A stretch of 64,000 nucleotides of DNA from an uncultured Coriobacteriaceae bacterium (GTDB taxonomy: Bacteria; Actinomycetota; Coriobacteriia; Anaerosomatales; CAZWGV01): positions 211 to 64,210 of the forward strand of contig CAZWGV010000002.1 of assembly GCA_964633595.1 (NCBI GenBank), written 5' to 3'. The stretch's first letter is position 1. Each line of letters begins with the position of its first letter. Positions 1-64,000 of the stretch are shown here, piece after piece. The notes under the pieces are model-generated. The model had not been told where the DNA came from. It searched no databases and saw only the letters and a list, made by a program, of their open reading frames with translations. The translations under genes were made by a program, and so were the position numbers.

Positions 1-1
1 C

Positions 2-874
2 ACCGGTGCCGACTTGGCCAACCTCGTGAACGAGGCGGCGCTGCTCTCGGCGAGGCATGGCAAGAAGCTCATCGACATGCACGAGCTCGAAGAGGCCATC
101 GAGCGCGTTGTGGCTGGGCCGGAGCGCAAGACCAAGCTCATATCCGACAAGGAGAAGAGGGTCATCGCCTATCACGAGGCCGGGCACGCGCTGGTGGGCC
201 ACGTGCTCCCCCACACCGACCCTATCCACAAGATCTCGATCATCGCGCGAGGTCAGGCGCTGGGCTACACGCTGGCGCTGCCCAATGAGGACCGCTTCCT
301 CATCTCTCGCGGCGAGATGCTCGACAACCTCGCTATGCTCCTGGGTGGTCGGGTTGCCGAGGAGCTAGCCATCGGCGATATCACCACCGGCGCCTCCAAC
401 GACATCGAGAAGGCCACGAAGACCGCAAAGCAGATGGTCATGCGCTACGGCATGTCCGAGAAGCTGGGGCCGCAGACGTTCGGCGACGCGCAGCACGAGG
501 TCTTCCTGGGCCGCGACTTCTCGGCCAACGCGGACTACAGTCCCGAGGTGGCCTACGAGATCGACAAGGAGGTCTCCCGGCTGATCGACGAGGCCTTCGA
601 CAGCGCGCACACGATCTTGCAGGAGCGCCGCGCGCAGCTCGACCTCATGGCGGACGTGCTCATCGAGCGCGAGACCGTGGACAAGGACGAGCTGGAGGCG
701 CTGCTCGAGGGACGCTGGCACGAGTTCGTGGAGGAGGAGCGTCGCGCCAAGGAGGGCGGGGCGCCCGGCGACTCGGGCAGCGAGAGCAAGCCCGCGGGGG
801 AGGGCGAGGCTCCCCAGTCGGAGCCGAAGCAGGCGCCGCCAAAGACTCCGCCGCTCGTGGTTCCCGAAGCCTAG
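2..874 (+). CDS. ftsH: ATP-dependent zinc metalloprotease FtsH, C-terminal ~290 aa (5' end outside window)
   Basis: The frame is open from base 2 (TGADLANLVNEAALL). It contains the HEAGHAL HEXXH zinc site of peptidase M41 and an acidic/Pro-rich tail. Stop TAG at 872-874. Confidence 0.95.
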   Translation, partial: TGADLANLVNEAALLSARHGKKLIDMHELEEAIERVVAGPERKTKLISDKEKRVIAYHEAGHALVGHVLPHTDPIHKISIIARGQALGYTLALPNEDRFLISRGEMLDNLAMLLGGRVAEELAIGDITTGASNDIEKATKTAKQMVMRYGMSEKLGPQTFGDAQHEVFLGRDFSANADYSPEVAYEIDKEVSRLIDEAFDSAHTILQERRAQLDLMADVLIERETVDKDELEALLEGRWHEFVEEERRAKEGGAPGDSGSESKPAGEGEAPQSEPKQAPPKTPPLVVPEA

Positions 875-931
875 ACGCGCGTCCGACAGCACCCGCTAGC
901 AGCGGCCATGAGGTTTGAGCAATCCTTCGCG

Positions 932-940
932 TGGTACAAT
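932..940 (+). promoter_or_regulatory. candidate extended -10 promoter element TGGTACAAT upstream of the kinase/regulator pair
   Basis: An AT-rich TGnTAnnnT 9-mer lies in the ftsH-kinase intergenic region of very GC-rich DNA. The same pattern recurs upstream of three other operons in this window. No convincing -35 element. Confidence 0.3.
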
Positions 941-1005
941 ACCTCTGACTCTGGGTGCGCTGAGGGGCGGCGCGTCCAACGACGACCGCACCCAGGGGGG
1001 TGGCC

Positions 1006-2253
1006 GTGTCAGTACATGGCGACGCGCATGGTGTCCCTCTCTCGAGCCCCGGTGGGAGCTCGGCTCTCGGCGACGACGTCCAACTCACCCTTCCGACCTT
1101 CGGTCCAAGGAGCTTCCGCTCACGTCTGCGGGACGCACTCTTCCCTCATCGCAGTCAGCGAGAGCTGATCAGCTCGCTCAATGACGTTGCGTCGGCGGTC
1201 TCCTCGAAGCTGTCTGTGGAGGAGGTGCTGGAGACCGTCGTGGAGCGCGCGAAGCGCGTGACCAACACGGACAAGGCGGTACTCTGCCTGGTAGACGAGC
1301 ACAGCGTCGGCGATCTCATGGACATCGACACCATGGTCGTCAAGGGTGCGCGCCACGAGCATCCGGAGGCCTGGTGGGGTGGCATGCTGGGGCGGATCGC
1401 CGAGACGGTGTTCGAGTCGGGTGAGCCGTACCTCGAGCTCAACAAGCTGAATCGCGCGTGGCTGCTGTGTGCGCCGATCAAGGTGAAGGACAAGTCGATC
1501 GGGCTGCTGTGCGCGATCAACGCGCAGACGGACAAGTTCTCTGCCGAGCAGGTGGACTTCCTGGCCATCTTGGGCGCGTTCGCGGCTACAGCCATCGAGA
1601 ACGCCAGGCTCGCCGAGCAGAGCCGCTACGTCCTGCTCGCCAGCGAGCGCGACCGCATCGCGCGCGAAATGCACGACGGCATCTCACAGTCGCTATTCTC
1701 GATCTCGCTCGGGCTGGAACTCTGCAAGAAGCAGGTGCATCGCGACCCGCCAGGCGTCGCGCGCCGTCTCGACGAGCTCCAGGACCAGCTCTCGGTGGGC
1801 ATGGCCGAGCTGCGCCGCTTCATCTACGACCTCAGACCGCTGAAGCTCCAGGAGCTGGGGCTCTCGGGAGCGATCGAGTATTGGATCCACGCGATCACGA
1901 GCGGCGATCATCTGGTAGGCGATCTGAAGGTGGAGGGAGAGATACGGCATCTCGGCCCGTCCGTGGACGCGTGCCTCTACCGGGTGGCCAAGGAGGCCGT
2001 GAGCAACGTCGTCAAGCACGCGCAAGCCTCGCGATTCGAGGTGCGCCTCGTCTACGCCGATGATCATGTGCAGCTGATAGTTGAAGACGACGGGACCGGC
2101 TTCGACCCAGCCCTCGCGCTGGAGCGTGCCGAGACGGGCGCATCGCTCGGCATAAAGAGCATCCAGGAGAGGGTGAGGAGCGAGGGTGGCAAACTCGACA
2201 TCCTGCGCAGGGAAGACGGCGGCGCCGTGGTCTCGGTGACTCTGCCTTTCTAG
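1006..2253 (+). CDS. soluble GAF-domain sensor histidine kinase (HisKA_3 type, NarL-family partner)
   Basis: H-box ERDRIAREMHDGISQSLF (HisKA_3) and ATPase motifs LIVEDDGTGF and SLGIKSIQERV. A GAF-like region precedes the H-box and no TM segment is present. The start could be GTG 1000 or 1006; AGGGGGG at 994-1000 favours 1006. Confidence 0.85.
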   Translation: MSVHGDAHGVPLSSPGGSSALGDDVQLTLPTFGPRSFRSRLRDALFPHRSQRELISSLNDVASAVSSKLSVEEVLETVVERAKRVTNTDKAVLCLVDEHSVGDLMDIDTMVVKGARHEHPEAWWGGMLGRIAETVFESGEPYLELNKLNRAWLLCAPIKVKDKSIGLLCAINAQTDKFSAEQVDFLAILGAFAATAIENARLAEQSRYVLLASERDRIAREMHDGISQSLFSISLGLELCKKQVHRDPPGVARRLDELQDQLSVGMAELRRFIYDLRPLKLQELGLSGAIEYWIHAITSGDHLVGDLKVEGEIRHLGPSVDACLYRVAKEAVSNVVKHAQASRFEVRLVYADDHVQLIVEDDGTGFDPALALERAETGASLGIKSIQERVRSEGGKLDILRREDGGAVVSVTLPF

Positions 2254-2266
2254 AGGGGCATGGCGG

Positions 2267-2923
2267 ATGAGCACAGTGAAGACGATCAAGACCTTCATCG
2301 TTGACGATCACGAGCTGGTACGGCTCGCTCTTCGCACGCTGCTGGATGCCGAGCCGGATATCGAGGTGATCGGGGAGGCGGGTGACGGCGAGCGTGCCGT
2401 CGAGCTGATCTGCGCCGACCCACCGGACGTACTCGTGCTCGACCTCAGGATGCCGAGCGTGGGAGGCGTCGAGGTCTGCCGCAAGGTCAAGGAGTCGTGC
2501 CCCCAGGTGCGGGTGCTAGTGCTGACGAGCTACGACGAAGACGACGAGGTGTTCGGCGTGCTGAGCGCGGGGGCTAGCGGCTACGTGATGAAGGACGCGC
2601 GGCCGGAGACGGTGGTACAGGCGGTGAGGTCCGTCTTCGACGGTCAGGCCGTCTTCGACCAGGGCATCGCGCAGCGGGTCATCGAGGGTCCGCAAGCCTC
2701 TCCCGCAGAGGCCGAGGGCCTCTCCGAGCGGGAGCTCGAGGTGTTGCATCTGATGGCTGCCGGCAACAGTAACAAGGAGATAGCCGGTACGCTGTGGATC
2801 TCCGAGACTACCGTGAAGACCCACGTCAGCCATATCCTGCGCAAGCTCGGGCAGACCGACCGTACTCAGGCGGTCCTGCGGGCCGTGCGAAACGGCATCG
2901 TCAAGCTGGAAGCCGAGACGTAG
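2267..2923 (+). CDS. response regulator, NarL/LuxR family
   Basis: Receiver motifs FIVDDHELV and VLVLDLRMP, plus the LuxR HTH LSERELEVLHLMAAGNSNKEIAGTLWISETTVKTHVSHILRKLG. It starts 13 nt after the kinase stop. Confidence 0.93.
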   Translation: MSTVKTIKTFIVDDHELVRLALRTLLDAEPDIEVIGEAGDGERAVELICADPPDVLVLDLRMPSVGGVEVCRKVKESCPQVRVLVLTSYDEDDEVFGVLSAGASGYVMKDARPETVVQAVRSVFDGQAVFDQGIAQRVIEGPQASPAEAEGLSERELEVLHLMAAGNSNKEIAGTLWISETTVKTHVSHILRKLGQTDRTQAVLRAVRNGIVKLEAET

Positions 2924-2936
2924 CAGGCCCTCCGCG

Positions 2937-2958
2937 GCGTCATGCGACCGCATGACGC
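2937..2958 (+). terminator. perfect 10-bp inverted repeat GCGTCATGCG-AC-CGCATGACGC just after the regulator stop (hairpin or protein-binding palindrome)
   Basis: The palindrome was read directly from the sequence, 14 nt downstream of the stop at 2923. No U-tract follows and the loop is very tight, so a terminator role is uncertain. Confidence 0.3.
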
Positions 2959-3184
2959 GCCATCATCCCAAAGAACGACCAAACCTATCGTCGTGATGAC
3001 CCCCAGGTAGAGACGGTTGCAGGATGGTCTGCGCGGGTCTTCGCGGGGAGAATCGCCACAACGGAACATTGGCTTACCGCTGGCACCGGGTCCCAGCGTC
3101 CCTCTCATCGGGGTCGCGCGATGACCCCGAAGCGACGAGAAGGGCCGGCGGACCCGAGGCAGACGGGGGGAGGTGTGACTGGAC

Positions 3185-3349
3185 ATGATGGCTAAGTTCA
3201 ACACCTGGCTGCAGAGCGAGGAGGGTGCCACCGCCGTCGAGTACGGCATCATGGTTGCCCTGATCGCGGTTGTCATTATCAGTGTCGTCACTTTGCTCGG
3301 CGGAGGTCTGCGGGAGACCTTCCAGAGCGTCGTAAACGCGCTCCCGTAG
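3185..3349 (+). CDS. flp: Flp-family type IVb prepilin (54 aa, below the ORF-track size cutoff)
   Basis: Hand translation gives MMAKFNTWLQSEEGATAVEYGIMVALIAVVIISVVTLLGGGLRETFQSVVNALP. It shows the Flp motif G/ATAVEYG followed by a hydrophobic helix. RBS GGGGGGAGGTG lies upstream and the gene sits directly 5' of the tad genes. Confidence 0.87.
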   Translation: MMAKFNTWLQSEEGATAVEYGIMVALIAVVIISVVTLLGGGLRETFQSVVNALP

Positions 3350-3363
3350 GCGATTCGATGGCA

Positions 3364-3412
3364 GGCCGGGACCCGAGAGGTTGAGCGCGTTTCGGGTCCC
3401 GGCCTTCTTTTT
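3364..3412 (+). terminator. rho-independent terminator after flp
   Basis: A 13-bp perfect stem, GGCCGGGACCCGA (3364-3376) with TCGGGTCCCGGCC (3392-3404), is followed by TTCTTTTT (3405-3412). Confidence 0.8.
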
Positions 3413-3520
3413 GGTATGTCCGTTCGGGCAGGACTAAGTGCTCGGATGGGAAAGTACCTGGTGGTCGTAGAAGGCGGCAGCTGTGGCGAACGGCGGAGAG
3501 GGACCGGGGGCTGATCGAGG

Positions 3521-3973
3521 ATGAAGGTGTTCTTCCGCGAATCGCCGGGTGGACTTCGTGAGCGCTGCCCATTACATTCGCGCCGCCGCCGTCGTGCTGA
3601 CGGCGGCGCGGCCGCTGTCGAGTTTGCGATCGTCTCCGGCGTGCTCGTTCTGCTCCTGCTCGGCCTGACACAGTTCGGCGTGATCTTCTATCAGTGGCTC
3701 GAGCTGGAGCACGCCGCGCGTGAAGGAGCGCGCTCCGCAGCCCTTTGGACCACCGACGACGTTGTTCGCAAGACCGTCCAGGACGCGGCACCCGGCATCA
3801 CAATAGGGGCGGGCGCGATCACCATCGCGCGCCCCGCCGGGGCCGTCACGGGACATCCGGTGACGGTCACGGTGCGGCACAACGCACCCATCCTGGCACC
3901 CCTGATGGGGGAGCTTTTCGGCGGGGGCGGCACGGTACGTCTGGTGGCTTCGGCGACCCAGAGGATCGAGTGA
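3521..3973 (+). CDS. tadE: TadE-like pseudopilin
   Basis: N-terminal TadE motif GGAAAVEFAIVSGVLVLLLLGLTQFG followed by a small beta-rich domain. Its position is right after flp. Confidence 0.8.
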   Translation: MKVFFRESPGGLRERCPLHSRRRRRADGGAAAVEFAIVSGVLVLLLLGLTQFGVIFYQWLELEHAAREGARSAALWTTDDVVRKTVQDAAPGITIGAGAITIARPAGAVTGHPVTVTVRHNAPILAPLMGELFGGGGTVRLVASATQRIE

Positions 3974-3979
3974 AAGGCG

Positions 3980-5560
3980 ATGATCCGGATGAGGACGCTG
4001 CTGAAGAGTGACGATGGAGCGGTTGCCGTGGTGGCAGGCGTATCGCTGTTGGCGCTCCTCATGCTGTCAGCACTCGTCGTGGATGTCGGCTACTGGTACA
4101 ACGTGCGCCGGCAACTCCAAGCCGCCGCCGACGCTGGAGCTCTGGCCGGATGCCAGGAGCTGATAAACACCTCGAGCCCCAGCGCGGCCAATGCGCTTGC
4201 GGAAGAGTACGCGATGAGCAACGACGATCGCCCGGCCGACGGCATGGTCGTGGATGAGGTACAGGTAGGCTCCGACTACGTCACGGTGAAGACGGCCAAG
4301 GATGCGCCGGCCTGGCTGGCCGGTCTCTTCGGCAGCTCCGGAAAGCGCATCACCGCGACGGCCAAGGCTGTCGCGACACCCCTCTCTGGCGTGCGCCGAC
4401 TCGTGCCATGGGCGCTTCCCATCATCGATGTGGTCGACCGGGTAGAGGTTGCGATCGTCTCGGGCAAGACGGTGCTCGGCACATGGAACCTGTCGAGTGT
4501 CGACGACGTGACCTACTCTGGTGCGATCACGGCACCGATCGGTCCCGGCTCGTATGACGTGCGCGTTCGCGTCTACAACACACATGGCATCTGGGAGGGC
4601 CTTGTCGACAATGAGGGCAAGGACATCCCGGCTGCCCGGCTGACGGTACCTGAACCAACCGCCGTGATCTCGGGTGTCTCGCTCAGCCGAGCATTCGTCA
4701 ACGCTCAGAACCCGGAACCTGTGCTCGTGACCGTGCGCACGTCGTCTCCCCAGGCGAAGATGAGTATCAAGCTCGGCAATAAGGCCAAGGTGATGACGCC
4801 GAACGCAAGTGGCACTGAGTTCACCTATATGATCGGACCGGTCGACATGCCGCCCGAAGACGATCTGCTCACGCTTCTGGCCGTTGATGCGTATCCGGGG
4901 AGCAAGGATGACGGCGTCGATGCGTACGTGCTCAGGAGGCGGACAACTCACGTCATCGGCGGAGTAGATGTGGGTTCGCCCACTGGGCAGTTCTATGTCG
5001 CAAGCGGCAGCTCTGTGCCTGTCAAGGTCAATCTGCACGAGTATGCCAATCACGTCCATGACGGGACGCTCTATACGCTAAGAGTCGCTGGAGGATCCGG
5101 TGAGGTAGGCAACTACTGCGAGCTCAACTTCAAGGCGATCACCCATCTCCCGGGATGTCCGCCGGACGCCCCGGGGGCTGCGAACCCGCTTACCCCTGAG
5201 ACATACTACGGCTGGACAGCGTACGGGTACGACCTAGGGATACATGTAGGCGATGTCATCACCACCAGTCCCGGCAACAGCGGGGCCAATACGCAGAAGG
5301 CCCTCGACTTCAGGTTCGCTCGTCTTTCGCCCGAAGAGCGCGTTGTGCACGTGCCGATCGTCGAGAAGATCGAGGCGAAAAAGGGCGGTGCGTACGACGT
5401 CAAGGTCGTGAACTACGGTGCATTCCGGGTTACCGACTACGGCAAGGATGGCTCTGTTCGGGGCTACTTCCTGCAGTACACACCGACTCCGGGATCCTAC
5501 GGACCCGGCGGTGGCGGTCCGGGATACAGTAGCCTAGGTGCGCGCCTTGTGATGCCATAG
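3980..5560 (+). CDS. tadG: large TadG-like pilus-associated protein (TadE/G-like N-terminal domain)
   Basis: The N-terminus DDGAVAVVAGVSLLALLMLSALVVDVGYWYNVRRQLQAAADAGALAG is typical of the Tad (TadE/G-like) domain. A ~430-aa extracytoplasmic region follows, and I saw no DxSxS MIDAS motif in it. Confidence 0.7.
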   Translation: MIRMRTLLKSDDGAVAVVAGVSLLALLMLSALVVDVGYWYNVRRQLQAAADAGALAGCQELINTSSPSAANALAEEYAMSNDDRPADGMVVDEVQVGSDYVTVKTAKDAPAWLAGLFGSSGKRITATAKAVATPLSGVRRLVPWALPIIDVVDRVEVAIVSGKTVLGTWNLSSVDDVTYSGAITAPIGPGSYDVRVRVYNTHGIWEGLVDNEGKDIPAARLTVPEPTAVISGVSLSRAFVNAQNPEPVLVTVRTSSPQAKMSIKLGNKAKVMTPNASGTEFTYMIGPVDMPPEDDLLTLLAVDAYPGSKDDGVDAYVLRRRTTHVIGGVDVGSPTGQFYVASGSSVPVKVNLHEYANHVHDGTLYTLRVAGGSGEVGNYCELNFKAITHLPGCPPDAPGAANPLTPETYYGWTAYGYDLGIHVGDVITTSPGNSGANTQKALDFRFARLSPEERVVHVPIVEKIEAKKGGAYDVKVVNYGAFRVTDYGKDGSVRGYFLQYTPTPGSYGPGGGGPGYSSLGARLVMP

Positions 5561-5608
5561 CGGGACCGGTGTTTGGAGCAAGGGAAGCGATTTCCGAGGG
5601 GGACGCCC

Positions 5609-6379
5609 ATGCGTTCGAAGATCCTGATACTGGTGGTGGCCCTGGTCTTGGGCGGACTGGCAGCGATCCTGGCCGCGCGCTACATCACCGGCGCGCGCTC
5701 CACGATCGAAGCTGAGAGCAAGCCCGTGAAGGTGCTCGTTGCCGCCGAGGACATCCCGCGGGGGCTATCGGCTGAGGAACTGCTCTCCAAGAAGCTGATC
5801 CTTCGCCAGGAGGTGCCGGCCAGATTTGTCGCCGCAGGCGCGATCTCCTCAGAGCGTGGGATTGAGGGCCAGGTTCTCGCGACGCCCCTTTCGAAGGGGG
5901 AGCAGGTCACCCGTGCCCGCTTCCAAATCCCCAGCCAGGCCGGGCTTGCCTACAGTGTCCCCAAGGATGTAGTTGCGATCACCATACCGGTCAATGAGGA
6001 GCGTGGTGTTGCAGGTCTCGTCAAGCCTGGCGACCACGTGACTGTCTTCGCCAGCTTCAAGAAGGCCGGCGGCGAGGCCGACGAGAACGTGACCAAGATG
6101 CTCCTTCCCGGCGTTCGAGTTCTTGCGGTCGGATCCTCGCTCGCGGCGGAGGAGGCGGCTGCCGATGAAGCCGGTGGGCAGCGTGGATTCGTTTCGAGCG
6201 ACCGGGCAGGGGCGGCGCAGCAGATTCCAACCGCGATGACGCTGGCGGTCACCGCGCCGGAGGCCGAGCGGCTGGTATTCGCTCTTGAGAACGGCGACAT
6301 CTGGGTAGGTCTTCTGCCAGCGACCGCGACCCAGCTACCGGCCACCAAGGGGCAGACCTACCAGTCGGTGCTGAGGTAG
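5609..6379 (+). CDS. cpaB: Flp pilus assembly protein CpaB/RcpC family
   Basis: N-terminal TM segment ILILVVALVLGGLAAILAARYI, a SAF-like segment VLVAAEDIPRG, and LVKPGDHVTVF. ATG 5609 is preceded by GAGGGGG (5596-5602). Confidence 0.8.
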   Translation: MRSKILILVVALVLGGLAAILAARYITGARSTIEAESKPVKVLVAAEDIPRGLSAEELLSKKLILRQEVPARFVAAGAISSERGIEGQVLATPLSKGEQVTRARFQIPSQAGLAYSVPKDVVAITIPVNEERGVAGLVKPGDHVTVFASFKKAGGEADENVTKMLLPGVRVLAVGSSLAAEEAAADEAGGQRGFVSSDRAGAAQQIPTAMTLAVTAPEAERLVFALENGDIWVGLLPATATQLPATKGQTYQSVLR

Positions 6380-6386
6380 CGTCGAC

Positions 6387-7553
6387 ATGGCCTCCGTCCT
6401 GATCGTTGAGCCCCCCTCGGACTTCGTCGACCAAATGGGCGTCCTGTTGGGTGCCGATGCCGATGTGGTGCTTTCCACGGTCGGGACGCTTGAGGAAGCC
6501 GAGTTGGTTGTTGCCGAGACCCCGCCTCACGTAGTCCTGGTGGGTCCAGGGATCGTCGGCGAGCGTGCGCTGGCATTCGCTCAGAGTATCGCCGTCGCAG
6601 GGAAGTGCACGGCCGTCGTGCTGATTGCCCCTGAGCTCACCACCGAACTGCTCCGCAGCGCCCTGCATGCGGGCGTGAGTGATGCGGTAGCCGCCGATGA
6701 CAAGGCCACAGAGATACACGCGGCGGTACGACGCGCGATCACCACCGCCGAAGGCGCGCGGCTCACTACGCCAGCGAGTGTGGAGGAGCCTGAGGAGAGC
6801 GGACTCGCCAGGGTCATTTCGATCTTCGGGACCAAGGGAGGAGTTGGAAAGACCGTCCTCGCCACCAATCTCGGAGTAGCACTGAGCAAGATGATGGGTA
6901 AGCGCACGATCCTCGTCGACCTAGATCTGCAGTTCGGAGATTGTGCGATCATGCTAGGCCTGAAGCCTGCCAGAACGATTCTTGATGCTGTGAAGGCTCT
7001 GGACCGACTGGACGCCGACATGCTCGGCAGCATGCTCGTCGAGCACCCTTCCGGTCTGCGCGTGCTCCTAGCTCCGGTGCAGCCCGAGGACGCGGAGTCG
7101 GTAACGACGACGCGCATCAATCACATAGTCAGCCTTCTGCGCGAGATGGCTGACTATGTGGTGATCGACACGGCCGCCACTCTCGACGAGACGGTACTCG
7201 CCGCGCTCGACAGGAGTGATTCCGTCTGCGCTGTGACGATGATGGATGTTGCGAGCATCAAGAACACCAAGATCTCGCTACAGAAGCTGCGCCAGCTTGG
7301 CTACCAGAACGGTCTCATGCGCGTGATTCTGAATCGAGCGGACAGCAAGGTCTGGCTCGAGCCCGGTCAGGTGGAGCAGGCGATCAGTTCGAAGATCTGG
7401 GTTCAGGTGCCGAGCGACAGAGTCGTTCCGCGCTCAGTGAACAAGGGTGTCCCAGTAGTTCTTGAGGCTCCGAAGAGCGAGGTCGCCCGGAGCATCCTGT
7501 CCATCGCCAAGAAGATGGTCGAAGAAGAGGAGGCGACCGATCATGTCGCTTAG
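6387..7553 (+). CDS. tadZ: TadZ/CpaE ParA/MinD-like ATPase with N-terminal receiver-like domain
   Basis: Deviant Walker A ISIFGTKGGVGKTVLATNLG, a ~130-aa N-terminal receiver-like fold, and a position between cpaB and tadA. Confidence 0.87.
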   Translation: MASVLIVEPPSDFVDQMGVLLGADADVVLSTVGTLEEAELVVAETPPHVVLVGPGIVGERALAFAQSIAVAGKCTAVVLIAPELTTELLRSALHAGVSDAVAADDKATEIHAAVRRAITTAEGARLTTPASVEEPEESGLARVISIFGTKGGVGKTVLATNLGVALSKMMGKRTILVDLDLQFGDCAIMLGLKPARTILDAVKALDRLDADMLGSMLVEHPSGLRVLLAPVQPEDAESVTTTRINHIVSLLREMADYVVIDTAATLDETVLAALDRSDSVCAVTMMDVASIKNTKISLQKLRQLGYQNGLMRVILNRADSKVWLEPGQVEQAISSKIWVQVPSDRVVPRSVNKGVPVVLEAPKSEVARSILSIAKKMVEEEEATDHVA

Positions 7554-8916
7554 GGACCGTCTCACCCGCGGGGTGGACACACCTCAACCGGTCCAGGACG
7601 CCGTCTCCGCAGGCAAGGTGGTGGCCAGGAACACGGCGACGCAGGACGCCAAGGACGCCATCAAACGTGATGTCCACTACCTCTTGATAGAGGAGCTCGG
7701 GACGCAGCTGGACGGGGACGACCCCTCGATTCGCTTCCAGATCGAGCGGAAACTCCAGGAACTCATCGGACAGGAGTCTACGCCGCTCTCGGCAGAGGAC
7801 AAGCGCGAGATCGTGGGCGACGTCCTTGACAACATGCTCGGCTACGGCCCCATCACGCCGCTGCTGGCTGACCCGAGCGTCACGGAAGTGATGGTGAACA
7901 ACGCCGACCGGGTCTACATAGAGCGCGGGGGCAAGATTCTCCAGACCGACAAGCGCTTCATCGACGAGCAACATCTTGTGCGCACGATCGACCGCATAGT
8001 CAGCCAGGTGGGTCGCCGAATCGACGAGAGTTCGCCAATGGTCGACGCTCGCTTGCCTGACGGCTCGCGCGTCAACGCCGTCATCCACCCGCTCGCCATC
8101 AATGGGCCGATGCTGACGATACGCAAGTTCGCGCACGATCCGTTCACGGTCGACGACCTTATCGGCTTCGGTACCCTTGACCCCAAGGTCGCGTCATTCC
8201 TGGACACGTGCGTTCGAGGGCGATTGAATGTAGTGATCTCGGGGGGCACGGGCAGCGGCAAAACAACGCTGCTGAACGTTATGTCCTCGTTCATCCCAGC
8301 CGATGAGCGCATAGTCACCATTGAGGACGCCGCCGAATTGCAGCTTCGGCAGGAGCATGTGCTGCGTCTCGAGTCCAGGCCCCCCAACATCGAGGGCAAG
8401 GGGCAGGTCACAATCCGGGATCTCGTCCGCAACTCGTTGCGCATGCGTCCCGATCGCATCGTCGTGGGCGAGGTACGTGGTGGCGAGGCGCTCGACATGT
8501 TGCAGGCTATGAACACCGGCCACGATGGCTCTCTCACGACCATCCACGCGAACTCCCCCCGCGACGCCCTTGCGCGCATCGAGACGATGGTACTAATGAG
8601 CGGGCTCGACCTGCCGGTCCGGGCCACTCGCGAGCAGATTGCATCGGCGCTCAACTTGCTTGTGCACCTCGCTCGACTCCGTGACGGTACGCGGCGTGTC
8701 GTCCAGGTCTGCGAGCTGCAGGGCATGGAGGGTGACACTGTCGTGCTTCAGGATCTGTTCTACTTCGACTACTCCATGGGCATCGACGACTCAGGTCGCT
8801 TCCGGGGACACATCAAGGCCACCGGCCTCCGCCCGAAGTTCTCGCGGCATCTCGAGGATCTTGGACTACCGATGCCCGCTGAGATGTTCGAGTACGAGCC
8901 TCCCGAGAAGAGGTGA
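7543..8916 (+). CDS. tadA: TadA/CpaF secretion ATPase
   Basis: Walker A ISGGTGSGKTTLLN, Asp box RIVTIEDAAELQL, Walker B RPDRIVVGEVRG and His box GHDGSLTTIHANS. ATG 7543 overlaps the tadZ stop. The upstream part of the 7462 ORF overlaps tadZ and is not coding. Confidence 0.95.
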   Translation: MSLRDRLTRGVDTPQPVQDAVSAGKVVARNTATQDAKDAIKRDVHYLLIEELGTQLDGDDPSIRFQIERKLQELIGQESTPLSAEDKREIVGDVLDNMLGYGPITPLLADPSVTEVMVNNADRVYIERGGKILQTDKRFIDEQHLVRTIDRIVSQVGRRIDESSPMVDARLPDGSRVNAVIHPLAINGPMLTIRKFAHDPFTVDDLIGFGTLDPKVASFLDTCVRGRLNVVISGGTGSGKTTLLNVMSSFIPADERIVTIEDAAELQLRQEHVLRLESRPPNIEGKGQVTIRDLVRNSLRMRPDRIVVGEVRGGEALDMLQAMNTGHDGSLTTIHANSPRDALARIETMVLMSGLDLPVRATREQIASALNLLVHLARLRDGTRRVVQVCELQGMEGDTVVLQDLFYFDYSMGIDDSGRFRGHIKATGLRPKFSRHLEDLGLPMPAEMFEYEPPEKR

Positions 8917-8920
8917 TAGG

Positions 8921-10852
8921 GTGCGGTCGCGTGCGCTGCTGGCGGGTCTGCTGACGCTATCGCTGCTCATTCCCGCCGGGATCACGGTGCAGGCGGCGGA
9001 TGGAGGAGGACTGACAGCTGTCGTCCAGGGCCTGGACACCTCGGCCTACCCGAAGGTCGTGCTGACAGTCATTCTCCCCGCAGAGCTCGTGCAGGGCGGA
9101 GCGAAGGTCGAGAAGGTCGAGGTCCGCGAAAACGGTTCGACGCTCTCGGATGTGGCATTTGACGCCGAGGTGAGCCGGACCGAGGCCGTCGACGTGATCC
9201 TGGTGATGGACACAAGCGGCAGTATGAAGGGCGCGCCACTGGACAACGCCAAGAAGGCCGCCAGGGCGTTCGTCGGCAAGCTGCGCGGAGATAGCCGCGT
9301 CGCCATTGTGGGCTTCAGCTCGCGTCCCCGACTGGCTGTCGGATACACAGAGGACAGATCACGGCTTCTCAGCGTTGTGGACGGCCTCGAGGCGGGTGGC
9401 GAGACCGCGCTCAACGATGCCGTTGTGACCGCGCTTGGACTGGTGCAGAGAAGCCAGCAGGGTCGGGCGAACATCGTTCTCCTATCGGACGGCGGAGACA
9501 CAACGAGCATCAACTCGCTCGACAACGTAGCCAAGCGCCTTAAGGAGGCGCGCACGCCCATCTATGCGATCGCGCTCGAGAGCGACGAAGCCAACGTGCA
9601 AGCGCTTCGAGTGCTCGCCGGGCAGTCGGGTGGCAGACTGCTCGCCGTGAAGGACGCGTCCACACTCGCGGGTCTTTACGAGGGCATAGCCAATGAGCTT
9701 CAGAGCCGATACTCGGTGACGTTCACTGGACGAGAGCCGAACACCAAGGATCTGGACTTCGACGTGGTTGTTGTGGCCGGGGGTCGCGAGGCCAGGGGGA
9801 GCACTGTCGCTGAGAACCCGCAGTTCGCGGATGTTGAGCTGCTGGCCGGCACGGGCCTCTCCGAGGTGCGCCCAGCCAATCCACTCTATCTGTTCTGGGC
9901 TGTCGCGCTAGCCTTCGGCGCTGTCGTCTTGCTGGTTGTGGGGGGCGTGCTGCTCATTGTGAGGCCCGGCACCGCGTTGGAGCATCTGGCGTACTACGAG
10001 CAGCTTAGAAGGAGAGCCGATGCGCTCCCTACCGGCGAGGATGCAGATGACACATCGGTGAAGGCCCGAATGGTCGGGGCGGTGGAGTACCTGGCCGGGA
10101 AGCGGGGCATAACCCCATATGTCGCACGCAGACTGATCCAGGCGGACCTGCCTCTCAGGCCAGCTGAGTACATAGCCGCACATCTGCTTCTCGTAGTCGG
10201 TGTCGGCACACTCCTGCAGCTTGTGTCGGGCTCGGTGATACTGAGTCTCGGGTCGGTTCTACTGGCTACCATCTTGCCGATGATGTGGGTTCAGTTCCGA
10301 GTAGACAGGCGCCGAGCCCGGTTCGAGGAGCAGCTTCCCGAGCTGCTGTCGCTAGTAGCCGGATCGCTCAGGGCGGGCTGGGGGATGCAGCAGGCGATCG
10401 ACCTGGTGGTAGAGGAGATGCCCCCGCCGGTCTCGACGGAGTTCAAGCGGGTCCAGGTGGAGACACGACTCGGCTTGGATCTTGAGGAGTCTCTGAGAGC
10501 GCTTGCGGAGCGGATCGAGAGCGATGACTTCCGCTCGGTGGTAACGGCCGTCGCCATACAGCGCGAGGTCGGCGGCAACCTGGCAGAGGTGCTCGATATC
10601 GTGGCGAACACGATCAGAGAGCGCGAGTCGCTTAGGCGGCATGTACGCGGTCTCACCGCCGAGGGTAGGATGTCAGCCGTGGTGCTCGTCATCTTGCCCT
10701 TCGCCCTATTCCTCATGATTACTCTGGTTAACCCAAACTACATGGGGCAGCTCGTGGCGCACTGGTTCGGCTTCGCGCTGGTCGTCTTCGGCCTTGTGCT
10801 GCTCGCCATGGGGGTCTGGTGGCTCCTTCGAGTCTCAAGGATCGAGGCCTGA
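8921..10852 (+). CDS. tadB: fusion protein: signal peptide + von Willebrand A domain + TM + TadB (T2SS-F platform) domain
   Basis: GTG 8921 lies 5 nt after the tadA stop. N-terminus VRSRALLAGLLTLSLLIPAGITVQAADG; vWA MIDAS VMDTSGSM (nt 9209-9223); TM segment LYLFWAVALAFGAVVLLVVGGVLLIV. The T2SS-F domain follows: FEEQLPELLSLVAGSLRAGWGMQQAI ... AIQREVGGNLAEVL. Confidence 0.8.
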   Translation: MRSRALLAGLLTLSLLIPAGITVQAADGGGLTAVVQGLDTSAYPKVVLTVILPAELVQGGAKVEKVEVRENGSTLSDVAFDAEVSRTEAVDVILVMDTSGSMKGAPLDNAKKAARAFVGKLRGDSRVAIVGFSSRPRLAVGYTEDRSRLLSVVDGLEAGGETALNDAVVTALGLVQRSQQGRANIVLLSDGGDTTSINSLDNVAKRLKEARTPIYAIALESDEANVQALRVLAGQSGGRLLAVKDASTLAGLYEGIANELQSRYSVTFTGREPNTKDLDFDVVVVAGGREARGSTVAENPQFADVELLAGTGLSEVRPANPLYLFWAVALAFGAVVLLVVGGVLLIVRPGTALEHLAYYEQLRRRADALPTGEDADDTSVKARMVGAVEYLAGKRGITPYVARRLIQADLPLRPAEYIAAHLLLVVGVGTLLQLVSGSVILSLGSVLLATILPMMWVQFRVDRRRARFEEQLPELLSLVAGSLRAGWGMQQAIDLVVEEMPPPVSTEFKRVQVETRLGLDLEESLRALAERIESDDFRSVVTAVAIQREVGGNLAEVLDIVANTIRERESLRRHVRGLTAEGRMSAVVLVILPFALFLMITLVNPNYMGQLVAHWFGFALVVFGLVLLAMGVWWLLRVSRIEA

Positions 10853-10853
10853 C

Positions 10854-11789
10854 ATGGCGACTCTTGCACTCGCCGCGTCCTTGGCAGGCGTAGCAGGCGG
10901 ACTCGCTGTCTACGCGTTGCTCGGTATCGTCTTCTCGGAGCAATCGCAGGTCCAGCGCCGATTGCGCGGGATGTCCGCCTACGAGACCACGCAGGCGCTA
11001 GAAGCGCAGCCACTTCTGCAGCCATTTGGCGAGCGGATCGTGAGGCCTCTGGCGCGGCGGCTGAGTGAGACCGTCCAGAGCCTGGGGCCGAGCGACTACA
11101 AGGAGCGGCTGCGCGAGCGTGTCATGCTCGCAGGCGATCCCGGAGGTATGGATGTCGGCAGGTTCATGTCCGCCAAGATTCTGCTGGGCTTTGGGTCACT
11201 CGTGCTCTTCGTCGTTGTCGCGTTCATCATGTCGCTAGCACCGCTTTCGTGGCTGCTGTTCGGGATTCCCCTTGTCGCCCTTGGGTTCTTCGCTCCCGAC
11301 CTGTGGCTGCGTTCCAGGATCGAGGAGCGCCAGAAGGCCATTCGCAGGGCGCTGCCCGACATGCTCGACATGCTGAACATTAGCGTGGAGGCAGGCCTTG
11401 GCTTCGATGCCGCCTTGGCCAAGATCGTCAAGGCGAGCGCCGGACCACTGTCGCAGGAGTTCGCTCGCACCCTGAAGGAGATCCAGTCGGGTCTGTCGAG
11501 GGGTGATGCGCTCCGCAGTCTCGCACGACGCACCCAAGTCCCCGAGCTTAGCTCGTTCATCATGGCCATAGTTCAGGCCGAGCAGTTTGGTATTTCGGTG
11601 AGCACAGTGCTGCGCACCCAGGCGAAGGAAATGCGGCTCAAGAGGCGCCAGCTCGCCGAAGAGCAGGCGCAGAAGCTACCGGTCAAGATAGTGTTCCCGC
11701 TGGTGCTGTGCATTCTGCCCGCGACGATGATCGTCATCTTGGGCCCTGCAGTGGTGTCGATCGGTGGGGCGATGGGCTTCATCAACTGA
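10854..11789 (+). CDS. tadC: TadC platform protein (T2SS-F family)
   Basis: ATG 10854 lies 1 nt after the tadB stop. T2SS-F domain motifs ALPDMLDMLNISVEAGLGFDAAL and IVQAEQFGISV, flanked by TM segments. Confidence 0.88.
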   Translation: MATLALAASLAGVAGGLAVYALLGIVFSEQSQVQRRLRGMSAYETTQALEAQPLLQPFGERIVRPLARRLSETVQSLGPSDYKERLRERVMLAGDPGGMDVGRFMSAKILLGFGSLVLFVVVAFIMSLAPLSWLLFGIPLVALGFFAPDLWLRSRIEERQKAIRRALPDMLDMLNISVEAGLGFDAALAKIVKASAGPLSQEFARTLKEIQSGLSRGDALRSLARRTQVPELSSFIMAIVQAEQFGISVSTVLRTQAKEMRLKRRQLAEEQAQKLPVKIVFPLVLCILPATMIVILGPAVVSIGGAMGFIN

Positions 11790-11872
11790 GACGGAGGCGT
11801 ACCGACTATCGGTTCTGCAGCCCGTGGTCTGCGGGACCACGCGGGGCATGTGGAGATCACGGGGAGGAACAC

Positions 11873-14800
11873 ATGTACGGATCAAAGGGACTTGTTGCGG
11901 TGCTGGCCCGCTCATCTCTGGCCTGCGCGCTGGTCTTGTCCGTTTGGGCAGCTGCTGCGCCTGGACTTACCGCAGCCCCCGGCGTCGAGCAGTATCGGTA
12001 CTCGGCTCGATGGCCGCGACCTACGTGGCACTTGAGCAAGCCTGCTGGTGTGGCGATGAGTACCTCCGGGATCGTGTACGTGGCAGATCGGGACAATAAC
12101 CGTATCGAGGTTTATGCGCGCTCAGGCGAGCGTCTGGGCCGGTGGGGTGAGTCCGGCACATCGATTGGCCGCTTTCGTGCGCCGACGGGCGTCACAGTCG
12201 ATCCATCGGGCTCTGTGTATGTAACCGACCGGGACAACCATAGGGTGCAGAAGTTCACGGCCGCAGGCGTGCCGGTGCTGCAGTGGGGCGGGTCGGGCAC
12301 GGCGGTGGGCCAGCTCAGCATGCCAACTGGCATCGCGGTCGACACAGTCGGCAACGTATACGTAGCCGACACCGGCAACAACCGCATCCAGAAGTTCGAC
12401 GCGAACGGAAACCACCTGGCGTCTTGGGGGACCCCGGGGTCGGGTGCCGGGCAGTTTCTCTCCCCGAAGGGTGTGGCGGTGGACTCGCTTGGGAACGTCT
12501 ATGTCGCCGACACCAACAACCAGCGGATACAGAAACTGAACTCGAGCGGAGTCTTCCAATCCGCGTGGGGCATCCGTGGCACGCTGAACGGTCAGTTCAA
12601 AGACCCCGAGGGCGTGAGCGTGGATTCGGCGGCGAACGTCTATGTCGCTGACACGAACAACCACCGTGTGCAGAAGTTCTCGTACAACCCGGGCAGCGGC
12701 GCCCACATCTACGAGACGCAGTGGGGCAGCAAGTACAACACCTCGAGTTCGGAGGATTGGGAGTTTGACGATCCGAGCGGCATTGCGGCGGTGAGCACCC
12801 CGGATGGGATCCACGTCTATGTGGCTGACACCGACAACGATCGCATCCAGGTGTTCTCGACCGCCGGTGCCGGGTTGATGATAGGCGGGAGCTGGGGCAA
12901 GAGCGATGCGCGGTTCAAGTACGCGGCTGACGTGGCGGCCGGTTCGGGTGGCGTCTATGTCGTCGACCGCGACAACAGCCGAGTCCAGCGCTTCACGAAT
13001 GAGGGCCTGTTCGTTGGCAAGTGGGGCACCTATGGCACCACTCAGAACAACCAGTTCAACAAGGCGCTCGGAGTAGCGTGCGACTCGGCCGGCAACGTCT
13101 ACGTTGCGGACACCGGCAACCACAGGGTTCAGAAGTTCGCGGCCAACGGGTTCTTCTGGACTAAATGGGGGAGCAGTGGAAGCCAGAACGGGTGGTTCTC
13201 AAGCCCCAAGGCTATCGCGTGCGCCGGGGCCGACTACGTCTACGTGGCTGACAGCGGCAACAACCGCATTCAGCGCTTCTCGGCTCTAGGTGAGTACCAG
13301 ACCAAGTGGGGCACGCTCGGCTCGGGAGAGGGCGGCTTCAGCAACCCGTCGGGTGTGGCGGTGGATCCGTCCGGCAACGTATACGTGGCCGATACGGGCA
13401 ACCACAGGATTCAGAAGTTCACCAGGGATGGCGGATTCCTGTTGGCGTGGGGAGCTCTCGGGACTGGGACAGGCCAGTTCTCCTCGCCCAACGACGTCGC
13501 ATGTGACGCCGACGGCAACGTATTCGTGGCCGACACGGGCAACCACAGGGTTCAGAAGTTCGGGCCGTCCGGTACGCCACTCGCGTCCTGGGGAATCCAG
13601 GGCTCCGAGGAGGGCGAGTTCTGGTCGCCGACGGGCATCGCGGTCGACAGTGCCGGCTATGTGTACGTGGCCGACCGCGACAACCACCGTGTCCAGCGGT
13701 TCGTCCCACCCATGAGCGTCGCGATCAGCGGGGTGGAGGAAGGTCGGGCGTATCGGACCTCGGTCACATGGGGCGTCAGCTTCGTCGGGACGGGCATCAC
13801 GGCCAGGACGATCACCTTCAACGGCATCCCTGTGCCTTGGGAGCCGCCGGAGACACGTAGGACTGTCAGTGTCGACGGAGCCTATTCGCTGAGCGCTGTG
13901 GCCAGGGATGCTGGCGGTGAGGCTTCGCGTACCGTGCGCTTCACCATAGATCGCACGCCTCCCAAGACCGTAGCGAGTGCCGCCGCCACCTACGATGACG
14001 TGGCGAAGGTCCACCTTGGCGCCACCGACGCGCTTTCAGGAGTGGACCGTACATACTACCGGTTGGGCGACGGCCCACTGACAGAGGGAGCCATCGCCAC
14101 AGTTACGAGAGCGAGCGGATCGCACAGGCTGGAGTTCTGGTCTGTTGACAAGGCTGGCAATGAGGAGTCGCGGACTGCGATCACCTTCGCGGTGAGGGAT
14201 ACTCTGCCGCCCGTTACCACGAGCGACGCGAAATCGTCGTATGAGAGTACTGCGACAGTCCGGCTCTCGGCGACCGATGCGGGCTCGGACGTGGCTGCCA
14301 CGTACTACACGCTGAACGGAGGCGCGATCACCACCGGGACCGTCATCAGCGCAGGCGACCCGGGATCTCACGAGGTCAAGTTCTGGTCGGTGGACTCGCT
14401 GGGTCATATCGAAGAGACAAGAACGGCCGCATTCCACGTCACAGTTGGCAGTCGCATCGCGCTAAGCGCTAGCCCGGTCCGGCTGACGTACGGAGGAAGC
14501 CTGAGGCTAGTGGCGACGCTGACCCGCCAGAATGATGGGCGTGCACTTCCGGAGCAGCGGGTGATATTCGAGCACTGGCATCGCGGGCGCTGGACGCATC
14601 TCGGATCCACTGACTCGGCCACGGGGGTCCATGTGGCGTACACGAAGCCGTGGGCGAACAACATATACAGGGCACGCTTTGGGGGATCCGATGACGTGCT
14701 TCCATCTGCCAGCTCGGTCCAACGCGTTCAGGTTCGTGCCAAGCTGACAGCCCCGTATGCACCCAGCGTGGCCTATCGCAACCGTGCGTTCACCACCTAC

Positions 14801-15040
14801 GGTTGGATGACGCCCAGACACTGGAGTGGCCGCATTCTCATCCGCTGCGAGCGCTACGAGAACGGCCGGTATGTCTTGCGTCGGACGTATTGGGCACCTC
14901 TCTATCGCGTCTACAGCTACAACCGCTACGTGGGCAGTGTGTCTCTTCCCTACGCTGGCCAGTGGCGCCTGAGGGCGTACCACGCAGACGCGACTCACAT
15001 CGCCAGCTACAGCCCACCGAGGTACCTCACCGTGAGGTAG
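11873..15040 (+). CDS. secreted 12x NHL-repeat protein (two six-bladed propellers) with C-terminal Ig-like repeats
   Basis: ATG 11873 follows the RBS GGGGAGGA. Signal peptide MYGSKGLVAVLARSSLACALVLSVWAAAAPGLTA. There are twelve copies of VYVAD-x2-N-x-R(I/V)QKF. Two ~75-aa repeats follow (TYYRLGDG...LEFWSVDKAGNEE and TYYTLNGG...VKFWSVDSLGHIEE). Confidence 0.87.
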   Translation: MYGSKGLVAVLARSSLACALVLSVWAAAAPGLTAAPGVEQYRYSARWPRPTWHLSKPAGVAMSTSGIVYVADRDNNRIEVYARSGERLGRWGESGTSIGRFRAPTGVTVDPSGSVYVTDRDNHRVQKFTAAGVPVLQWGGSGTAVGQLSMPTGIAVDTVGNVYVADTGNNRIQKFDANGNHLASWGTPGSGAGQFLSPKGVAVDSLGNVYVADTNNQRIQKLNSSGVFQSAWGIRGTLNGQFKDPEGVSVDSAANVYVADTNNHRVQKFSYNPGSGAHIYETQWGSKYNTSSSEDWEFDDPSGIAAVSTPDGIHVYVADTDNDRIQVFSTAGAGLMIGGSWGKSDARFKYAADVAAGSGGVYVVDRDNSRVQRFTNEGLFVGKWGTYGTTQNNQFNKALGVACDSAGNVYVADTGNHRVQKFAANGFFWTKWGSSGSQNGWFSSPKAIACAGADYVYVADSGNNRIQRFSALGEYQTKWGTLGSGEGGFSNPSGVAVDPSGNVYVADTGNHRIQKFTRDGGFLLAWGALGTGTGQFSSPNDVACDADGNVFVADTGNHRVQKFGPSGTPLASWGIQGSEEGEFWSPTGIAVDSAGYVYVADRDNHRVQRFVPPMSVAISGVEEGRAYRTSVTWGVSFVGTGITARTITFNGIPVPWEPPETRRTVSVDGAYSLSAVARDAGGEASRTVRFTIDRTPPKTVASAAATYDDVAKVHLGATDALSGVDRTYYRLGDGPLTEGAIATVTRASGSHRLEFWSVDKAGNEESRTAITFAVRDTLPPVTTSDAKSSYESTATVRLSATDAGSDVAATYYTLNGGAITTGTVISAGDPGSHEVKFWSVDSLGHIEETRTAAFHVTVGSRIALSASPVRLTYGGSLRLVATLTRQNDGRALPEQRVIFEHWHRGRWTHLGSTDSATGVHVAYTKPWANNIYRARFGGSDDVLPSASSVQRVQVRAKLTAPYAPSVAYRNRAFTTYGWMTPRHWSGRILIRCERYENGRYVLRRTYWAPLYRVYSYNRYVGSVSLPYAGQWRLRAYHADATHIASYSPPRYLTVR
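12035..13710 (+). repeat. intragenic ~47-codon NHL repeat array (12 units)
   Basis: Twelve NHL units were counted in the translation. The DNA repeats motifs such as GTCTATGTCGCCGACACC...CGCATCCAGAAGTTC. Confidence 0.8.
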
Positions 15041-15213
15041 AGTTCCTTGCCGGTCGCCGGGGGTGCGGGGAGAAGGGCGGCGAGCCGCTCCTCGTGCCCT
15101 CGTCGCTCTCTTGGGAGGCGCATTCGGTGTTGCCGTGCGGTCTTTCCAGGTACCATCGTGCGCGCACATGCTAGTGCCGTCGACAAGGTGTGGTGCGAAG
15201 GAGGCTGACGGGC

Positions 15214-15777
15214 GTGGATCGCGACAAGATAGCTGCGGGAGTTCGTGCGATCCTCGAGGGCATCGGAGAGGACCTCTCGCGTGAGGGGCTGATCGGCACA
15301 CCGGAGCGCGTGGCGGCTATGTACGCGGACATCTTCTCGGGCACGGGGGCTGACCCGGCGGAGCACTTCGAGGTGACGTTCAGCGAGGATCACCGAGAGA
15401 TGATCCTCGTTCGAGATATCCCGCTCTACTCCGTTTGCGAGCATCATCTGATGCCGTTCCTGGGTAAGGCGCACGTTGCGTACGTGCCCGGCAAGGACGG
15501 GCGCATCTGCGGGTTGTCCAAGCTTGCCAGGGTGGTGGAGGTCTACGCCCGCAGGCTTCAGGTCCAGGAGCGTATGACCGGTCAGATCGCGGACACGATA
15601 GTCGGACATCTCAGCCCCGCCGGGGTGATGGTGGTTGTAGAGGCTGAGCATCTCTGCATGTCGATGCGCGGCGTGCGCAAGCCGGGCCACATCACTGTGA
15701 CGTCGGCCGTCCGCGGCATCTTCCAGAGCAACCCGGCCACTAGATCGGAGGCCATGTCTCTGATCAGCGGCCGCTGA
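15214..15777 (+). CDS. folE: GTP cyclohydrolase I
   Basis: Motifs [16 protein letters not shown] and [23 protein letters not shown] 15214 is preceded by GAAGGAGG; the alternative start is GTG 15190. Confidence 0.93.
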
Positions 15778-15778
15778 C

Positions 15779-16615
15779 ATGCTCTGGCGCTGCGGCCGGC
15801 ACACGCTCGCTCTTGCGCGCCCGATCGTGATGGGTGTCCTGAACGTCACGCCCGACTCGTTCTCGGACGGGGGCGACTTCGCGGACCCGCTGGCGGCGGT
15901 CGCCCATGGGCGCAAGCTCGCGGAGATGGGTGCGGCGATCGTGGATGTGGGCGGAGAGTCGACGCGGCCGGGAGCGGAGCCGGTCGCCCCGGCCGAGGAG
16001 CTAGCGCGCGTCCGTCCGGTAGTCGCCTCATTCGCCGAGGACGGAGCGGTGCCGGTGTCCATCGATACGCGACATGCCGTTGTCGCTCGGGGCTGCGTGT
16101 ACGCGGGCGCCTCGATCATCAACGACGTCTCCGGTTTCAGAGACCCGGAGATGATGGATGTGGCCACAGGCTGTGACGCGGGTCTGATCGTCATGCACAT
16201 GCTCGGCGACCCGCAGCTCATGCAGCACGACCCGCGATATGAAGACGTGGTAGCTGAGGTTGTCGACTTCCTCGCCGAGCGAGTGGCGCTCCTCACTGGG
16301 GCAGGTGTGGCACCGGATCGCATCGCCATCGACCCCGGCATCGGATTCGGCAAGACGCTGGAGCACAACCTCGCGCTGCTCAGGGGAGTGCCGGAGCTTG
16401 CGGCTCTGGGCAGGCCGATCGTGGTGGGCGCGTCACGCAAGCGCTTCATCGGCGAGATCACCGGAGAGACGGAGCCGCGCGAGCGACTGGGAGGCAGCAT
16501 CGCGGCCGCGCTCTTCGCGGTCGAGCGCGGGGCGAGCGTGCTGCGCGTCCACGACGTGCGCGAGACCGTGCAGGCGCTAGCGGTGGCGAGTTCGCTGGGG
16601 ACTAGCTCCGAGTGA
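15779..16615 (+). CDS. folP: dihydropteroate synthase
   Basis: Motifs VMGVLNVTPDSFSDGG, IVDVGGESTRPGA and DPGIGFGKT. It starts 1 nt after the folE stop. Confidence 0.95.
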   Translation: MLWRCGRHTLALARPIVMGVLNVTPDSFSDGGDFADPLAAVAHGRKLAEMGAAIVDVGGESTRPGAEPVAPAEELARVRPVVASFAEDGAVPVSIDTRHAVVARGCVYAGASIINDVSGFRDPEMMDVATGCDAGLIVMHMLGDPQLMQHDPRYEDVVAEVVDFLAERVALLTGAGVAPDRIAIDPGIGFGKTLEHNLALLRGVPELAALGRPIVVGASRKRFIGEITGETEPRERLGGSIAAALFAVERGASVLRVHDVRETVQALAVASSLGTSSE

Positions 16616-16645
16616 GCCCCAGGGCATCTGGCGTACACTAGCCCC

Positions 16646-17500
16646 ATGACCGACGCCTACATCGGCCTGGGTTCCAACGTCGGCGACCGGCTCCAGAGCC
16701 TCTCTCGCGCTTGCGTGGCGATGAGCGTGCTCCCTGGGACCACGCTCGTCACGGTTTCCCACGCCTACGACTCCGAGCCGTGGGGCGTCACCGACCAGCC
16801 GTCCTACGCCAATGCGGTGGCTCGGTTGCACACGACACTCCGCGCCGACCAGCTGCTTGGGTATCTGAAGGACATCGAGCGGTCACTGGGGCGCACAGAT
16901 GACGAGGAGCGCTTCGGGCCTCGGGCGATCGACCTCGACATCCTTCTCTTCGGCGACGAGGAGTGGGCCACCGATAACCTCTGCATCCCGCACCCACGCA
17001 TGGCCGAGCGCGAGTTCGTACTGGTCCCGCTGAAGGACGTCTGGCCCGACGCGCGGTGGCCCGACGGCCGGCCGATCGCCGACAAGGGGTGGGTGGGTCG
17101 GATACTCGGCGATCTTGGCCCCATCCCGGAGGCAGCGGAGTTCACGGTGGGTCCGTCGGGCGAGGGAGAGCGCGCGGGCGCGAGCGGCGCTCCCACTGAT
17201 GCGGCGGACGAGGCCAGCGCGCCCATGCCGCCCGGGGAAGTCGAGTGGGTCCCCGTCGAGACCATCAGCAGCTTCGGCCGAATAGACGCCGCACCCGACA
17301 TCTCGATGGGCTTCCTGGCCATGGTGCTGGAGCAGGAGAAGATCCCGTTCCTTTGGGATCCTCACCCGCCCGACGTGAACTACAACCCCTGGGGACTCAC
17401 GACCACTATCCGGCTGATGGTCCCATCGCCCTACGCCGAGCGGGCGCAGCGCGTCTTGCGAGAGGCTGCGGCGGCCCCGCCCGAGGAGCCGGACGCCTGA
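16646..17500 (+). CDS. folK: 6-hydroxymethyl-dihydropterin pyrophosphokinase (HPPK) fused to a C-terminal DUF2007-like domain
   Basis: HPPK motifs AYIGLGSNVGDR, GPRAIDLDILLFGD and IPHPRMAEREFVLVPL lie in the first ~160 aa. The last ~90 aa (VEWVPVETI...EQEKIPFLWDP...LMVPSPYAERAQRVLREA) resemble DUF2007. Confidence 0.88.
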   Translation: MTDAYIGLGSNVGDRLQSLSRACVAMSVLPGTTLVTVSHAYDSEPWGVTDQPSYANAVARLHTTLRADQLLGYLKDIERSLGRTDDEERFGPRAIDLDILLFGDEEWATDNLCIPHPRMAEREFVLVPLKDVWPDARWPDGRPIADKGWVGRILGDLGPIPEAAEFTVGPSGEGERAGASGAPTDAADEASAPMPPGEVEWVPVETISSFGRIDAAPDISMGFLAMVLEQEKIPFLWDPHPPDVNYNPWGLTTTIRLMVPSPYAERAQRVLREAAAAPPEEPDA

Positions 17501-17539
17501 GGGGGAGAGCCCCCGCCCGAGGAGCCGGACGTATGAGGG
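17475..17539 (+). repeat. 36-bp tandem duplication spanning the folK stop codon
   Basis: CCCCGCCCGAGGAGCCGGACGCCTGAGGG (17475-17503) recurs as CCCCGCCCGAGGAGCCGGACGTATGAGGG (17511-17539). Both copies end in an in-frame TGA. Confidence 0.85.
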
Positions 17540-17576
17540 AACCGGCCCCGCCAAACCCATTACGCCGCAGGTAGCG

Positions 17577-17585
17577 TGCTATACT
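17577..17585 (+). promoter_or_regulatory. candidate extended -10 promoter TGCTATACT for the panB operon
   Basis: A TGnTATACT 9-mer lies 105 nt upstream of the panB ATG, in the folK-panB intergenic region. Confidence 0.4.
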
Positions 17586-17689
17586 GCTCACTCACCAGCA
17601 AGCAGCCCGTGCCGCAGGGAAGTCACCCCACGAGGGACCGCTGGGACCCCGGAGACGGGGCCTGGACGGCCAGAGGGAGGTAGCCCGCT

Positions 17690-18592
17690 ATGAGCACATC
17701 ACCTATGCCGGAACCCACCACGCCAGTAACCGTCACATCCCTTCGCGAGGCCAAGACCCAAGGCCGTCGGATCGTCATGGTCACGGCCTACGACACGCCC
17801 AGCGCCCGTCTCGTCGATGAGGCAGGCGTGGACATCGCCCTCGTTGGCGACTCGCTGGGAATGACCGTGCTCGGCCTGGGATCCACCCTGCCGGTGACCA
17901 TGGACGACATGGTGCGCCACACCGCCGCCGTTGCACGCGGTGCTCGGCGAGCGATGGTCGTGGCCGACATGCCGTTCCTGAGCTTCCAGGTCACCCCCGA
18001 GGACGCTCTGCGCAACGCCGGCCGGCTCGTGGCCGAGGGCGGTGCCGCCGCCGTCAAGGTGGAGGGCGGCGAGCGGATAGCCGGGACGGTAGCGCGGATC
18101 GTGGGCGCGGGCATCCCTGTCATGGGTCACGTGGGGCTCACGCCGCAGTCGGTACACCAGCTCGGAGGCTACAGAGTGCAGGCGAGGGGTGTCGCCGAGG
18201 CGCTGCGCCTGATCGCGGACTGCCGGGCGCTGGAAGAGGCCGGGGCCTTTGCGGTGGTGCTGGAGTGCATCCCCGCCGAACTGGCGGAGATCGTTACGGC
18301 CGAGATCGCTATACCCACGATCGGCATCGGCGCCGGGACCGGCTGTGACGGCGAGGTGCAGGTGCTGCACGACATACTCGGCATGTCCGAGAGGACGCCT
18401 CGGCACGCCAAGCGATACGCCGAGCTGGCCACGGCGACGGTGGAGGCGGTGCGCGCGTACGCTGAGGAGGTGCGCTCGGGCACCTTCCCGACAGACGCGC
18501 AGGCGACGCACATGGATCCCGAGGCGCTCGACGGTGTGCGCTCCGCCCGGACGCAGAGGCTGAGGAGCGTCTCCGGCGGGCAGGAGGGCTGA
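17690..18592 (+). CDS. panB: 3-methyl-2-oxobutanoate hydroxymethyltransferase
   Basis: Motifs MVTAYDTPSARLVDEAGVDIALVGDSLGMTVLG, AVKVEGG and VMGHVGLTPQS. Confidence 0.95.
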   Translation: MSTSPMPEPTTPVTVTSLREAKTQGRRIVMVTAYDTPSARLVDEAGVDIALVGDSLGMTVLGLGSTLPVTMDDMVRHTAAVARGARRAMVVADMPFLSFQVTPEDALRNAGRLVAEGGAAAVKVEGGERIAGTVARIVGAGIPVMGHVGLTPQSVHQLGGYRVQARGVAEALRLIADCRALEEAGAFAVVLECIPAELAEIVTAEIAIPTIGIGAGTGCDGEVQVLHDILGMSERTPRHAKRYAELATATVEAVRAYAEEVRSGTFPTDAQATHMDPEALDGVRSARTQRLRSVSGGQEG

Positions 18593-18598
18593 GCGCGG

Positions 18599-19465
18599 AT
18601 GGAGCGCGTCGACTCCAAGGAGGAGGTGCGAGGCGCGCTTGCGCCCGTGCGCCGCGAGGCGCGCACGATCGGCTTCGTACCCACCATGGGCGCGCTCCAC
18701 GAGGGCCATCTGTCGCTTGTGGCCGCAGCGCGCGCGAGGACCGACCACGTTGTGGTGTCGATCTTCGTGAATCCCACGCAGTTCGGGCCGAGCGAGGACT
18801 TCGAGTCCTACCCGCGCGACCTGAAGAGCGATCTAGATGTATTGGGCGCCGAGGGAGCGGACCTCGTCTTCACCCCTTCCGTCGCGGCGATGTACGCGCC
18901 CGACGCGCAGGTCACCGTGGATCCGGGGCCGCTCGCAGCGCGCTGGGAGGGTGCGAGCCGGCCTGGTCACTTCGCCGGAGTTGCCACCGTGGTGGCGAAG
19001 CTGCTTGGCGTCGTTCGCCCGGACGTGGCTTTCTTCGGCGAGAAGGACTACCAGCAGCTCAAGGTGGTGCAGCGCATGGCGCTCGACCTGGACCTCGGGA
19101 CGGAGATCGCCGCGTGCCCCACAGTGCGCGACTGCGACGGGATCGCCATCTCCAGCCGCAACGTCGCGCTCGCCTCTGCCGAGAGGCGGGCGGCCACGTC
19201 GCTCAGCCGCGGTCTGGCGGCGGCCGCTGCCGCCGCTGCCGCCGGCGAGAGTGATGCCGAGGCGCTGCGCCGGATGGTGGCCGAAACCGTGGAGGCTGAG
19301 CCGCTCGCCGCTCTCGACTACGCCGCCGTGGTGGACCCGGAAACACTGGAGCCGCTCACGGCCCTCACCGGCCCGGCGCGAGCTCTGGTGGCGGCGAGGG
19401 CGGGGGCTGTTCGGCTGATCGACAACGTCGCGCTGGAGCCCGCCGCCGGCGGGAGCGGCCGGTGA
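18599..19465 (+). CDS. panC: pantoate-beta-alanine ligase
   Basis: Motifs [30 protein letters not shown] and FGEKDYQQ. Confidence 0.95.
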
Positions 19466-20376
19466 TCGACTACTCCGCCCTGCAGTCGGAGGTGCGGCAG
19501 CTCGCCCGCGAGCGCGGCGCGGTCCTCCTCGCGCACAACTACCAGCGGCCCGAGGTGCAAGACGTCGCGGACTTCGTTGGGGACTCGCTCGGCCTGTCCC
19601 GCGAGGCGGCGTCCACCGACGCAAACATCATCGTCTTCGCCGGCGTCCACTTCATGGCCGAGACCGCCAAGATCCTCTCGCCCGACAAGACGGTGCTCAT
19701 GCCCGAGCCCGGCGCCGGTTGTCCCATGGCCGACATGATGAGCGCGGCTGACGTCGTGGGTTGGCGAGCCCGCCACCGCGGGGTCCCCCTTGTGACGTAC
19801 GTGAACTCGACGGCTGCGGTAAAAGCGGTGACCGACATCTGCTGCACCTCGGCCAACGCGGTGCAGGTGGTGCGCTCGCTGGGCGAGCCCGAGGTGCTGT
19901 TCGGACCCGACAAGAACCTCGCGGCCTGGGTCTCCTCCAAGCTCCCCGATGTCTCCATCATCGCCTGGGAAGGCTGGTGCCCAACGCACGACGAGGTGAC
20001 CCGGGAGCAACTCGAAGCGGCCATCGCCGAGCACCCCGATGCCGTTGTCGTGGCGCACCCCGAGTGCCGCCCCGAAGTGCTCGAACTCGCCGACGAGGTG
20101 CTGTCCACCAGCCAGATGCTGCGGTACGCGGAGGCCTCGGACGCTGCAGACATACTGGTCGTGACAGAGGCGGGGCTGCTGCACGGGCTGGCGAAGGTGG
20201 CGCCCCAGAAGCGCCTTCATCACCTTCGGCCGGCCATGCTGTGTCCCAACATGAAGGTCACCACCCTGGAGAAGGTCAGGGACAGCCTGGCCGAGATGCA
20301 CACCGCGATCGAAGTGCCCGAGCCCGTGCTGAGCGAGGCACGTGGCGCGGTCGAGCGCATGATCGCGGTGGCGTGA
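19462..20376 (+). CDS. nadA: quinolinate synthase
   Basis: Motifs [25 protein letters not shown] and [11 protein letters not shown]. Its start overlaps the panC stop (GTGA). Confidence 0.93.
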
Positions 20377-20377
20377 G

Positions 20378-22174
20378 ATGACTCACCCGGCGGAGCACGA
20401 CACCACGAGAGAACGCCGCAGTGGCCTTCCGGAGCGGCCGGTGCTCACGGATGCGGCTAGACTGCCGGACGTGTTCGGCAGGCGGTATCTGCTGGAGTTC
20501 GACACGGAGGCGATCCCTCGGCACCACAGCGATGTGCTGGTGATCGGCTCGGGCATTGCCGGGCTCACCACAGCCCTGGCGGCCTCCCGCTCCCGGACCG
20601 TTTCCCTCGTCACCAAGGGCACCCTGTCCGAGGCGGGCACGTGGTACGCGCAGGGAGGCATAGCGGGGGCGGTGGGTGAGACCGACTCGGTGGAGCTCCA
20701 CCTCGCCGACACGCTGCTCGTGGGGCAGGGTCTTTGCGAGGAGTCCGTAGTGCGAGCGGTGGTGGGTGAAGCCGCCGACGCGCTTCGAGAGATCGCTGAG
20801 CTAGGCGTGCGATTCGACCGCGAGGCCAGCGGGGAGGTCGCGCTCGCTCGCGAGGGAGGGCACAGCCTGCCGAGGGTGCTGCACACCGGCGACTCCACGG
20901 GCGCCGCTGTGCAGGAGACGCTCACAGGCCTGGTCCGCCGGCGGGGGAAGGTCTCGCTGCACGAATCCCGATTCCTGGTCGACCTCCTCACAGCCGGTGA
21001 TCGCTGCGTGGGCGCGCTCGTGATGGACACCGGATCGCGATCGCTCGAGGCCTTCTGGGCGGATGCGGTGGTGCTCGCCACGGGCGGGTGCGGTCACGCG
21101 TACAGGGTTACTACGAACCCCGCTCTCTCCACCGGCGACGGGGTGGCCGCGGCCTGGAGGGCGGGCGCTGACATCGCGGACATGGAGTTCGTGCAGTTCC
21201 ACCCCACCGCGCTGGACAGCGGCGCGAACCCCAGGTTCCTCATCACGGAGGCCCTGCGCGGCGAGGGGGCATACCTGCTCGACTGCGACGAGCGCCGCTT
21301 CATGCCCGACGTGCACGAGCTAGCTGAGCTAGCACCGCGCGACGTCGTGAGCAGGGCGATCGAGCGCGTGATGGCGCGCTGCGGCCGCCCCAATGTGTGG
21401 CTGGACGCCAGGCACCTGGACGCGGAGCATCTGCGGCGCCGGTTCCCGACAGCCTGGGAGCGCTGCGCCTCGGCGGGATTCGACCTCTCTGTCGACCTCG
21501 TACCAGTGGCTCCGGCCGCGCACTACATGATCGGGGGCGTGCGGGTAGACATCGACGGTCGCTCGTCGCTCCCAGGCCTGTACGCCGCCGGCGAAGTGAC
21601 CGCGTCGGGACTGCACGGAGCCAACCGCCTCGCCTCCAACTCGCTCCTCGAGGGCCTGGTGTTCTCTCGGCGGATCGTCCGAGCCCTCGAGCATGACCGC
21701 GGCACCACGCCACCGCTGAGGGTCGTGTCGTCGCCGTGGGATTCGGCTGCCGCCTTCAACCAGCCACTCGCTCGCGAGACGGTGCAGGGCGTCATGAGCA
21801 CCTTCGTGGGGATGACGCGCTCCGACGGCGGACTCGCCGAGGCGGCCTCGCTGCTGCAGGAGATGAGTGCGATCCTGGGCGTCACCTTCCATCGTGCCGA
21901 GGAGATAGAGCTGCAGAACCTGGTCACAGCCGCCACGCTGGTGACGCACGCGGCGTGGTTGCGCGAGGAGAGCCGCGGCGCTCACCACCGGGCAGACCAC
22001 CCCGGCCGGGACGACGAGCTTTGGCTGAGCCACCTTGTGTGGCATCGAGGTTCGATGCCCGAGACGGTCCCGGTGGGCGGACTCGGCGACATCGCGGCCG
22101 CTGGGGCGTCCGTGCTCGACGACAGCTCCAGTGGCGAGGTGGCGCGCCCATCGGCGCCGACAGGCGGGGTCTAG
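20378..22174 (+). CDS. nadB: L-aspartate oxidase
   Basis: FAD-binding motif DVLVIGSGIAGLTTA, plus WYAQGGIA, FHPT and RGEG. It would carry a ~50-aa N-terminal extension if ATG 20378 (1 nt after the nadA stop) is used. Confidence 0.92.
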   Translation: MTHPAEHDTTRERRSGLPERPVLTDAARLPDVFGRRYLLEFDTEAIPRHHSDVLVIGSGIAGLTTALAASRSRTVSLVTKGTLSEAGTWYAQGGIAGAVGETDSVELHLADTLLVGQGLCEESVVRAVVGEAADALREIAELGVRFDREASGEVALAREGGHSLPRVLHTGDSTGAAVQETLTGLVRRRGKVSLHESRFLVDLLTAGDRCVGALVMDTGSRSLEAFWADAVVLATGGCGHAYRVTTNPALSTGDGVAAAWRAGADIADMEFVQFHPTALDSGANPRFLITEALRGEGAYLLDCDERRFMPDVHELAELAPRDVVSRAIERVMARCGRPNVWLDARHLDAEHLRRRFPTAWERCASAGFDLSVDLVPVAPAAHYMIGGVRVDIDGRSSLPGLYAAGEVTASGLHGANRLASNSLLEGLVFSRRIVRALEHDRGTTPPLRVVSSPWDSAAAFNQPLARETVQGVMSTFVGMTRSDGGLAEAASLLQEMSAILGVTFHRAEEIELQNLVTAATLVTHAAWLREESRGAHHRADHPGRDDELWLSHLVWHRGSMPETVPVGGLGDIAAAGASVLDDSSSGEVARPSAPTGGV

Positions 22175-22180
22175 CGGGCG

Positions 22181-23125
22181 ATGTTCGAGCTTCCCAACAC
22201 CGACGACGTTATCGCGCGCGCGCTCGCGGAGGACCTGGGCGTCTCGCCACGCCGCCTGCTCGATCACTCGGCCGACCCCCAGGATCTGCTGGCTCGCGAT
22301 GTGACCTCGGCGGCGGTACTCCCCGCAGGCGCTCGCTTCGAGGGCGTGGTGGTCGCGCGCGAGGCATGCGTGGTCTGCGGCCTCCCGGTGGCGGCGCGCG
22401 TCTGGGCGATGCTGGCGCAGGCTGCGGATGCAAAAGAGGCCGTGGACGTCTTCCCGACAGTGGCCGAAGGCTCCGCGGTGGAAGCGGGCACGGTTGTCGC
22501 CGAGGTAGAGGGCCCCGCGGCGCTCGTGCTGGTCGGCGAGCGAACGGCACTCGACTTCATGGCGGTGCTCTCGGGCATCGCCACCGAGGCCCGACGGTGG
22601 CAGGAGGAGGCCGGAGAAGGGCTCGCGGTGTGTGACACCCGCAAGACGGTGCCGGGACTTCGTGCGCTCTCCAAGTACGCGGTGCGCGTGGGCGGGGCCG
22701 AAAACCATCGATCGGGTCTATGGGATATGGTGCTGGTGAAGGACAACCACGTGCGGCAAGCCGGCGGGCTGCTCGCTGCGGTGCGGGCGGCTGTCGAGGT
22801 CGCTGAGGATGCGGGACTTCTGGTCGAGGCCGAGGTTGAGAGCGCCGAGCAGGCCGTCGAGGCGGCCTTCGCCGGGGCCGACATCGTTCTGATCGACAAC
22901 GCAAGTGACGATGTGGTGGCCGAGACGGTCGCCGCCGTGAAGGAAGCGTGCGCCGAGAGTGGCGCGACATGTCTGGTGGAGGTGTCTGGCGGAGTGACGT
23001 TCGAGCGTCTCGGCGCGATCGCTGCGGCGGGGGCTGACAGGGTCTCCGCGAGCGGGCTCACGCTAGCCCCACCTTGCGACTTCGGCCTGGACGAGAAGCG
23101 GGCGAGCGGGGGGACGGGCGAGTGA
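22181..23125 (+). CDS. nadC: nicotinate-nucleotide pyrophosphorylase (carboxylating)
   Basis: Motifs CDTRKTVPGLRALSKYAVRVGGAENHRSGLWDMVLVKDNH and VEVSGGV. Confidence 0.95.
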   Translation: MFELPNTDDVIARALAEDLGVSPRRLLDHSADPQDLLARDVTSAAVLPAGARFEGVVVAREACVVCGLPVAARVWAMLAQAADAKEAVDVFPTVAEGSAVEAGTVVAEVEGPAALVLVGERTALDFMAVLSGIATEARRWQEEAGEGLAVCDTRKTVPGLRALSKYAVRVGGAENHRSGLWDMVLVKDNHVRQAGGLLAAVRAAVEVAEDAGLLVEAEVESAEQAVEAAFAGADIVLIDNASDDVVAETVAAVKEACAESGATCLVEVSGGVTFERLGAIAAAGADRVSASGLTLAPPCDFGLDEKRASGGTGE

Positions 23126-23883
23126 GTGGCCCGGTCACCGGTCTAGCGCCGCTAGACTGGATCCTCGGCCTGCTCGATACGTTCGGCTACCCCATCGTGC
23201 TGGTGGCAACAGCGCTGGAGAACGTGTTCGTGGTGGGATCCTTCACCCCTGGCGAGACCATCGTGTTGGCTACAGCGTTCACCGCCGCCAACGATCACCT
23301 GGAAGTCATACTCGTGTGGTTTCTTAGCATTCTCGGCACGGTCATCGGCAGCAACATCAGCTTCTTCTTGGGCGTTAGAGGCGGGCGCGGAGCGGTGGAG
23401 CGCTATGGGCACCGCTTTCACATCAGTGACGCACGTATCGCCGCCGCCGAGGAGTACTTTCAGCGGCACGGCGCCAAGACGGTGCTCATCGCCCGGTTTG
23501 CGGCTGGGGTGAAGAACTTCGTTCCCATGCTGGCCGGTGTCTCCAAGATGTCCGTGGCGCTCTTCGAGTTCTATACGGTCTTGGGAGCGCTCGTCTACAC
23601 CACGGTGCTGGTGAGCGTGGGGTGGTTCTTCGGCGAGAACTTCGACGCGGCGCTTGAAGCCTTGCGCGACATAGGGTTCGGGGCGCTGGTGCTGCTCGCG
23701 GTTGGGGCGGGCTTGGCCTTCTGGGGCAGGTGGCGTCGCAAGCAGCGCGACCGGGAGCTGGCCGAGGCGCACGACGAGGGCGATGTGGCGGGTGGTGCCG
23801 AGGGCCACGACGAGGGCGATGTGGCGGGTGGTGCCGAGGGCCACGACGAGGGCGATTCGGGTGGCTCGGGTCTCGGTTCGTAG
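23122..23883 (+). CDS. dedA: DedA-family membrane protein with repeat-containing acidic tail
   Basis: Motifs GYPIVLVATALENVFVVGSFTPGETIVL and RFAAGVKNFVPMLAGVS. GTG 23122 overlaps the nadC stop (GTGA). The C-terminal tail reads HDEGDVAGGAEG x2.5. Confidence 0.85.
   Translation: MSGPVTGLAPLDWILGLLDTFGYPIVLVATALENVFVVGSFTPGETIVLATAFTAANDHLEVILVWFLSILGTVIGSNISFFLGVRGGRGAVERYGHRFHISDARIAAAEEYFQRHGAKTVLIARFAAGVKNFVPMLAGVSKMSVALFEFYTVLGALVYTTVLVSVGWFFGENFDAALEALRDIGFGALVLLAVGAGLAFWGRWRRKQRDRELAEAHDEGDVAGGAEGHDEGDVAGGAEGHDEGDSGGSGLGS
23770..23858 (+). repeat. 36-bp in-frame tandem repeat (2.5 copies) at the dedA 3' end
   Basis: The unit CACGACGAGGGCGATGTGGCGGGTGGTGCCGAGGGC sits at 23770-23805 and 23806-23841, with a partial third copy running to 23858. 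Confidence 0.9.
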
Positions 23884-24898
23884 ACACACCATCCTCGCGG
23901 CGCTACGGGAGGCCGGGGCCGGGGGGGTCTCTGGCGAGACGGTCGCGTGCGAACTCGGGGTGAGCAGGACCGCCGTCGCCAAGCACGTGAACTCCCTGCG
24001 GGAACTCGGCTACGAGATCGAGGCTGTTCCGGGGTGGGGCTACCGTCTCCTCAGCACTCCTGACTTGCCGATCCCCGAGGAGGTCTTGCCTCGCCTGCAC
24101 CCCGGCTTCTGGACACACCTCGAGGGCGGCGGGATCTCGGTGTCCACCAACGACGAGTGCAAGGATCTGGCGCGCCGCGGCGCTCCCGAGGGGACGGCGG
24201 TGCTCGCGAGTTCACAGACCGGCGGGCGCGGCCGTCTGGGTCGGCGGTGGAGTTCGCCCCAAGGGGGCGTCTACGTGTCGGCCATCCTCCGGCCCGCGCT
24301 TGCGCCGGGCGACATTCCTCCGCTCGCCCTGGTGGTCTCCTTGGGGGTGGCCAGGGGGCTCGCGCACCTCGGAGTCCCGGCCCGGCTGAAGTGGCCCAAC
24401 GATGTGGTTTCCGCCGATCCGCCCTGGCCCAAGCTCGCGGGAGTTCTCCTCGAGACAGCCGCCGAGGCGGACAGGGTGGAGTGGGTCGTGGCGGGGGTGG
24501 GCGTCAACGTGCGCCCTTCGGGGCGGCGATTCGCCGGAGCGGCCTACGCCGAGGATGTCGCGGGCGGCCGTGTCGCCCTGGCCGAGGTGGCGGCAGCGGT
24601 ACTCGACGGCCTCGCCGGCGCCTACTCGGAGTTCGTCGCGGGGGGATTCAGTCCCCTGCGTGAGGAGTACGAGTCCCTGCTGGTTCTCGTGGGCGGCGAC
24701 GTCACCGTGTCGGACGCGACGGGTCGCGTTGTGGCCGAGGGTCGTGTTGAGGGCGTCGACGATCAGGGCAGGCTTCTCCTCGACGGCCCTGCCGGTCGCG
24801 TGGGGGCGGTTGCGGGCGAGGTAACACTGCGCCGAGAGGCGGATCCGCGCCGTGAAGCCCACCAGCGCCGAGAGGCGGACCCGGACGGCCCCCGATGA
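23861..24898 (+). CDS. birA: bifunctional biotin operon repressor / biotin-protein ligase BirA
   Basis: N-terminal wHTH ILAALREAGAGGVSGETVACELGVSRTAVAKHVNSLRELGYEIEAVPGWGYRL and ligase signature GGRGRLGRRWSSPQGG. The start is uncertain; GTG 23861 is the first plausible one after the dedA repeats. Confidence 0.9.
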   Translation: MARVSVRRHTILAALREAGAGGVSGETVACELGVSRTAVAKHVNSLRELGYEIEAVPGWGYRLLSTPDLPIPEEVLPRLHPGFWTHLEGGGISVSTNDECKDLARRGAPEGTAVLASSQTGGRGRLGRRWSSPQGGVYVSAILRPALAPGDIPPLALVVSLGVARGLAHLGVPARLKWPNDVVSADPPWPKLAGVLLETAAEADRVEWVVAGVGVNVRPSGRRFAGAAYAEDVAGGRVALAEVAAAVLDGLAGAYSEFVAGGFSPLREEYESLLVLVGGDVTVSDATGRVVAEGRVEGVDDQGRLLLDGPAGRVGAVAGEVTLRREADPRREAHQRREADPDGPR

Positions 24899-27009
24899 TC
24901 CCCGACCTGTCCCCTAAGGGTCTTGGCAGGATCTTCGACGACGCGCTCGCGCTGTACCGGGCCAACGCCGTGCCCATCCTGGCCGTCGCCGCGATCGTGG
25001 TCTTCCCGCTTGCGCTAGCCAACGGCATCGCGCAGTCCTTCTACACACGCGGTCTGCTCGCGCTGCTCCCGGTCATCAGTGGCGGCGAGATCCCATCTGC
25101 CGAGCTCGGCAGGCTGCAGGCGTTCTCGGCAGCGGGCAACGCGGTGATCCCCTTCTACCTGGCAGGTCGGCTATTTTTGGCGGTGTGTCTCTATGTGTCC
25201 GCGCCCGCGCTGCTCTACGGCGTGCGCGTCGGGAGGCGAGATCTGGTGCGAGGTGGGTGGTCCCGCGCACTGCCTGTACTCGGCGTGTACGCAGCCTACG
25301 TGGCCGGTGCCGGGATGCTTGCCATCGTGGGTGCCCTTGTGACCTTCTTCCTTCTCGGGCTGCCCGGCCTCATCTTCGCGGGCTACGTGGCGTTGCGGTT
25401 CGCCCTGGCGCCGGTGGTGTCCGCGGCCGAAGGGGCTGGCTTCGAGCGCTCCTTCAGGCGTTCCTGGGAACTCACCGCCGGACGCGTCCGGCGCACGCTA
25501 GGCTTCGTACTTCTTCTGGGCCTCCTGTCTTCGTTGTTGCAGGCTGCGGTGGGGTCGCTGGGAGCGATCCGCCAACTCGTAGAGAGCGTGCAAAGACCCG
25601 AGGCCGTCTTCGAGCAGTTGTCGGTCGGTTGGAAGGTTGCCGAGGGGCTGCTGTCCGCCGCCTCGATCACGGTAGTGCTGCCGTTCGTCTTCTTGTCCTG
25701 GTACGTGTTCTACGTTGATCTCCGAGCGCGCCGAGAGGGGATGGACCTGCTCGTGCGAGCACAGGCGCTGGCGTCGCCCGAGGATGCTATGGGTGGACCG
25801 CCGAAGGAGCGCCAGCGAACCACGCTGGGCTCCGGCGCCGTGACGCTGGCGCTTGTGGCGGCGCTGACGCTGTGCGCCGCAACGTTCGCCCGTCCGGCGG
25901 CCGCCAGTCCAGCGCTCGCAAGCCCCGCGCTCGCCGAAGAGCAGCCTTCTTCGCTGGCCGACTACCGGTCACGGGTGACGGAAGCCTCGCTCTTGATGGA
26001 GGAACGGCGATCGGATATCGCCGACGAGATCGCGGCCCTGGAGGTTGCCACAGGAGTGGGCGCGCTGCTGCCCGCCTCTGAGGAGATCCGCCTGGGCGAT
26101 GTCGTTGTAGAGGTGGACAACAGCGTTCTCAACAGCTTGGTCGTTCGACTGGACTCGGCGGACAGCGAGCTCGAACGCGAGAGGGCGGCGGACGACATCG
26201 CTCTTCATCTCTCCTCGCTCGCGCGGTCTCTGGATCCCGCAGCAGGGTCGCGGGTGCCCCAGGACCCACAGGCGCTGCGCGAATTGCTCGAGCGCCATCG
26301 CGTTGCGGGGCGGTCGGCCTTCTCCGACTGGTTCGGCCAGCTCGTAGAGCGCGCGCAGGAGTGGCTCTCCGACCGCTTGCGGGGAGTTTCGATCGCCGGC
26401 ATGCCACCAGGAGTCACCACTGCGGTGATCGTGGTCCTGGTGTCCATCCTCGCGGCAGCGCTCGCCTGGGTGGCAACCATCGCTATCCGGGCAGGGAGGG
26501 GGGCTTTCGCGCGCGACGAGGGTACCTCGCCACTCGTGCCCCCGCCGCCCGTTCCCACACAGCCCGAGGATGAGCCTGCCGACCCGCTGTCGGCGGCCGA
26601 CGCGCTCGCTCGCTCGGGTCGGCATCGCGAAGCGGTCCGTGTGCTGTTCAAGGGGGCGGTGCGCTTCCTCGCCTCGCGGGGTGCGATAGCTGACGCTAGG
26701 GCGCGGACCACGAGCGAGCTGGTTGCCGAGGTGAAGTCCCGCGCACCTGTCTCGGCGCGGCCGATCGCGGATCTTGCGGGCGGATTCGAAGTGGCCTGGT
26801 ACGGTCACGTCGATCCTGAACCCGAAGGCTACGCCTTCGCCCGAGCGGCCTTCGAGGCGCTCGCCCCCGCAGGTGGCGCCCTCGCCGCGAGCGACCACCC
26901 CGCCGACGACCTCTCGGCGAGCGACCCCCCCTCCGGCGACCCCTCCGCCAGCGACCCCTCGGCCAGCCATCCCGCCGGGGAGTCCCGCGGTCCGCGGAGC
27001 TCGCGATGA
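24895..27009 (+). CDS. polytopic membrane protein with C-terminal DUF4129 domain
   Basis: The ~290-aa multi-TM N-terminus resembles the GDPD-membrane-domain type. A helical middle region, a TM segment (VTTAVIVVLVSILAAALAWVATIAI) and a DUF4129-like segment (ADALARSGRHREAVRVLFKGAVRFL...FEVAWYGH) follow. ATGA overlap with birA. Confidence 0.75.
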   Translation: MIPDLSPKGLGRIFDDALALYRANAVPILAVAAIVVFPLALANGIAQSFYTRGLLALLPVISGGEIPSAELGRLQAFSAAGNAVIPFYLAGRLFLAVCLYVSAPALLYGVRVGRRDLVRGGWSRALPVLGVYAAYVAGAGMLAIVGALVTFFLLGLPGLIFAGYVALRFALAPVVSAAEGAGFERSFRRSWELTAGRVRRTLGFVLLLGLLSSLLQAAVGSLGAIRQLVESVQRPEAVFEQLSVGWKVAEGLLSAASITVVLPFVFLSWYVFYVDLRARREGMDLLVRAQALASPEDAMGGPPKERQRTTLGSGAVTLALVAALTLCAATFARPAAASPALASPALAEEQPSSLADYRSRVTEASLLMEERRSDIADEIAALEVATGVGALLPASEEIRLGDVVVEVDNSVLNSLVVRLDSADSELERERAADDIALHLSSLARSLDPAAGSRVPQDPQALRELLERHRVAGRSAFSDWFGQLVERAQEWLSDRLRGVSIAGMPPGVTTAVIVVLVSILAAALAWVATIAIRAGRGAFARDEGTSPLVPPPPVPTQPEDEPADPLSAADALARSGRHREAVRVLFKGAVRFLASRGAIADARARTTSELVAEVKSRAPVSARPIADLAGGFEVAWYGHVDPEPEGYAFARAAFEALAPAGGALAASDHPADDLSASDPPSGDPSASDPSASHPAGESRGPRSSR

Positions 27010-28130
27010 CCGTCTCGCGGCGTATTGACGCGCGTACCGCGGCGATAGCGATCGGCGCTCTCCTTGTGGTCGCCGCATACGCCGCGGTGGTTGCGCTATC
27101 GAGGTCCTACTACGCAGTCTCCGGCGCACCGGGCTCGGTGTTCTCCACGTCCCCGGAGGGACTCAGCGTTCTCTCGGCATACATGGAGGAGCTGGGCGTT
27201 CGTACCCAAACGCTGCAGGACTTCGACGAGCTCCCACGGCGTGCCACGGTCGTTCTCGCTGCCGAGCGCCCGCTGGAGAAGCGGCCGAGCTCGGCGGAGA
27301 AGGCGCGCGTCATGCGCTGGGTGCGCGACGGAGGACGGCTGGTGCTGCTAGGGAGGCAGGCCGACGAACTCGTGGGGCTTGTGGGGGATCTGGGCGGGAG
27401 GAGCACTGAGGGTGGGCGCTCGCTGCTGCATATGCCCGCCTATGCTGACGGGGTGAGAGAGGTGCACCTGGGGTCCGACCGCATACTGACGGCTGGACCA
27501 CAGTGGGTCACTCACGCAAAGGACGAGGCCGGGCAGATGGTCATCTCCCGGGCGATCGGCCTGGGCGAGGTGGTGTGGGTGGCCGATACGCACCCAGCCA
27601 CCAACGAGGGCATCAGCGAGGCCGACAACGCGCGCTTCGTGACGGTGTTGCTGGCTGGGCCCGGCCGCCCCGTCCACTTCGACGAGTACCATCATGGATA
27701 CGTGCGCTCCGGTGGCGCCTGGGCTCGGCTCGGGTCGGGTGGGCGGGTGGCCGTCATGCTGTTGGCCGCCTCGGCGCTCCTCGCGCTGCTCGCCCGGGCG
27801 CGAAGGCTGGGCCCGCCGATCCCGGCCCCGCAGGTGCGTTCTGCGCGGGGTGGAGGCTTCGTCGGGTCGCTGGCCGAGCTGTACCGCAGGGCCGGGGCTC
27901 GCACGCAGGCACTGGATTCACTCGCTGACGGTCTGGTGCGGTCTGTCGCGAGAAGGCATGGTTCGGCCGAGATCGGGCTTGCCCGACATCCGTCAGCCGC
28001 AGGCGCGGTCGAGAGGGTCGCCGAGCTCAAGCAGCGAGGCGGAGTGAGCGAAGACGAGTTCATCCAGGCCGCTGGCGCCATCCGGCGGGCGAGGCGAGAG
28101 TTGGAGGGCATCGATGGCCGCAGCAGCTGA
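27006..28130 (+). CDS. DUF4350 domain protein
   Basis: N-terminal TM segment, then LVLLGRQ and VVWVADTHPATNEGISEADNARFV, then a C-terminal TM segment. This is typical of the DUF4350 partner of MoxR/DUF58. ATGA overlap with the upstream gene. Confidence 0.7.
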   Translation: MTVSRRIDARTAAIAIGALLVVAAYAAVVALSRSYYAVSGAPGSVFSTSPEGLSVLSAYMEELGVRTQTLQDFDELPRRATVVLAAERPLEKRPSSAEKARVMRWVRDGGRLVLLGRQADELVGLVGDLGGRSTEGGRSLLHMPAYADGVREVHLGSDRILTAGPQWVTHAKDEAGQMVISRAIGLGEVVWVADTHPATNEGISEADNARFVTVLLAGPGRPVHFDEYHHGYVRSGGAWARLGSGGRVAVMLLAASALLALLARARRLGPPIPAPQVRSARGGGFVGSLAELYRRAGARTQALDSLADGLVRSVARRHGSAEIGLARHPSAAGAVERVAELKQRGGVSEDEFIQAAGAIRRARRELEGIDGRSS

Positions 28131-29073
28131 GGTGACCAGACTGGCCGAATCGGTACGAGCCGAGGTGGCCAAAGCCGTGGTTGGACAGGAGCAAGTCGTT
28201 GAGGGGCTGCTCGTCGGCCTGCTCACCGGGGGTCACGTGCTCGTGGAAGGGGTTCCGGGGACTGCCAAGACGTTGCTCGCCAGGAGTGTGGCATGCGCCC
28301 TGGACGTCTCCTTCAAGCGCATCCAGTTCAGCCCCGACCTCATGCCCGCCGACGTCGTCGGCACCAACGTCTACGATGCCGAGTCAGGTCGCTTCAACCT
28401 CCGACCGGGTCCCATCTTCGCCAACCTGGTCCTCGCCGACGAGATCAACCGAACCCCACCCAAGACGCAGTCAGCGCTCTTGGAGGCGATGCAGGAAGGC
28501 CAAGTCACCATTGACGGCGTTAGCCATCCGCTGCCCCAGCCGTTCATGGTCGTCGCCACGCAGAACCCGGTGGAGTACGAGGGCACCTACCCGCTTCCAG
28601 AAGCGCAACTCGATCGCTTCGAGCAGAAGCTGCTGGTCGAGTACCCCTCGGCTGAGCAGGAGGCCGAGATACTCAGGCGTCATGTCGGTGGCATGGAGCT
28701 GCCGTCCTTCGAGCGGCTGGGCCTGCGGGCGGTTGCGACTGCCGAAGACGTGCTGCGTGCTCGGGAAGCTCTAGACGGCGTAGTCGTCGACGAGGGAGTC
28801 GTCGCGTATGTGGCGGCGATCGTCAGAGCTACCCGCGATCACCCTGCGGCGAGTCTCGGCGCCAGCCCTCGTGCGGCGGTGGCGTTGCTGGTCACAGCGA
28901 AGGCCCGTGCGCTGCTCGCCGGGCGCGGGTTCGTCACCCCTGACGACGTGAAGGGCGCCGCACCGTCGTGTCTGAGGCACCGTCTGGTCCTGCGACCGGA
29001 GATCGAGATCGAGGGCACCGGCGCCGACGCCGTGATCGGCGACGTACTCCAGGCGGTAGCGGTTCCGCGGTGA
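28114..29073 (+). CDS. moxR: MoxR-family AAA+ ATPase
   Basis: Motifs GHVLVEGVPGTAKTLLARSVA, LVLADEINRTPPKTQSALLEAMQEGQVTIDG and VVATQNPVEYEGTYPLPEAQLDRF. Confidence 0.95.
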   Translation: MAAAAEVTRLAESVRAEVAKAVVGQEQVVEGLLVGLLTGGHVLVEGVPGTAKTLLARSVACALDVSFKRIQFSPDLMPADVVGTNVYDAESGRFNLRPGPIFANLVLADEINRTPPKTQSALLEAMQEGQVTIDGVSHPLPQPFMVVATQNPVEYEGTYPLPEAQLDRFEQKLLVEYPSAEQEAEILRRHVGGMELPSFERLGLRAVATAEDVLRAREALDGVVVDEGVVAYVAAIVRATRDHPAASLGASPRAAVALLVTAKARALLAGRGFVTPDDVKGAAPSCLRHRLVLRPEIEIEGTGADAVIGDVLQAVAVPR

Positions 29074-30416
29074 CCTCGGCCCGGGACATAGTCCGGCGCA
29101 TCGGCGCGATCCACCTCACGGGCAAGGCGGCGGCCCTGCTCGGCGCAGGCGCGATCCCGGCGCTCATCGCCCCGGGGCGATGGTCTTTGCTCGTCGGTGC
29201 CGTCTGGGCAGCGATGTGGATCTACGCCGTCCGCAGAGACGTCCGCGACGCTCTCGGTCCGGCGGAACTGGAGTTCGAGCGCGAGCTGCCCGCGAAGCTG
29301 TCGATCGGCGTGGCCAACAAGGTGACCATGCGTGTGCGCTCGCTCGCCGGGCGTCCCGGGCGGCTGGCGATGCGGGAGACGCCCCCACCCGAGTTCACTG
29401 GCGAGAGGCGGATCGCCATCGCGTCTCTCGGGCCATACGAGTCGCGTGAGGTGCTGCTCCACTTCGTGCCGGGTTCCAGAGGGCGCTACTCGTTCGGCAA
29501 CCCGGGAGTGCGCACGCTCGGTCCGCGCGGACTGGCCGGACGGCGCTTCGACGTCCCCCTCGAGCGCGAGTGCCGCGTCTATCCCGACATCACGGCGGTC
29601 GAGCGCTACGCTCTGCTCGCACGACGAGGGATGCTCCATGAGGCGGGGATCAGGGCCGCGCGCTTGGCCGGAGTGGGAACCGAGTTCTCAACCCTGGCCG
29701 AGTACGTTGACGGCGACGACTTTCGCGACATCGATTGGAAGGCCACTGCGCGTCGAGGCTCCCCCGTGGTAAGGCGGTTCGAGGCCGAGCGCAGCAGGAC
29801 CGTGCTCCTCGCGATAGACGCCGGCAGACTGATGACTCCGCGTGTGGGCGGCGTGACGAAGCTCGATCGTGCGGTTGACGCCGCCCTCCTGCTGGCCTAT
29901 CTTGCGTCGGCGTCCGGTGACCTCGCCGGCCTTCTCGTGTTCGGCCGGGATGTGCAGACGTACGTCCCTCCGCGTCGCGGACACCGGCAGTTCCTCGCCA
30001 TACTCGAGGCGCTCTATCCGGTCCAGGCCGCGATGGAGGAGCCCGACTACGGGCGTGCTCTGCGCTACCTCGCCACCAGACAACAGAAGCGCTCGCTCAT
30101 CGTGCTCTTCACGGAGCTAGTCGGCGCCGAGGCGTCCGGACGGCTGTTGCGCGTGCTACCCGGGTTGTCAGCCCGACACCTGCCGCTGGTGATCACGCAG
30201 CGCAACCGCGAGCTCGAGGAGCGCGCAGTCCAAGAGGCCTCATCCGAGATCGGGGTATTCGAGGCGGCGGTGGCCGAGGACATCGCTCGGGAGAAGGCCG
30301 CCGCCGTGGGAGCCCTCCGGGCGCGGGGCGCGCTGGTGCTCGATGTGCTACCCGAGAGGCTGTCGGTCTCGGCAGTCAACCGCTTCCTCGAAGTGAAGGC
30401 GCGCGGGAGGCTCTAG
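29070..30416 (+). CDS. DUF58 domain protein (MoxR partner, vWA-like fold)
   Basis: The GTG overlaps the moxR stop (GTGA). Two N-terminal TM segments and the DUF58 signature DFRDIDWKATARRGSPVVRRFEAERSRTVLLAIDAGRLM. Confidence 0.88.
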   Translation: MTSARDIVRRIGAIHLTGKAAALLGAGAIPALIAPGRWSLLVGAVWAAMWIYAVRRDVRDALGPAELEFERELPAKLSIGVANKVTMRVRSLAGRPGRLAMRETPPPEFTGERRIAIASLGPYESREVLLHFVPGSRGRYSFGNPGVRTLGPRGLAGRRFDVPLERECRVYPDITAVERYALLARRGMLHEAGIRAARLAGVGTEFSTLAEYVDGDDFRDIDWKATARRGSPVVRRFEAERSRTVLLAIDAGRLMTPRVGGVTKLDRAVDAALLLAYLASASGDLAGLLVFGRDVQTYVPPRRGHRQFLAILEALYPVQAAMEEPDYGRALRYLATRQQKRSLIVLFTELVGAEASGRLLRVLPGLSARHLPLVITQRNRELEERAVQEASSEIGVFEAAVAEDIAREKAAAVGALRARGALVLDVLPERLSVSAVNRFLEVKARGRL

Positions 30417-31405
30417 CGTTCTGCCGCCGAGCGACCCGACGGATCTCCGGCTCGGCCCGCCAACACGATGTAGGCGACCAGTGCGATCGCCGTGGCCACG
30501 CCGAAAGCGATCTTTGCGGCCGGATCGATCGCGGTAGGGGTCAGGAACCCCTCGATGATGCCAGCCACCATGAGCAACGGGACGGCTCCGAGCACCACTC
30601 GCGCCGCGTCCGGTGCCACGCGCGTCAGAGCAGTGGTACGCGGCAGGTCACCGGGTAGTATCAGTGCGCCCGCCAGCATCAGTCCCCCGCAACCGGCGAG
30701 CGCTATCGCGGGGAGTTCGAGAGCGCCGTGCGGGATGATGAGCGACCAGAAGAAGGCGGAGTGCCCGGCCTTGGCGAAAACGCCTGCGAGTGTGCCCAGA
30801 AGAAGCCCGTTCGCGACGAGGGAGAAGGTGGTGAGAGCGCCGAGGGTCATCCCTCCGGCAAACGCGGTCAGCGCCGCCTGTATGTTGTTGGCGGTGATGC
30901 CGGCCGTGAGCAGCGGCGCGGCAGTGGCGGCTATCGCGGGCAGGTCGCGTCCCCTCTCCACCGCGTCTCCGATGCCATCACGGAAGAGCTCGGGCAGAAA
31001 GAGGCGAGCAAGGGGGTAGTTCACAAACGACAGGACGTAGCCCATGGCCCCCGCGCCGAAGAGCATCACAACGGCCAGCAGCAGTGGACGCCAGTTGCGG
31101 CGGATGAGCGAGGGCCACCCGGATACGACGAAGTGCAGGAGCGAGCCGAACCTCCTCGGGGCAGATCCGTATAGCTCGGCGTGAGCCATGGCCACGAGCC
31201 TGTTCAAACGCGTCGTGATGCGCGAGTCGGGGAAGTGGGTCTGCGCGTAGGCGAGGTCTGCCGCCGTCCGGCGGTAGTCCTCGTGCATGCGTCTCACGGC
31301 GTCTGCGTTGCGGCTGGCAGATGAGCCGTGACGGCTCTGGCGGACTGATGCCGAGAGCCGTTCCCACGCGTCGCGCGACTCGGCGATGAACTCCCGCTCC
31401 CTCAA
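30413..31405 (-). CDS. SpoIIM-like (DUF95) integral membrane protein
   Basis: Motif IIPHGALELPAIALAG, multiple TM segments and a cytoplasmic helical N-terminus. The start is uncertain: TTG 31405 was chosen, and the ORF stays open to 31627 but would then overlap the divergent RDD gene. Confidence 0.75.
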   Translation of the reverse strand: MREREFIAESRDAWERLSASVRQSRHGSSASRNADAVRRMHEDYRRTAADLAYAQTHFPDSRITTRLNRLVAMAHAELYGSAPRRFGSLLHFVVSGWPSLIRRNWRPLLLAVVMLFGAGAMGYVLSFVNYPLARLFLPELFRDGIGDAVERGRDLPAIAATAAPLLTAGITANNIQAALTAFAGGMTLGALTTFSLVANGLLLGTLAGVFAKAGHSAFFWSLIIPHGALELPAIALAGCGGLMLAGALILPGDLPRTTALTRVAPDAARVVLGAVPLLMVAGIIEGFLTPTAIDPAAKIAFGVATAIALVAYIVLAGRAGDPSGRSAAER

Positions 31406-31565
31406 AGCTTCCTCCGCATGTTGGATGCGTTGCCGCGCGCTGGGCGGGGCGCGGTCGCGGGCCCAAGAGCAGGGTCCATGCCAGCGGTAACGATGACCTC
31501 GGGTGCTCGGCACATTATCATCGCATCGACGGGCCGAGGGCGCACCAGCTGGAGGTGGCACGGCG

Positions 31566-32279
31566 ATGGAGACCCGAGGCGCTACGGAGCTGCTGGTCGT
31601 CGAGACCCCCGAGTCGGTGGCCTTCACCTACGAGCTGGCCGGGGTGCCCGCCCGCGGCCTCGCCGCCGCGCTCGACGCCCTGATCCTGCTGGGGTTGCTC
31701 GCGGCCGAGGGGCTGCTCGCGGTACTCGCCGTCTTCTTGGCCGGACGGCTGGGTGTGGATGTAACCTCACTCGTCGGATCCTGGATCATCGCGATGGTCG
31801 TCGCTGTCGTCTTTCTGACCTTCTGGGGTTACTACATCATCGGCGAGACAGTTGGCGACGGTCGCACGCCTGGGAAGCGGGCGCTGGGCTTGCGGGTTGT
31901 CAGGGACGACGGCAGTCCCATCGGTCCCATGGACTCGGTGATCCGCAACGTGGTGAGGGTAGTCGATCTGCTACCGGGCACCTACGCACTAGCCATCTGG
32001 TCCGCCGTGCTCTCCGGACGCAATAAGCGGCTGGGAGACTTCGCCGCGGGAACCGTCGTCGTCCGGGAGTCGTCGATCGCCGATACAGCTACCGCATTCG
32101 AGGTGGCGGATGAAGAGGGTCTCCTTCTTGCCGAATACGCCGAGCGGAGAGAGGGCCTGACGGAGGACGCCAGGATGCAGCTCACCCTGGCGCTTCTCTC
32201 GCTGCACGGGGAGTCCGTGCCGCCGGGCGTGGCCGAGCCGAGCGCCTTCGCCAGATTGCGCGACCTCTCGCGAACCTGA
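31566..32279 (+). CDS. RDD-family membrane protein
   Basis: Motifs GLAAALDALILLGL and GRTPGKRALGLRVVRDDGSPIG. It is transcribed divergently from the SpoIIM-like gene. Confidence 0.85.
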   Translation: METRGATELLVVETPESVAFTYELAGVPARGLAAALDALILLGLLAAEGLLAVLAVFLAGRLGVDVTSLVGSWIIAMVVAVVFLTFWGYYIIGETVGDGRTPGKRALGLRVVRDDGSPIGPMDSVIRNVVRVVDLLPGTYALAIWSAVLSGRNKRLGDFAAGTVVVRESSIADTATAFEVADEEGLLLAEYAERREGLTEDARMQLTLALLSLHGESVPPGVAEPSAFARLRDLSRT

Positions 32280-32329
32280 GTTAGCGGGCGACGCGCGAGG
32301 CGCGATCGGCGGCGCGCCTGAGATCGCCG

Positions 32330-32358
32330 TTGACCCGCATGTCCCCCTCGGCTACCGT
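32330..32358 (+). promoter_or_regulatory. candidate bioY promoter (-35 TTGACC, 17-bp spacer, -10 TACCGT)
   Basis: Hexamers were read at 32330-32335 and 32353-32358. The -10 element lies inside the left arm of the BirA operator. Confidence 0.4.
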
Positions 32359-32388
32359 AAACCGAATGTGAGCGCAGGTTTACGGTAG
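32352..32388. promoter_or_regulatory. BirA operator (bioO-like inverted repeat)
   Basis: CTACCGTAAACC-N13-GGTTTACGGTAG is a perfect 12-bp inverted repeat lying 20 nt upstream of the bioY ATG. Its core, GTAAACC...GGTTTAC, matches the E. coli-type BirA box TTGTAAACC...GGTTTACAA. Confidence 0.8.
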
Positions 32389-32408
32389 TTGATCTGGAAG
32401 GGGATCGG

Positions 32409-32975
32409 ATGCGGGGGAATTCAGTTGCGGCGACCCACGACGGGACGGCGAGGGTGGCCACACGAGTCGGCCTGTTGGTCGCCTTGCTCGCAGTGTCTGC
32501 TCAGATCATGGTGCCGCTCGGTCCTGTGCCCGCGACGCTCCAGGTGCTGGTGGTTGTCTTGTGCGCGCAGCTGCTGCGGCCCTCCGCGGCGGCCGCAGCG
32601 ATGGGCTGCTACCTGCTCTTGGGTGCGGCGGGCGTTCCTGTATTCGCGCAGTGGGCAGGAGGCCTCGGGGTGATCCTCGGTCCTACCGGAGGATACCTGG
32701 TGGGTTTCGCCGCCGGAGCCTGGGCGGGCGCGCTCATGCGCACCGCCCTGCGCGACCGAGGGGCGGCTCACGCCTTCGGGGATGTTGTGGCGGCGGTCGT
32801 CTGCATCGCCACGATCTACATCCTTGGTGTGCCGTGGCTCGCGTACTCCACCGGGATGGGGCTCTGGGCCGCGGTGGCGGCCGGCGCGCTACCATTCCTT
32901 GCGATCGACGCGGCCAAGGCCGCCGCGGCCACGGTCCTCGCCTCAGCGCTACGGCGCACGGGCCTGGGGGACTAG
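32409..32975 (+). CDS. bioY: biotin transporter BioY
   Basis: A 188-aa six-TM protein with LLAVSAQIMVPLGPVPATLQVLVV and GPTGGYLVGF. RBS GGAAGGGG. Confidence 0.92.
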   Translation: MRGNSVAATHDGTARVATRVGLLVALLAVSAQIMVPLGPVPATLQVLVVVLCAQLLRPSAAAAAMGCYLLLGAAGVPVFAQWAGGLGVILGPTGGYLVGFAAGAWAGALMRTALRDRGAAHAFGDVVAAVVCIATIYILGVPWLAYSTGMGLWAAVAAGALPFLAIDAAKAAAATVLASALRRTGLGD

Positions 32976-33015
32976 CCGATACACTGGCGCGGACCCGGCG
33001 CGGAACCCGGCTCGC

Positions 33016-33071
33016 ATCCAGTGCGGAGACACGCCGGATCCAGTGCGGAGACACGCCGGATCCAGTGCGGA
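33016..33071. repeat. 22-bp direct tandem repeat, 2.5 copies (ATCCAGTGCGGAGACACGCCGG)
   Basis: Perfect copies lie at 33016-33037 and 33038-33059, with a 12-nt partial third copy. The repeat is intergenic, between bioY and the SbcD-like gene. Confidence 0.9.
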
Positions 33072-33154
33072 CCGCCATGTGGCCTATCTGCGCGCTCCCG
33101 CATGTCGTTGCGGAAGGCTAAGATGTGCCCGTGTCCGCTACCAAGAGGGGGCAG

Positions 33155-34414
33155 ATGGGCCGCCACGCGAGGTTCGTGCACGCCTCGGATCTGCATCTCG
33201 ACGCGCCGTTCAAGGGCGTAGACGCCACTGACCAGCGTGTCGTGAGTCGACTCGTCACGTCTACGTACTCTGCGCTGGAGTCCATAGTCGACACCTGCAT
33301 CTCGCGTGAGGTCGACTTCCTGATCGTCGCCGGCGACCTCTACAACAGCCGTGACAAGTCGCTCAGAGCGCAGCTCCTCTTCAGCGACGCGGCAATGCGC
33401 CTGGCCGAGGCCGGCATCTCAGTCTACGTGGTCCAGGGCAATCACGACCCCGCCGACGGCTGGTCGGCGAAGGCCTCCCTGCCGGAGTCGGTCCATGTCT
33501 TCCCCACCGATCGGGTGGAGCAGGTGGTGGTGGAGCGGAATGACGAACCGCTCTGCACCCTGTACGGTCGCGGGTTCGCGAAGGCCGCCGTGACCGAGAA
33601 TCTCGCGCTGGGGTATCGGCGGGATCCATCCGACGTCCTCGCCATCGGCGTCTTGCACGCGAATGTGGGCGGGCAGCCCGGCCACGAGCCGTATGCTCCC
33701 TGCGACCTGGACGACCTGCGAGCCGCGCGGATGGACTACTGGGCGCTCGGCCACGTCCACAAGCCTGCGCTGCTCTCCCAGACACCGCACGTGCGCTACT
33801 CCGGTGCCCCACAGGGCCTCAATCCTCGCGAGGATGGCCCGCACGGATGCTTCGTCGTCGATCTGGCGCCTGACGGCACTGTCACCGAGGAGTTCGTGGA
33901 CACGGCGGCGTTCGTATGGGCTAGGGCGGACATTGACGTAGGGGAGCTGGCCTCTATCGGAGAGCTGCACGCCGCCGTGGGCGCGGCGTGCGATCGCCTC
34001 CGTGCCTCGGCGGCGGGTCGGTCGGTTGTGGCCCGCATCGACCTCGTGGGCCGAGGGGCGGTCCACTCCGAGCTCGGCCGAGCAGGAGCGCTCGCCGACA
34101 TGCTGGAGGATGCGAGGTCCGAGCAGCTCGGCACGGACCCGTGGCTCTGGCTGGACAGGCTGCGCGACCTGACGCGGCCCGCCATCGACATAGATCGCCT
34201 GCGCGCAGGAGAGGACTTCACGGCGGACTTGATCGCTATGGCCGACGGGCTCCTCGCCGATCGGGCCGGTGCATCCGCGCTGGTGGCGGAGGTCGTCTCG
34301 CCCGTCGAGCAGAGACTTCGCTTCGAGCTCGGACTGGACCCCGCCGATGTGATCGAGCGGGCGCTGGATGTCTGCCTCGATGAGCTCCTGGCCGATGAGG
34401 AGGCTGGGCAGTGA
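33155..34414 (+). CDS. SbcD/YhaO-like metallophosphoesterase (DNA repair exonuclease family)
   Basis: Motifs RFVHASDLHLDAPF, LIVAGDLYN, VYVVQGNHDP and WALGHVH. ATG 33155 is preceded by AGAGGGGG; the alternative start is GTG 33125. Confidence 0.88.
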   Translation: MGRHARFVHASDLHLDAPFKGVDATDQRVVSRLVTSTYSALESIVDTCISREVDFLIVAGDLYNSRDKSLRAQLLFSDAAMRLAEAGISVYVVQGNHDPADGWSAKASLPESVHVFPTDRVEQVVVERNDEPLCTLYGRGFAKAAVTENLALGYRRDPSDVLAIGVLHANVGGQPGHEPYAPCDLDDLRAARMDYWALGHVHKPALLSQTPHVRYSGAPQGLNPREDGPHGCFVVDLAPDGTVTEEFVDTAAFVWARADIDVGELASIGELHAAVGAACDRLRASAAGRSVVARIDLVGRGAVHSELGRAGALADMLEDARSEQLGTDPWLWLDRLRDLTRPAIDIDRLRAGEDFTADLIAMADGLLADRAGASALVAEVVSPVEQRLRFELGLDPADVIERALDVCLDELLADEEAGQ

Positions 34415-36927
34415 GGTTGCGCCGAGTCGAAGCCGTCCGCTTCGGGAGACTCGACGGCGTCACTCTAGGCGACCTGGGCGATGGGCTCACGGTGGTCCTG
34501 GGCCCCAACGAAGCGGGCAAGAGCAGCTTCACCACGCTAGTCCGCCACGTCCTCTACGGTTTCCCCACCCCCGCCTCGAAGGAGGCCTACATCAGTGAGG
34601 CCGGCAAGCGGCTCGGCAGACTGGTGTTCGCGGACGGCGAGGGCGAGTGGGTGGTGGAGCGTGCGGAGGGACCGCGCGGCGGTCCGATGAGCGTGCGCGC
34701 CATCTCCGGAAGCGAGCGCCCAGGGCTGGTCGACGAGCTCACCCGCGGCGTGAGCGCCACAGCATTCCACGTCGTCTTCGGCTTCGGCCTGGCCGAACTC
34801 GCGGACATCGAGCGCGCCCGGAGCTCGGGAGACGATCTGATATCGCGGCTCTACGCCGCAGGCGCGGGGCTTTCTGTGAGTCCTCAGGACGCCCGAGCGG
34901 CCATCAGCAAACGAGCCGACGAACTCTGGGGGGGACGGGCATCATCTCGCGAGGTGAACAAGCTCGTCTCCAGGATGCAGGAGATCCGCTCGCGTTTGCA
35001 GGAAGTGGAGCTGCAGGCCGACCAGTACGCCGATGATCGGCGGCGCCTCACCGAACTCACGGACCTCGCGGAGGCGGCGCGCACGGAGCGCGACACCGCG
35101 CAGCGCAGGCGCTCAGAGCTCGTCCGCGATGCCGAGCAGCTCGAGCAGCTCGAATGCTCCATTGTGGGGCTTCGCGAGGAGATCGCCGAGGGCGAGAGGC
35201 ATCAGGTCCGGCTGCGGGAGCGTCTGGCGGGCATCGATGCAGACGAGGGGGCCGTAGCCCGGGGGCCCGAGGTCGACTCACTGCTCGAAGAGGTTTCTGC
35301 CGTAAGACGCTCTCTTGCGAACCTCAGGGAGCAGGAGGCGAACGCCGGCAACTGCGGGCTGAGGCTGTCTGAGGCTTTGCACGAGGCCGGGGCCAGCGAG
35401 CAGGTTGCGATGTCGGCGGAGCTGGGACCCGCAACGATCGCCGAACTCGAGCGCCATCGGGCCACACTGTCTGAACTCCAGAGCCGCTCGGCGGAGGCGC
35501 GGCGCTTGGCCGAGGAGGACCGGATCGCAGCAGAGCGGGCCGAGCGCATGCGTGCCGGGGAGACTGGCAGGGCGGCAGCATCTCCGCTGGCGAGGCTTGG
35601 GATCGCATCGGCCGCACTCGGGGTGCTCCTGCTGATCGCTGGTCTCGTGATCGATGCGGCCGTTGCGCAGCTGACGGGTGGTGCCCTGCTGGTCTTAGGG
35701 ACGCTGGCCATCCTCTGGCTCACCGGTGCCAGGAGTAGCGCCGGCTCGGCCGTCGGTGTCGCGAGCGGCGCAGCAGAGCGTGCAGCAGCTTCCAGCGATG
35801 CCACCGCGCGCGCCGAGGCTGCGCTCGAACGCGCGAGAGAGGAGTGGCACGCCTGGATAGCGGGCAGGGGTCTCGACGGTGCCGGCGATGACCCCGCTGC
35901 CGTAGCCGCGCTCGTTGCCCTGCTGAAGGACGCGAAGCGGCTCGCGGCGGAGCGCGACGAGAAGCAGGGGGTCATCGAGAACGAGCGAGCCTACATCGAC
36001 TCATTCTCGCAGAGGCTCACCGAGACCATGGGCGTCCTGGAGCCGGGAACGAAGTCACCACCGCCCGAGGAACTCCCAGTCACGGCTTCCAAGGCAGGGG
36101 AGATCGTGAAGGTTGCGCGGGAGCGCGCCGCCGAGCGCGAAGCCCTGGAGGTTGAGATAGGAGCCCTTGCCGAGCGTCAGGAGGAACTGGGCGCGAGGCT
36201 GGAGACCTCGCTCGCCGCCGAGCAAGACATCTTGGGGCGGCACGGTCCTGGGGCGGATGACCGGAGCGCTATCCAGGCTCTGGCAGAGTCGGTGCTATCG
36301 GATCTCGAGCGCGCCGCGCTGGCGTACGACGAACTCGTCGAGGAGCGGGGCCGCCTCGAAGGGCGGCTCGGCGAAGAGGAGCGGCGAAACGAGATGGCCG
36401 AACTCCGGCTGGAGCTGGCGGGCAGCGAGGACCTCGCGGCTGACGCTTCGGCGCGCTACGCGGTATTGCGCGTGGCGGATCGGCTGCTGGCGAGCGCTCA
36501 GGAACGCTACGAGCGCGAGCGGCAGCCTGGCGTGGTGCGCGAGGCCGCCGACGTGTTCTCGAAGATCACCGGCGGTCGCTACGAGCGGCTTGCCATCCCT
36601 CTGGGCGACGGGCACATCGAGGTGTTCGACGCGCAAGCCGGCTCAAAGTCCACACTCCACTTGTCCGGAGGAACAGCGGAGCAGTTGTACCTGTCGCTCC
36701 GCATCGGGCTCTTGCGGCAACTAGGCGACGCTGGGCGCTGGCTCCCCGTGTTGATGGACGACATCATGGTGAACTTCGATCCTGAGCGCGCCGAGGGAGC
36801 GGCGGCCGCCGTGGCGGAACTCGCCACCACCAAGCAGGTGGTCGTGTTCACCTGTCATCCCCAGACGTCTGCGCTCTTCGAGAAGGTCGCACCCGGGCAC
36901 ACTTCGCTCACCCTGGAACGCTGCTAG
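34411..36927 (+). CDS. SbcC/YhaN-like SMC-type ATPase with central TM hairpin
   Basis: Walker A GPNEAGKSSFTT, long coiled-coil regions and two central TM helices (LGIASAALGVLLLIAGLVI and GGALLVLGTLAILWL). Signature LSGGTAEQLYLSLRIGL and Walker B VLMDDIMVNFD. 4-nt overlap with the upstream gene. Confidence 0.85.
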   Translation: MRLRRVEAVRFGRLDGVTLGDLGDGLTVVLGPNEAGKSSFTTLVRHVLYGFPTPASKEAYISEAGKRLGRLVFADGEGEWVVERAEGPRGGPMSVRAISGSERPGLVDELTRGVSATAFHVVFGFGLAELADIERARSSGDDLISRLYAAGAGLSVSPQDARAAISKRADELWGGRASSREVNKLVSRMQEIRSRLQEVELQADQYADDRRRLTELTDLAEAARTERDTAQRRRSELVRDAEQLEQLECSIVGLREEIAEGERHQVRLRERLAGIDADEGAVARGPEVDSLLEEVSAVRRSLANLREQEANAGNCGLRLSEALHEAGASEQVAMSAELGPATIAELERHRATLSELQSRSAEARRLAEEDRIAAERAERMRAGETGRAAASPLARLGIASAALGVLLLIAGLVIDAAVAQLTGGALLVLGTLAILWLTGARSSAGSAVGVASGAAERAAASSDATARAEAALERAREEWHAWIAGRGLDGAGDDPAAVAALVALLKDAKRLAAERDEKQGVIENERAYIDSFSQRLTETMGVLEPGTKSPPPEELPVTASKAGEIVKVARERAAEREALEVEIGALAERQEELGARLETSLAAEQDILGRHGPGADDRSAIQALAESVLSDLERAALAYDELVEERGRLEGRLGEEERRNEMAELRLELAGSEDLAADASARYAVLRVADRLLASAQERYERERQPGVVREAADVFSKITGGRYERLAIPLGDGHIEVFDAQAGSKSTLHLSGGTAEQLYLSLRIGLLRQLGDAGRWLPVLMDDIMVNFDPERAEGAAAAVAELATTKQVVVFTCHPQTSALFEKVAPGHTSLTLERC

Positions 36928-38159
36928 CCCGTCACTGGCGGTGGCTCGGAGAGGCTCGGCACGTTAGTCTGCTCCGCCATCTGAGCGCGCCGGGGCGCGA
37001 AGACCTGTTCCCAGTCGACCCCTGCGGTCTTGGCCATGAACACCGCAAGGGTGCACACAGAACCGATCGTGATCGCCAGGCCGGTGAAGCCCTCGAAGAA
37101 GAAGCTGTAGCTGAAGAGGACCAGGAAGACGGTCTGGCCGAGCGCTATCTCGGCCAGGGTCTTCCCTGCGCCGATCACTGCGCGCAGATACAGGACGCAC
37201 AGCGCCACAGAGGCTACCGCCGCGATGAGGAACGCCGCAGTGATATCGATCCGGTCGGCAAGGTACGCCATCAGCAGGTGGAAGGCGAAGAACCCGGCTG
37301 CCAGGAAGCCGTAGTGCATCGGGTGGAGCCGGACGCGCTCAGTGGCCGTGAGCAGAGTCAGAGCGGCGAAGAAGAACAGCAGCGACACCGGCGCGAAGAA
37401 GGAGATGCGCTGCGCCACGGGTCCCGGGTTGAGGGGCTGGGGCATCTCCAGAGCGATAGCTCGCCCGCTGATGAGGCTGTCGTAGTGCCAGCGGAGTAGC
37501 CAGCCCTTGCCATCGCGCTCCTTCTCGGTAGGCGATACCGACCCCTCGGGGAAGTCCACGTCGGGGAAGTCCGTGATCATAGTCAGCGTGAAGTCGCGGA
37601 CGGAGCCCACGTTGCCCGGCGACGGGTCGTAGCTCCACTCGTCGAGTCCGCTCGTCTTGTAGGCGAACCTTACCCGCTCCCGGGCTCCGGCACCCAGCGT
37701 GAACCGCGCCGTGGCTCCGTCATCCACGAAGGTCACAGGCAACTCCCCGTCGCCGGTCTCGATGGCGAATCCGTCGTACACGCCGTCGGGAGAGGGCATC
37801 GCTAGCCTCGCGCTCACTTCGAGCGGCTGGCTGGTGGGGTTGGAGACGACGTACACACCTTCGAAGTCCACCCGGTAGGTCGAGTACCAGAGCAGACCCT
37901 TGCGCCGCTGATCCAGTTCGAGTCTGGCCGAGATGTCCGAGGATTCAGCAGCCAGCGTGAGCGCCCGCCCGCTCCCGGCCCTCGCGGAGATCGTTGGGGC
38001 CGATTGCGTCTGACGCTCCCCCCACAAGCCTCCTACGCGAGCCCTGAGGTCGGCGTCGGCCGACTGCGTCCGCATCTGTACGGAGGTTCCAAGCGCAGTC
38101 CAGGCCACGGTGGCTGCAACGAAGATGAAGCCTATCGCGAGCAGGCGCGGGACGGTCAT
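36924..38159 (-). CDS. CreD-like inner membrane protein
   Basis: ATG 38159 is preceded by GAGGAG. N-terminal TM segment, a ~250-aa extracytoplasmic region, then a C-terminal TM bundle with RLHPMHYGFLAAGFFAFHLLMAYLADRI, resembling CreD. It lies downstream of an OmpR-type two-component pair, as in creBCD. Confidence 0.65.
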   Translation of the reverse strand: MTVPRLLAIGFIFVAATVAWTALGTSVQMRTQSADADLRARVGGLWGERQTQSAPTISARAGSGRALTLAAESSDISARLELDQRRKGLLWYSTYRVDFEGVYVVSNPTSQPLEVSARLAMPSPDGVYDGFAIETGDGELPVTFVDDGATARFTLGAGARERVRFAYKTSGLDEWSYDPSPGNVGSVRDFTLTMITDFPDVDFPEGSVSPTEKERDGKGWLLRWHYDSLISGRAIALEMPQPLNPGPVAQRISFFAPVSLLFFFAALTLLTATERVRLHPMHYGFLAAGFFAFHLLMAYLADRIDITAAFLIAAVASVALCVLYLRAVIGAGKTLAEIALGQTVFLVLFSYSFFFEGFTGLAITIGSVCTLAVFMAKTAGVDWEQVFAPRRAQMAEQTNVPSLSEPPPVTG

Positions 38160-38289
38160 GGCGACTCCTCTGTCTCGGCTGTCTCCTTTAGTGAGCATGG
38201 GGTTGCGAGTCGACGATCCTGTGGGGGCGAGATTACGTCCTGGCAACGGGGTGCGAGGTGGCTCCCGGGATACCGATGCGCCGCGCCTG

Positions 38290-39738
38290 CTAGTCACGCA
38301 GCCTGGGGAGCACCACCGTGAACCGCGCACCACCCTCGGACCGGTTGGCAGCCCGAACCTCGCCCGAGTGGGACTTCACGATGGCCTTGACGATCGCGAG
38401 CCCAAGACCCGAACCGCCGCTCGAGCGATCCCGGCTGACTTGGGAGCGGAAGAAGCGGTCGAAGACGCGGGGCAGGTCCTCCTCGGCAATGCCGGGACCT
38501 CCATCGACAACGTCCAAGCGCATCACCGCAGCCTCCGCCGACAGCTCGATGGTCACTGTCCCGCCCGCGGGAGTGTGGCGCGACGCGTTGTCGAGCAGGT
38601 TGGAGACGACCTGGCCTAGCCTGTCCGGATCGCCGAGCACGAGCCCTCCAGAGCTCCTTACCTCGACGGATACGTCTCTCGCCTCAGTGATCGGCGCGAA
38701 CGAGGCGACTGCCCGCTCGATGACGTCTGCCAGCTCCACGCGACGGAAGGGGAGCTCGCCCGTGGTCCCCTCCACTCGCTGCAGGGTGAGCAGTTCGTCA
38801 GCGAGGCGGCCCAGCCGCTCGGCCTCTCGAGCGATATTGGCGAGGAAGCGCTGGGTGTCCTCGGCATCGACCTCACCGTCGAGGAGCGTCTCGGCAGTTC
38901 CCCGTATGGCGGTCAGCGGGGTTCTGAGCTCGTGGCTGACGTCGGAGACGAAACGGCTCTTTCGCCTCTCCTCCTCGCGAAGCTCCGCGACCAGCGTCTC
39001 GACTTCGTCAGCAAGCCGGTTGAATGCGCCAGCGACGGCGCGGATCTCGCGGGAGCCCGTGGGGCGCGCTCTTGCCGAGTGATCGCCCGCCGCAAAAGTC
39101 GTAGCCGCGGCTTCAAGCTCGCTCAGGGGGCGGGCGAGCCAGCGAGCGAGGCCCTCGGCCAGCAGTATCGCGAGGGCGGCGAAGCCCAGCGCGAGAAGGG
39201 CGAGCCGGCCGCGGTAGTCGCGCAGGAGCGTTCTGATCGAGAACGTCGTGGCCGAGGAGTACGCTACTCCGACTACGCTGCCGTCCACCCTGATCGGGGC
39301 GGCGACGTAGAGAGCCACGCGTCCGTCGGGAGCCACGCGAGTGGCGGCGCCGTACGCCTCGCCGAGCGCAAGGCGTACCTCGCGCCGATCGCCGTATGGG
39401 GAGCCCACTCCCCTGCTGCCGTCCGAGTCAGCTACCGCCAAGCCCTCGGCGTCCAGCACACGAAGCCTCGTGGCGAGGTCTGCGCTCACGCCTTGCAGCG
39501 CGCTGGCGGCGATATCCCTGTCGATCTCAGGCGTGGCGCCCGGCACGGTACCCGCCTTCTCGTAGGCCGAGCCCAGGAGAGCTGCCACGAGGCGCGACTG
39601 AGCGTCGAGCCTCTCCTCGAGCTTGCGCAGGCCGTACGCCTCCAGCTCGGTGAGGAAGTACAGGGAGAGGACGGCCGCTGTGAGCACCGCCACCAAGAGC
39701 AGCGCCGCCACCAGGCGTGTTCGAATGGATGCGGGCAT
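38290..39738 (-). CDS. membrane sensor histidine kinase (HAMP-HisKA-HATPase)
   Basis: ATG 39738. Two TM segments flank a periplasmic domain. H-box SHELRTPLTAIRG and ATPase motifs DGGPGI and GGSGLGLAIVKAIV. Confidence 0.92.
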   Translation of the reverse strand: MPASIRTRLVAALLLVAVLTAAVLSLYFLTELEAYGLRKLEERLDAQSRLVAALLGSAYEKAGTVPGATPEIDRDIAASALQGVSADLATRLRVLDAEGLAVADSDGSRGVGSPYGDRREVRLALGEAYGAATRVAPDGRVALYVAAPIRVDGSVVGVAYSSATTFSIRTLLRDYRGRLALLALGFAALAILLAEGLARWLARPLSELEAAATTFAAGDHSARARPTGSREIRAVAGAFNRLADEVETLVAELREEERRKSRFVSDVSHELRTPLTAIRGTAETLLDGEVDAEDTQRFLANIAREAERLGRLADELLTLQRVEGTTGELPFRRVELADVIERAVASFAPITEARDVSVEVRSSGGLVLGDPDRLGQVVSNLLDNASRHTPAGGTVTIELSAEAAVMRLDVVDGGPGIAEEDLPRVFDRFFRSQVSRDRSSGGSGLGLAIVKAIVKSHSGEVRAANRSEGGARFTVVLPRLRD

Positions 39739-39758
39739 CGCTCTCGCTCCGGGGCCGC

Positions 39759-40472
39759 TCAGCTGGACAGGCGGTAGCCGTAGCCCCGCACGGTCTCGAC
39801 CACCGTGGGGTCTGCGCCTGCCGCCGCGAGCTTGTCGCGCAAGCGCTTGATGTGCGTGTCGACGGTCTTCGTCTCGGTCAGGTACTCCCAGCCCCATGCC
39901 TGCCGCAGAAGCTGCTCGCGCGAGAGGACGTGTCCGGCATGGCGCATCAGGCAGGCCAGCAGCTCGAACTCGCGCGGAGTCAGGTCGATGTCCGAGTCCC
40001 CGTACTCCGCCCGATGACTCCCCTCATCCAGCACGATCCCGGCGGCGTTCCATACGGCGCTCTCGGTGTCGCGAGTAGTCCGTCCGGAAGCGGAGCGTCT
40101 GAGCACTGCCTTCACTCGGGCCAGGAGCTCTCTGATGCCAAACGGCTTGGCGAGGTAGTCGTCGCCGCCTAGCTCCAATCCGACGACCTTGTCGATCTCG
40201 GTGTCACGGGCCGAGAGGAACAGCACCGGGACGTCGCCTGCCGCTCTGATCCGGCGACACACCTCGTATCCGTCCGCGCCGGGGAGCATGATGTCGAGTA
40301 TCACGAGGTCGAACCCGCCCTTGTCGGCCATCGCGATGGCCTGGGCACCTTCGGTGGCGCACTCTACGTCGTAGCCCTCCTTGCGCAGGTTGTACGATAC
40401 GAACTGCAAGATGGCGTCCTCGTCGTCTACGACCAGGATGCGCTGGGGGGTCGTGGTCACCGTCGCCTCCAT
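39759..40472 (-). CDS. response regulator, OmpR/PhoB family
   Basis: Motifs RILVVDDEDAIL and DLVILDIMLPGADG, plus the winged helix TVDTHIKRLRDKL...VRGYGYRL. ATG 40472. Confidence 0.93.
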   Translation of the reverse strand: MEATVTTTPQRILVVDDEDAILQFVSYNLRKEGYDVECATEGAQAIAMADKGGFDLVILDIMLPGADGYEVCRRIRAAGDVPVLFLSARDTEIDKVVGLELGGDDYLAKPFGIRELLARVKAVLRRSASGRTTRDTESAVWNAAGIVLDEGSHRAEYGDSDIDLTPREFELLACLMRHAGHVLSREQLLRQAWGWEYLTETKTVDTHIKRLRDKLAAAGADPTVVETVRGYGYRLSS

Positions 40473-40573
40473 CACCGGTGGCGGATCTCGGCCCGATGAT
40501 AGCATCGCGCAGTGCCCTTTAGCTGCGCTGTTGCCGTTCTGTCATGAGTGGTGTGGCGAGGAGGTGGGCGAGC

Positions 40574-41347
40574 GTGCTGCTTGCTGTCGACGTAGGCAAC
40601 ACTCACACGGTCCTAGGGCTCTTCGACGGGGAGACGCTGGGATCGCACTGGCGAGTGTCAACCGACGCCGCGCTCACGACCGACGAACTCATCGTGAAGG
40701 TGGGGGGGCTGCTGGAGATCTCGGGAACCTCCTGGGTCGACGTGAACCGGATGGTTCTGTCCTGCGTGGTCCCCGCGCTCACGCTCTCGTGGGGCGAACT
40801 CTCGAGGCGAGCGGTCGGCACCGAGCCCACCGTCGTAGGTCCGGGAGTCAAGACGGGCATGGTGATCCGGTATGACAATCCTCATGAGGTGGGCTCCGAT
40901 CGCATCGCCAACTCGGTAGCGGCCCTCGAGGCTCACGGGGCGCCGGTGATCGTGGTCGACTTCGGCACCGCCACCACAGTGGATGTCATCGATGCCGATG
41001 GTGCGTACGTGGGCGGGGCCATCGCACCGGGTGTTGAGACCAGCGCACAGGCCCTGTTCTCCCGAGCGGCGCGCCTGTCCGCGGTGGACCTGGAGCCGCC
41101 CTCCTCGGTCATCGGAACGAACACCCGAGACTCCGTGCGGTCGGGTCTTCTGCTCGGTGAGGCGCTGATGGTGGACGGCCTGGTGGCCCGCGTGCGCGAG
41201 GAGCTGGGCGCTCCCGAAGCGACGGTCGTGGCCACCGGAGGTCTGGCGGAGACGATGGCGCCCCTGTGCTCGGCGATCGGTCACGTGGACCCAGACCTCA
41301 CACTCAAGGGTCTCGCGATCATCGACAGGTTGAATCGAGTGCGTTGA
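40574..41347 (+). CDS. coaX: type III pantothenate kinase
   Basis: Motifs LLAVDVGNTHTV, GSDRIANSVAA and VVDFGTATTVD. GTG 40574 is preceded by GAGGAGG. Confidence 0.93.
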   Translation: MLLAVDVGNTHTVLGLFDGETLGSHWRVSTDAALTTDELIVKVGGLLEISGTSWVDVNRMVLSCVVPALTLSWGELSRRAVGTEPTVVGPGVKTGMVIRYDNPHEVGSDRIANSVAALEAHGAPVIVVDFGTATTVDVIDADGAYVGGAIAPGVETSAQALFSRAARLSAVDLEPPSSVIGTNTRDSVRSGLLLGEALMVDGLVARVREELGAPEATVVATGGLAETMAPLCSAIGHVDPDLTLKGLAIIDRLNRVR

Positions 41348-41505
41348 GAGGCATCTCGCAAGGGTTGCCCCAGCCTCTCTGAGCGGCGATCTTGGGATAT
41401 ACTCGCGCGTGTGCACAGGCTTGTGCACGTGAGCGAGCGATCGGGGCGTCTCGCAGGTTGGTATCGGGCCTGAATGTCTCCCAGGTCGCACCCGGGGAGG
41501 TCTCT

Positions 41506-42177
41506 GTGCGCCTGTACCGCATAGGCGACAAGGTCGTCAGTCTGGAGAGGCTGGTCGACGAGGTTTCTGCGATCCTCTCCGAGCGTGCGGGCGGCTCCAC
41601 TCAGCTGGAAGTCGCCGTGACTCATGGGGTCCAGCGTTCCTTCGTGTCCTTCCTGGAGTCGCTCGGTGAGGTCCGTCGTGGTCCCAAGGTCGCGCTCGTC
41701 GCCTTCCCTGTGGCCAATGCCGATGAGGTCAGAGCACTGGCCGAGGAGAGCGCGGTCGACTTCATCCTCGTGCTCTCTCAGTCGGAGCGAGAGGGCATTG
41801 AGGGAGGCGATCCCGCCGAGGTCTTCAACCGGCTGCTGGAGACGCTCGCCACTCTCACCGGGTACGACGTGGTGATCTTGCTGGCCAGCGATTGGCGCAT
41901 CAACCTCGTCGAGCGCATCCTGGGCAGTGAGGTTGTGGGCATATCGCTGGGCCAGTCCCCCCTGCGCGAGGATGTCAAAGTCGACGTGGCCGAGCTTGGC
42001 GAGGTGCTCGATGCGGTCATGTCGGCCAGTGCGCGCCGGAGTGGGGCCGGGGCGGGCGAGCGCTGGCGCAAGGGTGCGGCTAGCGAGGTCGCCGGCGATG
42101 TCATAAGGAAGGCCGCCGGCGCGGCCCGGGGGGCTGCCGGCGCCGCCAGGAGGTGGAACACATCAAAGAGGTCGTGA
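41506..42177 (+). CDS. hypothetical protein with N-terminal XRE-like HTH
   Basis: GTG 41506 follows GGGGAGG. The N-terminus LYRIGDKVVSLERL...GGSTQLEVAVTHGVQRSFVSFLESLGEVRRG looks like an HTH. The rest has no motif I recognise. Confidence 0.55.
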   Translation: MRLYRIGDKVVSLERLVDEVSAILSERAGGSTQLEVAVTHGVQRSFVSFLESLGEVRRGPKVALVAFPVANADEVRALAEESAVDFILVLSQSEREGIEGGDPAEVFNRLLETLATLTGYDVVILLASDWRINLVERILGSEVVGISLGQSPLREDVKVDVAELGEVLDAVMSASARRSGAGAGERWRKGAASEVAGDVIRKAAGAARGAAGAARRWNTSKRS

Positions 42178-42179
42178 GC

Positions 42180-43070
42180 GTGAGCCTGGGTTCATCGGCG
42201 CGCGATCACGAGGTCGAGATCGACCTGCTAGGCGAGCGCTTTCGCATCAGACGCGAGGGAACCGATGGCGATCTCGGCAGGGCGTGCGCTCGCATCGCTG
42301 AGCTAGACGGAGCTGTCGCGGCGTTCGGCATGGGCGGGATCGACATGTACCTGCGTGCCGCAGGGCGCGACTACTGGTTTCGCTCGGCCAAGCCCCTCCG
42401 GAGCGCTGCCAAGCGGACCCCGATCGTAGACGGCTCCGGTCTCAAGGGGGCTCTCGAGGCGTCCACCGTGCGCTACATGATGGACGAGCTGGGCCTGGAA
42501 CTGGGCGGCAAGAGGGTCCTTATGACGTCCGCAGTGGACCGGTATGGCATGGCCGAGGGGCTACGCGACGCCGGCTGCGAGATGGCATTCGGCGACCTGA
42601 TCTACGCCCTCGGGGTCCCCTACCTCATCCGCGACTGGCGAACCCTGGACAGGCTCATCCACACGCTCACGCCGGTGGTGGTGCAGTTGCCGTTCGCCTG
42701 GCTCTATCCCACCGGCGACGAGCAGGACGTTGAGCGGGTCATCCCGGAGCGATACGCGCAGATGCATCGAGAAGCCGACATCGTTGCCGGCGACTGGCAG
42801 TACGTGCGCAAATACATGCCCGAGGGCATGGCGGGGAAGTGGGTGATAACCAACACTACCACCCCCGCTGATGTCGACTTCCTCCGTTCGCGCGGGGTTG
42901 AGTTGCTGGTGACATCGACACCGCGACTGGGTGGACGCTCGTTCGGCACCAACGTGATCGAGGCGGCCATGGTGGCACTCAAGGAAGCCGAGGGCCCCCT
43001 CTCGGAGGCCGAGTATCTGCATATCCTGGGGGAAGTGGGTTTCGCCCCCGATGTTACTTGGCTGCAGTGA
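42180..43070 (+). CDS. conserved hypothetical protein (family often auto-annotated 'quinate 5-dehydrogenase'; function unproven)
   Basis: A long ORF with good coding character (VSLGSSARDHEVEIDLLGERFRIRREGTDGD...). The start is ambiguous among GTG 42153, 42174 and 42180. It overlaps or abuts the upstream gene. Confidence 0.6.
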   Translation: MSLGSSARDHEVEIDLLGERFRIRREGTDGDLGRACARIAELDGAVAAFGMGGIDMYLRAAGRDYWFRSAKPLRSAAKRTPIVDGSGLKGALEASTVRYMMDELGLELGGKRVLMTSAVDRYGMAEGLRDAGCEMAFGDLIYALGVPYLIRDWRTLDRLIHTLTPVVVQLPFAWLYPTGDEQDVERVIPERYAQMHREADIVAGDWQYVRKYMPEGMAGKWVITNTTTPADVDFLRSRGVELLVTSTPRLGGRSFGTNVIEAAMVALKEAEGPLSEAEYLHILGEVGFAPDVTWLQ

Positions 43071-43150
43071 GATAGGCTCCGATGCGGCACCAGGTTTGCT
43101 CAAGCAGGCGTGCCCCCAGCCCCGTGCCTGGGACTACGGTCCTGGGGCGA

Positions 43151-43180
43151 TTGTCCGCAGGCGGGGGGCGGTGGTACTAT
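43151..43180 (+). promoter_or_regulatory. candidate promoter of the ccm operon (-35 TTGTCC, extended -10 TGGTACTAT)
   Basis: TTGTCC at 43151-43156, an 18-bp spacer, then TGgTACTAT at 43172-43180. It lies ~120 nt upstream of ccmE. Confidence 0.45.
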
Positions 43181-43301
43181 GCACCTGTTCAGGCAGGCAG
43201 GCGGGAAGTTGTCGCGGTGCGTTCAGGCCACGTCGGACCTCGGCAGATCGAGGATCGGCGGAATCCGACGGTGTCCCGTCCCTGGCACATTAGGAGCGTG
43301 A

Positions 43302-43991
43302 GTGCGCGTGAACAAGCGGGCTAGGGTCCGGCTCATCGGAGTTACGGTCATCATCGTGCTGTCTGTTGCGGCGATCCTGGTGGGAGTTGCCGGTGACGAT
43401 GGCGCGTTCCAGAAGACGGTGGGCGATGTCGTCGAGGACGCGTCTCTCGTGGGTGAGCGCATCAAGGTCAGCGGCGTGGTGGTCCCGGGCTCGTGGAACA
43501 AGAAGTCGAACCCGATGGAGTTCGACATCAGGGACGAGGGCGCGCCCGTGGGCAGCCCGACTATCAGAGTGGTCTACTCGGGTCAGGTCCCGAGCACCTT
43601 CGGTGACGAGGTCACGGCCATTGTGACCGGTGAGCTGGGCGCCGACGGCATCGTGGCCGCCACCGACCTCATCACCAAGTGCCCCTCGAAGTACTCTTCG
43701 GGCGCAGAGGCGATCACTGTCGCCACGCTGCTGTCCGACAAGGCCTCTCAAGAGGCGAAGACCATCCAGGTGACCGGATTCGTGGTCCCGGGCTCGATCG
43801 GTGAGCCGGGTGCCAACCCCCGCCTGAAGATCCAGGACAAGCGCGATGGGGGAGAGGCCATATCGGTCGTGTATGACGGTGGCTTGTCCGAGAAGATCGT
43901 CGATCTCACCTCGGTCGTGATCACCGGGCATCTCGAGGATGACGGTACATTCACGGCCGCGAATGTGGCCCTCGCTGGGAAGAAGTCGTAG
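43302..43991 (+). CDS. ccmE: cytochrome c heme chaperone CcmE, CXXXY variant, with duplicated OB domain
   Basis: N-terminal TM segment LIGVTVIIVLSVAAILVGV. OB domain 1 ends in LITKCPSKY. A second homologous OB domain (IQVTGFVVPGS...VVITGHLEDDGTF) lacks a heme-binding motif. Confidence 0.85.
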   Translation: MRVNKRARVRLIGVTVIIVLSVAAILVGVAGDDGAFQKTVGDVVEDASLVGERIKVSGVVVPGSWNKKSNPMEFDIRDEGAPVGSPTIRVVYSGQVPSTFGDEVTAIVTGELGADGIVAATDLITKCPSKYSSGAEAITVATLLSDKASQEAKTIQVTGFVVPGSIGEPGANPRLKIQDKRDGGEAISVVYDGGLSEKIVDLTSVVITGHLEDDGTFTAANVALAGKKS

Positions 43992-44066
43992 CATCAGGCC
44001 CGAGGCCGCCCCGCAGGTGGAGGCCCGCGGGAGACAGATGACGTTTTCCTCTGGAGTGGAGGCCGC

Positions 44067-46142
44067 ATGACGACGATCGGCTACCTATTCATGGCGCTCG
44101 GCCTATTGAGTGCCGTGGTGAGCGTCGCTTCTCTGTTCCTTGGGCGTAGTCAGGGCGAGAAGCAAGGGGAGAGCCTGACCAATACCGGCTACATCGCCAC
44201 ATTCGGCGTATTCGCCTTCATCACGCTCTCGAGCCTGGTCATGATCGGTGCGTTCTTCGGTGAGGACTTCAGCTTCCAGTACGTCGTCCAGAATCACCCC
44301 ACGGACGTCTCCAGCCTCGCCTGGCTCTACAAACTCTCGGCGATATGGGCGGGCAGAGAGGGGTCGTTGCTGTTCTGGGCCTGGCTGCTGGCGGGGTTCG
44401 CGGCGTACGTGGCTTACAAGCGGATGGACACCACCGATCCGCTTTCCAACATGGGCATCGCGGTCGCCAACGTAGTACAGACCATCTTCATCGGTGCGCT
44501 GTTCATCGAGACCAACAACCCCTTCAAGGTGAGTCTCCCGGGCTGGGTGGATCCAGCGACCGGCCAGTTGCTGATCAGCGGACAGGGTGTGGGGATGAAC
44601 CCGCTGCTCCAGCACTGGGCGATGATCCTCCACCCGCCGACTCTCTTCGTTGGCTACGCTGGTCTGACCATCCCCTTCGCCTTCGCGATGGGCGCGCTCA
44701 TCGTCAACGACCCGTCGAAGAAGTGGGTCGAGATAGTCGATCGGATCACGGTCTTCTCCTGGCTCTTCCTGGGCATCGGCATCGGCCTGGGCGCCATATG
44801 GGCGTACGTCGTGCTGGGATGGGGCGGGTACTGGGCATGGGATCCGGTGGAGAACGCGTCGCTGCTCCCGTGGCTCACAGGAGTAGGGCTCCTGCACAGC
44901 TTCACCGTCTACCGGAGGCGTGGCGGCTTCAAAGGCTGGGCCGTGATGCTCTCGGCGGTCACCTATGCTCTTGTGGTTCTAGGAACGTTCATCACGAGGT
45001 CGGGCATCGTGCAGTCGGTCCACGCATTTGAGAAGGATCCCATATCGCTAGTGGTGTTTCTGAGCCTGATCCTCGGTTCGCTCGCGGTCGCCGCGGTTGG
45101 ACTTGCCATGCGCTGGGGGACCTTCAAGGTAGCCGACGAGTTCGAGAGCCTGACCTCCAAGGAAGCGGCCTACTACTTCAACAACGTCATCATGCTGATC
45201 GCGGGACTGCTGGTCGCCTACCTCACTCTCACCTCCGCGCTGCCCCGCTGGCTGCCGGGTGGCGGGATGTCCTTCGGTCCGGCGACCTACGACTCGATCG
45301 CGCGACCCGTGGGCATCCTCTACGTCGCCATCATGGCGGTATGCCCGCTGCTCGCGTGGCGGCGCACTGAGGGCGCCACATTCCTGTCGCGGATCAAGTG
45401 GCCGGCGCTAGGCACAGCGGTGCTCGCGGCGTTCATGCTGTGGATCTGGTATACGCAGCTGTGGCCCATCCACCTGCGGACGAATCCTGGGGACAACCCG
45501 TTCACCAACCTAGTCCACGGCTGGTACGCGATCGTCGGGATGGTGGTCGGTGCCCTTGCCGTCTGCGTGCCCATCTGGCTCTTCATCGACGGATCCCGAA
45601 AGCGCGCGGCGGCGAAAGGCCAGTCCGTATTCGCGGCGCTCTCCGACATCGTCTTCAGGGCGAGGACGCAGTCGGGCGGCTACATCACCCACATCGGCAT
45701 CGGCATCATCCTCTTCGGCCTCATCGGGTCGTCGATGTTCGTGGACGACGTCAAGGCGACCGTGGACCGCAGGCAGGGGGCCGCGTTCCAGGCTGGGGGC
45801 TACACCTTCACGTTCCTCGGGATAGACCAGCGCCAACTGGAGAACCGCGACATCGAGACAGTGATCGGCCTTGATGTGAGCGACGCTACCGGGCGCGTTG
45901 TCGGCCGAGTGACGCCAGGCCAGATACAGTACGCGCTGCAGGAGCAGACCAGGCTGAACGTGGACGTGATCACCAAGTTCCTGCGCGACGTGTTCGTGAT
46001 CTTCGAAGGGGCTGACGAGAATACTGTGGCCGTGAACGTGAAGATCAACCCGCTCATCAACTGGGCGTGGGCGGGCTTCGCGATCACCGTCGTCGGTACG
46101 GCCATAGCATGCTGGCCGAAGCGGCGCCCGGCTGCCGCATGA
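44067..46142 (+). CDS. ccmF: cytochrome c heme lyase subunit CcmF
   Basis: A 691-aa polytopic protein with the WWD motif WGGYWAWDPVENASLLPWL. Confidence 0.93.
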   Translation: MTTIGYLFMALGLLSAVVSVASLFLGRSQGEKQGESLTNTGYIATFGVFAFITLSSLVMIGAFFGEDFSFQYVVQNHPTDVSSLAWLYKLSAIWAGREGSLLFWAWLLAGFAAYVAYKRMDTTDPLSNMGIAVANVVQTIFIGALFIETNNPFKVSLPGWVDPATGQLLISGQGVGMNPLLQHWAMILHPPTLFVGYAGLTIPFAFAMGALIVNDPSKKWVEIVDRITVFSWLFLGIGIGLGAIWAYVVLGWGGYWAWDPVENASLLPWLTGVGLLHSFTVYRRRGGFKGWAVMLSAVTYALVVLGTFITRSGIVQSVHAFEKDPISLVVFLSLILGSLAVAAVGLAMRWGTFKVADEFESLTSKEAAYYFNNVIMLIAGLLVAYLTLTSALPRWLPGGGMSFGPATYDSIARPVGILYVAIMAVCPLLAWRRTEGATFLSRIKWPALGTAVLAAFMLWIWYTQLWPIHLRTNPGDNPFTNLVHGWYAIVGMVVGALAVCVPIWLFIDGSRKRAAAKGQSVFAALSDIVFRARTQSGGYITHIGIGIILFGLIGSSMFVDDVKATVDRRQGAAFQAGGYTFTFLGIDQRQLENRDIETVIGLDVSDATGRVVGRVTPGQIQYALQEQTRLNVDVITKFLRDVFVIFEGADENTVAVNVKINPLINWAWAGFAITVVGTAIACWPKRRPAAA

Positions 46143-46873
46143 CGTCCATGGCCGAGGCTCCGAACCTCGCCGTCCAAGTCCAGGGACTGACTCGCGCATT
46201 CGGTGCCAGGAAGGCGCTCGACGGCGTGTCGCTCGACGTTCCCGCCGGTGCCTTCCTCTCGATCTTCGGGCCCAACGGGGCCGGCAAGACCACGCTGGTC
46301 CGGATACTCACAACGCTCACGCCGCCATCCGCCGGCACTGCCTCGGTCCTGGGACTAGATGTGGTGAAGGACGCCGTGGACTTGCGTGGCCGGATCGGGC
46401 TCATCAGTCACAACCCGCTGCTCTACCCTGACCTCACGGCCGAGGAGAACCTGCTCTTCTTCGCGGACATGTACGGTGTGCCGGACCCCAAGCAGCGGGT
46501 GAAGGAACTCCTCGTCCGCGTTGAGCTCGACCATCGCAGGCTCGAGCCGGTGCGGGGGTTCTCTCGGGGCATGACGCAGCGGCTTTCGATCGCGCGAGCT
46601 CTCCTGCACGAGCCCGAGGTGCTGTTCTTGGATGAACCGTACTCTGGCCTAGACCCGCACGCCATGGACATCCTGGACTCGCTGATCGAGCAGATACGCG
46701 CGCAGCACTCCTTCGTGATGATCAGTCACGACCTCGCAAAGGGACTCGAGCTTTGCAGTCACGCGCTCATCCTCTCAAAGGGATCCGTTGTGATGTTCGA
46801 GCCCAAGGACCGCATCGACCCAGATGCGTTCGCCGCGACGTATCGCTCGACGGTTGGGATGGGGGTGGCCTGA
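46139..46873 (+). CDS. ccmA: heme exporter ATP-binding protein CcmA
   Basis: ATG 46139 overlaps the ccmF stop (ATGA). Walker A GPNGAGKTTLVRIL, Walker B LLHEPEVLFLDEP, and RGMTQRLSIARAL. Confidence 0.9.
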   Translation: MTSMAEAPNLAVQVQGLTRAFGARKALDGVSLDVPAGAFLSIFGPNGAGKTTLVRILTTLTPPSAGTASVLGLDVVKDAVDLRGRIGLISHNPLLYPDLTAEENLLFFADMYGVPDPKQRVKELLVRVELDHRRLEPVRGFSRGMTQRLSIARALLHEPEVLFLDEPYSGLDPHAMDILDSLIEQIRAQHSFVMISHDLAKGLELCSHALILSKGSVVMFEPKDRIDPDAFAATYRSTVGMGVA

Positions 46874-47578
46874 GTGGGCGCTCTTGGCTGGCGCCAGTTC
46901 CGAGCGATGCTCCGCAAGGACATCGTGATGGAGCTTCGGACGCGCGAGATGGTGACCTCGATGGGCCTGTACGCCCTCCTCACGATGGTTGTCTACCAGA
47001 TAGCGCTCTCGCAGGCCGGCACCGCCTTCGATCCCAAGGAGATCGCTGCCGGCCTCCTCTGGCTGGCTTTCATCTTCACCTCGATGCTGGGACTGAACCG
47101 TTCTCTGGTGCACGAGAAGGACCAGGGCTGCATCGACGCTCTACTGCTGTCGCCGGTGGACCGCCCCGTCATTTTCTTCGCGAAGGCGTTCGGCAATCTC
47201 GTATTCCTGCTGGTAGTAGAGATCTTGACCGTCCCCGTCTTCGCCTTCCTGTTCCTTCAAGGCAGAGGCTTCGAAGGTCCGTTGTGGGCTGTCCCCCTCG
47301 TTGTGGTAGCCACATCGATCGGCATCGCCGGGGTTGGCACGCTTCTCGCCACGATGTCGGTGAACACGACCGGGAAGGACTTCATCCTCGCGGTCCTGTT
47401 CATCCCGCTCATGTACCCACTGTTGCTAGCCGCGGTGTCGGCAACCAACGCCGCACTGCTCGGCGGTCAGGCCTATCCGATAGGGATCGTCTGGCAGGGC
47501 CTCGGCATCATAGTAGCTTACGATGCGATAATGCTCCTGGCCGCGTTCGGGCTCTACGAGTTCATCGTCGGCGCCTGA
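46874..47578 (+). CDS. ccmB: heme exporter membrane protein CcmB
   Basis: The GTG directly follows the ccmA stop. A six-TM protein beginning RQFRAMLRKDIVMELRTRE, typical of CcmB. Confidence 0.85.
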   Translation: MGALGWRQFRAMLRKDIVMELRTREMVTSMGLYALLTMVVYQIALSQAGTAFDPKEIAAGLLWLAFIFTSMLGLNRSLVHEKDQGCIDALLLSPVDRPVIFFAKAFGNLVFLLVVEILTVPVFAFLFLQGRGFEGPLWAVPLVVVATSIGIAGVGTLLATMSVNTTGKDFILAVLFIPLMYPLLLAAVSATNAALLGGQAYPIGIVWQGLGIIVAYDAIMLLAAFGLYEFIVGA

Positions 47579-47614
47579 GACGGCGCAGGTGGATCGGCGA
47601 AGAGAGGAGTCGGA

Positions 47615-48370
47615 GTGCGCAGACTGAAGATCGCGTTCGTCTTGCTGCTGATAGGCGGTCTTCTCACAACCGCCGCCTACTTCCTCGCGTTCTTCTACGC
47701 CGAGGTGCCGAGCTTTGGTACCGCGGAGCTTCCTGAGGCGATCGAGACGGCCAGGCCACTCGTGCGCGTGACTCCTGAGGGGGGCATCGTCTACGGGAAG
47801 GCTGACTTCGCGCAGAAGATATTCTACTTCCACGTTCCCGTGGCCGAGGCATCGTTCCTGGTACTCATCATCGCGGCGTACTTCTCGGTTAGGTTCCTGA
47901 CCACCAAGCGCAAGGAGATCGACACGCGGGCTCGCGTGGCGATGGAGGTCACTCTGCTGTTCGTGACGCTCACCATGATCACCGGCGTGCTGTGGACGCG
48001 GGCCGCGTGGGGTGTTTGGTGGCAGTGGGAGCCTCGGCTGACCACGTACTTCATCCTCACTCTGCTCGTGATCGGCTACTTCGTGCTGCGGAACTCGGTC
48101 GAAGACGAGGAGCGGCGCGCGACCTACGCGGCGGTCTTCGCGATCGTGGCGGCGATCGACGCCCCGATCTCGTTCATGGTCACCAGGCTGCTGCCCTCGG
48201 TGCACCCGGTAGTCTTCACAGAAGGGGGCATCGCAACATCGCAATTGATACCGTTCATCGTCGCCCAGGTTGGGATGCTGATGATCGGGTACGCGATCTA
48301 CGCGACGAGGATGAGCGAGGAGCGGCTCAACGAACGTTTGCAGGCAGTGAAGGCTGCCTTGGAGGGCTGA
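47615..48370 (+). CDS. ccmC: heme exporter protein CcmC
   Basis: WWD motif WTRAAWGVWWQWEPRLTT. RBS AGAGGAG. Confidence 0.9.
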   Translation: MRRLKIAFVLLLIGGLLTTAAYFLAFFYAEVPSFGTAELPEAIETARPLVRVTPEGGIVYGKADFAQKIFYFHVPVAEASFLVLIIAAYFSVRFLTTKRKEIDTRARVAMEVTLLFVTLTMITGVLWTRAAWGVWWQWEPRLTTYFILTLLVIGYFVLRNSVEDEERRATYAAVFAIVAAIDAPISFMVTRLLPSVHPVVFTEGGIATSQLIPFIVAQVGMLMIGYAIYATRMSEERLNERLQAVKAALEG

Positions 48371-48425
48371 GGAAGGCGTGACTCGCCCGCGCTACGAGCC
48401 GAGCGAGCAGGAAGGGACGGTGGAG

Positions 48426-48617
48426 ATGGATCCTACAGTCGAGGAGTTGTACACGCTGGTGCTGCCGAACGCCCCATACGTGATAGCCGCGTACGGCATC
48501 TTGTGGGCGGCCCTGGTCGTCTACGTGGGGTTCATCATGCGCCGCGTGATGAGACTCGAGCGGGAGATCGAAGTCGTCGAGGAGTCTGTGGCGCGTCGGG
48601 CGGGTGCGGGGAGTTAG
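48426..48617 (+). CDS. ccmD: CcmD-like small membrane protein
   Basis: A single TM segment PYVIAAYGILWAALVVYVGFIM followed by basic RRVMRLEREI. Position after ccmC. The start could be ATG 48426 or GTG 48378. Confidence 0.7.
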   Translation: MDPTVEELYTLVLPNAPYVIAAYGILWAALVVYVGFIMRRVMRLEREIEVVEESVARRAGAGS

Positions 48618-48762
48618 CTTTCACGTAGCGGTAGGTCGCACTCCCGCAGGGCCGATCGCGACCGCCATGCAGACCTGACCGGCCAGCGGGTTTCGTATAG
48701 GATGGGCTGAGCGAGGGGGTCTCGGCGCTACCCTCACGTTTCGAGTACAGGAATGATGCCCG

Positions 48763-49611
48763 ATGGCGCAGCTGTCTCTCGTCCTGTTCTGGTTCGCGAC
48801 GGCTCTCTACGCCGGCGCGACCGTGCTCTACGGCTACCACTTCCTGTCAAAGCGGTCAGCCTACTCCTGGTACGCGACCTTCCTGACGGGCGCCGGGTTT
48901 TTGTGTCTGACCGCATCCATCGGGTTGCGGTCCAGCGTGACCGACGGTACTGAGCTGACCGGCCCCAACTCGCTAGTGCTGGCTGCCTGGGCCCTGGTGC
49001 TCGTCTACTTCGTGGTCGAGCATGTGGTGAAGTTGAAGCTGTACGGTGCGGTTCTTGTCCCCGTGACGGTTGTGCTGCTCGTGGTGGCACAGCTGCTGGG
49101 ATTGGGAGAGACCACCGGCGATCTCACTGCGGCGCAGCTCGCGCAGCTCGACAATCGCCGCGTCGGGGTGCACGTGGCGCTGGTAGTCTTTGCCAACGCC
49201 GGCTTCCTCGTGGGGGGAGTGGCGTCCATCGTCTACCTCCTCCAGGAACAGCAACTGAAGAGGCACAGAGCGACCGCGCTGTTCCGGCGGTTGCCCTCGC
49301 TGGCCCAGACCGATCTCTTGGCGCGCCGAGCGGTAGCATGGGCGTTCCCGGCGTACACGGCCGCCTTGCTCCTTGGGATCGTGAGGGCCATCGAAACCGA
49401 CGTGGGCGGATGGTACGCGGACCCGCGCGTGATGATGGCCGGGGTCGTGTGGGTGGTGTTCGGCGCATACCTCTACCTGCACTATCGGCGCGACGTGTCC
49501 GGGCGGACCGCCGCCTATCTGGCCCTGGTGGGCGTCACCACCGTCATAGCGCTCGCCATCATCGCCAGGACACTCCCCATAGGCTTCCACGTCTTCGGCA
49601 TCGGAGGCTGA
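48763..49611 (+). CDS. cytochrome c assembly family membrane protein (HemX/CcsA-like)
   Basis: An eight-TM 282-aa protein with a degenerate Trp-rich segment VGGWYADPRVMMAGVVW. Its size and its position beside hem genes recall Bacillus HemX. Confidence 0.7.
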   Translation: MAQLSLVLFWFATALYAGATVLYGYHFLSKRSAYSWYATFLTGAGFLCLTASIGLRSSVTDGTELTGPNSLVLAAWALVLVYFVVEHVVKLKLYGAVLVPVTVVLLVVAQLLGLGETTGDLTAAQLAQLDNRRVGVHVALVVFANAGFLVGGVASIVYLLQEQQLKRHRATALFRRLPSLAQTDLLARRAVAWAFPAYTAALLLGIVRAIETDVGGWYADPRVMMAGVVWVVFGAYLYLHYRRDVSGRTAAYLALVGVTTVIALAIIARTLPIGFHVFGIGG

Positions 49612-49618
49612 CCTCGGC

Positions 49619-50290
49619 GTGGCCGAGGAGGAGGCACGCTACCCGCTCTACCCGGTCATGCTCGACCTGACCGGAGCGCTAGCGGTTGTCGTGGGCGGCG
49701 GCAGTGCCGCTGAGCGCCGCGCCTCGATACTGGCTCGTCATGGGGCCGATGTCGCCGTGGTCACCTCGGATGTGACCGAGGGTCTGGCGGCGCTGGAGGC
49801 AGAGGGGACCATATCCCTGGAGCGGCGGGAGTACGTTCGTGGTGATCTCGAAGGAGCTCGGCTGGCCATCTGCGTCTCCGGCACGGACGAAGTCCTGGAA
49901 GCTGTCTTTGCGGAGTCGAAGGCCCGAGGCTGCCTTGTCAACGTGGCTGGGCGTCCCGACCTCTGCGACTTCATCCTCCCCTCGGTGTTCAGCAGGGGCC
50001 TGCTTCAGATCGGGATATCCACGCAAGGCAGCGCTCCCGAACTCGCTCGGCGGGTGAAGAAGGATCTTCGCCGCCATCTTGGCCCCGAGTGGGAGCGGTA
50101 CGTGCAGCTTGTGGGCGAGGTACGGGGTCTTGCGGCCGAGCAGATCGGCAGCGAGGCAGAGCGGGAGCGCGTGATGGAGGCCGTACTGGACTCGGACATC
50201 TTGGCGCGAGTCCGCGCGGGCGCGGATATCACCGCCAAGAGCGTACTGGCCGAGTTCATGGGCCGCGGCGGCGGAAGCGCCGGACGCTAG
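49619..50290 (+). CDS. precorrin-2 dehydrogenase / sirohydrochlorin ferrochelatase family (siroheme synthase N-terminal type)
   Basis: YPVMLDLTGALAVVVGGGSAAERRASILARHGADVAVV (Rossmann fold) and CLVNVAGRPDLCDFILPSV. Length ~220 aa, as for SirC/Met8. Confidence 0.85.
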   Translation: MAEEEARYPLYPVMLDLTGALAVVVGGGSAAERRASILARHGADVAVVTSDVTEGLAALEAEGTISLERREYVRGDLEGARLAICVSGTDEVLEAVFAESKARGCLVNVAGRPDLCDFILPSVFSRGLLQIGISTQGSAPELARRVKKDLRRHLGPEWERYVQLVGEVRGLAAEQIGSEAERERVMEAVLDSDILARVRAGADITAKSVLAEFMGRGGGSAGR

Positions 50291-50308
50291 CTCCGGGGAG
50301 GAGGTCTC

Positions 50309-51217
50309 GTGTTCGAGGGCGCCAGAGTAATCGTCACCGGCGGGTCGAGCGGCATTGGCCTGGCCACCGCCGAGGCGTTCGCCAGGCAGGGAGCGGACGT
50401 GGGTATCGTGGCCCGAGATCGCACCAGGCTCGAGGCCGCACGTGAGGCGGTGGAGAGCGCCCGCAGGAGTGCCTCGCAGAGGGTGCTTGCGCGCAGCGCA
50501 GACCTGTCCGTCTGGGAGCAGGCGCGAGAAGCAGTCGACTTCATGGCGCAGAGCGGGCTCGAACCCGACATCCTGGTGAACAGCGCCGGTGTGATCCTGC
50601 CCGGAGAGTTCGCCTCCATGCCGCTCGAGCGCCTCACCCAGAGCATGGAGTGCGGCTACTACTCGGTCGTCTACCCCTGCAGGGCCGCCGTTGGGCGGAT
50701 GATCGAGCGGAGAGCCGGACACATCGTGAACGTCGGGTCGGTAGCGGGCTTCCTCGGCGTATACGGATACACGGGATACGCTGCGGCGAAGTACGCCGTG
50801 ATGGGCTTCACTGAAGCTTTGCGCTTCGAGATGAAGCCCTACGGTGTGAAGGTGTCGATCGTGTGCCCGCCGGACACCGACACGCCGGCGCTCGAACACG
50901 AGAAGACGCTGAGGCCGCCCGAGACCGATGTGATCGCCGGCAACATCCGCGCGATCTCGCCGCAGAAGGTCGCGAATTCCATCGTGCGGGCTGTGGAGAC
51001 TGGTCGCTACTACGTCATCCCTGATCGGGCGAGCCGATTCTACTTCCGGCTCAAGGGCCTCCTGCCCGAGGTGTTCTTTGCGATCGTGGACTCAGATGTG
51101 CGCAAAGCCAGGCGGGCCAGAGCGGCTGATGATAGCCTCTCGACGGGCGGGTCGCCGCCCGCCTCCGAGGCCTCCGATAGCGTCGCACAAACGTTGCCTG
51201 AGCAGGCCGAAAGGTGA
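50309..51217 (+). CDS. short-chain dehydrogenase/reductase
   Basis: Motifs VTGGSSGIGLATA, NSAG and YAAAKYAV (catalytic YxxxK). RBS GGGAGGAGG. Confidence 0.9.
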   Translation: MFEGARVIVTGGSSGIGLATAEAFARQGADVGIVARDRTRLEAAREAVESARRSASQRVLARSADLSVWEQAREAVDFMAQSGLEPDILVNSAGVILPGEFASMPLERLTQSMECGYYSVVYPCRAAVGRMIERRAGHIVNVGSVAGFLGVYGYTGYAAAKYAVMGFTEALRFEMKPYGVKVSIVCPPDTDTPALEHEKTLRPPETDVIAGNIRAISPQKVANSIVRAVETGRYYVIPDRASRFYFRLKGLLPEVFFAIVDSDVRKARRARAADDSLSTGGSPPASEASDSVAQTLPEQAER

Positions 51218-51223
51218 TAGAAT
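51194..51223 (+). promoter_or_regulatory. candidate hemA promoter (-35 TTGCCT, extended -10 TGATAGAAT)
   Basis: TTGCCT at 51194-51199, an 18-bp spacer, then TGaTAGAAT at 51215-51223, overlapping the SDR stop codon. It lies 150 nt upstream of hemA. Confidence 0.5.
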
Positions 51224-51372
51224 CACCGCGTTCAGGCCGAGTGCAGGTGGTGCGTTCAATAGCTCTGCCGTGATCGCCCTCGCCGGGCCTGCTTGCCTGA
51301 ACAACAACGCACCGCTCCGGCGAGGGCGTCCCTCATTGAGGGCGAGACAGCGGACGAGGCGGACCTGAGGCT

Positions 51373-52725
51373 ATGCACCTGACGCTGGTCGGGCTAAGCC
51401 ACAAGACAGCCCCGATCGAGATACGCGAGAAGCTGACCTTCCCCGCTCATCGGCAGGAGGAAGCTCTCGCGCTCCTCACGTCTTCGCCCCAGATCGCCGA
51501 GGCGGTCGTGCTCTCCACCTGCAACCGTACAGAGATCTATGCCGTCGCGTCGGTTGAGGGCGGCGCGGACGCGGTCGTCGACTTCATGGCCGACTACCAC
51601 GCGTTGGACCGTCATGAGCTGGTGCGCTACCTCTACTTCTCGGATGGCGAGGCGGTCGTCAAACATCTCTTCAGAGTGGTGGCGTCGCTTGACTCGATGG
51701 TCATCGGAGAAGCGCAGATCCTCGGCCAGGTCAAAGAGGCCTATGAGCACGCGTTCGACAACGGTGCCTGCTCTCGGGTGTTCAACAAGCTCTTCCGCCA
51801 GTCGTTCGAGGTGGGAAAGCGGGTGCGCACCGAGACTGACATAGGCGAGAGCGCCGTATCCATCAGCTACGCCGCGGTGGAGCTCGCCAAGAAGGTCTTC
51901 GAAACGCTGGAGGGGCGGGCCGTCCTCATCGTCGGAGCGGGCAAGATGAGCGAACTGACGGCGAAGCACCTCAAGAGCAACGGAGTCGAGTCTTTCCTGG
52001 TGGCCAACCGCACCTACGAGCGAGCTGTGGAGATGGCGGCGTCCTTCGACGGCGAAGCCATACGCTACGAGGACCTCTTCGAGCGTCTTCGCGACGTGGA
52101 CATCGTGATATCCTCCACCGCCTCGCCCGAGTACGTGATCAGGAAGGACCGCCTGGCCGAGTCGATGCGGGGGCGTCGAGGTCGGCCGCTCTTCCTCATC
52201 GACATCGCTGTCCCGCGTGACATCGAGCCGGACGTCAACGAGATATCCGAGGTCTTCCTCTACGACATCGATGACCTGAGCGGTGTTGTCGAGGCGAATC
52301 TCGAGGAGCGCATGCGGGAGGCTCGCAGGGCCGAGGGGATCATCGACGAGGAGATGTCGGTCTTCGAGCGCTGGCTCGAGTCGATGGAGGTCGTTCCCAC
52401 GATCGCGGCCATGCGCGCTCAGGCCGAGCAGATCCGGCAGGCCGAGATGGAGAAGGCGCTGAGGCGTCTGGGCGGCCTCTCGGAGAAGGAAATGAAGACG
52501 ATCGAGGCTCTGACAGGCGCGATCGTGAACAAGATGCTGCACGCTCCAACGAGTAGGCTCAGGGATGCGTCGACGGAGAAGGACGGGTACGAGTACGTGG
52601 AGGCCGCGCGCTTCTTGTACGGACTAGAGGAAGGCGGCGAACGACACCGCCACGGACTGCTGCGCAACCTGCTGGGGCGCGGTGAGAAGAGCCACAAGCG
52701 CGAGACAGGAGATCAGCTTGGCTGA
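51373..52725 (+). CDS. hemA: glutamyl-tRNA reductase
   Basis: Motifs LVGLSHKTAPIEIREKL, STCNRTEIY, GEAQILGQVK and VGAGKM. Confidence 0.95.
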   Translation: MHLTLVGLSHKTAPIEIREKLTFPAHRQEEALALLTSSPQIAEAVVLSTCNRTEIYAVASVEGGADAVVDFMADYHALDRHELVRYLYFSDGEAVVKHLFRVVASLDSMVIGEAQILGQVKEAYEHAFDNGACSRVFNKLFRQSFEVGKRVRTETDIGESAVSISYAAVELAKKVFETLEGRAVLIVGAGKMSELTAKHLKSNGVESFLVANRTYERAVEMAASFDGEAIRYEDLFERLRDVDIVISSTASPEYVIRKDRLAESMRGRRGRPLFLIDIAVPRDIEPDVNEISEVFLYDIDDLSGVVEANLEERMREARRAEGIIDEEMSVFERWLESMEVVPTIAAMRAQAEQIRQAEMEKALRRLGGLSEKEMKTIEALTGAIVNKMLHAPTSRLRDASTEKDGYEYVEAARFLYGLEEGGERHRHGLLRNLLGRGEKSHKRETGDQLG

Positions 52726-53692
52726 GCAACGCACCCAGCTGGTGATCGGTACCCGGGGCAGCAAGCTGGCCCTATGGCAGTCCAACTACATCAAGGATCG
52801 CCTTGAGGAGATCACCGGGCTTTCGGTGAGCCTTTGCGTCATCAAGACGACCGGGGACAAGATTCTGGATGTGCCCCTGGCAAAGGTGGGAGGAAAGGGA
52901 TTGTTCACCAAAGAGATCGAGGTGGAGCTCTCGGCGGGCAACGTGGACCTCGCCGTCCACTCGATGAAGGACGTCCCGACGGAGCTGCCAGAGGGTCTGG
53001 TGATCGGGGCCACGCCTACGCGGGTCGACTCGCGCGACGCCATCGTGAGCGGCAGAGGGTGGGATCTTGGCGCCTTGCCCCAGGGGGCTCGGCTCGGTAC
53101 GAGCTCGCTCAGGCGGCGCAGCCAGGTGATGGCCGCTCGGCCGGACCTGGAGATCGTGGACGTTCGCGGGAACCTCGACACGCGGATGCGCAAAGCCGAG
53201 GAAGGTGAGCTCGACGGTGTTATCCTCGCTGCCGCTGGCATTACCCGCATGGGCTGGCAGGAGCGCATCACCCACTACATCGACACTGACACGATGGTCT
53301 CGGCAGTCGGGCAGGGGGCTATCGGCATCGAGATACGCGAGGAAGACCCCTTCATGACCGAGGTCTGCGAGAAGATCTCGGATCCGGAGACCATGGCGTG
53401 TGTGACGGCCGAAAGAGTCGTTATGAGGCGGCTGGAGGGCGGCTGTCAGGTGCCGATCGGAGCGTATGCGCGAGTCGACGGGGACGCGATGGTGATGGAT
53501 GCCTTCGTGGGTTCGGTGGATGGCACGAAGACCGTCCGCGACCGCCTCGAGGGTTCGGCGGCCGAGCCGTTGGCTCTCGGCGATGAGATGGTCCGTCGCC
53601 TGCTCGCCCTGGGCGCGGGGGAGATCCTCGAGGAGATCCGGGGGGCCGCGGATGAGGTGGGGGGAAGAGTCGACCGTTTGCTCGAGACGTAG
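52718..53692 (+). CDS. hemC: hydroxymethylbilane synthase (porphobilinogen deaminase)
   Basis: Motifs IGTRGSKLALWQS, GGKGLFTKEIE, SSLRR and LEGGCQVPIG. TTG 52718 is preceded by CAGGAG; the alternative start is GTG 52682. Confidence 0.93.
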   Translation: MAEQRTQLVIGTRGSKLALWQSNYIKDRLEEITGLSVSLCVIKTTGDKILDVPLAKVGGKGLFTKEIEVELSAGNVDLAVHSMKDVPTELPEGLVIGATPTRVDSRDAIVSGRGWDLGALPQGARLGTSSLRRRSQVMAARPDLEIVDVRGNLDTRMRKAEEGELDGVILAAAGITRMGWQERITHYIDTDTMVSAVGQGAIGIEIREEDPFMTEVCEKISDPETMACVTAERVVMRRLEGGCQVPIGAYARVDGDAMVMDAFVGSVDGTKTVRDRLEGSAAEPLALGDEMVRRLLALGAGEILEEIRGAADEVGGRVDRLLET

Positions 53693-53704
53693 GGGGAGAC
53701 CGGC

Positions 53705-54511
53705 ATGGCACAGCCGGTGAGCGACGGGCCGCTATCGGGCAAGACCGTGGTAGTCACAAGGTCGCGCGCGCAGGCTGCCGAGCTGACGATGCAGCTTGGC
53801 GCCCTGGGCGCCGAGGTCTTGGAGTTCCCGGTTATCGACACTGTCGAGCCCGAAAGCTGGGAGCCGGCCGACTCGGCCATCCGGAACCTGGAGACCTACA
53901 ACTGGGTCGTCTTCACCTCAGCCAACGCCGTGAACGCCTTCTTCGACCGGATGGCGACGCAGGACATGGACGCCCGCCAGCTCGCGGGCTGCCGCGTCGC
54001 GGCTGTCGGACCAGCCACCGCCACACGGTGCGAGGAGAGGGGAGTCCGCCCTGACTTCGTGCCCGAAGAGCATCGGGCAGAGGGGGTCTTGGACGGGCTG
54101 TGCCGTCGCGGTGTGGGTAGCGGGAGCCGCGTGCTCATCCCCCGCGCACTGGAGGCCCGGGAGGTGCTGCCGGATACGCTGCGCGAGCAGGGTGCGCACG
54201 TGGATGTGGTACCCGTGTACAGGACCGTACCCGCGCCCGGGGCGCCCGGCGTGCTCGAGCGCATGGCCGAGGGGCAGGTGGACGCCGTGACGTTCACGTC
54301 CTCGTCCACCGTGCGCCACTTTCTGCGGTTGCTCAAGGGCAGCGCGGCGACCCTGGAGCAGGTGATCGCCGTCTCGATAGGACCCGTGACCTCCGAGACG
54401 GCTCGCCGCAGCGGTCTTGCGGTCGCAGCCGAGGCCACACACTCCACGGTGGCGGGCTTGGTTCAGGCGATCGTGGATCTCTCCTCCCCGCAGGCGGGAC
54501 ATCACGAATGA
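53705..54511 (+). CDS. hemD: uroporphyrinogen-III synthase
   Basis: The ~265-aa size, VVVTRSRAQAAEL, WVVFTSANAV and FTSSSTV (two HEM4 half-domains), and the position after hemC. Confidence 0.85.
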   Translation: MAQPVSDGPLSGKTVVVTRSRAQAAELTMQLGALGAEVLEFPVIDTVEPESWEPADSAIRNLETYNWVVFTSANAVNAFFDRMATQDMDARQLAGCRVAAVGPATATRCEERGVRPDFVPEEHRAEGVLDGLCRRGVGSGSRVLIPRALEAREVLPDTLREQGAHVDVVPVYRTVPAPGAPGVLERMAEGQVDAVTFTSSSTVRHFLRLLKGSAATLEQVIAVSIGPVTSETARRSGLAVAAEATHSTVAGLVQAIVDLSSPQAGHHE

Positions 54512-54633
54512 GTTCGAAGGCCGCCATGATCGCGGATTCCGCCTGGGTGAAGAGCGCTTCGAGCGCCGTTGACAAACCAACATGCGCTGGGCATTGTATT
54601 GTGGCCGTTGCCCCCCAGGGGCGCGGTTCGGAC

Positions 54634-54709
54634 GGGGATGTAGCTCAGCTGGGAGAGCGCTACCTTCGCACGGTAGAGGCCGGCGGTTCGAATCCGCTCA
54701 TCTCCACCA
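54634..54709 (+). tRNA. tRNA-Ala (anticodon CGC)
   Basis: A 76-nt cloverleaf folded by hand: acceptor stem GGGGATG/CATCTCC with G3:U70, D arm GCTC-AGCTGGGA-GAGC, anticodon arm CTACC-TTCGCAC-GGTAG, T arm GGCGG-TTCGAAT-CCGCT, and an encoded CCA. Confidence 0.92.
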
Positions 54710-54722
54710 TCGGGTACCATGT

Positions 54723-54750
54723 CGAGGCGACCTCTTCGCGGGTCGCCTCG
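54723..54750 (+). terminator. 10-bp hairpin downstream of tRNA-Ala
   Basis: CGAGGCGACC (54723-54732), an 8-nt loop, then GGTCGCCTCG (54741-54750). No U-tract. Confidence 0.35.
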
Positions 54751-54837
54751 GCCGCATGTGCATGACGGCAGATGTGTCGGGAGCCGGCGGTTGCGTCGAG
54801 GCGTGACATCGGCATACGACTCATAAGGAGGCTTCGG

Positions 54838-55068
54838 ATGGCAGGTGGCGTAGCTCCTGAAGGTATCACCGCGTGGGTAGCTCAGCACGGCCAGGTCCTA
54901 TTCTTTTTCGCCCAGATCGCGTTCTGGCTCCTGCTCGTAGGGGTACTCGCGTGGGCGACCTGGATCTTCAAGCGGTATGTGGACTTCGCTACAGGTGCGG
55001 TCGGCGAAGAAGAGGGCGGGGAGTCCTCCGATGACGAGGCTGTCTCCATCGAGGAGTTCGTCGAGTGA
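54838..55068 (+). CDS. small membrane protein with acidic C-terminal tail (hypothetical)
   Basis: ATG 54838 is preceded by TAAGGAGG. One or two TM helices (VLFFFAQIAFWLLLVGVLAWATWIF), then EEEGGESSDDEAVSIEEFVE. Confidence 0.55.
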   Translation: MAGGVAPEGITAWVAQHGQVLFFFAQIAFWLLLVGVLAWATWIFKRYVDFATGAVGEEEGGESSDDEAVSIEEFVE

Positions 55069-55133
55069 CTCACGTTCTGCCCGATCCCCTCGCGCGGGTT
55101 CGCGCCGAGTCCGGGAAGTGAACGGAGGGCGCC

Positions 55134-56114
55134 ATGGAGTTCCCCATCCACAGACCGCGTAGGCTCAGGCGCAGCGAGCTGTTGCGCTCGATGGTGCGCG
55201 AGACCACTCTCGATGCGGGTGACCTGATCTACCCGCTCTTCGTGAAGCCCGGGCAGGGAGCACGCGATGAGGTTGCGTCGATGCCGGGCGTCTTTCAGCT
55301 TTCCCTCGACGAACTGCCTGCGGAGATCGATGAGCTCGGCGAGCTGGGTGTACCCGCGGTGATCCTGTTCGGCCTGCCGGAGTCCAAGGATGAGGTAGGC
55401 AGCGGTGCCTATGCCGAGCAGGGCATCGTGCAAGAGGCGATCCGGGCCATCAAGTCCCACTCTCCCGAGTTCCACGTGATCACGGACGTGTGCATGTGCG
55501 AGTACACCTCCCACGGACACTGCGGCGCTCTCGACTCCGAGGGTCATGTCATGAACGACGTCACGCTGGAGCTGCTCGCGCAGACCGCGGTGAGTCACGC
55601 GGAGGCGGGCACCGACATGGTGGCGCCTTCCGACATGATGGATGGCCGAGTAGCGGCCATACGCTCGGCTCTCGACGCCGAGGGCTACACTCGCGTGCCG
55701 ATCATGAGCTACGCGGCGAAGTACGCCTCGGCCTACTACGGACCCTTCAGGGACGCGGCGGACTCGACACCGTCTTTCGGGGATCGCCGCGCGTATCAGA
55801 TGGATCCCGCCAACAGCGACGAGGCGCTGCGCGAGGTGGCGCTGGATATCGACGAGGGCGCTGACATCGTCATGGTCAAGCCCGCGCTCGCCTACATGGA
55901 CATCATCCGCCGAGTGAAGGATGAGTTCGGCTATCCCACGGCCGCCTACAACGTCTCTGGTGAGTACGCAATGGTCAAGGCAGCGGCCGCCAACGGCTGG
56001 CTCGACGAGGAGCGCGTGGTGCTGGAGACGCTGACGGCCATGAAGCGGGCGGGCGCCGACCTCATACTCACCTACCACGCAAAGGACGCGGCCCGCTGGC
56101 TGGCCGGGCGCTAG
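55134..56114 (+). CDS. hemB: porphobilinogen synthase (Zn-type)
   Basis: Motifs HRPRRLRR, the Cys-rich Zn site [24 protein letters not shown] and [11 protein letters not shown]. Confidence 0.95.
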
Positions 56115-56201
56115 CCGACGGCTTCGATCCCGGCACGCGAGTAGCTCCTCGTTGCCCCGCCCGCAAGGCGCGGCACCACGGCTTCGTCCGGAGGAACACC
56201 G

Positions 56202-57701
56202 ATGGCTGACAACGTAGGGAACGCGGACGCACGACCGGACCTCGAGCTCGAGGAGGAGCTCACAGAGGGGTCGGCCGAGGGAGACGGCACTATTACCGAG
56301 CAGGAGATGGCCGAGGCCGAGGCTGGGTGCGGCGAGGCAGCGATCGGGATCCCGATGGGCGGTGCAGGACATCCCTCCTCGCTGGTTCTCGGCGCAGAGG
56401 GCGCGCCTGCCCAGGCTTCGTCTGGAAGCCCCGCACCGCCAACAGGGCACCCCGGTGGGCATCCTGCAGGGCACCCTGGCGGGCATCCTGCGGGCCACCC
56501 CGCAGAGCACCCGGGCGGGCACCCGGCGGGCGTCGAGCGGCAGCGCCATGGTGGCGCGAGGTCGGTAGGCTTCCGGCCGGGGGGCGGCCCAGCGGCTCAG
56601 GCCTACCAGGAGCGCACCGGGATCAAGGCCCCGCGCATCATAGCCTGGGAGATAACCCGCAGCTGCAACCTGAGCTGCGCTCACTGCCGAGCTGCTGCGG
56701 AGTTTGGCCACTACCCGGGCGAGCTGTCGCTCGAACAGATCAAGTCTGTCATCGACGACGTCGTCACGATCTCCAACCCGATCTTCATCGTCACCGGCGG
56801 AGAGCCGCTGATGCGTCCCGACATCTGGGACATCGTCGACTACATGCACGAGAAGGGCGCGATGCCGGTGATCGGCACCAACGCGACTATGGTCACCGAC
56901 GAGATCGCCGCCAAGATGGCCGAGCACCGCATCCCCCGGATATCGGTGTCCATCGACTTCCCAACCGCCGAGGAGCACGACGGCTTCCGCGGGCAGCCTG
57001 GGTGCTTCGAGGAGTCCATCGAGGGCATCAAGGCCGCGAAACGGCACGGTGTGGGCGTGCAGGTGAACATGACCGTCACCACGCTCAACGCCGACCGGGT
57101 GGAGGCGGTGCACGACCTGTCGGAGGAGCTCGGCGTGGACGCCTTCCACATCTTCATGCTCGTGCCCACCGGTCGCGGCTCTGACCTGCTGGACAAGGAG
57201 CTCCCGCCGGAGGACTACGAACGTGTGCTGGAGTGGGCGTACGAGCGTCAGAAGACCTCGCCGCTGCACTTCAAGCCCACGGACGCTCCGCACTACTACC
57301 GCATCATTCGTCAGAAGGCCAAGGCCGAGGGCAAGAAGGTCACGCGTGAGGAGTACGGGCTCGACGCGATGACCAGGGGTTGCCTGGGAGGCATCACCTT
57401 CTGCTTCATCAGTCACGTCGGCGATGTGCAGCCGTGCGGCTACTTCGACATGCAGCTTGGCAATGTCAAGGAGCAGCCGTTCTCCCAGATCTGGACCGAG
57501 TCCAGGGTCTTCAACGACCTCCGCGACTACTCGCTGCTCAAAGGCAAGTGCGGCGCGTGCGAGTACCGCGCGGTATGCGGCGGGTGCCGAGCAAGAGCAC
57601 TGGAGATCACCGGGGACTACCTCGCTGAGGAGCCCTACTGCATCTACGTGCCGCCCGGGTGGACGGGCGAGTGCGAGTCTGAAGAGGCGCCGAAGGCCTG
57701 A
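56202..57701 (+). CDS. radical SAM/SPASM enzyme of the AhbC/AhbD/NirJ family with ~130-aa N-terminal His-Pro-Gly repeat extension
   Basis: Cx3Cx2C motif RSCNLSCAHC, plus HIFMLVPTGRG, KPTDAPHYYR and GCLGGITFCFISHVGDVQPCGY. SPASM motif KGKCGACEYRAVCGGCRARA. ATG 56202 is preceded by GGAGGA. Confidence 0.85.
   Translation: MADNVGNADARPDLELEEELTEGSAEGDGTITEQEMAEAEAGCGEAAIGIPMGGAGHPSSLVLGAEGAPAQASSGSPAPPTGHPGGHPAGHPGGHPAGHPAEHPGGHPAGVERQRHGGARSVGFRPGGGPAAQAYQERTGIKAPRIIAWEITRSCNLSCAHCRAAAEFGHYPGELSLEQIKSVIDDVVTISNPIFIVTGGEPLMRPDIWDIVDYMHEKGAMPVIGTNATMVTDEIAAKMAEHRIPRISVSIDFPTAEEHDGFRGQPGCFEESIEGIKAAKRHGVGVQVNMTVTTLNADRVEAVHDLSEELGVDAFHIFMLVPTGRGSDLLDKELPPEDYERVLEWAYERQKTSPLHFKPTDAPHYYRIIRQKAKAEGKKVTREEYGLDAMTRGCLGGITFCFISHVGDVQPCGYFDMQLGNVKEQPFSQIWTESRVFNDLRDYSLLKGKCGACEYRAVCGGCRARALEITGDYLAEEPYCIYVPPGWTGECESEEAPKA
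56445..56531 (+). repeat. in-frame 12/24-nt repeats encoding (GHPxG)n
   Basis: The region encodes GHPGGHPAGHPGGHPAGHPAEHPGGHPAG. The DNA unit GGGCACCCyGGyGGGCATCCTGCr is repeated. Confidence 0.85.
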
Positions 57702-57702
57702 C

Positions 57703-59721
57703 GTGGGAAAGCGGCGCTCGAAGCAGGGCATTCACGCTTCGCGGTCCGCCGAGCCGTCACGCGCAGCCGGAGCGTCGGCGATCCCTGGTCCGGCAGCGAT
57801 CGCGGTGGGCTTCACCGCGCTGGCCACATTCGCGCCAAAGCTGCCGTTCACGACTCCGTACTCGCCGCGGCTGGCTGCGCTGCTCCTCTCCGCTGTGGTC
57901 TGGTGCTGGGCCTGGTCGCGAGGCTCGCTCGAGCGGCGGTCCGAGACCCGGCGTCTGGATCTCGCTCTGCTCGCGGTGGTCGGCGTCGCGTTGCTCGCCG
58001 CACTTCTCGCGCCCACCCCGTTCACTCTCCTCACCTATGGCGCCGAGGGAGGGCTGCTCGGGCTTCCCGCATGGTTGGCGATGGCCGGAGTGTTCGTGCT
58101 CGCGTCTCGCGTGGTGACGGAGGAGGAGATCCGTGCCGCACTGCGACTCGCTCTGATCTGGGGTGTTGCCGTGGCAGCGGCGGTCATCTATCAGATGGCG
58201 AGCGGACGGATGGTGAGCGCCGGGTTCGGCAACTCCAACTTCGTGGGCGCGATGTTGCTGCTGGTGGCGCCCCTGGCGCTGGAGGGGGCGACATCCACTA
58301 CCGAGCGGGGCTGGAAGCGAGCGTACGTGGGCTCGGCGCTACTTATCTGGGTCGCAGCCGCCGTTGCTGGGAGCACGGCGGTTCAGATCGCGCTGGCTGT
58401 GCAGGTGCTCGCGGTGGTGGCGCTGGCACCCCGCCTCCTTGGCGACGTGGTCGTTCGTTGGAGGACGCTCATCGCGATGCTGCTTGCCGGCCTGCTCCTC
58501 TTCGGGGCACTGACCTCGGTGTTGAGTGTGACCACGGAAGTTCTGCCTGAAGGGCTGGACGCACCGTTGGAGGAGGCGCTCACGGGTGCCACAGTGATCA
58601 CTCGCATCGAGATGTGGAAGGTCGCCGTGGGAGTATGGCGCGACTCGCCCGTCTTCGGTGCCGGCCCCGACGGCTTCCAGCTGGCCTCGCAGAGGAGACT
58701 GACGAAACGATTGCTGGAGGTCGAGTCGGGAGCGACCTCGGGCCACCGGGCTCTCGTGCGCGATCCGCACAGCTTTCCTCTGCTGGCGCTGGGGAGCCTG
58801 GGCGCGCTCGGGTTGGCGCTCCTGCTGTGGCTGTTCGCCGAGTGGCTGCTCGCACTCCGCCTCCGGTGGCGCGAGCGGAGGCGAGACGATCACCTGCCCT
58901 TTGCGCTCGCGATAGGCGCAGGGACCTTCCTGCTGTGCACTCTCCTGATGCCCTGGCACATCGTGTTCGCCGCCATGCCTGCGCTCGTCGCGGGACTCGC
59001 GCTCGCCAGAGCGCCGGTGGGGAAGAAGGGACGCTCCGATCGTGCGGAGCCAGGTCCAGAGGACGGTGCCATGCCCCATCCGATCCCCCGCGCTCTCCTG
59101 GTGGTGGCAACTGCTCTCGTTGCCGTCACTCTCTCGGCCGGAGCGATCGCGAGCGACGCTTTCGCGACCCGCGCGCTCAATACCCGCTCCGCGAGCGCGG
59201 CCTCAGCGGCCTGGGCCGAGGCGTCGCGCGCGCAGCCGTGGAGGCCATACACACGCTTCGAGTGGCTGTACTCGCTCGGCCGGCTGACCGGTGAGGGCAG
59301 CATGACTGCTGACGACTATCGGTCCAAGGTGGCCCTAGCACCGGTTGAGATCTCTCGCGACGGCGGCTATCTTGCGCTGCTCGCCCAGCCTTCCCTGGAT
59401 GAGGCCATGATGACCGGGCGAGAGGACCTGAGCTGGGAGAGGGAGACCATCTCCCGGGCCGCCTCTCTCGCCCCGAACCATCCCGACACGGTACTCGAGC
59501 GAGCACACCTCGCACTCGCCCAGCGGGACACCGCCACCGCCGAGCAGTGGCTCAAGATCGCCGACGGGTACGCTGCCGAGACTGACCGTTATCTGCTCTA
59601 TCGGTATCAGGCTGCAGTGTTCTCCGAGGATGCCTCTGCGGCGACCGTCTGGGGAGAGCGTGTTCGCAACGAGGCTCCGTGGCTTACCATGCTCATGGTC
59701 CTTCCAGAAGGAGGCAGATGA
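57703..59721 (+). CDS. O-antigen ligase/polymerase-like (Wzy_C) polytopic membrane protein with C-terminal helical-repeat domain
   Basis: GTG 57703 lies 1 nt after the radical SAM stop. There are ~12 TM segments and a loop reading RIEMWKVAVGVWRDSPVFGAGPDGFQL, typical of the O-antigen ligase family. The C-terminal ~200 aa look TPR-like. Confidence 0.7.
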   Translation: MGKRRSKQGIHASRSAEPSRAAGASAIPGPAAIAVGFTALATFAPKLPFTTPYSPRLAALLLSAVVWCWAWSRGSLERRSETRRLDLALLAVVGVALLAALLAPTPFTLLTYGAEGGLLGLPAWLAMAGVFVLASRVVTEEEIRAALRLALIWGVAVAAAVIYQMASGRMVSAGFGNSNFVGAMLLLVAPLALEGATSTTERGWKRAYVGSALLIWVAAAVAGSTAVQIALAVQVLAVVALAPRLLGDVVVRWRTLIAMLLAGLLLFGALTSVLSVTTEVLPEGLDAPLEEALTGATVITRIEMWKVAVGVWRDSPVFGAGPDGFQLASQRRLTKRLLEVESGATSGHRALVRDPHSFPLLALGSLGALGLALLLWLFAEWLLALRLRWRERRRDDHLPFALAIGAGTFLLCTLLMPWHIVFAAMPALVAGLALARAPVGKKGRSDRAEPGPEDGAMPHPIPRALLVVATALVAVTLSAGAIASDAFATRALNTRSASAASAAWAEASRAQPWRPYTRFEWLYSLGRLTGEGSMTADDYRSKVALAPVEISRDGGYLALLAQPSLDEAMMTGREDLSWERETISRAASLAPNHPDTVLERAHLALAQRDTATAEQWLKIADGYAAETDRYLLYRYQAAVFSEDASAATVWGERVRNEAPWLTMLMVLPEGGR

Positions 59722-60866
59722 GCGCCAGTGTGCTAGTAGCGTTCGGAACCCGGCCCGAGGCCATCAAGATGGCACCGGTCGTGGATGCCCTGCGCGCGCG
59801 CCCGGACGACTTCCAGCCGATCGTCGCGGTGACGGGACAGCACCGCGAAATGCTGGACCAGGTGCTGGAGCTGTTCGACATAGAGCCCGCCTACGACCTG
59901 GAGGTCATGACGCCCGGGCAGTCGCTGGCCGAGCTGACATCGCGCGTCGTCGATGGATTCGATCGGATACTGGAGGATGCGCAGCCAGACGCTGTTCTTG
60001 TCCAGGGTGACACGACCACGACCTTCGTCGCGGCCCTGGCGTCCTTCTACCGCTCGATACCCGTGGGTCACGTCGAGGCGGGCCTTAGGACTGGCGATCG
60101 CCGCCACCCGTTCCCGGAGGAGATCAACCGACGGCTGACAACGGTGCTCGCGGAGTGGCACTTCGCGCCCACCGAGGTATCGAAAGCCAACCTGCTCTCG
60201 GAGGGCATAGCCGCCGAGAGCATCCTCGTCAGCGGCAACACTGTGATCGACGCGCTCCTCGCTGTGGCTGGGAGACCCTTCACTCCGCCTCCCGGCCCAG
60301 TGGCCGATGCGCTTACTTCCGGCGGAAGTCTCGTCCTGATGACCATGCATAGGCGGGAGAGCTGGGGAGCGCCCCTTCGGGAGGCTTGCGACGCGGCACG
60401 CGAGCTGACGGACCGGTTCGATGACGTCAGGGTCCTGTTCTGCGTCCACCTCAATCCCGAGGTGCAGAGGGCCGCCGCCGAGCGTCTCGGCGATGCAGAT
60501 CGTGTCCATCTGGTCGGTCCCCAGGACTACCGAACGTTCGTTGCGCTCATGCAGGCTTCCACCCTGATCCTCTCGGACTCAGGGGGAGTTCAGGAAGAAG
60601 CCCCCTCTCTGGGCAAGCCGGTTCTGGTCCTGCGCGATGTTACCGAGCGTCCTGAGGCGCTGGAGGCCGGCACGGTAAGGTTGGTAGGACGCGATCGGGA
60701 GCGCATTGTGGCCGAGGCGTCGACGCTTCTCACCGACAGAGCGGCGTACGATACGATGGCTCGGGCGAGCAACCCGTTCGGCGACGGTGTGGCCGGCAAG
60801 CGCATAGCCGCTTTCCTGGCCGACCGGTTGGGTACGTGCCTTGAGAGAGGAGGGGACGATGTCTGA
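59718..60866 (+). CDS. wecB: UDP-N-acetylglucosamine 2-epimerase (non-hydrolysing)
   Basis: Motifs VLVAFGTRPEAIKMAPV, VQGDTTT, HVEAGLRT, HRRESWG and DSGGVQEEAPSLGKPVLVLRDVTERPE. ATGA overlap with the upstream gene. Confidence 0.94.
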   Translation: MSASVLVAFGTRPEAIKMAPVVDALRARPDDFQPIVAVTGQHREMLDQVLELFDIEPAYDLEVMTPGQSLAELTSRVVDGFDRILEDAQPDAVLVQGDTTTTFVAALASFYRSIPVGHVEAGLRTGDRRHPFPEEINRRLTTVLAEWHFAPTEVSKANLLSEGIAAESILVSGNTVIDALLAVAGRPFTPPPGPVADALTSGGSLVLMTMHRRESWGAPLREACDAARELTDRFDDVRVLFCVHLNPEVQRAAAERLGDADRVHLVGPQDYRTFVALMQASTLILSDSGGVQEEAPSLGKPVLVLRDVTERPEALEAGTVRLVGRDRERIVAEASTLLTDRAAYDTMARASNPFGDGVAGKRIAAFLADRLGTCLERGGDDV

Positions 60867-61218
60867 GACCGTGTACGTTGTGCAGTGGGAAGACGAGGAC
60901 GGGCTAGACGCCGCACGTCACCTCCGTGCGACCGGCTGGCCCGTGGAGCTGGGACCTGGAGAGGCTCAGGAGGCCTGCAGGCGAATCTCCAACTGCCTTC
61001 CGCTCGCGGTGGTGATACCTCTCGACCCCGACCCCGAACTCGGGTGTGGACTGGCATGCCAGATGCTCGCCGATGGAGCTACCTCCCGCACACCGATAGT
61101 GTTCGTGGGCGGGATGCCTGATTCAGTGGACATCGCCAAGAACCTCGTCCCCGACGCGATGTTCAGCGATACGGACGACCTGGCCGCCCTACTCGAGACG
61201 CTGAAGCGCCGCCAGTGA
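60859..61218 (+). CDS. small hypothetical protein, possibly a degenerate CheY-like receiver fold
   Basis: ATG 60859 is preceded by GAGAGGAGGGG. The pattern VYVVQWEDED ... LAVVIPLDPD ... TPIVFVGG ... AKNLVP resembles receiver beta1/beta3/beta4/beta5 positions. This is a weak, by-eye call. Confidence 0.45.
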   Translation: MSETVYVVQWEDEDGLDAARHLRATGWPVELGPGEAQEACRRISNCLPLAVVIPLDPDPELGCGLACQMLADGATSRTPIVFVGGMPDSVDIAKNLVPDAMFSDTDDLAALLETLKRRQ

Positions 61219-61238
61219 GGCCTGGCGGGAGGCGTCCG

Positions 61239-62006
61239 GTGGAGCGGGTGCACTGGGTCCTTCCCGCCTACAACGAGGCGGCGAGCATCGGGGATATGCT
61301 ATCGCGCATCGAGGAGGTCTCGCGCGACCTCGGCCTCGACTTCGACGTGACCGTGATCGACGACGGCAGCGGTGACGATACGGGGGACATCGCGAGGGCG
61401 GCCGGCGAGCGGATGCCCGTAGCTGTGTTCAGGAATGAGCCTAATCGCGGGCTCGGCTACACCATCCGGCGAGGCCTGCGCGAGGCGCTATCCGTAGCTT
61501 CCGACGACGACGCCGTCGTCACCCTCGACGCCGATCTCACGCAAGATCCCGTCTATGCGGGTAGCATGCTGAGCACCCTGGCCGAGGGGGCCGACGTGGT
61601 GATAGCGTCGCGCTATCGGCCGGGCGCCGGCATGGAGGGCGTCTCGGCGCTGCGACTTCTGCTGAGCTACGGCGCGAGTGCACTAGTTAGCCTGGCGCGC
61701 CCCATCCGTGGGGTGAGGGACTACTCGTGTGGGTTTCGGGCCTACCGTGCGGCCGTGTTGAGGCTCGGGTTCGAGCTGTTCGGCGACGACTTCGTCTCGG
61801 AGAGCGGATTCGGGTGCATGGTCGAGATCGCGCAGCGGCTACGCGGCAGAGCTGTCTTCGCCGAGGTTCCATTCGTGTTGCGCTACGACGCGAAGCGCCA
61901 GGCTTCCGCGATCAGGATCGTGCCCACGATCCGCTCGTATTTCAGGGTTCTAGGATGCGTGCGCCGCGATGAGCGCCGGTTGCGCCGAGCAAGTCGCGAC
62001 GGGTAG
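61239..62006 (+). CDS. GT2 polyprenyl-phosphate glycosyltransferase (Ppm1/ArnC-like)
   Basis: Motifs VLPAYNEAASIG, VIDDGSGDDT, TLDADLTQDP and SRY. GTG 61239 is preceded by GGGAGG; the alternative start GTG 61215 overlaps the upstream stop. Confidence 0.88.
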   Translation: MERVHWVLPAYNEAASIGDMLSRIEEVSRDLGLDFDVTVIDDGSGDDTGDIARAAGERMPVAVFRNEPNRGLGYTIRRGLREALSVASDDDAVVTLDADLTQDPVYAGSMLSTLAEGADVVIASRYRPGAGMEGVSALRLLLSYGASALVSLARPIRGVRDYSCGFRAYRAAVLRLGFELFGDDFVSESGFGCMVEIAQRLRGRAVFAEVPFVLRYDAKRQASAIRIVPTIRSYFRVLGCVRRDERRLRRASRDG

Positions 62007-62019
62007 CCGAGCACAGCGG

Positions 62020-63582
62020 ATGGTGATGGGCGTAGCCAGCGCGGAAGGACGAACCCCAGGCCAAACCGCCACAAGCGTGCTGGAGCGCCACTGGGCGCCG
62101 CTGCTAGTGGTTATCACGTTTGCTTCGGCCGCGGTGCGCTTGTGGGGTCTTGGCGCGGAGAGCCTCTGGACGGACGAGCTGACCACTGCCCGGATGACGC
62201 TTTCTGGTCCCCTGGAGGCTTGGCGACAGGCTGCGGCCGACACTAGCCCGCCTCTCTACTACGTCCTGCAAGCGCTGGTCCTTCGCTGGCTGCCTGCCGG
62301 TGAAGTCTCCTTGCGACTGCTCTCGGTGCTTTGCGGTGTCGCGACCATTCCGGTCGTTGCGGCTCTCGGCCGATGGCTGTTCTCGCCCTCAGCAGGCCTC
62401 CTCGCCGGATCGATGTTCGCATTCAGCTGGTCGGCGATCTTGCTCGGGCAGGAGGCGCGGGCGTACTCGCTGGCGACGTTGTGTGTCTCGATAGCGGCAC
62501 TGACTCTGACTCGGGCGCTGAGCGTTGATGACGGCCGGAGGCGCGCGCTGTGGCTTGGGGCCCACGGCCTGGCGGCGCTCGTTGCGCTCTACTCGCACTG
62601 GTTCTCGCTGCTCGCTCTGGCCGGTATCGAGGTGGCGGTGTTGAGTTCGCGAGCAGGCAGGCAGGTGCTGGGGCGTGTCTGGGTGGCGAGCCTGGCACTG
62701 GTGGGCATGGGGTTCGTGCCTTGGCTCGCCTATCTTCCCAGGCAGGCGGCGCGGGTGTCTGGGGCCATAGACGCAGGACAGTGGGTCTTGGCGCCGCCCG
62801 GGGCGCTCGCCTCAGAGCTGCTGCGTGCTCTGAGGCTGCATGCCGCCTGGGGACCGCGCCCCGGTTGGTTCTGGATCGCATTCTGGTTGCTGGCGGCCGG
62901 TGGGGTCGCCGCCGTGCTGCGGGCACCTGGCAGACAGCGGGAACCCGGCTCGGCCGAGCCCCGCGCGGTGGCGATCATCGTGTGGTGGCTGGCAGCCGTG
63001 TGGTTGGGCGGAGCGGCGCTGTCTCTCTGGGTATTGCCGGTGTTCGGCTGGCGCTCGGCGTTCCTCGCGCTGCCCGCGGCGTGTCTGCTCGCAGCCCGAG
63101 CCATCCTCGGGCTGTCTCGCGTGCGGGCAGGTCTCGCAGCGGTTGCGGTGCTCGTGTTGCTGCTGCTCGGGATGCTCGATCTGCGCGCTGAGGCCGTGCG
63201 CCCGAGGTGGCGCGCCGTCACTCAGAAGGTGTCCGAGCAAGCCGGATCGGTTGACATCATGGTGGTGTCTGCACCGTTCGTTCTCGACAACCTGACCACA
63301 TATGCCGCTATCCTTGGCTCGGCTCTTCCCGAGCGCGTTTCCACCGTACCTAGGACCGACGACAGCGGTGCGATCGACGGTGCGCTGCGGCGGGCTCTGG
63401 ACACGGCGGACTCGGCGAGTGTGGTGCTCGGCCACCTGGACTTCGGGCCAGATGGAGCGTCGGCTGTCGACGAAGGTCTCGCGCGGCTCGGATGGCGCAT
63501 GGCCGAGGAGCGCGCCTACGGCGGCAGGATCGGGGGCGAAGTGTACGTCAGGACCTACTTGCGAGAAGGAGGGACCCCCTGA
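62020..63582 (+). CDS. GT-C family glycosyltransferase (GT39/ArnT-like)
   Basis: A polytopic protein. Its first loop, RLWGLGAESLWTDELTTA, is typical of the PMT_2/ArnT family. Soluble C-terminal domain. Start uncertain (ATG 62020 or upstream). Confidence 0.8.
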   Translation: MVMGVASAEGRTPGQTATSVLERHWAPLLVVITFASAAVRLWGLGAESLWTDELTTARMTLSGPLEAWRQAAADTSPPLYYVLQALVLRWLPAGEVSLRLLSVLCGVATIPVVAALGRWLFSPSAGLLAGSMFAFSWSAILLGQEARAYSLATLCVSIAALTLTRALSVDDGRRRALWLGAHGLAALVALYSHWFSLLALAGIEVAVLSSRAGRQVLGRVWVASLALVGMGFVPWLAYLPRQAARVSGAIDAGQWVLAPPGALASELLRALRLHAAWGPRPGWFWIAFWLLAAGGVAAVLRAPGRQREPGSAEPRAVAIIVWWLAAVWLGGAALSLWVLPVFGWRSAFLALPAACLLAARAILGLSRVRAGLAAVAVLVLLLLGMLDLRAEAVRPRWRAVTQKVSEQAGSVDIMVVSAPFVLDNLTTYAAILGSALPERVSTVPRTDDSGAIDGALRRALDTADSASVVLGHLDFGPDGASAVDEGLARLGWRMAEERAYGGRIGGEVYVRTYLREGGTP

Positions 63583-63584
63583 GC

Positions 63585-63971
63585 GTGAGCCGGCCTAGAG
63601 CGAGCACTTCCTACGCGCTGATCGCGGGGAGCATCACCTTCGGTGTGACCGGGCAGGCACTCCTGAAGATCGGCGCTTCGGCTGCCCACGACCCGGGCCT
63701 CGCTGCCACGCTGGTCGCGGCCGCCACGAGCTTGCCTATCATCGCCGGGCTCGGCGCGTACGCGCTGTCCTCTGTGCTGTGGCTTATCGTGCTCTCGCGC
63801 GTGAACCTGTCGATGGCGTATCCGTTTGGAGCACTCGCCTACGTCCTGGTGGCGGCGATCGCCGTTGTGATGGGCGAGCATATCCCGCCGGTGCGGTGGG
63901 CGGGAGTGATCCTCATCGTGTTGGGCGTCCTGCTGGTGGGCGCCCCTCAGGCAGACGCGGGGAGACGATAG
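63585..63971 (+). CDS. small EamA/SMR-like 4-TM protein (ArnE/ArnF-like flippase subunit candidate)
   Basis: GTG 63585 is preceded by GAAGGAGGG. A 128-aa protein with 4 TM segments and motifs GQALLKIGAS, LWLIVLSRVNLSMAYPF and WAGVILIVLGVLLV. Confidence 0.7.
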   Translation: MSRPRASTSYALIAGSITFGVTGQALLKIGASAAHDPGLAATLVAAATSLPIIAGLGAYALSSVLWLIVLSRVNLSMAYPFGALAYVLVAAIAVVMGEHIPPVRWAGVILIVLGVLLVGAPQADAGRR

Positions 63972-64000
63972 TGGGAGTAGTGGGGATCCTGGCCACGGTC

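Follow-up and report, generated by a model that had tools for sequence, protein, structure and literature searches.

A TadB-type platform protein with an N-terminal von Willebrand A domain in actinobacterial Tad pilus loci

The Tad locus and its fused platform gene

The window, by which we mean the whole 64,000-nucleotide stretch that was analyzed, derives from an uncultured Coriobacteriaceae bacterium and carries a Tad locus with the gene order Flp-TadE-TadG-like-CpaB-TadZ-TadA-[vWA-TadB]-TadC. The genes surrounding vWA-TadB are as follows.

1000..2923, + strand: histidine kinase (GAF-HisKA_3) and LuxR-type response regulator, directly upstream of the locus (Pfam)
3185..3349, + strand: Flp major pilin, 54 aa (…EEGATAVEYGIMVALIAVV…); Flp homologues occupy the same place in related loci
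3521..3973, + strand: TadE-like minor pilin (Pfam TadE, E 8e-15)
3980..5560, + strand: TadG-like protein with a PF13400 N-terminus and all-beta domains, without a von Willebrand A (VWA) domain (Pfam, AlphaFold)
5573..6379, + strand: CpaB/RcpC (Pfam RcpC, TIGR03177)
6387..7553, + strand: TadZ/CpaE-type ParA/MinD ATPase (Pfam)
7462..8916 (longest ORF), + strand: TadA/CpaF motor ATPase (Pfam T2SSE, E 4e-68)
10854..11789 (Logan gene call; longest ORF from 10794), + strand: TadC, 311 aa (Pfam, gene call)

The sole TadB-type platform gene of the locus, vWA-TadB, lies on the + strand at 8921-10852 and encodes 643 aa in a single unbroken frame that includes the stop codon. Its GTG start at 8921 follows the tadA stop codon (TGA, 8914-8916), which ends 4 nt before it. 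A Shine-Dalgarno-like run, GAGAAGAGG, is found about 9 nt 5' of this start, with which the N-termini of homologues line up in the alignment. Because the longest tadA ORF overlaps tadZ, the true tadA start probably lies a little 3' of 7462.

The order Flp-TadE-TadG-like-CpaB-TadZ-TadA-vWA-TadB-TadC is kept in 13 related loci, none of which has a second TadB, and the slot between tadA and tadC is filled by the fused gene in every one. The GAF-HisKA_3 kinase/LuxR-type regulator pair travels with the locus in closer relatives. An NHL-repeat protein encoded downstream is found only in this genome; it is not conserved with the fusion and therefore gives no clue to a ligand. No secretin was detected among the Tad-locus genes scanned, and no prepilin peptidase (TadV) in the scanned subset of window ORFs.

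vWA-TadB is a genuine gene, not an assembly error or a frameshift. An earlier note on this DNA had read one uninterrupted 643-codon frame, VWA first and TadB second, and had proposed HMM scans for both parts. All of these match above threshold: PF00092 (VWA) at aa 91-253 (E 1.1e-20, 75 bits, cutoff 23.8), PF13519 (VWA) with 70.6 bits, and PF00482 (T2SSF) at aa 476-601 (E 2.1e-21, 76.6 bits, cutoff 25.2). The same 643-aa protein is called, without a single difference, on a separately assembled Logan contig (SRR11582139). VWA and T2SSF Pfam domains occur together in 119 of the 120 homologues among the matches listed, whose lengths are mostly 620-660 aa, with a small number of shorter fragments and a single form of 891 aa. 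In an exhaustive profile search against representatives of 50%-identity clusters, of which the best 150 were considered, both halves of the profile were matched by 149, with at least 604 bits. Spurious upstream ORF extensions do arise in high-GC genomes, and several related loci show them, which could raise the suspicion that separate VWA and tadB genes have been joined by read-through or by a frameshift introduced in sequencing or assembly. The independent assembly argues against this, as do the length and domain order shared by more than 140 cluster representatives, the lack of any locus with a separate intact VWA gene beside an unfused tadB, and a junction whose beta-sandwich, tether and first transmembrane (TM) helix stay in register across homologues. 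We regard such an artefact as practically negligible; the frameshifted, split ORF that the earlier note had named as a possible refutation was not seen, as both the independent assembly and the homologues are full-length.

Domain architecture and predicted topology

The protein can be divided into the following parts, all encoded on the + strand.

8921..8995 (aa 1-25), + strand: Sec-type signal peptide (sequence, hydropathy, same type of N-terminus in 30/30 aligned homologues)
9005..9184 (aa 29-88), + strand: N-terminal half of a beta-sandwich (AlphaFold strands 34-82, conservation)
9185..9706 (aa 89-262), + strand: VWA domain (Pfam, invariant columns, AlphaFold/Foldseek, PDB sequence matches)
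9707..9820 (aa 263-300), + strand: C-terminal half of the beta-sandwich (AlphaFold strands 263-298)
9821..9880 (aa 301-320), + strand: flexible tether (pLDDT <50, 14% mean identity)
9881..9958 (aa 321-346), + strand: TM1, predicted to run out-to-in, the counterpart of the TM helix that opens unfused TadB
9959..10159 (aa 347-413), + strand: cytoplasmic N-terminal TadB helices (AlphaFold, hydropathy, conservation; aligned to an unfused Arthrobacter TadB)
10160..10303 (aa 414-461), + strand: TM2-TM3 hairpin (AlphaFold, hydropathy)
10304..10666 (aa 462-582), + strand: cytoplasmic T2SSF domain (Pfam, conservation)
10667..10852 (aa 583-643 plus stop), + strand: TM4-TM5 and C-terminus (AlphaFold, hydropathy)

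The signal peptide consists of an MRSR n-region, a hydrophobic core and a V-Q-A|A site; its sequence contains no twin-arginine motif and no Cys, and the protein is therefore not a lipoprotein. The order signal peptide, VWA, TadB given in the earlier note stands, while its beta-rich linker resolves into the second half of a beta-sandwich that brackets the VWA domain, followed by a disordered tether of about 20 aa. The note's single TM helix gives way to five TM helices after the tether, according to AlphaFold and hydropathy. Conserved stretches include a near-invariant E70-x-G72 motif ("VxENG") in the N-terminal half of the sandwich (aa 29-88) and "LxxAxLPLRPxEY" within the helices at aa 347-413. 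Across 30 homologues, the tether varies from 17 to 46 aa, with a mean identity of 14%.

The VWA domain adopts an alpha/beta Rossmann-type fold with an AlphaFold pLDDT above 90 over aa 91-261, and Foldseek matches it with probability 1.0 to vWF A3, ANTXR2 and BatB, at target-normalized TM-scores of 0.7-0.8. Its DxSxS motif is, as first read, VMDTSGSM, with D97-S101 encoded at nt 9209-9223. At the level of sequence, the MIDAS set (DxSxS, then T, then D) is complete: D97, S99, S101, T162 and D190 are all present and invariant in 30/30 homologues of 32-49% identity, which bears out the intact MIDAS originally assigned to the N-terminal VWA. The most conserved region is T2SSF (57% mean pairwise identity), followed by VWA (42%). 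A PDB profile search returned VWA chains only, with no T2SSF structure at E <=1e-3.

T2SSF domains are established to sit in the cytoplasm. A Sec-type signal peptide is found in 30/30 homologues, with five TM segments after it; the loops at aa 347-413 and 462-582 are rich in K/R, and the short loops at 437-438 and 604-614 are uncharged. Because of the signal peptide, the TM count, this positive-inside pattern and the cytoplasmic T2SSF known elsewhere, the VWA domain is predicted to lie on the external side of the cytoplasmic membrane, a prediction that supports the extracytoplasmic placement proposed earlier. The full-length AlphaFold model has a pTM of only 0.47 and does not predict how the VWA domain is placed relative to the membrane domain.

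Relatives and distribution of the fusion

The C-terminal ~320 aa of vWA-TadB are collinear with TadB/CpaG, comprising a TM helix, cytoplasmic helices, a TM hairpin, T2SSF and two TM helices. In BLASTP, aa 378-642 share 37% identity with an unfused Arthrobacter TadB over its aa 46-309; that protein opens with a TM helix and then RRR. The gene position is also that of TadB/CpaG, with tadA on one side, tadC on the other and a TadC paralogue as partner. However, the unfused TadBs examined have ~310 aa and begin directly at TM1, in agreement with the 290-320 aa without ectodomain that the earlier note gives for characterized TadBs, whereas the 643-aa vWA-TadB carries an extra ~320 aa at its N-terminus (signal peptide and beta-sandwich/VWA, with an exported module of ~295 aa). 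By this size and its ectodomain, it is a variant TadB and not a canonical member.

A MIDAS VWA domain that serves a type IV filament machine is shared with TadG/CpaL of Aggregatibacter and Caulobacter, PilY1, PilC1 and PilB of S. sanguinis (PMC12607857, PMC13170226). There the domain belongs to a protein that is pilin-like or associated with the pilus and presumably located at the tip of the fibre, whereas in vWA-TadB it is covalently tethered to the platform behind a Sec signal peptide, has no pilin-like module with it and is bound to remain at the membrane. vWA-TadB has no PF13400 match, and its Sec-type N-terminus likewise departs from the TadG/CpaL type.

By sequence family, the ectodomain is best matched by BatA/BatB (with BatB 3ibs/4jdu as a match) and TIGR03436 ("acidobact_VWFA"), with which it has the motifs DxSxS, GGxT and LSDGxDT in common. 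These are stand-alone proteins with no pilus link, unlike vWA-TadB, and the TIGR03436 score of 72.6 bits (profile positions 67-298 of 324) is below the cutoff of 81.25, so that vWA-TadB is not a member. ArnB of Sulfolobus, which combines VWA with a beta-sandwich (PDB 8s05, 5a8j), and ITIH heavy chains (6fpy, 9c4f) are the top PDB matches by both structure and sequence, at a sequence identity of only 12-16%. ArnB is cytoplasmic and works with an FHA partner via phosphorylation. It belongs to a module regulating the archaellum, another type IV filament (PMC6509490).

As noted before, the locus encodes a TadG-like protein without a VWA domain: Pfam returns PF13400 alone, and the AlphaFold model (pLDDT 83) shows a long N-terminal helix and all-beta domains, with weak, Ig-like PDB matches. 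This is what had suggested that a TadG/CpaL-type minor pilin gave up its VWA domain to the platform, which then took over a tip-adhesin function. A Pfam-detectable VWA is, however, missing from the TadG-like proteins of 10/10 loci with a fused TadB and equally from those of 20/20 loci with an unfused TadB (Actinomycetota together with a few loci of Bacillota, one of Gemmatimonadota and one without classification), and there is therefore no complementary distribution. Since the ectodomain also has a Sec signal peptide instead of a prepilin leader, finds its best matches among TIGR03436, BatB, BatA and ArnB/ITIH-type VWAs rather than VWAs linked to pilins, and as a membrane-tethered domain cannot reach the pilus tip, we consider such a relocation very unlikely.

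The vWA-TadB family is large, widespread and conserved, and not rare. Within the sample, the fusion was seen only in Actinomycetota, namely in Coriobacteriia-like, Acidimicrobiia and Gaiellaceae MAGs and in the cultured Saccharothrix mutabilis; when the ORFs of candidate loci were checked with custom VWA and T2SSF HMMs, fusions appeared in the Actinomycetota loci L001-L015 alone. Annotation pipelines label such proteins "VWA domain-containing protein", "tight adherence protein B" or "type II secretion system F family protein", and tandem VWA-VWA-TadB variants exist.

Two sets of candidates were rejected. Matches of 1.6-2.7 kb found by tblastn in Chloroflexota, Bacillota, Planctomycetota and Longimicrobiaceae proved, on HMM check, to be adjoining unfused TadB and TadC, and the 445-790 aa ORFs with T2SSF seen in L023, L027, L029, L032, L040 and L068 owe their length to spurious extension at the 5' side or to read-through from TadA in high-GC sequence. 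One further locus, L030, holds VWA fragments in two overlapping frames and looks like a disrupted fused gene.

A pre-fusion state, with a stand-alone VWA gene beside an unfused tadB, was found in none of the loci examined. In a crude neighbor-joining tree of T2SSF domains, built without support values, fused and unfused TadBs of Actinomycetota are interleaved, which is therefore compatible with a single origin followed by losses and with repeated gain alike. No component co-varies with the fusion, as CpaB, TadZ, TadE and TadG-like proteins occur in both fused and unfused loci. Closely related Actinomycetota tad loci have an unfused TadB and otherwise the same gene set, including CpaB. The basic machine can therefore do without the VWA module, which may have an accessory or environmental role.

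Possible roles of the VWA module

Our best explanation, which we rate about evenly between right and wrong, is that vWA-TadB serves an actinobacterial Tad (type IVc, Flp) pilus machine without a secretin as its TadB platform subunit and that its VWA domain provides MIDAS-dependent docking at the base of the pilus. An exported module would have been added to the N-out terminus of a canonical TadB. The Caulobacter CpaG/CpaH platform has been modelled as a trimer of heterodimers, with stoichiometry and position given in the literature (PMC13170226); if the platform here is likewise a trimer of TadB-TadC heterodimers, three tethered VWA modules would ring the pilus exit site. Partner binding would run through the MIDAS metal and an acidic residue; the partner would most likely be a component of the machine or fibre, such as the TadE/TadG-like priming complex, Flp or CpaB, and the module could thus act as an extracytoplasmic docking or alignment unit that stabilizes or primes assembly. 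MIDAS VWA domains recur in the priming and tip complexes of type IV pili (PMC12607857), and how monoderm Tad assembly complexes hold together has been posed as an open question (PMC6916266).

The module might instead act apart from pilus components, binding a wall polymer or external substrate and thereby securing the machine within the thick envelope of a monoderm cell or providing short-range adhesion. VWA/MIDAS domains are often adhesive, VWA proteins of the families nearest in sequence (BatA/BatB, TIGR03436) are secreted or anchored in the membrane and have no pilus link, and tandem VWA domains such as those of the VWA-VWA-TadB variants are usual in adhesins. Yet the domain lies at most 20-46 residues from the cytoplasmic membrane and is unlikely to extend past the wall, and its invariant one-to-one fusion to TadB across distant classes points to a machine-bound role, which makes an anchor or adhesin unlikely.

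Equally doubtful is a switch in which the VWA domain senses a ligand or pilus load at the base and signals via TM1 to the helices at aa 347-413, which would bias engagement of the TadA/CpaF hexamer and so affect assembly, or extension versus retraction. [quoted passage not shown] PilY1 VWA domains are also discussed as mechanosensors, in work cited in PMC12607857. Against this, the disordered 17-46 aa tether between VWA and TM1 is ill-suited to relaying force or conformation, and the preprint mechanism is itself a model. That the ectodomain exerts outside-in control, a MIDAS-sensed ligand or load being relayed via TM1 to the TadB N-terminal helices, strikes us as improbable; if true, the platform protein itself would gate extension versus retraction, or start versus stop, by outside cues. 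The earlier note's suggestion that substrate or cell-wall contact could be coupled to assembly is speculative.

To our knowledge, platform proteins of type IV filaments have been treated as polytopic, with functional domains facing the cytoplasm. Monoderm Tad machines have neither a secretin nor a PilMNOP-type alignment complex. In keeping with the earlier note, the literature searched, whose scope was papers available without subscription, yielded no account of a protein joining VWA to T2SSF or TadB, and the architecture is conserved, widespread and apparently unstudied. An extracytoplasmic MIDAS domain on the platform adds a new contact point right where pilins exit the membrane, and it carries the recurring association of VWA domains with type IV pili beyond tip proteins to the machine's base. 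With Saccharothrix mutabilis JCM 3380, at least one cultured carrier offers a mutable handle on what holds monoderm Tad complexes together.

A Tad/Flp locus with a fused platform gene

The window contains a complete Tad/Flp (type IVc pilus) locus, encoded entirely on the + strand and flanked by chromosomal housekeeping genes (ftsH, folP, folK, panBC, nadABC, birA, hemAC and ccm). No secretin was detected among the Tad/Flp locus genes of the window.

Genes around vWA-TadB in the window
1000–2253, +, GAF-HisKA_3 histidine kinase
2267–2923, +, LuxR-type response regulator
3185–3349, +, Flp pilin
3521–3973, +, TadE
3980–5560, +, TadG-like protein
5573–6379, +, CpaB/RcpC
6387–7553, +, TadZ/CpaE-type ATPase
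about 7462–8916, +, TadA/CpaF
8921–10852, +, vWA-TadB
10854–11789, +, TadC (independent gene call)

As an earlier note had read from the sequence, vWA-TadB is a single frame of 643 codons, open throughout. It begins with a GTG 4 nt past the tadA stop codon, preceded by a ribosome-binding-like run (GAGAAGAGG), and the N-termini of aligned homologues line up with this start. Pfam recovers both domains that the note had named, a VWA domain at aa 91–253 (PF00092, E 1.1e-20; PF13519, E 2e-19) and a T2SSF domain at aa 476–601 (PF00482, E 2.1e-21), all far above gathering scores. The DxSxS motif (D97–S101) was also correctly located, at nt 9209–9223. A frameshift or assembly error, which the note had left as a possibility, does not account for the fusion: an identical 643-aa protein, again followed by TadC, is encoded on a separately assembled Logan contig (run SRR11582139), and the homologues agree.

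The kinase/response-regulator pair (1000–2923) lies directly upstream of flp. Because such a pair also precedes the tad locus in closer relatives (loci L002, L003, L004 and L008), this arrangement suggests a dedicated two-component regulator for the pilus locus; in L006, an HK-RR pair is found downstream of the locus, on the opposite strand. CpaB/RcpC is present in the window and in loci L002–L015, L025–L027 and others, that is, in secretin-less Actinomycetota with fused and with unfused TadB; RcpC is one of the components that a review of monoderm type IV pili gives as “missing” from the monoderm models B. breve and M. luteus (PMC6916266). The gene directly downstream of tadC (11873–15040) encodes at least 10 NHL repeats (beta-propellers) and a Big_13-like stretch; its product is about 1055 aa long if translation begins at the Logan-called start (11873), and up to 1110 aa if the longest ORF, which opens at 11708, is used. 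This gene is conserved beside the fused TadB in no related locus. The window further contains a second, unrelated VWA-containing system (24895–30416; a DUF4129/DUF4350/MoxR AAA_3 ATPase/DUF58-VWA_2 cluster), a tRNA (54634–54706, +) and a 949-aa ORF (54882–57731, −) that has no Pfam match, is overlapped by several long + strand ORFs and may be a non-coding shadow frame in high-GC DNA.

Anatomy, topology and conservation of vWA-TadB

The layout of the protein was derived from an AlphaFold2 model (30-sequence alignment, mean pLDDT 82.7) and hydropathy analysis.

Layout of vWA-TadB
aa 1–25, signal peptide, cleavage site V-Q-A/A
aa 29–88 and 263–300, beta strands jointly bracketing the VWA domain
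aa 89–262, VWA domain (pLDDT above 90)
aa 301–320, disordered tether
aa 321–346, TM1
aa 347–413, cytoplasmic helices
aa 414–461, TM hairpin
aa 462–582, T2SSF helical domain
aa 583–643, two C-terminal TM helices

The T2SSF domain of platform proteins is established to engage the cytoplasmic ATPase (PMC13170226). With this domain taken as cytoplasmic, the TM count predicts that aa 26–320 lie outside the membrane, in agreement with the signal peptide, which is of the Sec type in 30/30 aligned homologues, and with the charge pattern (11 K/R residues in loop 347–413 and 17 in loop 462–582; none in loops 437–438 and 604–614).

The metal-binding (MIDAS) residues D97, S99, S101, T162 and D190 are invariant in 30 homologues with 32–49% identity, as are G100, M102, G160, D166, G191, D193 and S196. 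Mean pairwise identity among these proteins is 57% in the T2SSF domain, 42% in the VWA domain and about 26–28% in the beta-sandwich halves, and falls to 14% in the tether, which varies from 17 to 46 aa. This pattern of conservation indicates that a flexibly tethered module is under selection to bind metal or ligand.

Aligned with aa 46–309 of an Arthrobacter TadB that is unfused and 310 aa long, residues 378–642 show 37% identity. Judging from this alignment and from the start of the Arthrobacter protein, which opens with a TM helix followed by RRR, vWA-TadB is a canonical TadB to whose N-out terminus a signal peptide and an ectodomain have been added. The adjoining TadC, with 28% identity over the T2SSF region, is the paralogue that would be expected. 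Foldseek matches in the PDB are VWA proteins only, led by ArnB (8s05), ITIH1 (6fpy, 6fpz) and a Catenulispora VWA (4fx5) and followed by the single-domain VWAs of vWF A3, ANTXR2 and BatB (TM-scores normalised by target 0.7–0.8). Searching the PDB sequences with a profile led to the same result, and no T2SSF relative of solved structure came up with an E of 1e-3 or better. The best NCBIfam match, TIGR03436 (72.6 bits), falls below its cutoff of 81.25, and BatA-type models come next.

Family size, distribution and variants

Among 5.8 billion clusters, a word-indexed search retrieved 146 relatives, and the VWA and T2SSF Pfam domains are both present in 119 of the 120 listed; these 119 mostly measure 620–660 aa, apart from a few fragments that are shorter and a single form of 891 aa. 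An exhaustive HMMER profile search covered 1.84 billion representatives at 50% identity; of the best 150, 149 span both profile halves (at least 604 bits), and the one outlier is a multi-VWA protein of 3177 aa. This makes the family a large one, with at least 149 full-length representatives. Such sequences are already catalogued, under automated names such as “VWA domain-containing protein”, “tight adherence protein B” and “type II secretion system F family protein”. The note, which was aware of no description of the architecture, is borne out in the full-text literature outside subscription-only papers, where we found none that describes or tests a protein joining VWA to TadB or T2SSF; the architecture is absent from reviews and evolutionary surveys of Tad and monoderm type IV pili.

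Sampling one genome per GTDB species, we kept 79 loci, 15 of which carry the fusion. Its hosts are Coriobacteriaceae-labelled MAGs, “Actinobacteria bacterium HGW-6” and similar MAGs, Acidimicrobiia and Acidimicrobiales MAGs, a Gaiellaceae MAG, unclassified Actinomycetota and the cultured Saccharothrix mutabilis JCM 3380 (L013:9848–11701, with signal peptide and full MIDAS). The gene order Flp-TadE-TadG-like-CpaB-TadZ-TadA-vWA-TadB-TadC is conserved, and no fused locus examined encodes an additional TadB. A crude NJ tree nests all fused proteins in the TadB clade of Actinomycetota, where unfused proteins are interspersed among them. None of the TadBs retrieved from Chloroflexota, Bacillota, Planctomycetota, Arthrobacter, Cryobacterium and Modestobacter carries the fusion. 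Since unfused relatives have the same gene set, the VWA module is an accessory to the core machine and not a requirement.

Several loci show variations. OW818687.1 (L005, a 2.5-Mb chromosome) carries two tandem tad gene sets (249–14972), each with a vWA-TadB (3539–5455 and 12119–14038) and a TadC; the fused platform was thus duplicated along with the whole machine. Three homologues of about 890–900 aa (P0159, P0160 and P0086) have tandem double VWA domains ahead of the TadB core. In L021 (9455–10792), TadB has a signal peptide and a Pro/Thr/Ala-rich low-complexity stretch before TM1, with no folded ectodomain, which is another kind of exported N-terminal addition at the same attachment point. 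L030 (9803–11751) contains two overlapping frames with VWA fragments upstream of a short T2SSF ORF and has the look of a decaying or frameshifted vWA-TadB, or of an error in MAG assembly. In L007, TadA is broken up into three ORFs, and L015, a fused locus from an Acidimicrobiia MAG, has five tandem Flp pilin genes upstream of TadE (1595–3654).

Origin and putative role of the VWA module

The earlier note had proposed that the VWA domain moved from TadG onto the platform. The TadG-like protein of the window indeed lacks such a domain: Pfam finds only the N-terminal PF13400, the AlphaFold model (pLDDT 83, 30-sequence alignment) starts with a long helix at the N-terminus and continues in all-beta domains, and PDB matches are weak and Ig-like (SiiE and intimin), with no VWA. 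Relocation is nevertheless unlikely, as TadG-like proteins have no Pfam VWA in 10/10 fused and also in 20/20 unfused loci. In this lineage, the TadB VWA is therefore no replacement for one lost from TadG, with the caveat that, outside the proteins modelled, Pfam could miss TadG VWAs that have diverged strongly, like the split one of CpaL (PMC12607857). The signal peptide and family affinities of the TadB VWA point to the capture of a stand-alone exported VWA module.

With the architecture, conservation, locus position and predicted topology of vWA-TadB shown, we give roughly even weight for and against a role of the VWA as a MIDAS docking or alignment module at the pilus exit of a secretin-less machine. 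By analogy, if the platform is a trimer of TadB-TadC heterodimers like the one modelled for Caulobacter CpaG/CpaH (PMC13170226), three tethered VWA modules would ring the exit site and bind, through their MIDAS, a carboxylate on some component of the machine or fibre, resulting in an extracytoplasmic docking or alignment function. The MIDAS VWA of CpaL has been proposed to finish at the pilus tip (PMC12607857). Less likely alternatives are that the VWA of vWA-TadB serves as a cell-wall or substrate anchor, or that the ectodomain is an outside-in switch acting on the N-terminal helices of TadB. A 2026 preprint (10.64898/2026.02.24.707734) proposes that these helices trigger CpaF inversion; the floppy tether of variable length argues against mechanical coupling. 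The fusion represents domain accretion on a well-known machine, and its role remains putative; a ligand-binding domain on the platform protein is a conserved, unexpected and experimentally tractable placement.

Follow-up and report, generated by a model that had tools for sequence, protein, structure and literature searches.

A conserved MoxR/DUF58 membrane-protein module of seven families in an uncultured Coriobacteriaceae bacterium

The stretch of DNA analysed here (the window; 64,000 nucleotides from an uncultured Coriobacteriaceae bacterium) carries tightly packed genes for seven protein families, of which one is an ATPase and the other six are membrane proteins. Open reading frames were placed from the window sequence, and the Pfam matches all exceed the curated cut-offs. 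An open reading frame of 704 codons (24895-27009, plus strand) is followed on the same strand by genes for a DUF4350 protein (27006-28130), a MoxR AAA+ ATPase (28114-29073) and a DUF58 protein (29070-30416). These genes converge on a SpoIIM-like gene (30413-31405, minus strand), which is separated by a divergent spacer of 160 nt (31406-31565) from a gene for an RDD-family membrane protein (31566-32279, plus strand). Every co-directional junction in the region, read from the sequence, overlaps: ATGA joins birA to the 704-codon gene and the latter to the DUF4350 gene, the DUF4350 and MoxR genes share 17 nt, and the MoxR and DUF58 genes meet in a GTGA start/stop overlap. The converging stop codons of the DUF58 and SpoIIM-like genes overlap as well (CTAG). 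Hydropathy supports a membrane location for all products but MoxR, in agreement with the original prediction, which had placed five of six components in the membrane; its six Pfam labels, coordinates, orientations and birA/bioY flanks are correct, as judged by reading frames, Pfam and the junctions. The set recurs elsewhere, as it had claimed, but the count of six has to be raised to seven families, as in Mycobacterium tuberculosis Rv3689-Rv3695.

The seventh family comes from the 704-aa product, which is a rare fusion: nearly all relatives make its two parts as separate proteins. Its N-terminal half (24895-25794, plus strand), matched weakly by the Pfam family GPDPase_memb, corresponds to a protein that we call memN, in nearly all relatives the product of its own gene (about 290 aa; 289-290 aa) with a DUF7847 domain. 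MemN has six hydrophobic segments, a basic C-terminal loop and a conserved C-terminal motif, Y-x-D-L-R-x-R-x-E-G-x-D-L. The other half (25795-27009, plus strand) contains the DUF4129 domain (PF13559, residues 587-654) and is predicted to be bitopic, with TM7, an acidic ectodomain of about 160 aa, TM8, a cytoplasmic DUF4129 helical bundle, and a low-complexity Asp/Ser/Pro-rich tail encoded by a 15/30-bp tandem repeat (26885-26967). In an AF2 model of this half, the pLDDT averages 80.6 and reaches 90-98 in blocks that cover most of the ectodomain and span the DUF4129 domain. In most relatives the DUF4129 protein has its own gene (343-383 aa), which overlaps the memN stop by 4 bp; the fusion was seen in the window, in locus L011 and in 2 of 150 representative relatives. 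What had been described as one polytopic DUF4129 protein keeps its domain, its membrane location and its tail, but counts as two families. The fusion predicts physical contact between the DUF7847-like and DUF4129 proteins.

The DUF4350 protein (PF14258 at 4.4e-17) is predicted to have an N-terminal TM anchor, a GldG/GIFT-like ectodomain (residues 39-241), a second TM segment and a basic cytoplasmic tail of about 100 aa; N200 and D226-E227 are invariant. MoxR, of the MRP type (AAA_3 at 1.8e-64, plus AAA_lid_2; PDB 2r44 matched at 8e-81), is predicted to be cytoplasmic and the sole soluble component of the module. Its ATPase motifs are intact: GVPGTAKT (Walker A, at residue 46) and DEINR (Walker B, at residue 109). 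The DUF58 reading frame extends from 28968 to 30416, but the gene itself begins with the GTG at 29070, which overlaps the MoxR stop. Its product (PF01882 at 3.2e-33, VWA_2 at 3.6e-09) is predicted to consist of an N-terminal TM hairpin and a cytoplasmic vWA-like domain that lacks the MIDAS serines, with D-A-G-R-L-M in place of DxSxS.

MoxR ATPases and vWA-type partners are well known together, and several pairs have an established role as chaperones or metal-insertion factors. In RavA-ViaA, CbbQ-CbbO, NorQ-NorD and CoxD-CoxE, a MoxR-family AAA+ protein and a vWA-type adaptor remodel or mature a specific client; those vWA proteins generally retain a working MIDAS, and the enzymes on which they act have been identified. 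Could the pair in the window likewise be a chaperone that helps an unlinked enzyme to mature or to receive its cofactor, as for CoxD/E, NorQ/D, CbbQ/O and MoxR-MDH, with the membrane proteins only as anchors or regulators? The intact ATPase motifs would fit, as would the position of the MoxR gene, always directly 5' of DUF58 in the loci compared. Nevertheless, we consider this quite unlikely: the metal-binding serines are replaced by G and L/M (D-x-G-R-[LM]) throughout the DUF58 subfamily and across phyla, and in no phylum does clustering of the reading frames reveal a candidate client enzyme that is conserved nearby. Among conserved proteins, membrane proteins are the sole candidates for a client, and the five co-conserved membrane partners and two fusions point to the membrane set itself as the client.

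The SpoIIM-like reading frame spans 30413-31627 on the minus strand, and the real gene (30413-31405) begins with TTG and encodes 330 aa, 100% identical to an NCBI protein of that length with PF28475 and PF01944. The product (PF01944 at 8.8e-33) has a cytoplasmic helical DUF8413 N-domain of about 105 aa and a 6-TM SpoIIM domain; intramembrane N173-N174, P-H-G-x-x-E-x-P and E-x-F-x-T-P are invariant. Its AF2 model has a pLDDT of 85. The RDD frame covers 31503-32279, with a likely ATG start at 31566, and its product (PF06271 at 2.1e-18) is predicted to have 3-4 TM segments and a cytoplasmic C-terminal tail. The two genes diverge in every actinobacterial (21/21) and acidobacterial (7/7) locus with enough flank, and they are fused in loci L115, L140 and L144, which predicts physical contact between RDD and SpoIIM. 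The spacer presumably holds the promoters of both genes; GGAGG-type ribosome-binding sites precede both starts, and a single weak sigma-70-like match lies at 31493-31521 on the plus strand.

Across genomes the conserved order runs from RDD to a divergent SpoIIM gene, which converges with DUF58, followed in line by MoxR, DUF4350, DUF4129 and memN. Judged from the loci compared, the module appears to recur in this order in at least three bacterial phyla, the tuberculosis bacillus included, and only partly in Cyanobacteriota. Of 15 actinomycetotal loci with enough flank, 12 scored for all six partners (anchored on SpoIIM, and an under-count), and the full order was found in all six Acidobacteriota-type loci with enough flank under the same anchor, with unrelated flanks. 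Because the same families stand in the same order between unrelated flanks in other phyla, the arrangement is, on comparative grounds, far beyond chance. The neighbourhood scans thus bear out the claim that the families co-occur beyond chance and are shared across Actinomycetota, but not a restriction to that phylum. Clustering of the locus reading frames gave no further conserved family common to phyla beyond the seven.

In the window, birA (HTH_11, BPL and BPL_C) lies upstream of the module, coupled to its first gene by 4 bp, and bioY immediately 3' of it. Related Actinomycetota MAGs retain this order (BirA in 14/15 loci, BioY in 10/15), and such a position could suggest a role in biotin metabolism or uptake, for example in helping the solitary BioY transporter. 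That is very improbable. BirA, BioY, NadC and SbcD are found in 0/6 Acidobacteriota-type loci, and BirA and BioY in 0/29 cyanobacterial loci with enough flank and in 3/22 and 2/22 metagenome loci, respectively; the module adjoins mtrAB-lpqB in Streptomyces and glpK in mycobacteria (PMC8191103). With the link lost outside the lineage, the comparative loci effectively refute a biotin role. The birA-bioY linkage is accounted for by a BirA operator in front of bioY. The coupling noted in the original prediction is real as a position, but it is a lineage-specific accident outside the module proper.

By its distribution the module also splits into two sub-modules, a MoxR quartet and a polytopic membrane core. 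RDD and memN adjoin SpoIIM in 24/29 cyanobacterial loci, with the quartet adjacent in few only, while one Streptomyces genome has the quartet and memN without SpoIIM or RDD. In a reciprocal scan of metagenome loci anchored on DUF58, 13/28 loci with enough flank had all six partners, and each single partner occurred in about 50-75%; about 40% of those with enough flank miss some partners. Because the cyanobacterial trio often lacks an adjacent quartet, and the Streptomyces quartet lacks SpoIIM and RDD, the two sub-modules may each act on their own, or the ATPase may serve further clients.

In three loci a PIN/RHH toxin-antitoxin pair is inserted within the module, and some of the conflict systems that comparative genomics has described include MoxR-vWA pairs. 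A weak bpMoxR match (1.8e-08) also lies beneath the far stronger AAA_3 match. It is nevertheless difficult to see the module as a MoxR-vWA system for conflict or against phages, and we give that reading very little credence: PADLOC families match only as generic P-loop noise, an effector-like domain (nuclease, protease or pore toxin) is absent from the module, and the neighbours are housekeeping, largely cofactor-biosynthesis genes (folP, folK, panBC, nadABC, dedA, birA). Moreover, the module is stable, inherited in identical order across phyla with uniformly vertical conservation, and absent from defence islands.

How does the module compare with known MoxR-containing gene sets? In MoxR-DUF58-TgpA operons (P. 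aeruginosa tgpA, B. subtilis yeaC-yeaD-yebA and bifidobacterial PFNA), MoxR and DUF58 precede a polytopic protein with a cytoplasmic DUF4129. The pair and a membrane protein bearing cytoplasmic DUF4129 are thus common to both, which suggests by analogy that DUF4129 couples membrane partners to MoxR/DUF58. The window module, however, has no transglutaminase core, DUF3488 or FN3 by Pfam; its partners are instead DUF4350, DUF7847-like, SpoIIM-like and RDD proteins. Bat (Bacteroides aerotolerance) and Borrelia BB0170-0176 operons, with an envelope/stress-associated role, likewise start with MoxR of the MRP subfamily and then DUF58, followed by membrane proteins, but the BatA/BatB-type TM-vWA and TPR proteins have no Pfam counterpart in the module.

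The parallel drawn in the original prediction, the moxR2 locus of M. tuberculosis, is borne out by a published orthology table: RDD is Rv3695, SpoIIM Rv3694c, DUF58 Rv3693, MoxR Rv3692, DUF4350 Rv3691 and the membrane protein Rv3689 (PMC8191103). MAB_0386c-MAB_0392c of M. abscessus/chelonae are orthologues of Rv3689-Rv3695. The DUF4129 protein, which we take to be Rv3690, is encoded apart from Rv3689 in M. tuberculosis but fused to its counterpart in the window, and the locus there adjoins glpK, not birA/bioY.

A transport or secretion system, in which memN, the SpoIIM-like protein and RDD form a channel or permease with a GldG-like accessory (DUF4350) as in ABC-type systems and MoxR energises or gates assembly, is possible but on the unlikely side. 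Three polytopic membrane proteins are conserved jointly, the SpoIIM-like TM helices carry invariant polar residues (N-N, H, E, E, T), and one RDD protein is reportedly a cation/H+ antiporter. Against this, clustering finds no cargo, signal-bearing neighbour or outer component conserved with the module, the SpoIIM-like model matches none of the solved transporters in fold, and to our knowledge MoxR ATPases do not power transport. HHpred has linked DUF4350 to GldG (PMC5898192), and an acidobacterial orthologue matches ABC_transp_aux weakly. Makarova et al. (2015, PMC5898192) predicted that the archaeal arCOG01314 (DUF4350), MoxR/GvpN and vWA neighbourhood, most components of which are membrane or extracellular, is "a novel secretion system" or a "secretion or membrane remodelling complex", and noted bacterial SpoIIM homologues next to vWA and COG0714 ATPase genes. 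The DUF4350, MoxR and vWA-like triad is common to that set and the window, but in archaea its partners are Ig-like proteins of the S-layer type (COG4743) in place of DUF4129, DUF7847, SpoIIM or RDD, and that paper describes neither the bacterial set of seven families nor its division into sub-modules. B. subtilis SpoIIM, in the SpoIID-SpoIIM-SpoIIP engulfment complex, is a membrane scaffold for extracytoplasmic cell-wall remodelling (PMC5898192). It shares the PF01944 domain with the window protein, which has the extra DUF8413; SpoIID and SpoIIP are not conserved with the module by clustering, and the host, of an uncultured high-GC Actinomycetota lineage, is no known endospore former.

The reading that we favour, at roughly even confidence, is a membrane-tethered MoxR-DUF58 pair that remodels by ATP and serves a dedicated integral-membrane complex with two ectodomains in envelope housekeeping. 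The job of the module most likely concerns the cell envelope. One functional unit would be built from sub-module A, engine and adaptors (cytoplasmic hexameric MoxR, DUF58, DUF4350 and DUF4129), and sub-module B, the polytopic core (the DUF7847-like 6-TM protein, the SpoIIM-like 6-TM protein with its cytoplasmic DUF8413, and RDD). DUF58, tethered by its TM hairpin, would recruit MoxR, its MIDAS-less domain acting as a protein-protein adaptor, and ATP would be used to assemble the membrane complex or switch its conformation. The conserved soluble domains (DUF58 vWA-like, DUF4129, the DUF4350 tail and DUF8413) are all predicted to lie in the cytoplasm beside MoxR, and the DUF4129 bundle and basic DUF4350 tail could dock to MoxR/DUF58. 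The ectodomains of the bitopic DUF4350 and DUF4129 proteins would face outward, on the external side of the cytoplasmic membrane; the change would pass through the TM helices to both, so that the complex would act beyond that membrane, as part of the housekeeping by which the envelope is built or maintained.

We infer a "machine", with a physical complex, ATP-driven remodelling and an envelope target, from domain identities, predicted topology, translational coupling, conserved order, the sub-module split, the two fusions, MIDAS loss and the intact ATPase motifs. Adjacency and fusions by themselves would indicate functional linkage, not mechanism. Neither AF2 model (SpoIIM-like or DUF4129) has a significant match among solved structures or gives a structural pointer to an envelope substrate, and clustering of the reading frames from the loci compared turned up no conserved neighbour that is a peptidoglycan, lipid or polysaccharide enzyme. 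Full-text literature searches found no published functional characterisation of the ensemble, and the core of the original prediction, a conserved, largely membrane-embedded MoxR/DUF58 module without assigned function, stood up. In a single co-IP proteomics table, the proteins that co-purify with Rv0954, a component of the divisome, include Rv3694c and Rv3695 as well as PbpA and LamA (PMC8093794).

MoxR ATPases are, to our knowledge, among the most widespread and least understood of the AAA+ proteins, and only a minority of them have a known client. The module at 24895-32279 is an unusually well-defined candidate set of MoxR clients, with five co-conserved membrane proteins and two contacts predicted from gene fusions. 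Every one of the six family labels originally given to its products is matched in Pfam above the curated cut-offs, and the open reading frames lie where they had been placed. The first gene encodes a protein of 704 amino acids (24895-27009), with DUF4129 at residues 587-654, and is followed by the genes for DUF4350 (27006-28130), MoxR (28114-29073; AAA_3 and AAA_lid_2) and DUF58, the last with a corrected GTG start at 29070 and matches to both DUF58 and VWA_2. The SpoIIM-like gene lies on the minus strand (30413-31405); with its start corrected to a TTG after GGAGGA it encodes 330 amino acids, 100% identical to an NCBI-annotated protein. The RDD gene, matched by Pfam RDD, most likely starts with the ATG at 31566.

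In the sequence itself, ATGA overlaps join birA to the 704-aa gene and that gene to the DUF4350 gene, the DUF4350 and MoxR genes share 17 nt, and the MoxR stop overlaps the DUF58 start as GTGA. The DUF58 and SpoIIM-like genes converge with overlapping stops (CTAG), and a 160-nt spacer separates the divergent SpoIIM-like and RDD genes. GC content is high across the window (63-71%). A hydropathy scan gives membrane segments in all products but MoxR, which agrees with the membrane location that had been proposed for them.

The count of six genes is correct for the window, but the families number seven, the 704-aa "DUF4129 protein" being a fusion of two. All seven lie in one cluster here, with DUF4129 and a DUF7847/GPDPase_memb-like protein joined in the one reading frame. 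The closest relatives with long contigs have two genes in its place, one for a polytopic protein of about 290 amino acids with weak DUF7847/GPDPase_memb similarity (here memN) and one for a separate DUF4129 protein of 344-376 amino acids. Where the two are separate (22 loci), they overlap by exactly 4 bp in 15 and abut or nearly do so in the others; among the compared loci, one continuous memN-DUF4129 frame occurs only in the window and in locus L011, from a second metagenome-assembled genome (MAG). HMMER, run exhaustively over 1.84 billion representative proteins, returned 129 relatives of the 704-aa protein at E <= 1e-10. The best 150 matches cover residues ~1-295 or ~320-660, save the window protein and two more (681 and 659 amino acids) that span both halves, one of which carries DUF7847 and DUF4129. 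By the search and the loci together, the fusion appears to be real but rare. An assembly artefact is unlikely, since the halves are also joined in L011 and in the two unrelated representatives. One further apparent example, protein P0122 from locus L085, was discounted because its contig is full of frameshifts.

The topology predicted for the fused protein is self-consistent. From the N terminus, hydropathy gives six transmembrane (TM) helices, a basic cytoplasmic loop, TM7, an acidic ectodomain of about 160 residues and TM8, followed by the cytoplasmic DUF4129 domain and a low-complexity Asp/Ser/Pro tail that is the product of a 15/30-bp tandem repeat. AF2 modelling, applied to the C-terminal (DUF4129) half, gave an average pLDDT of 80.6, and blocks scoring 90-98 take in most of the ectodomain and extend across the DUF4129 domain. 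In the model the ectodomain is helical and includes a beta-hairpin, the cytoplasmic part is a bundle of five helices, and there are also a long TM helix and a disordered linker; an informative match to it was not found in the PDB.

How widely is this set conserved? A SpoIIM-anchored scan of one genome per GTDB species, with the SpoIIM-like alignment as anchor, yielded 83 loci, whose ORFs were labelled with iteratively built HMMs, the distant loci being checked against Pfam. In Actinomycetota MAGs the order is RDD (leftward), SpoIIM (rightward), then leftward DUF58, MoxR, DUF4350, DUF4129, memN and birA, with nadC beyond; bioY and sbcD lie at the opposite end. The identical seven-gene order is found in Acidobacteriota-type loci, complete in all six with enough flank, and BirA, BioY, NadC and SbcD are found in none of these six. 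The SpoIIM gene converges on DUF58 and diverges from RDD in both phyla and in many metagenome loci as well. When metagenome contigs were scanned reciprocally, with the DUF58 subfamily as anchor, all six partners were present in 13 of 28 loci with enough flank, and each partner taken individually in about 50-75% (26/51 to 39/52).

By our own estimate, a given family would fall by chance within 10 kb of an anchor in about 1% of genomes. Given that expectation, and given that the same families keep the same order while their flanks are replaced wholesale between phyla, the co-occurrence greatly exceeds chance and cannot be put down to simple synteny inertia. The original prediction had placed this gene set across the Actinomycetota; that recurrence is real, but it is not limited to that phylum, as the Acidobacteriota share the set and the Cyanobacteria share part of it. 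The window copy adds another member to a neighbourhood that annotated genomes already show. When the locus ORFs were clustered all against all, no eighth family emerged that is conserved between phyla; among the remaining large clusters that cross phyla are antisense shadows of the module genes and one generic family of response regulators.

By these gene orders the unit divides into a MoxR quartet (MoxR, DUF58, DUF4350 and DUF4129) and a membrane trio (memN, SpoIIM-like and RDD), with memN bridging the two. In Cyanobacteria, memN and RDD flank SpoIIM in 24 of 29 loci, and the quartet adjoins them in only a few; in one case it is found at a distance of 4 kb, together with a second memN paralogue. 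Conversely, in a Streptomyces sp. (CP108221.1; locus L084, 9077-15554) memN-DUF4129-DUF4350-MoxR-DUF58 is divergent from mtrA-mtrB-lpqB, with neither SpoIIM nor RDD within 5 kb. The mtrA-mtrB-lpqB genes form a conserved actinobacterial envelope and cell-cycle two-component system. Within the trio, RDD and SpoIIM occur as single ORFs in three metagenome loci, all on the minus strand (L115, 1746-4118; L140, 5030-6871; L144, 8042-9703), with RDD N-terminal and SpoIIM C-terminal. Because the two genes normally lie on opposite strands, this fusion is not a frameshift artefact.

One MAG labelled Verrucomicrobiia (L040) was not counted as an independent phylum, since it may be mis-binned; two aligned stretches of its DUF58 motif are identical or nearly so to those of Candidatus Acidiferrales loci L067 and L079. 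In three other loci a PIN and RHH toxin-antitoxin pair with a small ORF lies between the SpoIIM-like and DUF58 genes (L002, 10974-11668; L003, 1565-2259; and L017), so the convergent junction tolerates insertions.

The ATPase has its sequence motifs intact. It matches PF07726 at 1.8e-64, PF17863 (AAA_lid_2) at 3e-22 and the structural-genomics MoxR structure 2r44 at 8.2e-81, and it has Walker A (GVPGTAKT, residue 46) and Walker B (DEINR, residue 109). Its gene lies directly 5' of DUF58, an adjacency repeated in related loci. The DUF58 protein scores 115 bits for PF01882, whose gathering threshold is 23.4. In it an N-terminal TM hairpin precedes a cytoplasmic vWA-like domain from which the canonical MIDAS motif, DxSxS, is absent, the aligned position reading D-A-G-R-L-M. 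The pattern D-x-G-R-[LM] occurs in 62 of 79 metagenome DUF58 proteins of the subfamily, the strict pattern finding none in 15, and in nearly all aligned full-length DUF58 proteins of the genome scan, in all three locus groups. The loss of MIDAS, together with the lack of a conserved client, weakens the proposal that the module is a cofactor-insertion chaperone for an unlinked enzyme, which we consider improbable.

Among the other membrane proteins, DUF4350 has a GldG-like topology (TM, ectodomain, TM and basic cytoplasmic tail) and invariant residues N200 and D226-E227. The SpoIIM-like protein (PF01944 at 8.8e-33) combines a cytoplasmic DUF8413 helical domain with six TM helices that carry invariant intramembrane polar residues (N173-N174, P-H-G-x-x-E-x-P and E-x-F-x-T-P). 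Its AF2 model has a pLDDT of 85, and a Foldseek search of the PDB with it gave no match below E = 0.17. A sequence search of the PDB likewise gave no match for DUF58, DUF4350 or SpoIIM, and NCBIfam gave generic AAA matches and no model for any membrane protein of the module.

In function, the module groups with the MoxR (MRP)-DUF58 operons, in which the ATPase has varied membrane partners, such as the Bat, TgpA/transglutaminase and bifidobacterial PFNA operons, although Pfam finds the defining partner domains of these three absent from it. The membrane protein of TgpA/transglutaminase operons, which has a transglutaminase core in the periplasm and DUF3488, also ends in DUF4129; the module has that domain alone, with Transglut_core and DUF3488 absent from every one of its proteins. 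In a Bat-type operon DUF58 is followed by the TM-anchored vWA proteins BatA and BatB and the TPR protein BatC; here it is followed by the convergent SpoIIM-like gene, with no further VWA or TPR matches in Pfam. The SpoIIM domain is shared with the SpoIID-SpoIIM-SpoIIP engulfment machinery. No match to the partner autolysins of that machinery, SpoIID and SpoIIP, was found among the window proteins scanned, and across loci only the seven families are conserved.

The closest described object, M. tuberculosis Rv3689-Rv3695, is itself uncharacterised, and its M. chelonae orthologues bear the same annotations (PMC8191103). Mycobacterial mentions are anecdotal: co-down-regulation with glpK in M. chelonae (PMC8191103), a SNP in Rv3690 in a single mutant resistant to cycloserine, and a TraSH hit in Rv3691. 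In addition, Rv3694c and Rv3695 co-purify with the divisome protein Rv0954 (PMC8093794). As had been supposed, full-text literature searches, which reach few subscription journals so that a report could be missed, gave no functional study of the complete set.

Bacterial SpoIIM homologues have been noted to adjoin vWA and COG0714 genes, and an archaeal DUF4350-MoxR-vWA neighbourhood (arCOG01314) was predicted to act in "secretion or remodelling" (Makarova et al., PMC5898192); the seven-family set, its sub-modules and its fusions are not described there. A transport or secretion system along the lines of Makarova et al. 2015 would fit the DUF4350, MoxR and vWA-type triad that the module shares with the archaeal system. 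The archaeal partners, however, are of the Ig-like/S-layer type (COG4743, DUF1616), domains that Pfam finds absent from the module, and we judge this explanation unlikely.

The reading that we favor, at about even confidence, is that MoxR, recruited by the DUF58 adaptor, spends ATP on assembling or switching a dedicated integral-membrane complex. The membrane-tethered, MIDAS-less DUF58 protein would recruit MoxR, whose ATP use would drive assembly or a conformational switch of that complex. Docking is likely to take place on the DUF4129 bundle in the cytoplasm, the tail of DUF4350 and the DUF8413 domain, and the two ectodomains would be the output side. We infer the complex, its ATP-driven step and its envelope target from the translational coupling, the gene order kept across phyla, the two Rosetta-stone fusions, the lack of any soluble client conserved with the module, and the finding that Rv3694c and Rv3695 co-purify with Rv0954. 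The original interpretation was essentially right once four points are amended: the families number seven rather than six, the fusion is rare, the set is distributed more widely and has two sub-modules, and the linkage to birA and bioY is incidental.

Perhaps, and we raise this tentatively, all seven proteins belong to one trans-membrane machine of a kind not described before, in which MoxR powers an "inside-out" transmission of force for building or remodelling the cell surface. The MoxR ring would dock via the MIDAS-less DUF58 and the cytoplasmic DUF4129 and DUF8413 domains, and the DUF4350 and DUF4129-protein ectodomains would be driven mechanically on a membrane core of SpoIIM, RDD and DUF7847. 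The logic would be analogous to that of FtsEX or MacB, with a MoxR ATPase used instead, and such a machine, if real, would be conserved from mycobacteria to cyanobacteria.

To a MoxR specialist the existence of the module will be unsurprising; what it provides is a concrete hypothesis about the client, open to test, for an orphan system that is widespread and whose carriers include a pathogen (M. tuberculosis) along with Streptomyces, Acidobacteriota and many cyanobacteria. The division into trio and quartet, the DUF4129 domain shared with TgpA-type systems and the DUF58 MIDAS loss lead to specific pairwise predictions that can be tested. If the favored envelope-remodelling reading is true, the module would define an envelope system that is new and has a housekeeping role, present in several major phyla and in a pathogen among them.

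The module lies in a housekeeping vitamin and cofactor region, not an island. Upstream and co-directional are folP, folK, panB, panC, nadA, nadB, nadC, dedA (DedA/VTT) and birA (15764-24898), of which the proximal part, nadC, the VTT/DedA gene and birA, is also found in relatives L001 and L002, and nadB in L001; downstream are bioY, sbcD and sbcC. This housekeeping context, and a PADLOC search without a real match (two P-loop-level MoxR matches at 6e-4 and 9e-4 with no matched stretch, and none on the other five proteins), lead us to reject a defense system as highly improbable.

The proposed coupling to birA, with bioY after the module, is a real arrangement, but it is lineage-specific and incidental to the module. 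The first gene downstream is bioY (32409-32975), and 20 nt upstream of it lies a perfect 12-nt inverted repeat, CTACCGTAAACC-N13-GGTTTACGGTAG (32352-32388), that resembles the BirA operator consensus, TTGTAAACC-N14/15-GGTTTACAA. The window has a single copy of its core, GTAAACC-N11-16-GGTTTAC, where chance would give zero, and this core recurs near the bioY start in nine relatives (L001, L007, L012, L014, L015, L016, L019, L020 and L086). Because the upstream BirA carries an HTH_11 domain and bioY has this operator-like repeat, birA and bioY appear to form a small biotin regulon, which brackets the module in this lineage only. Such a regulon explains the arrangement, so that no biotin function is implied for the module. 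A biotin-related role is also contradicted by the comparative data, BirA being present in just 3 of 22 DUF58-anchored metagenome loci, all three close relatives of the window, and we reject it as scarcely credible.

Two tandem repeats lie nearby. One, of 36 bp (2.7 copies, 96% match, 23761-23856), falls in the 3'-terminal part of the DedA/VTT gene, shortly before the likely birA start, and is the source of a repeated peptide in the long upstream extension of the birA ORF. The other is a perfect 22-bp repeat, ATCCAGTGCGGAGACACGCCGG (2.5 copies, 33016-33071), in the bioY-sbcD intergenic region. Downstream of sbcCD, on the minus strand, are genes for a CreD-like inner-membrane protein (36924-38375) and an OmpR-type response regulator (39759-40541).

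Follow-up and report, generated by a model that had tools for sequence, protein, structure and literature searches.

Does the ccmE gene at this locus encode a haem chaperone whose haem-binding motif lies between two barrel domains, and, if so, what might the second barrel contribute? To our knowledge, CcmE is depicted in every current mechanistic model of System I as a single barrel that bears a flexible tail at its C-terminus. This tail carries haem from CcmC to CcmF, as in the "buoy" model (PMC10457321). The original prediction for the window (the whole stretch of 64,000 nucleotides analysed here) proposed a CcmE with two OB domains, of which only the first carries a haem-binding motif. The tandem-OB CcmE family was defined here as proteins of about 220-235 aa with two PF03100-type barrels and a Cys motif only between them. 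The window protein was the founding query of this family, and it has all of these features.

Gene call and domain layout

The ccmE gene is located at 43302..43991 on the forward strand and encodes a protein of 229 aa, which is exactly the translation of the predicted open reading frame. The gene has a GTG start, and an AGGAG Shine-Dalgarno sequence is located 5 nt upstream of it (43292-43296). The homologues start at query residue 3, and the alignment to the NCBIfam CcmE models begins at residue 4. An in-frame alternative GTG at 43308 would give the N-terminus MNKRA, as in nearly all homologues. The GC content of the three codon positions (0.63/0.45/0.83) is like that of the other genes in this 66% GC window, and identifies the forward frame as the coding frame. 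An antisense open reading frame (43290-43994) was also considered as a real gene; it was ruled out by codon-position GC, as its GC3 is only 0.63. A scan for promoters and terminators around ccmE found nothing useful.

The protein contains a membrane anchor, a first OB domain, an inter-domain segment with the haem-binding motif, and a second OB domain, all on the forward strand. The N-terminal anchor (residues ~5-29, 43314..43388) was assigned from the sequence and from a helix at residues 5-29 in the AlphaFold2 (AF2) model. The residues before it (NKRARVR) are basic, and the N-terminus of CcmE would therefore be cytoplasmic under the positive-inside rule, with the OB domains outside. OB domain 1 comprises residues 34-125 (43401..43676), as defined by the PF03100 match, the alignment to 1sr3/8ce8, the AF2 strands, and residue conservation. 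The haem-binding motif C127-P-S-K-Y131 (43680..43694) was located by alignment with E. coli CcmE and by the motif count among the homologues. It belongs to the inter-domain segment of residues 126-139 (43677..43718), for which the family consensus TKCPSKYESATGALxV and the AF2 model were used. OB domain 2 comprises residues 134-225 (43701..43976), and was assigned from the PF03100 match, the BLASTP comparison with domain 1, the AF2 strands, and dN/dS.

Sequence and structural analysis of the two barrels

The PF03100 (CcmE) profile matched the whole protein in two stretches, with a total of 104.7 bits (gathering cutoff 24.6). When the halves were scanned separately, residues 1-133 scored 66.6 bits and residues 132-229 scored 42.1 bits against the same cutoff. 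The NCBIfam CcmE models also match both halves; the equivalog models match below their full-length cutoffs (71 vs 126), and such scores are expected for a Cys-type member that has diverged. In a BLASTP comparison, 91 residues of domains 1 and 2 aligned with 33% identity (E = 3e-9). A short pre-barrel segment is part of the repeat; its sequence is G-A-F-x-x-T-V in the first domain and G-A-E-x-x-T-V in the second. Thus, the whole extracytoplasmic part was duplicated.

Two independent AF2 models were obtained, one for the window CcmE with 45 sequences (pLDDT 86.1) and one for a 53%-identical homologue with 120 sequences (pLDDT 82.6). Each model contains two five-stranded barrels, with the barrels at pLDDT ~90. 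In the window protein, the strands of domain 1 are residues 53-60, 72-77, 87-92, 105-112, and 117-125; those of domain 2 are residues 155-161, 175-180, 183-190, 204-211, and 217-225, with four residues after the last strand. A Foldseek search of the PDB with the CcmE model gave known CcmE structures as the best matches (8ce8_E, 1sr3, 1lm0, and 2kct). The proposal of two OB domains is therefore upheld by the profile scan, with one PF03100 match per half, and by structure prediction, with two β-barrels; neither analysis returned a single OB domain.

A long protein of this kind might also be read as an artefact of one assembly, in which a frameshift or mis-assembly had occurred or ccmE had been fused to its neighbour gene. 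There is practically no chance that this is correct, since the same architecture is found in hundreds of independent assemblies (NCBI, JGI, ENA, and Logan), the two halves share a single frame with uniform codon bias, and a separate ccmF begins after a 75-nt gap. The family-wide conservation of the two-domain CcmE rules out a frameshift or fusion artefact, and the extension is a family trait rather than a frameshifted neighbouring gene or an error.

Haem-binding motif and domain 1

In E. coli CcmE, H130 binds haem covalently, and Y134 is the axial ligand (PMC10457321). Alignment to the solved CcmE chains showed that C127 and Y131 of the window protein correspond to these two residues. By homology with the characterised CcmE proteins, haem would be attached by Cys127 and ligated by Tyr131. 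Among the best 120 of 637 homologues, the motif is CPSKY in 119 and CPSRY in one. In E. coli CcmE, F37, F103, L127, and Y134 are said to make up the haem platform, reportedly from the work of Enggist et al. in 2002/2003 and Harvat et al. in 2009. Domain 1 keeps the conserved CcmE loop VPSTFGD, in which F100 aligns with E. coli F103, and also retains F36 and I124.

A Cys at the haem position of CcmE defines "System I*" (Allen 2006 / Goddard 2010, as reviewed in PMC3601427), and CPSKY is its most frequent motif (PMC3601427). System I* with a covalent Cys-haem CcmE has been experimentally established in Desulfovibrio (PMC3601427) and Methanosarcina (PMC9084895), and Chloroflexi and Firmicutes are further groups in which System I* CcmE occurs (PMC3601427). 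The CxxxY variant had been described in the original prediction as one of archaea and sulfate reducers. The Cys-type site is indeed present, but the motif is less unusual than this description implied, given its occurrence in Chloroflexi and Firmicutes. The CPSKY motif is already known, and the unusual part of the protein is the second barrel after it.

The motif (residues 127-131) follows the last strand of domain 1 directly, at the end of this domain where it had been placed, and it has no equivalent in domain 2. It falls within an inter-domain segment of ~8-14 residues, so that the haem-binding segment is an interdomain linker as proposed. It is not in a free C-terminal tail: 98 residues, which include the second OB domain, come after it.

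Residue loss and selection in domain 2

The two domains were each aligned with E. coli CcmE, and residues were counted over 120 family members. Domain 2 ends with ...FTAANVALAGKKS at the stop codon, where domain 1 has ...VAATDLITKCPSKY. Domain 2 contains neither a Cys nor a His/Cys-x3-Tyr motif, and the Tyr position is missing as well, in agreement with the predicted motif-less second copy. The residue Y36 of domain 1 (F in the window), near E. coli F37, is replaced in domain 2 by Gly136 (Glu in the window). F100 of domain 1, which is present in 120/120 members and corresponds to E. coli F103, is replaced by Met199 (101/120; Ile in the window). I124 (E. coli L127) is replaced by Ala or Ser223, and C127 (E. 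coli H130) by Gln/Glu/Asp/Lys226. Y131 (E. coli Y134) has no equivalent, as the chain ends before this position.

Other residues of domain 2 are well conserved. R174 and G209 are invariant; F175, P196, and F217 are nearly so; the fold-determining glycines are kept; and the platform loop has the consensus LPxGMxDG. The window CcmE and its closest relatives depart from the domain 2 consensus at four positions (F175L, P196S, G198K, and M199I), and none of these positions can therefore be strictly essential.

The retained CcmE fold, with its own conserved version of the platform loop, raises the question of whether domain 2 binds a second haem non-covalently, so that the protein would act as a two-haem carrier or buffer feeding multihaem cytochromes. 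The clade encodes many such cytochromes (PMC9686372), and Met199, found in 101 of the 120 homologues, could in principle ligate iron. However, Met199 is not conserved in the window CcmE or its nearest relatives, domain 2 has no conserved His, Cys, or Tyr, and neither the Cys and Tyr nor any of the three residues at the platform aromatic/aliphatic positions are retained. Because these platform residues are lost, domain 2 is probably not a second haem site, and the two-haem explanation is improbable.

Selection analysis showed that domain 2 is maintained by purifying selection. Over the 12 closest gene pairs, the NG86 dN/dS values are 0.08-0.21 for domain 2 and 0.02-0.28 for domain 1. The mean BLOSUM distance is 0.68 for domain 2 vs 0.62 for domain 1, which makes domain 2 the slightly faster-evolving one. 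This faster rate, and the loss of every residue tied to known chemistry, might suggest that domain 2 is a functionless relic of the duplication or a passive spacer. Yet the dN/dS values of domain 2 speak against such a relic, and so does the persistence of its invariant residues between lineages that are only 32-45% identical. The length of CcmE is also constant, at 222-234 aa in 118/120 (best 120 of 637 homologues), and domain 2 was not missing from any of the lineages seen with an intact ccm operon, the short forms being frameshifted or truncated contigs. A decaying relic was ruled out by the dN/dS values together with the invariant residues; since domain 2 is under selection, a pure relic or spacer is very improbable.

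Family distribution and evolution

Homologues of the window CcmE were searched in a library of 5.8 billion proteins (90%-identity clusters), and 637 matches were identified. The best 120 of these are all 222-256 aa long and contain CPSKY or CPSRY. In a 50%-identity-clustered library, about 55 two-domain representatives were found, reaching down to 32% identity. Beyond them, the matches are single-domain CPSKY proteins of the ordinary kind, 125-150 aa long and with a short hydrophilic tail. The family-specific D1 and D2 HMMs gave one match each, in order, in the two-domain representatives. In one-genome-per-species data, ~65 genomes carry a two-domain ccmE, and all of them are MAGs of uncultured Coriobacteriia, Anaerosomatales, or "Actinomycetota"; the best genome match is only 58% identical. 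The architecture is conserved throughout a clade of uncultured, Gram-positive Coriobacteriia. The family members are annotated in the databases simply as "CcmE", and full-text literature searches yielded neither an account of a two-domain CcmE nor one of CcmE in Coriobacteriia. A few records titled "Eubacteriales" carry the same gene order, and these look like mislabelled bins.

A neighbour-joining tree was reconstructed from 116 domain sequences. The domain 1 sequences form one clade, nested among the single-domain CPSKY proteins; the domain 2 sequences form one clade on a long branch. A few "single" sequences fall inside the D1 and D2 clades; these are apparently pieces of two-domain genes, cut off at a contig end or by a frameshift. 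The D1-D2 identity is 24% within the same protein vs 23.5% across different proteins. This equality indicates one old duplication, with no gene conversion since; a recent duplication or gene conversion was ruled out by these identities and by the separate D1 and D2 clades. Domain 2 arose by one early duplication in a Coriobacteriia clade.

The Ccm loci of Chloroflexi and other Actinomycetota (L071-L079) encode an ordinary single-domain CPSKY CcmE. The view that domain 2 is a general adaptation to the monoderm envelope is disfavoured, as the monoderm Chloroflexi and the other Actinomycetota have the single-domain form. Cys-less two-domain copies occur outside ccm operons, and these suggest that the tandem-OB scaffold may have, or may acquire, another role.

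The ccm operon and a possible adaptor role of domain 2

In the window, ccmE heads the operon ccmE-F-A-B-C-D, and all of the following genes of the operon are on the forward strand. The ccmF gene (44067..46142) encodes a haem lyase of 691 aa (PF01578 + PF16327; TIGR00353). The ABC ATPase gene ccmA (46067..46873; TIGR01189, 116.5 bits) is given with its longest-ORF coordinates, and its true start is probably later. It is followed by ccmB (46874..47578; TIGR01190), ccmC (47615..48370; TIGR01191, 102.8 bits), and a gene for a ccmD-family small membrane protein (48378..48617; PF04995, and TIGR04391 with 27.5 bits against a cutoff of 24). Downstream of the operon are, in order, genes for a CcsB/HemX-like membrane protein, a sirohaem-synthase N-terminal-type dehydrogenase, and an SDR, and then hemA/hemC/hemD/hemB. 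After the hem genes, a radical-SAM protein gene (56202-57701) matches the profile of the haem b synthase AhbD with 493.6 bits (cutoff 500). The gene order from two family-less genes upstream of ccmE through hemA is conserved in ~60 related loci.

In the related order Anaerosomatales, the cultured members have a wall of the Gram-positive type, and their 17-18 multihaem cytochromes c require a maturation system of this kind (PMC9686372). If the numbers in these cultured relatives are a guide, there would be plenty of substrates for the Ccm system.

No CcmH, CcmG, CcmI, or CcdA was found among the ~45 window genes scanned with Pfam/NCBIfam, or in the ±8 kb flanks of the related loci. In these flanks, a search for the LRCxxC (CcmH) and WCxxC (CcmG) motifs and for multihaem open reading frames returned only spurious frames and a DnaJ-type zinc finger. 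System I* works without CcmH/G, and about one third of bacteria with a Cys-type CcmE do have CcmH (PMC3601427).

The genes not found at these loci are relevant to the possibility that domain 2 is an adaptor for a substrate or a partner. An apo-CcmE-like barrel, permanently free of haem, would then hold the apocytochrome or CcmF beside the haem loop, and would replace CcmH/CcmI. Apo-CcmE has been reported in a ternary complex with CcmI and apocytochrome c, which counts in favour of this role. It is also suggested by a review citing Verissimo et al., according to which CcmE may act directly on apocytochromes (PMC12285233), by the functioning of System I* without CcmH/G noted above, and by the conservation of domain 2 despite its lost haem residues. 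However, the single-domain System I* CcmE proteins do without a second domain, and neither a conserved hydrophobic groove nor a feature for binding peptides was identified in domain 2. Nor does CcmF have a clade-specific insertion as a sign of a co-adapted docking site; only differences of 7 and 11 residues were seen. An adaptor that replaces CcmH/CcmI is therefore regarded as unlikely, although it deserves more weight than a second haem site or a relic.

Domain geometry and proposed mechanism

Barrel 1 ends only about 8 residues ahead of the domain 2 unit. With this short separation, the haem-bearing segment is a short tethered loop, and the distance from domain 2 to the haem can be no more than a few tens of angstroms. 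How the barrels are oriented towards each other is uncertain in the AF2 models (pTM 0.64 and 0.51), which have their lowest ectodomain confidence in the CPSKY block (block pLDDT 82 and 70). Co-evolution was analysed by a home-made mean-field DCA with 229 sequences (~128 effective), in which the couplings of the membrane helix to the OB domains served as the null. The signal is weak, with three inter-domain couplings above the null (A114-I177, V118-Q156, and L112-T142). These couplings connect the β4-β5 hairpin of domain 1 to the helix, β1, and β2 of domain 2. A search for a D1-specific conserved surface that might mark the D2 interface was uninformative, as only G101 and T125 stand out.

Based on these analyses and on the known chemistry of CcmE, a working scheme may be proposed. 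CcmE would be anchored in the cytoplasmic membrane via its single N-terminal helix, and OB domain 1 with the adjoining CPSKY segment would perform the known chemistry. CcmC (with CcmD) would deliver haem, which Cys127 would attach and Tyr131 would ligate. CcmAB would then release the haem-loaded chaperone, and the haem would be handed to CcmF and attached to apocytochromes. In this scheme, domain 2 would be a haem-free accessory barrel that stays beside the haem loop; it might shield or position the bound haem, or dock CcmC/CcmF or the apocytochrome. The position of the motif between two barrels might alter the presentation of haem to CcmF.

Overall, we consider it reasonably probable that the gene encodes a working Cys-type System I* haem chaperone, with domain 2 as a haem-free accessory barrel beside the haem loop. 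A more specific form of this explanation describes CcmE as a two-part device: barrel 1 would carry haem on an internal loop, and the haem-free barrel would cap the haem or hold the apocytochrome or CcmF, replacing CcmH/CcmI. This specific form is put forward only tentatively, and it may well be wrong.

Comparison with known systems

The closest characterised likeness is with the System I* CcmE of Desulfovibrio desulfuricans/D. vulgaris (PDB 2KCT), which is among the top sequence and fold matches to the window CcmE. As here, an N-terminal anchor leads into an OB barrel, and C127-P-S-K-Y131 comes next. CcmH and CcmG are not in the operon in Desulfovibrio System I*, and neither was found at this locus. 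Desulfovibrio makes haem via a sirohaem-dependent route, and the AhbD-like gene in the window suggests a further likeness. However, the Desulfovibrio CcmE, like other single-domain CPSKY proteins, has a single domain and ~125-150 aa, and stops a few residues past the Tyr with a short hydrophilic tail, whereas the window protein has a second barrel of 92 residues at this place. The hosts are also different: Desulfovibrio is a diderm, and the host of the tandem-OB CcmE is a monoderm actinobacterium.

The CcmE of Methanosarcina acetivorans is also of the Cys type (CXXXY), and C120 is needed for its haem attachment; its streamlined Ccm system is without CcmH/I (PMC9084895), neither of which was found at this operon. 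It is a single-domain protein, and the archaea are without CcmD, whereas this operon has a CcmD-family gene.

The CcmE of Escherichia coli (1SR3; 8CE8 chain E) shares the fold, the anchor, the platform loop, the Tyr ligand, and the partners CcmABCD and CcmF with the window protein. It uses His instead of Cys, and its motif is in a flexible C-terminal tail of ~30 residues, which ends the protein (PMC10457321). E. coli requires CcmG and CcmH, but neither was found at this operon.

Two consecutive OB barrels in one chain are also known from other tandem OB-fold proteins (Teb1 AB, POT1, and RPA-type). Foldseek aligned the whole CcmE model to the tandem-OB structures 3u58 and 8sh1, with TM-scores of ~0.3 and an rmsd of ~10 Å. 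These proteins bind nucleic acid across both barrels and have no sequence relationship to CcmE, and the likeness is a structural analogy only. The window protein belongs to the CcmE family and to System I*, and it differs from every characterised CcmE by its second, motif-less barrel.

Biological significance

The tandem-OB CcmE does not overturn the Ccm pathway; it bears on how haem is presented to CcmC and CcmF. This is a natural, widespread, and selected CcmE with a haem site tethered at both ends, and it offers a natural test of how much freedom the haem-carrying arm needs. It can also help to map the contact surfaces of CcmE with CcmC, with CcmF, and with the substrate. If the two-part device described above is true, the haem hand-off of System I would need no free C-terminal arm. 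The family also illustrates neatly how a domain of a chaperone was copied and the copy given a new use, as a partner domain that is catalytically "dead" and yet conserved. Finally, the tandem-OB CcmE sets apart cytochrome c maturation in the OPB41/Anaerosomatales-type Coriobacteriia, which are Gram-positive subsurface bacteria that depend on many multihaem cytochromes for iron and sulfur respiration.

Start codon and upstream genes of ccmE

The two-domain ccmE gene of the window has two candidate in-frame GTG start codons, at positions 43302 and 43308. The N-termini of the homologues (MNKRA...) correspond to a start at 43308; the AGGAG sequence at 43292-43296 is better spaced for the GTG at 43302 than for that at 43308. 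Two genes lie upstream on the plus strand, encoding proteins of 261 aa (41392-42177) and 305 aa (42153-43070, directly before ccmE), and neither protein matched a family in searches of Pfam and NCBIfam. Both genes hold the same place, after coaX, in most of the approximately 60 related loci compared, and this conserved gene order is their sole tie to cytochrome maturation.

Sequence variation among the two-domain CcmE proteins

The loop of domain 2, which is otherwise well conserved, is present in a relaxed form in the window CcmE (residues 192-205, positions 43875-43916), which reads GGLSEKIVDLTS, whereas the family consensus is GALPxGMxDGSQ. The window protein shares this relaxed loop with its closest relatives, which suggests that the role of the loop, whatever its nature, has been loosened specifically in this lineage.

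The haem-binding motif also varies. The homologues P0126, P0128, and P0132 form a two-domain subgroup that has the Cys but not the Tyr ligand, with KCPEK-K or KCPEKQL in place of KCPSKY. In the related locus L070, from a Coriobacteriia MAG, a ccmE copy (8001-8621) is frameshifted and fragmented, and CPSKY is still readable; since no ccmF follows it, this copy probably represents either a pseudogene or a misassembly.

The haem Cys is lost in two-domain CcmE-like genes at the related loci L080 (2532-3236), L082 (233-913), and L083 (499-1179), and also at L084-L086. Neither ccmF nor any other ccm gene adjoins these copies; next to them lies either a cation-efflux gene or a gene for an OYE-type flavin oxidoreductase. 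The motif region of the Cys-less proteins reads KVPVTY in P0207 and INQPAEY in the P0197/P0274 cluster; these proteins retain the anchor and the two barrels, together with the VPxTFG loop and the Tyr. These genes could be relics left once the ccm operon was lost, or could encode a repurposed non-covalent haem protein.

The downstream haem-synthesis cluster

The ccm operon is directly continued by a haem-synthesis cluster (48763-57701, plus strand), in the order CcsB/HemX-like membrane protein, sirohaem-synthase-type dehydrogenase, SDR, hemA, hemC, hemD, hemB, and an AhbD-like gene of the radical-SAM haem b synthase type. The SDR has no assigned role, and its position in the cluster is conserved. 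Opposite hemB and the AhbD-like gene, the minus strand carries an open reading frame of 949 aa (54882-57731) that matches no family and has a poor codon bias; it seems to be a spurious antisense ORF of high-GC DNA. The gene content of the cluster implies that haem would be made by a sirohaem-dependent route, as it is in sulfate reducers and archaea, two groups in which Cys-type CcmE also occurs.
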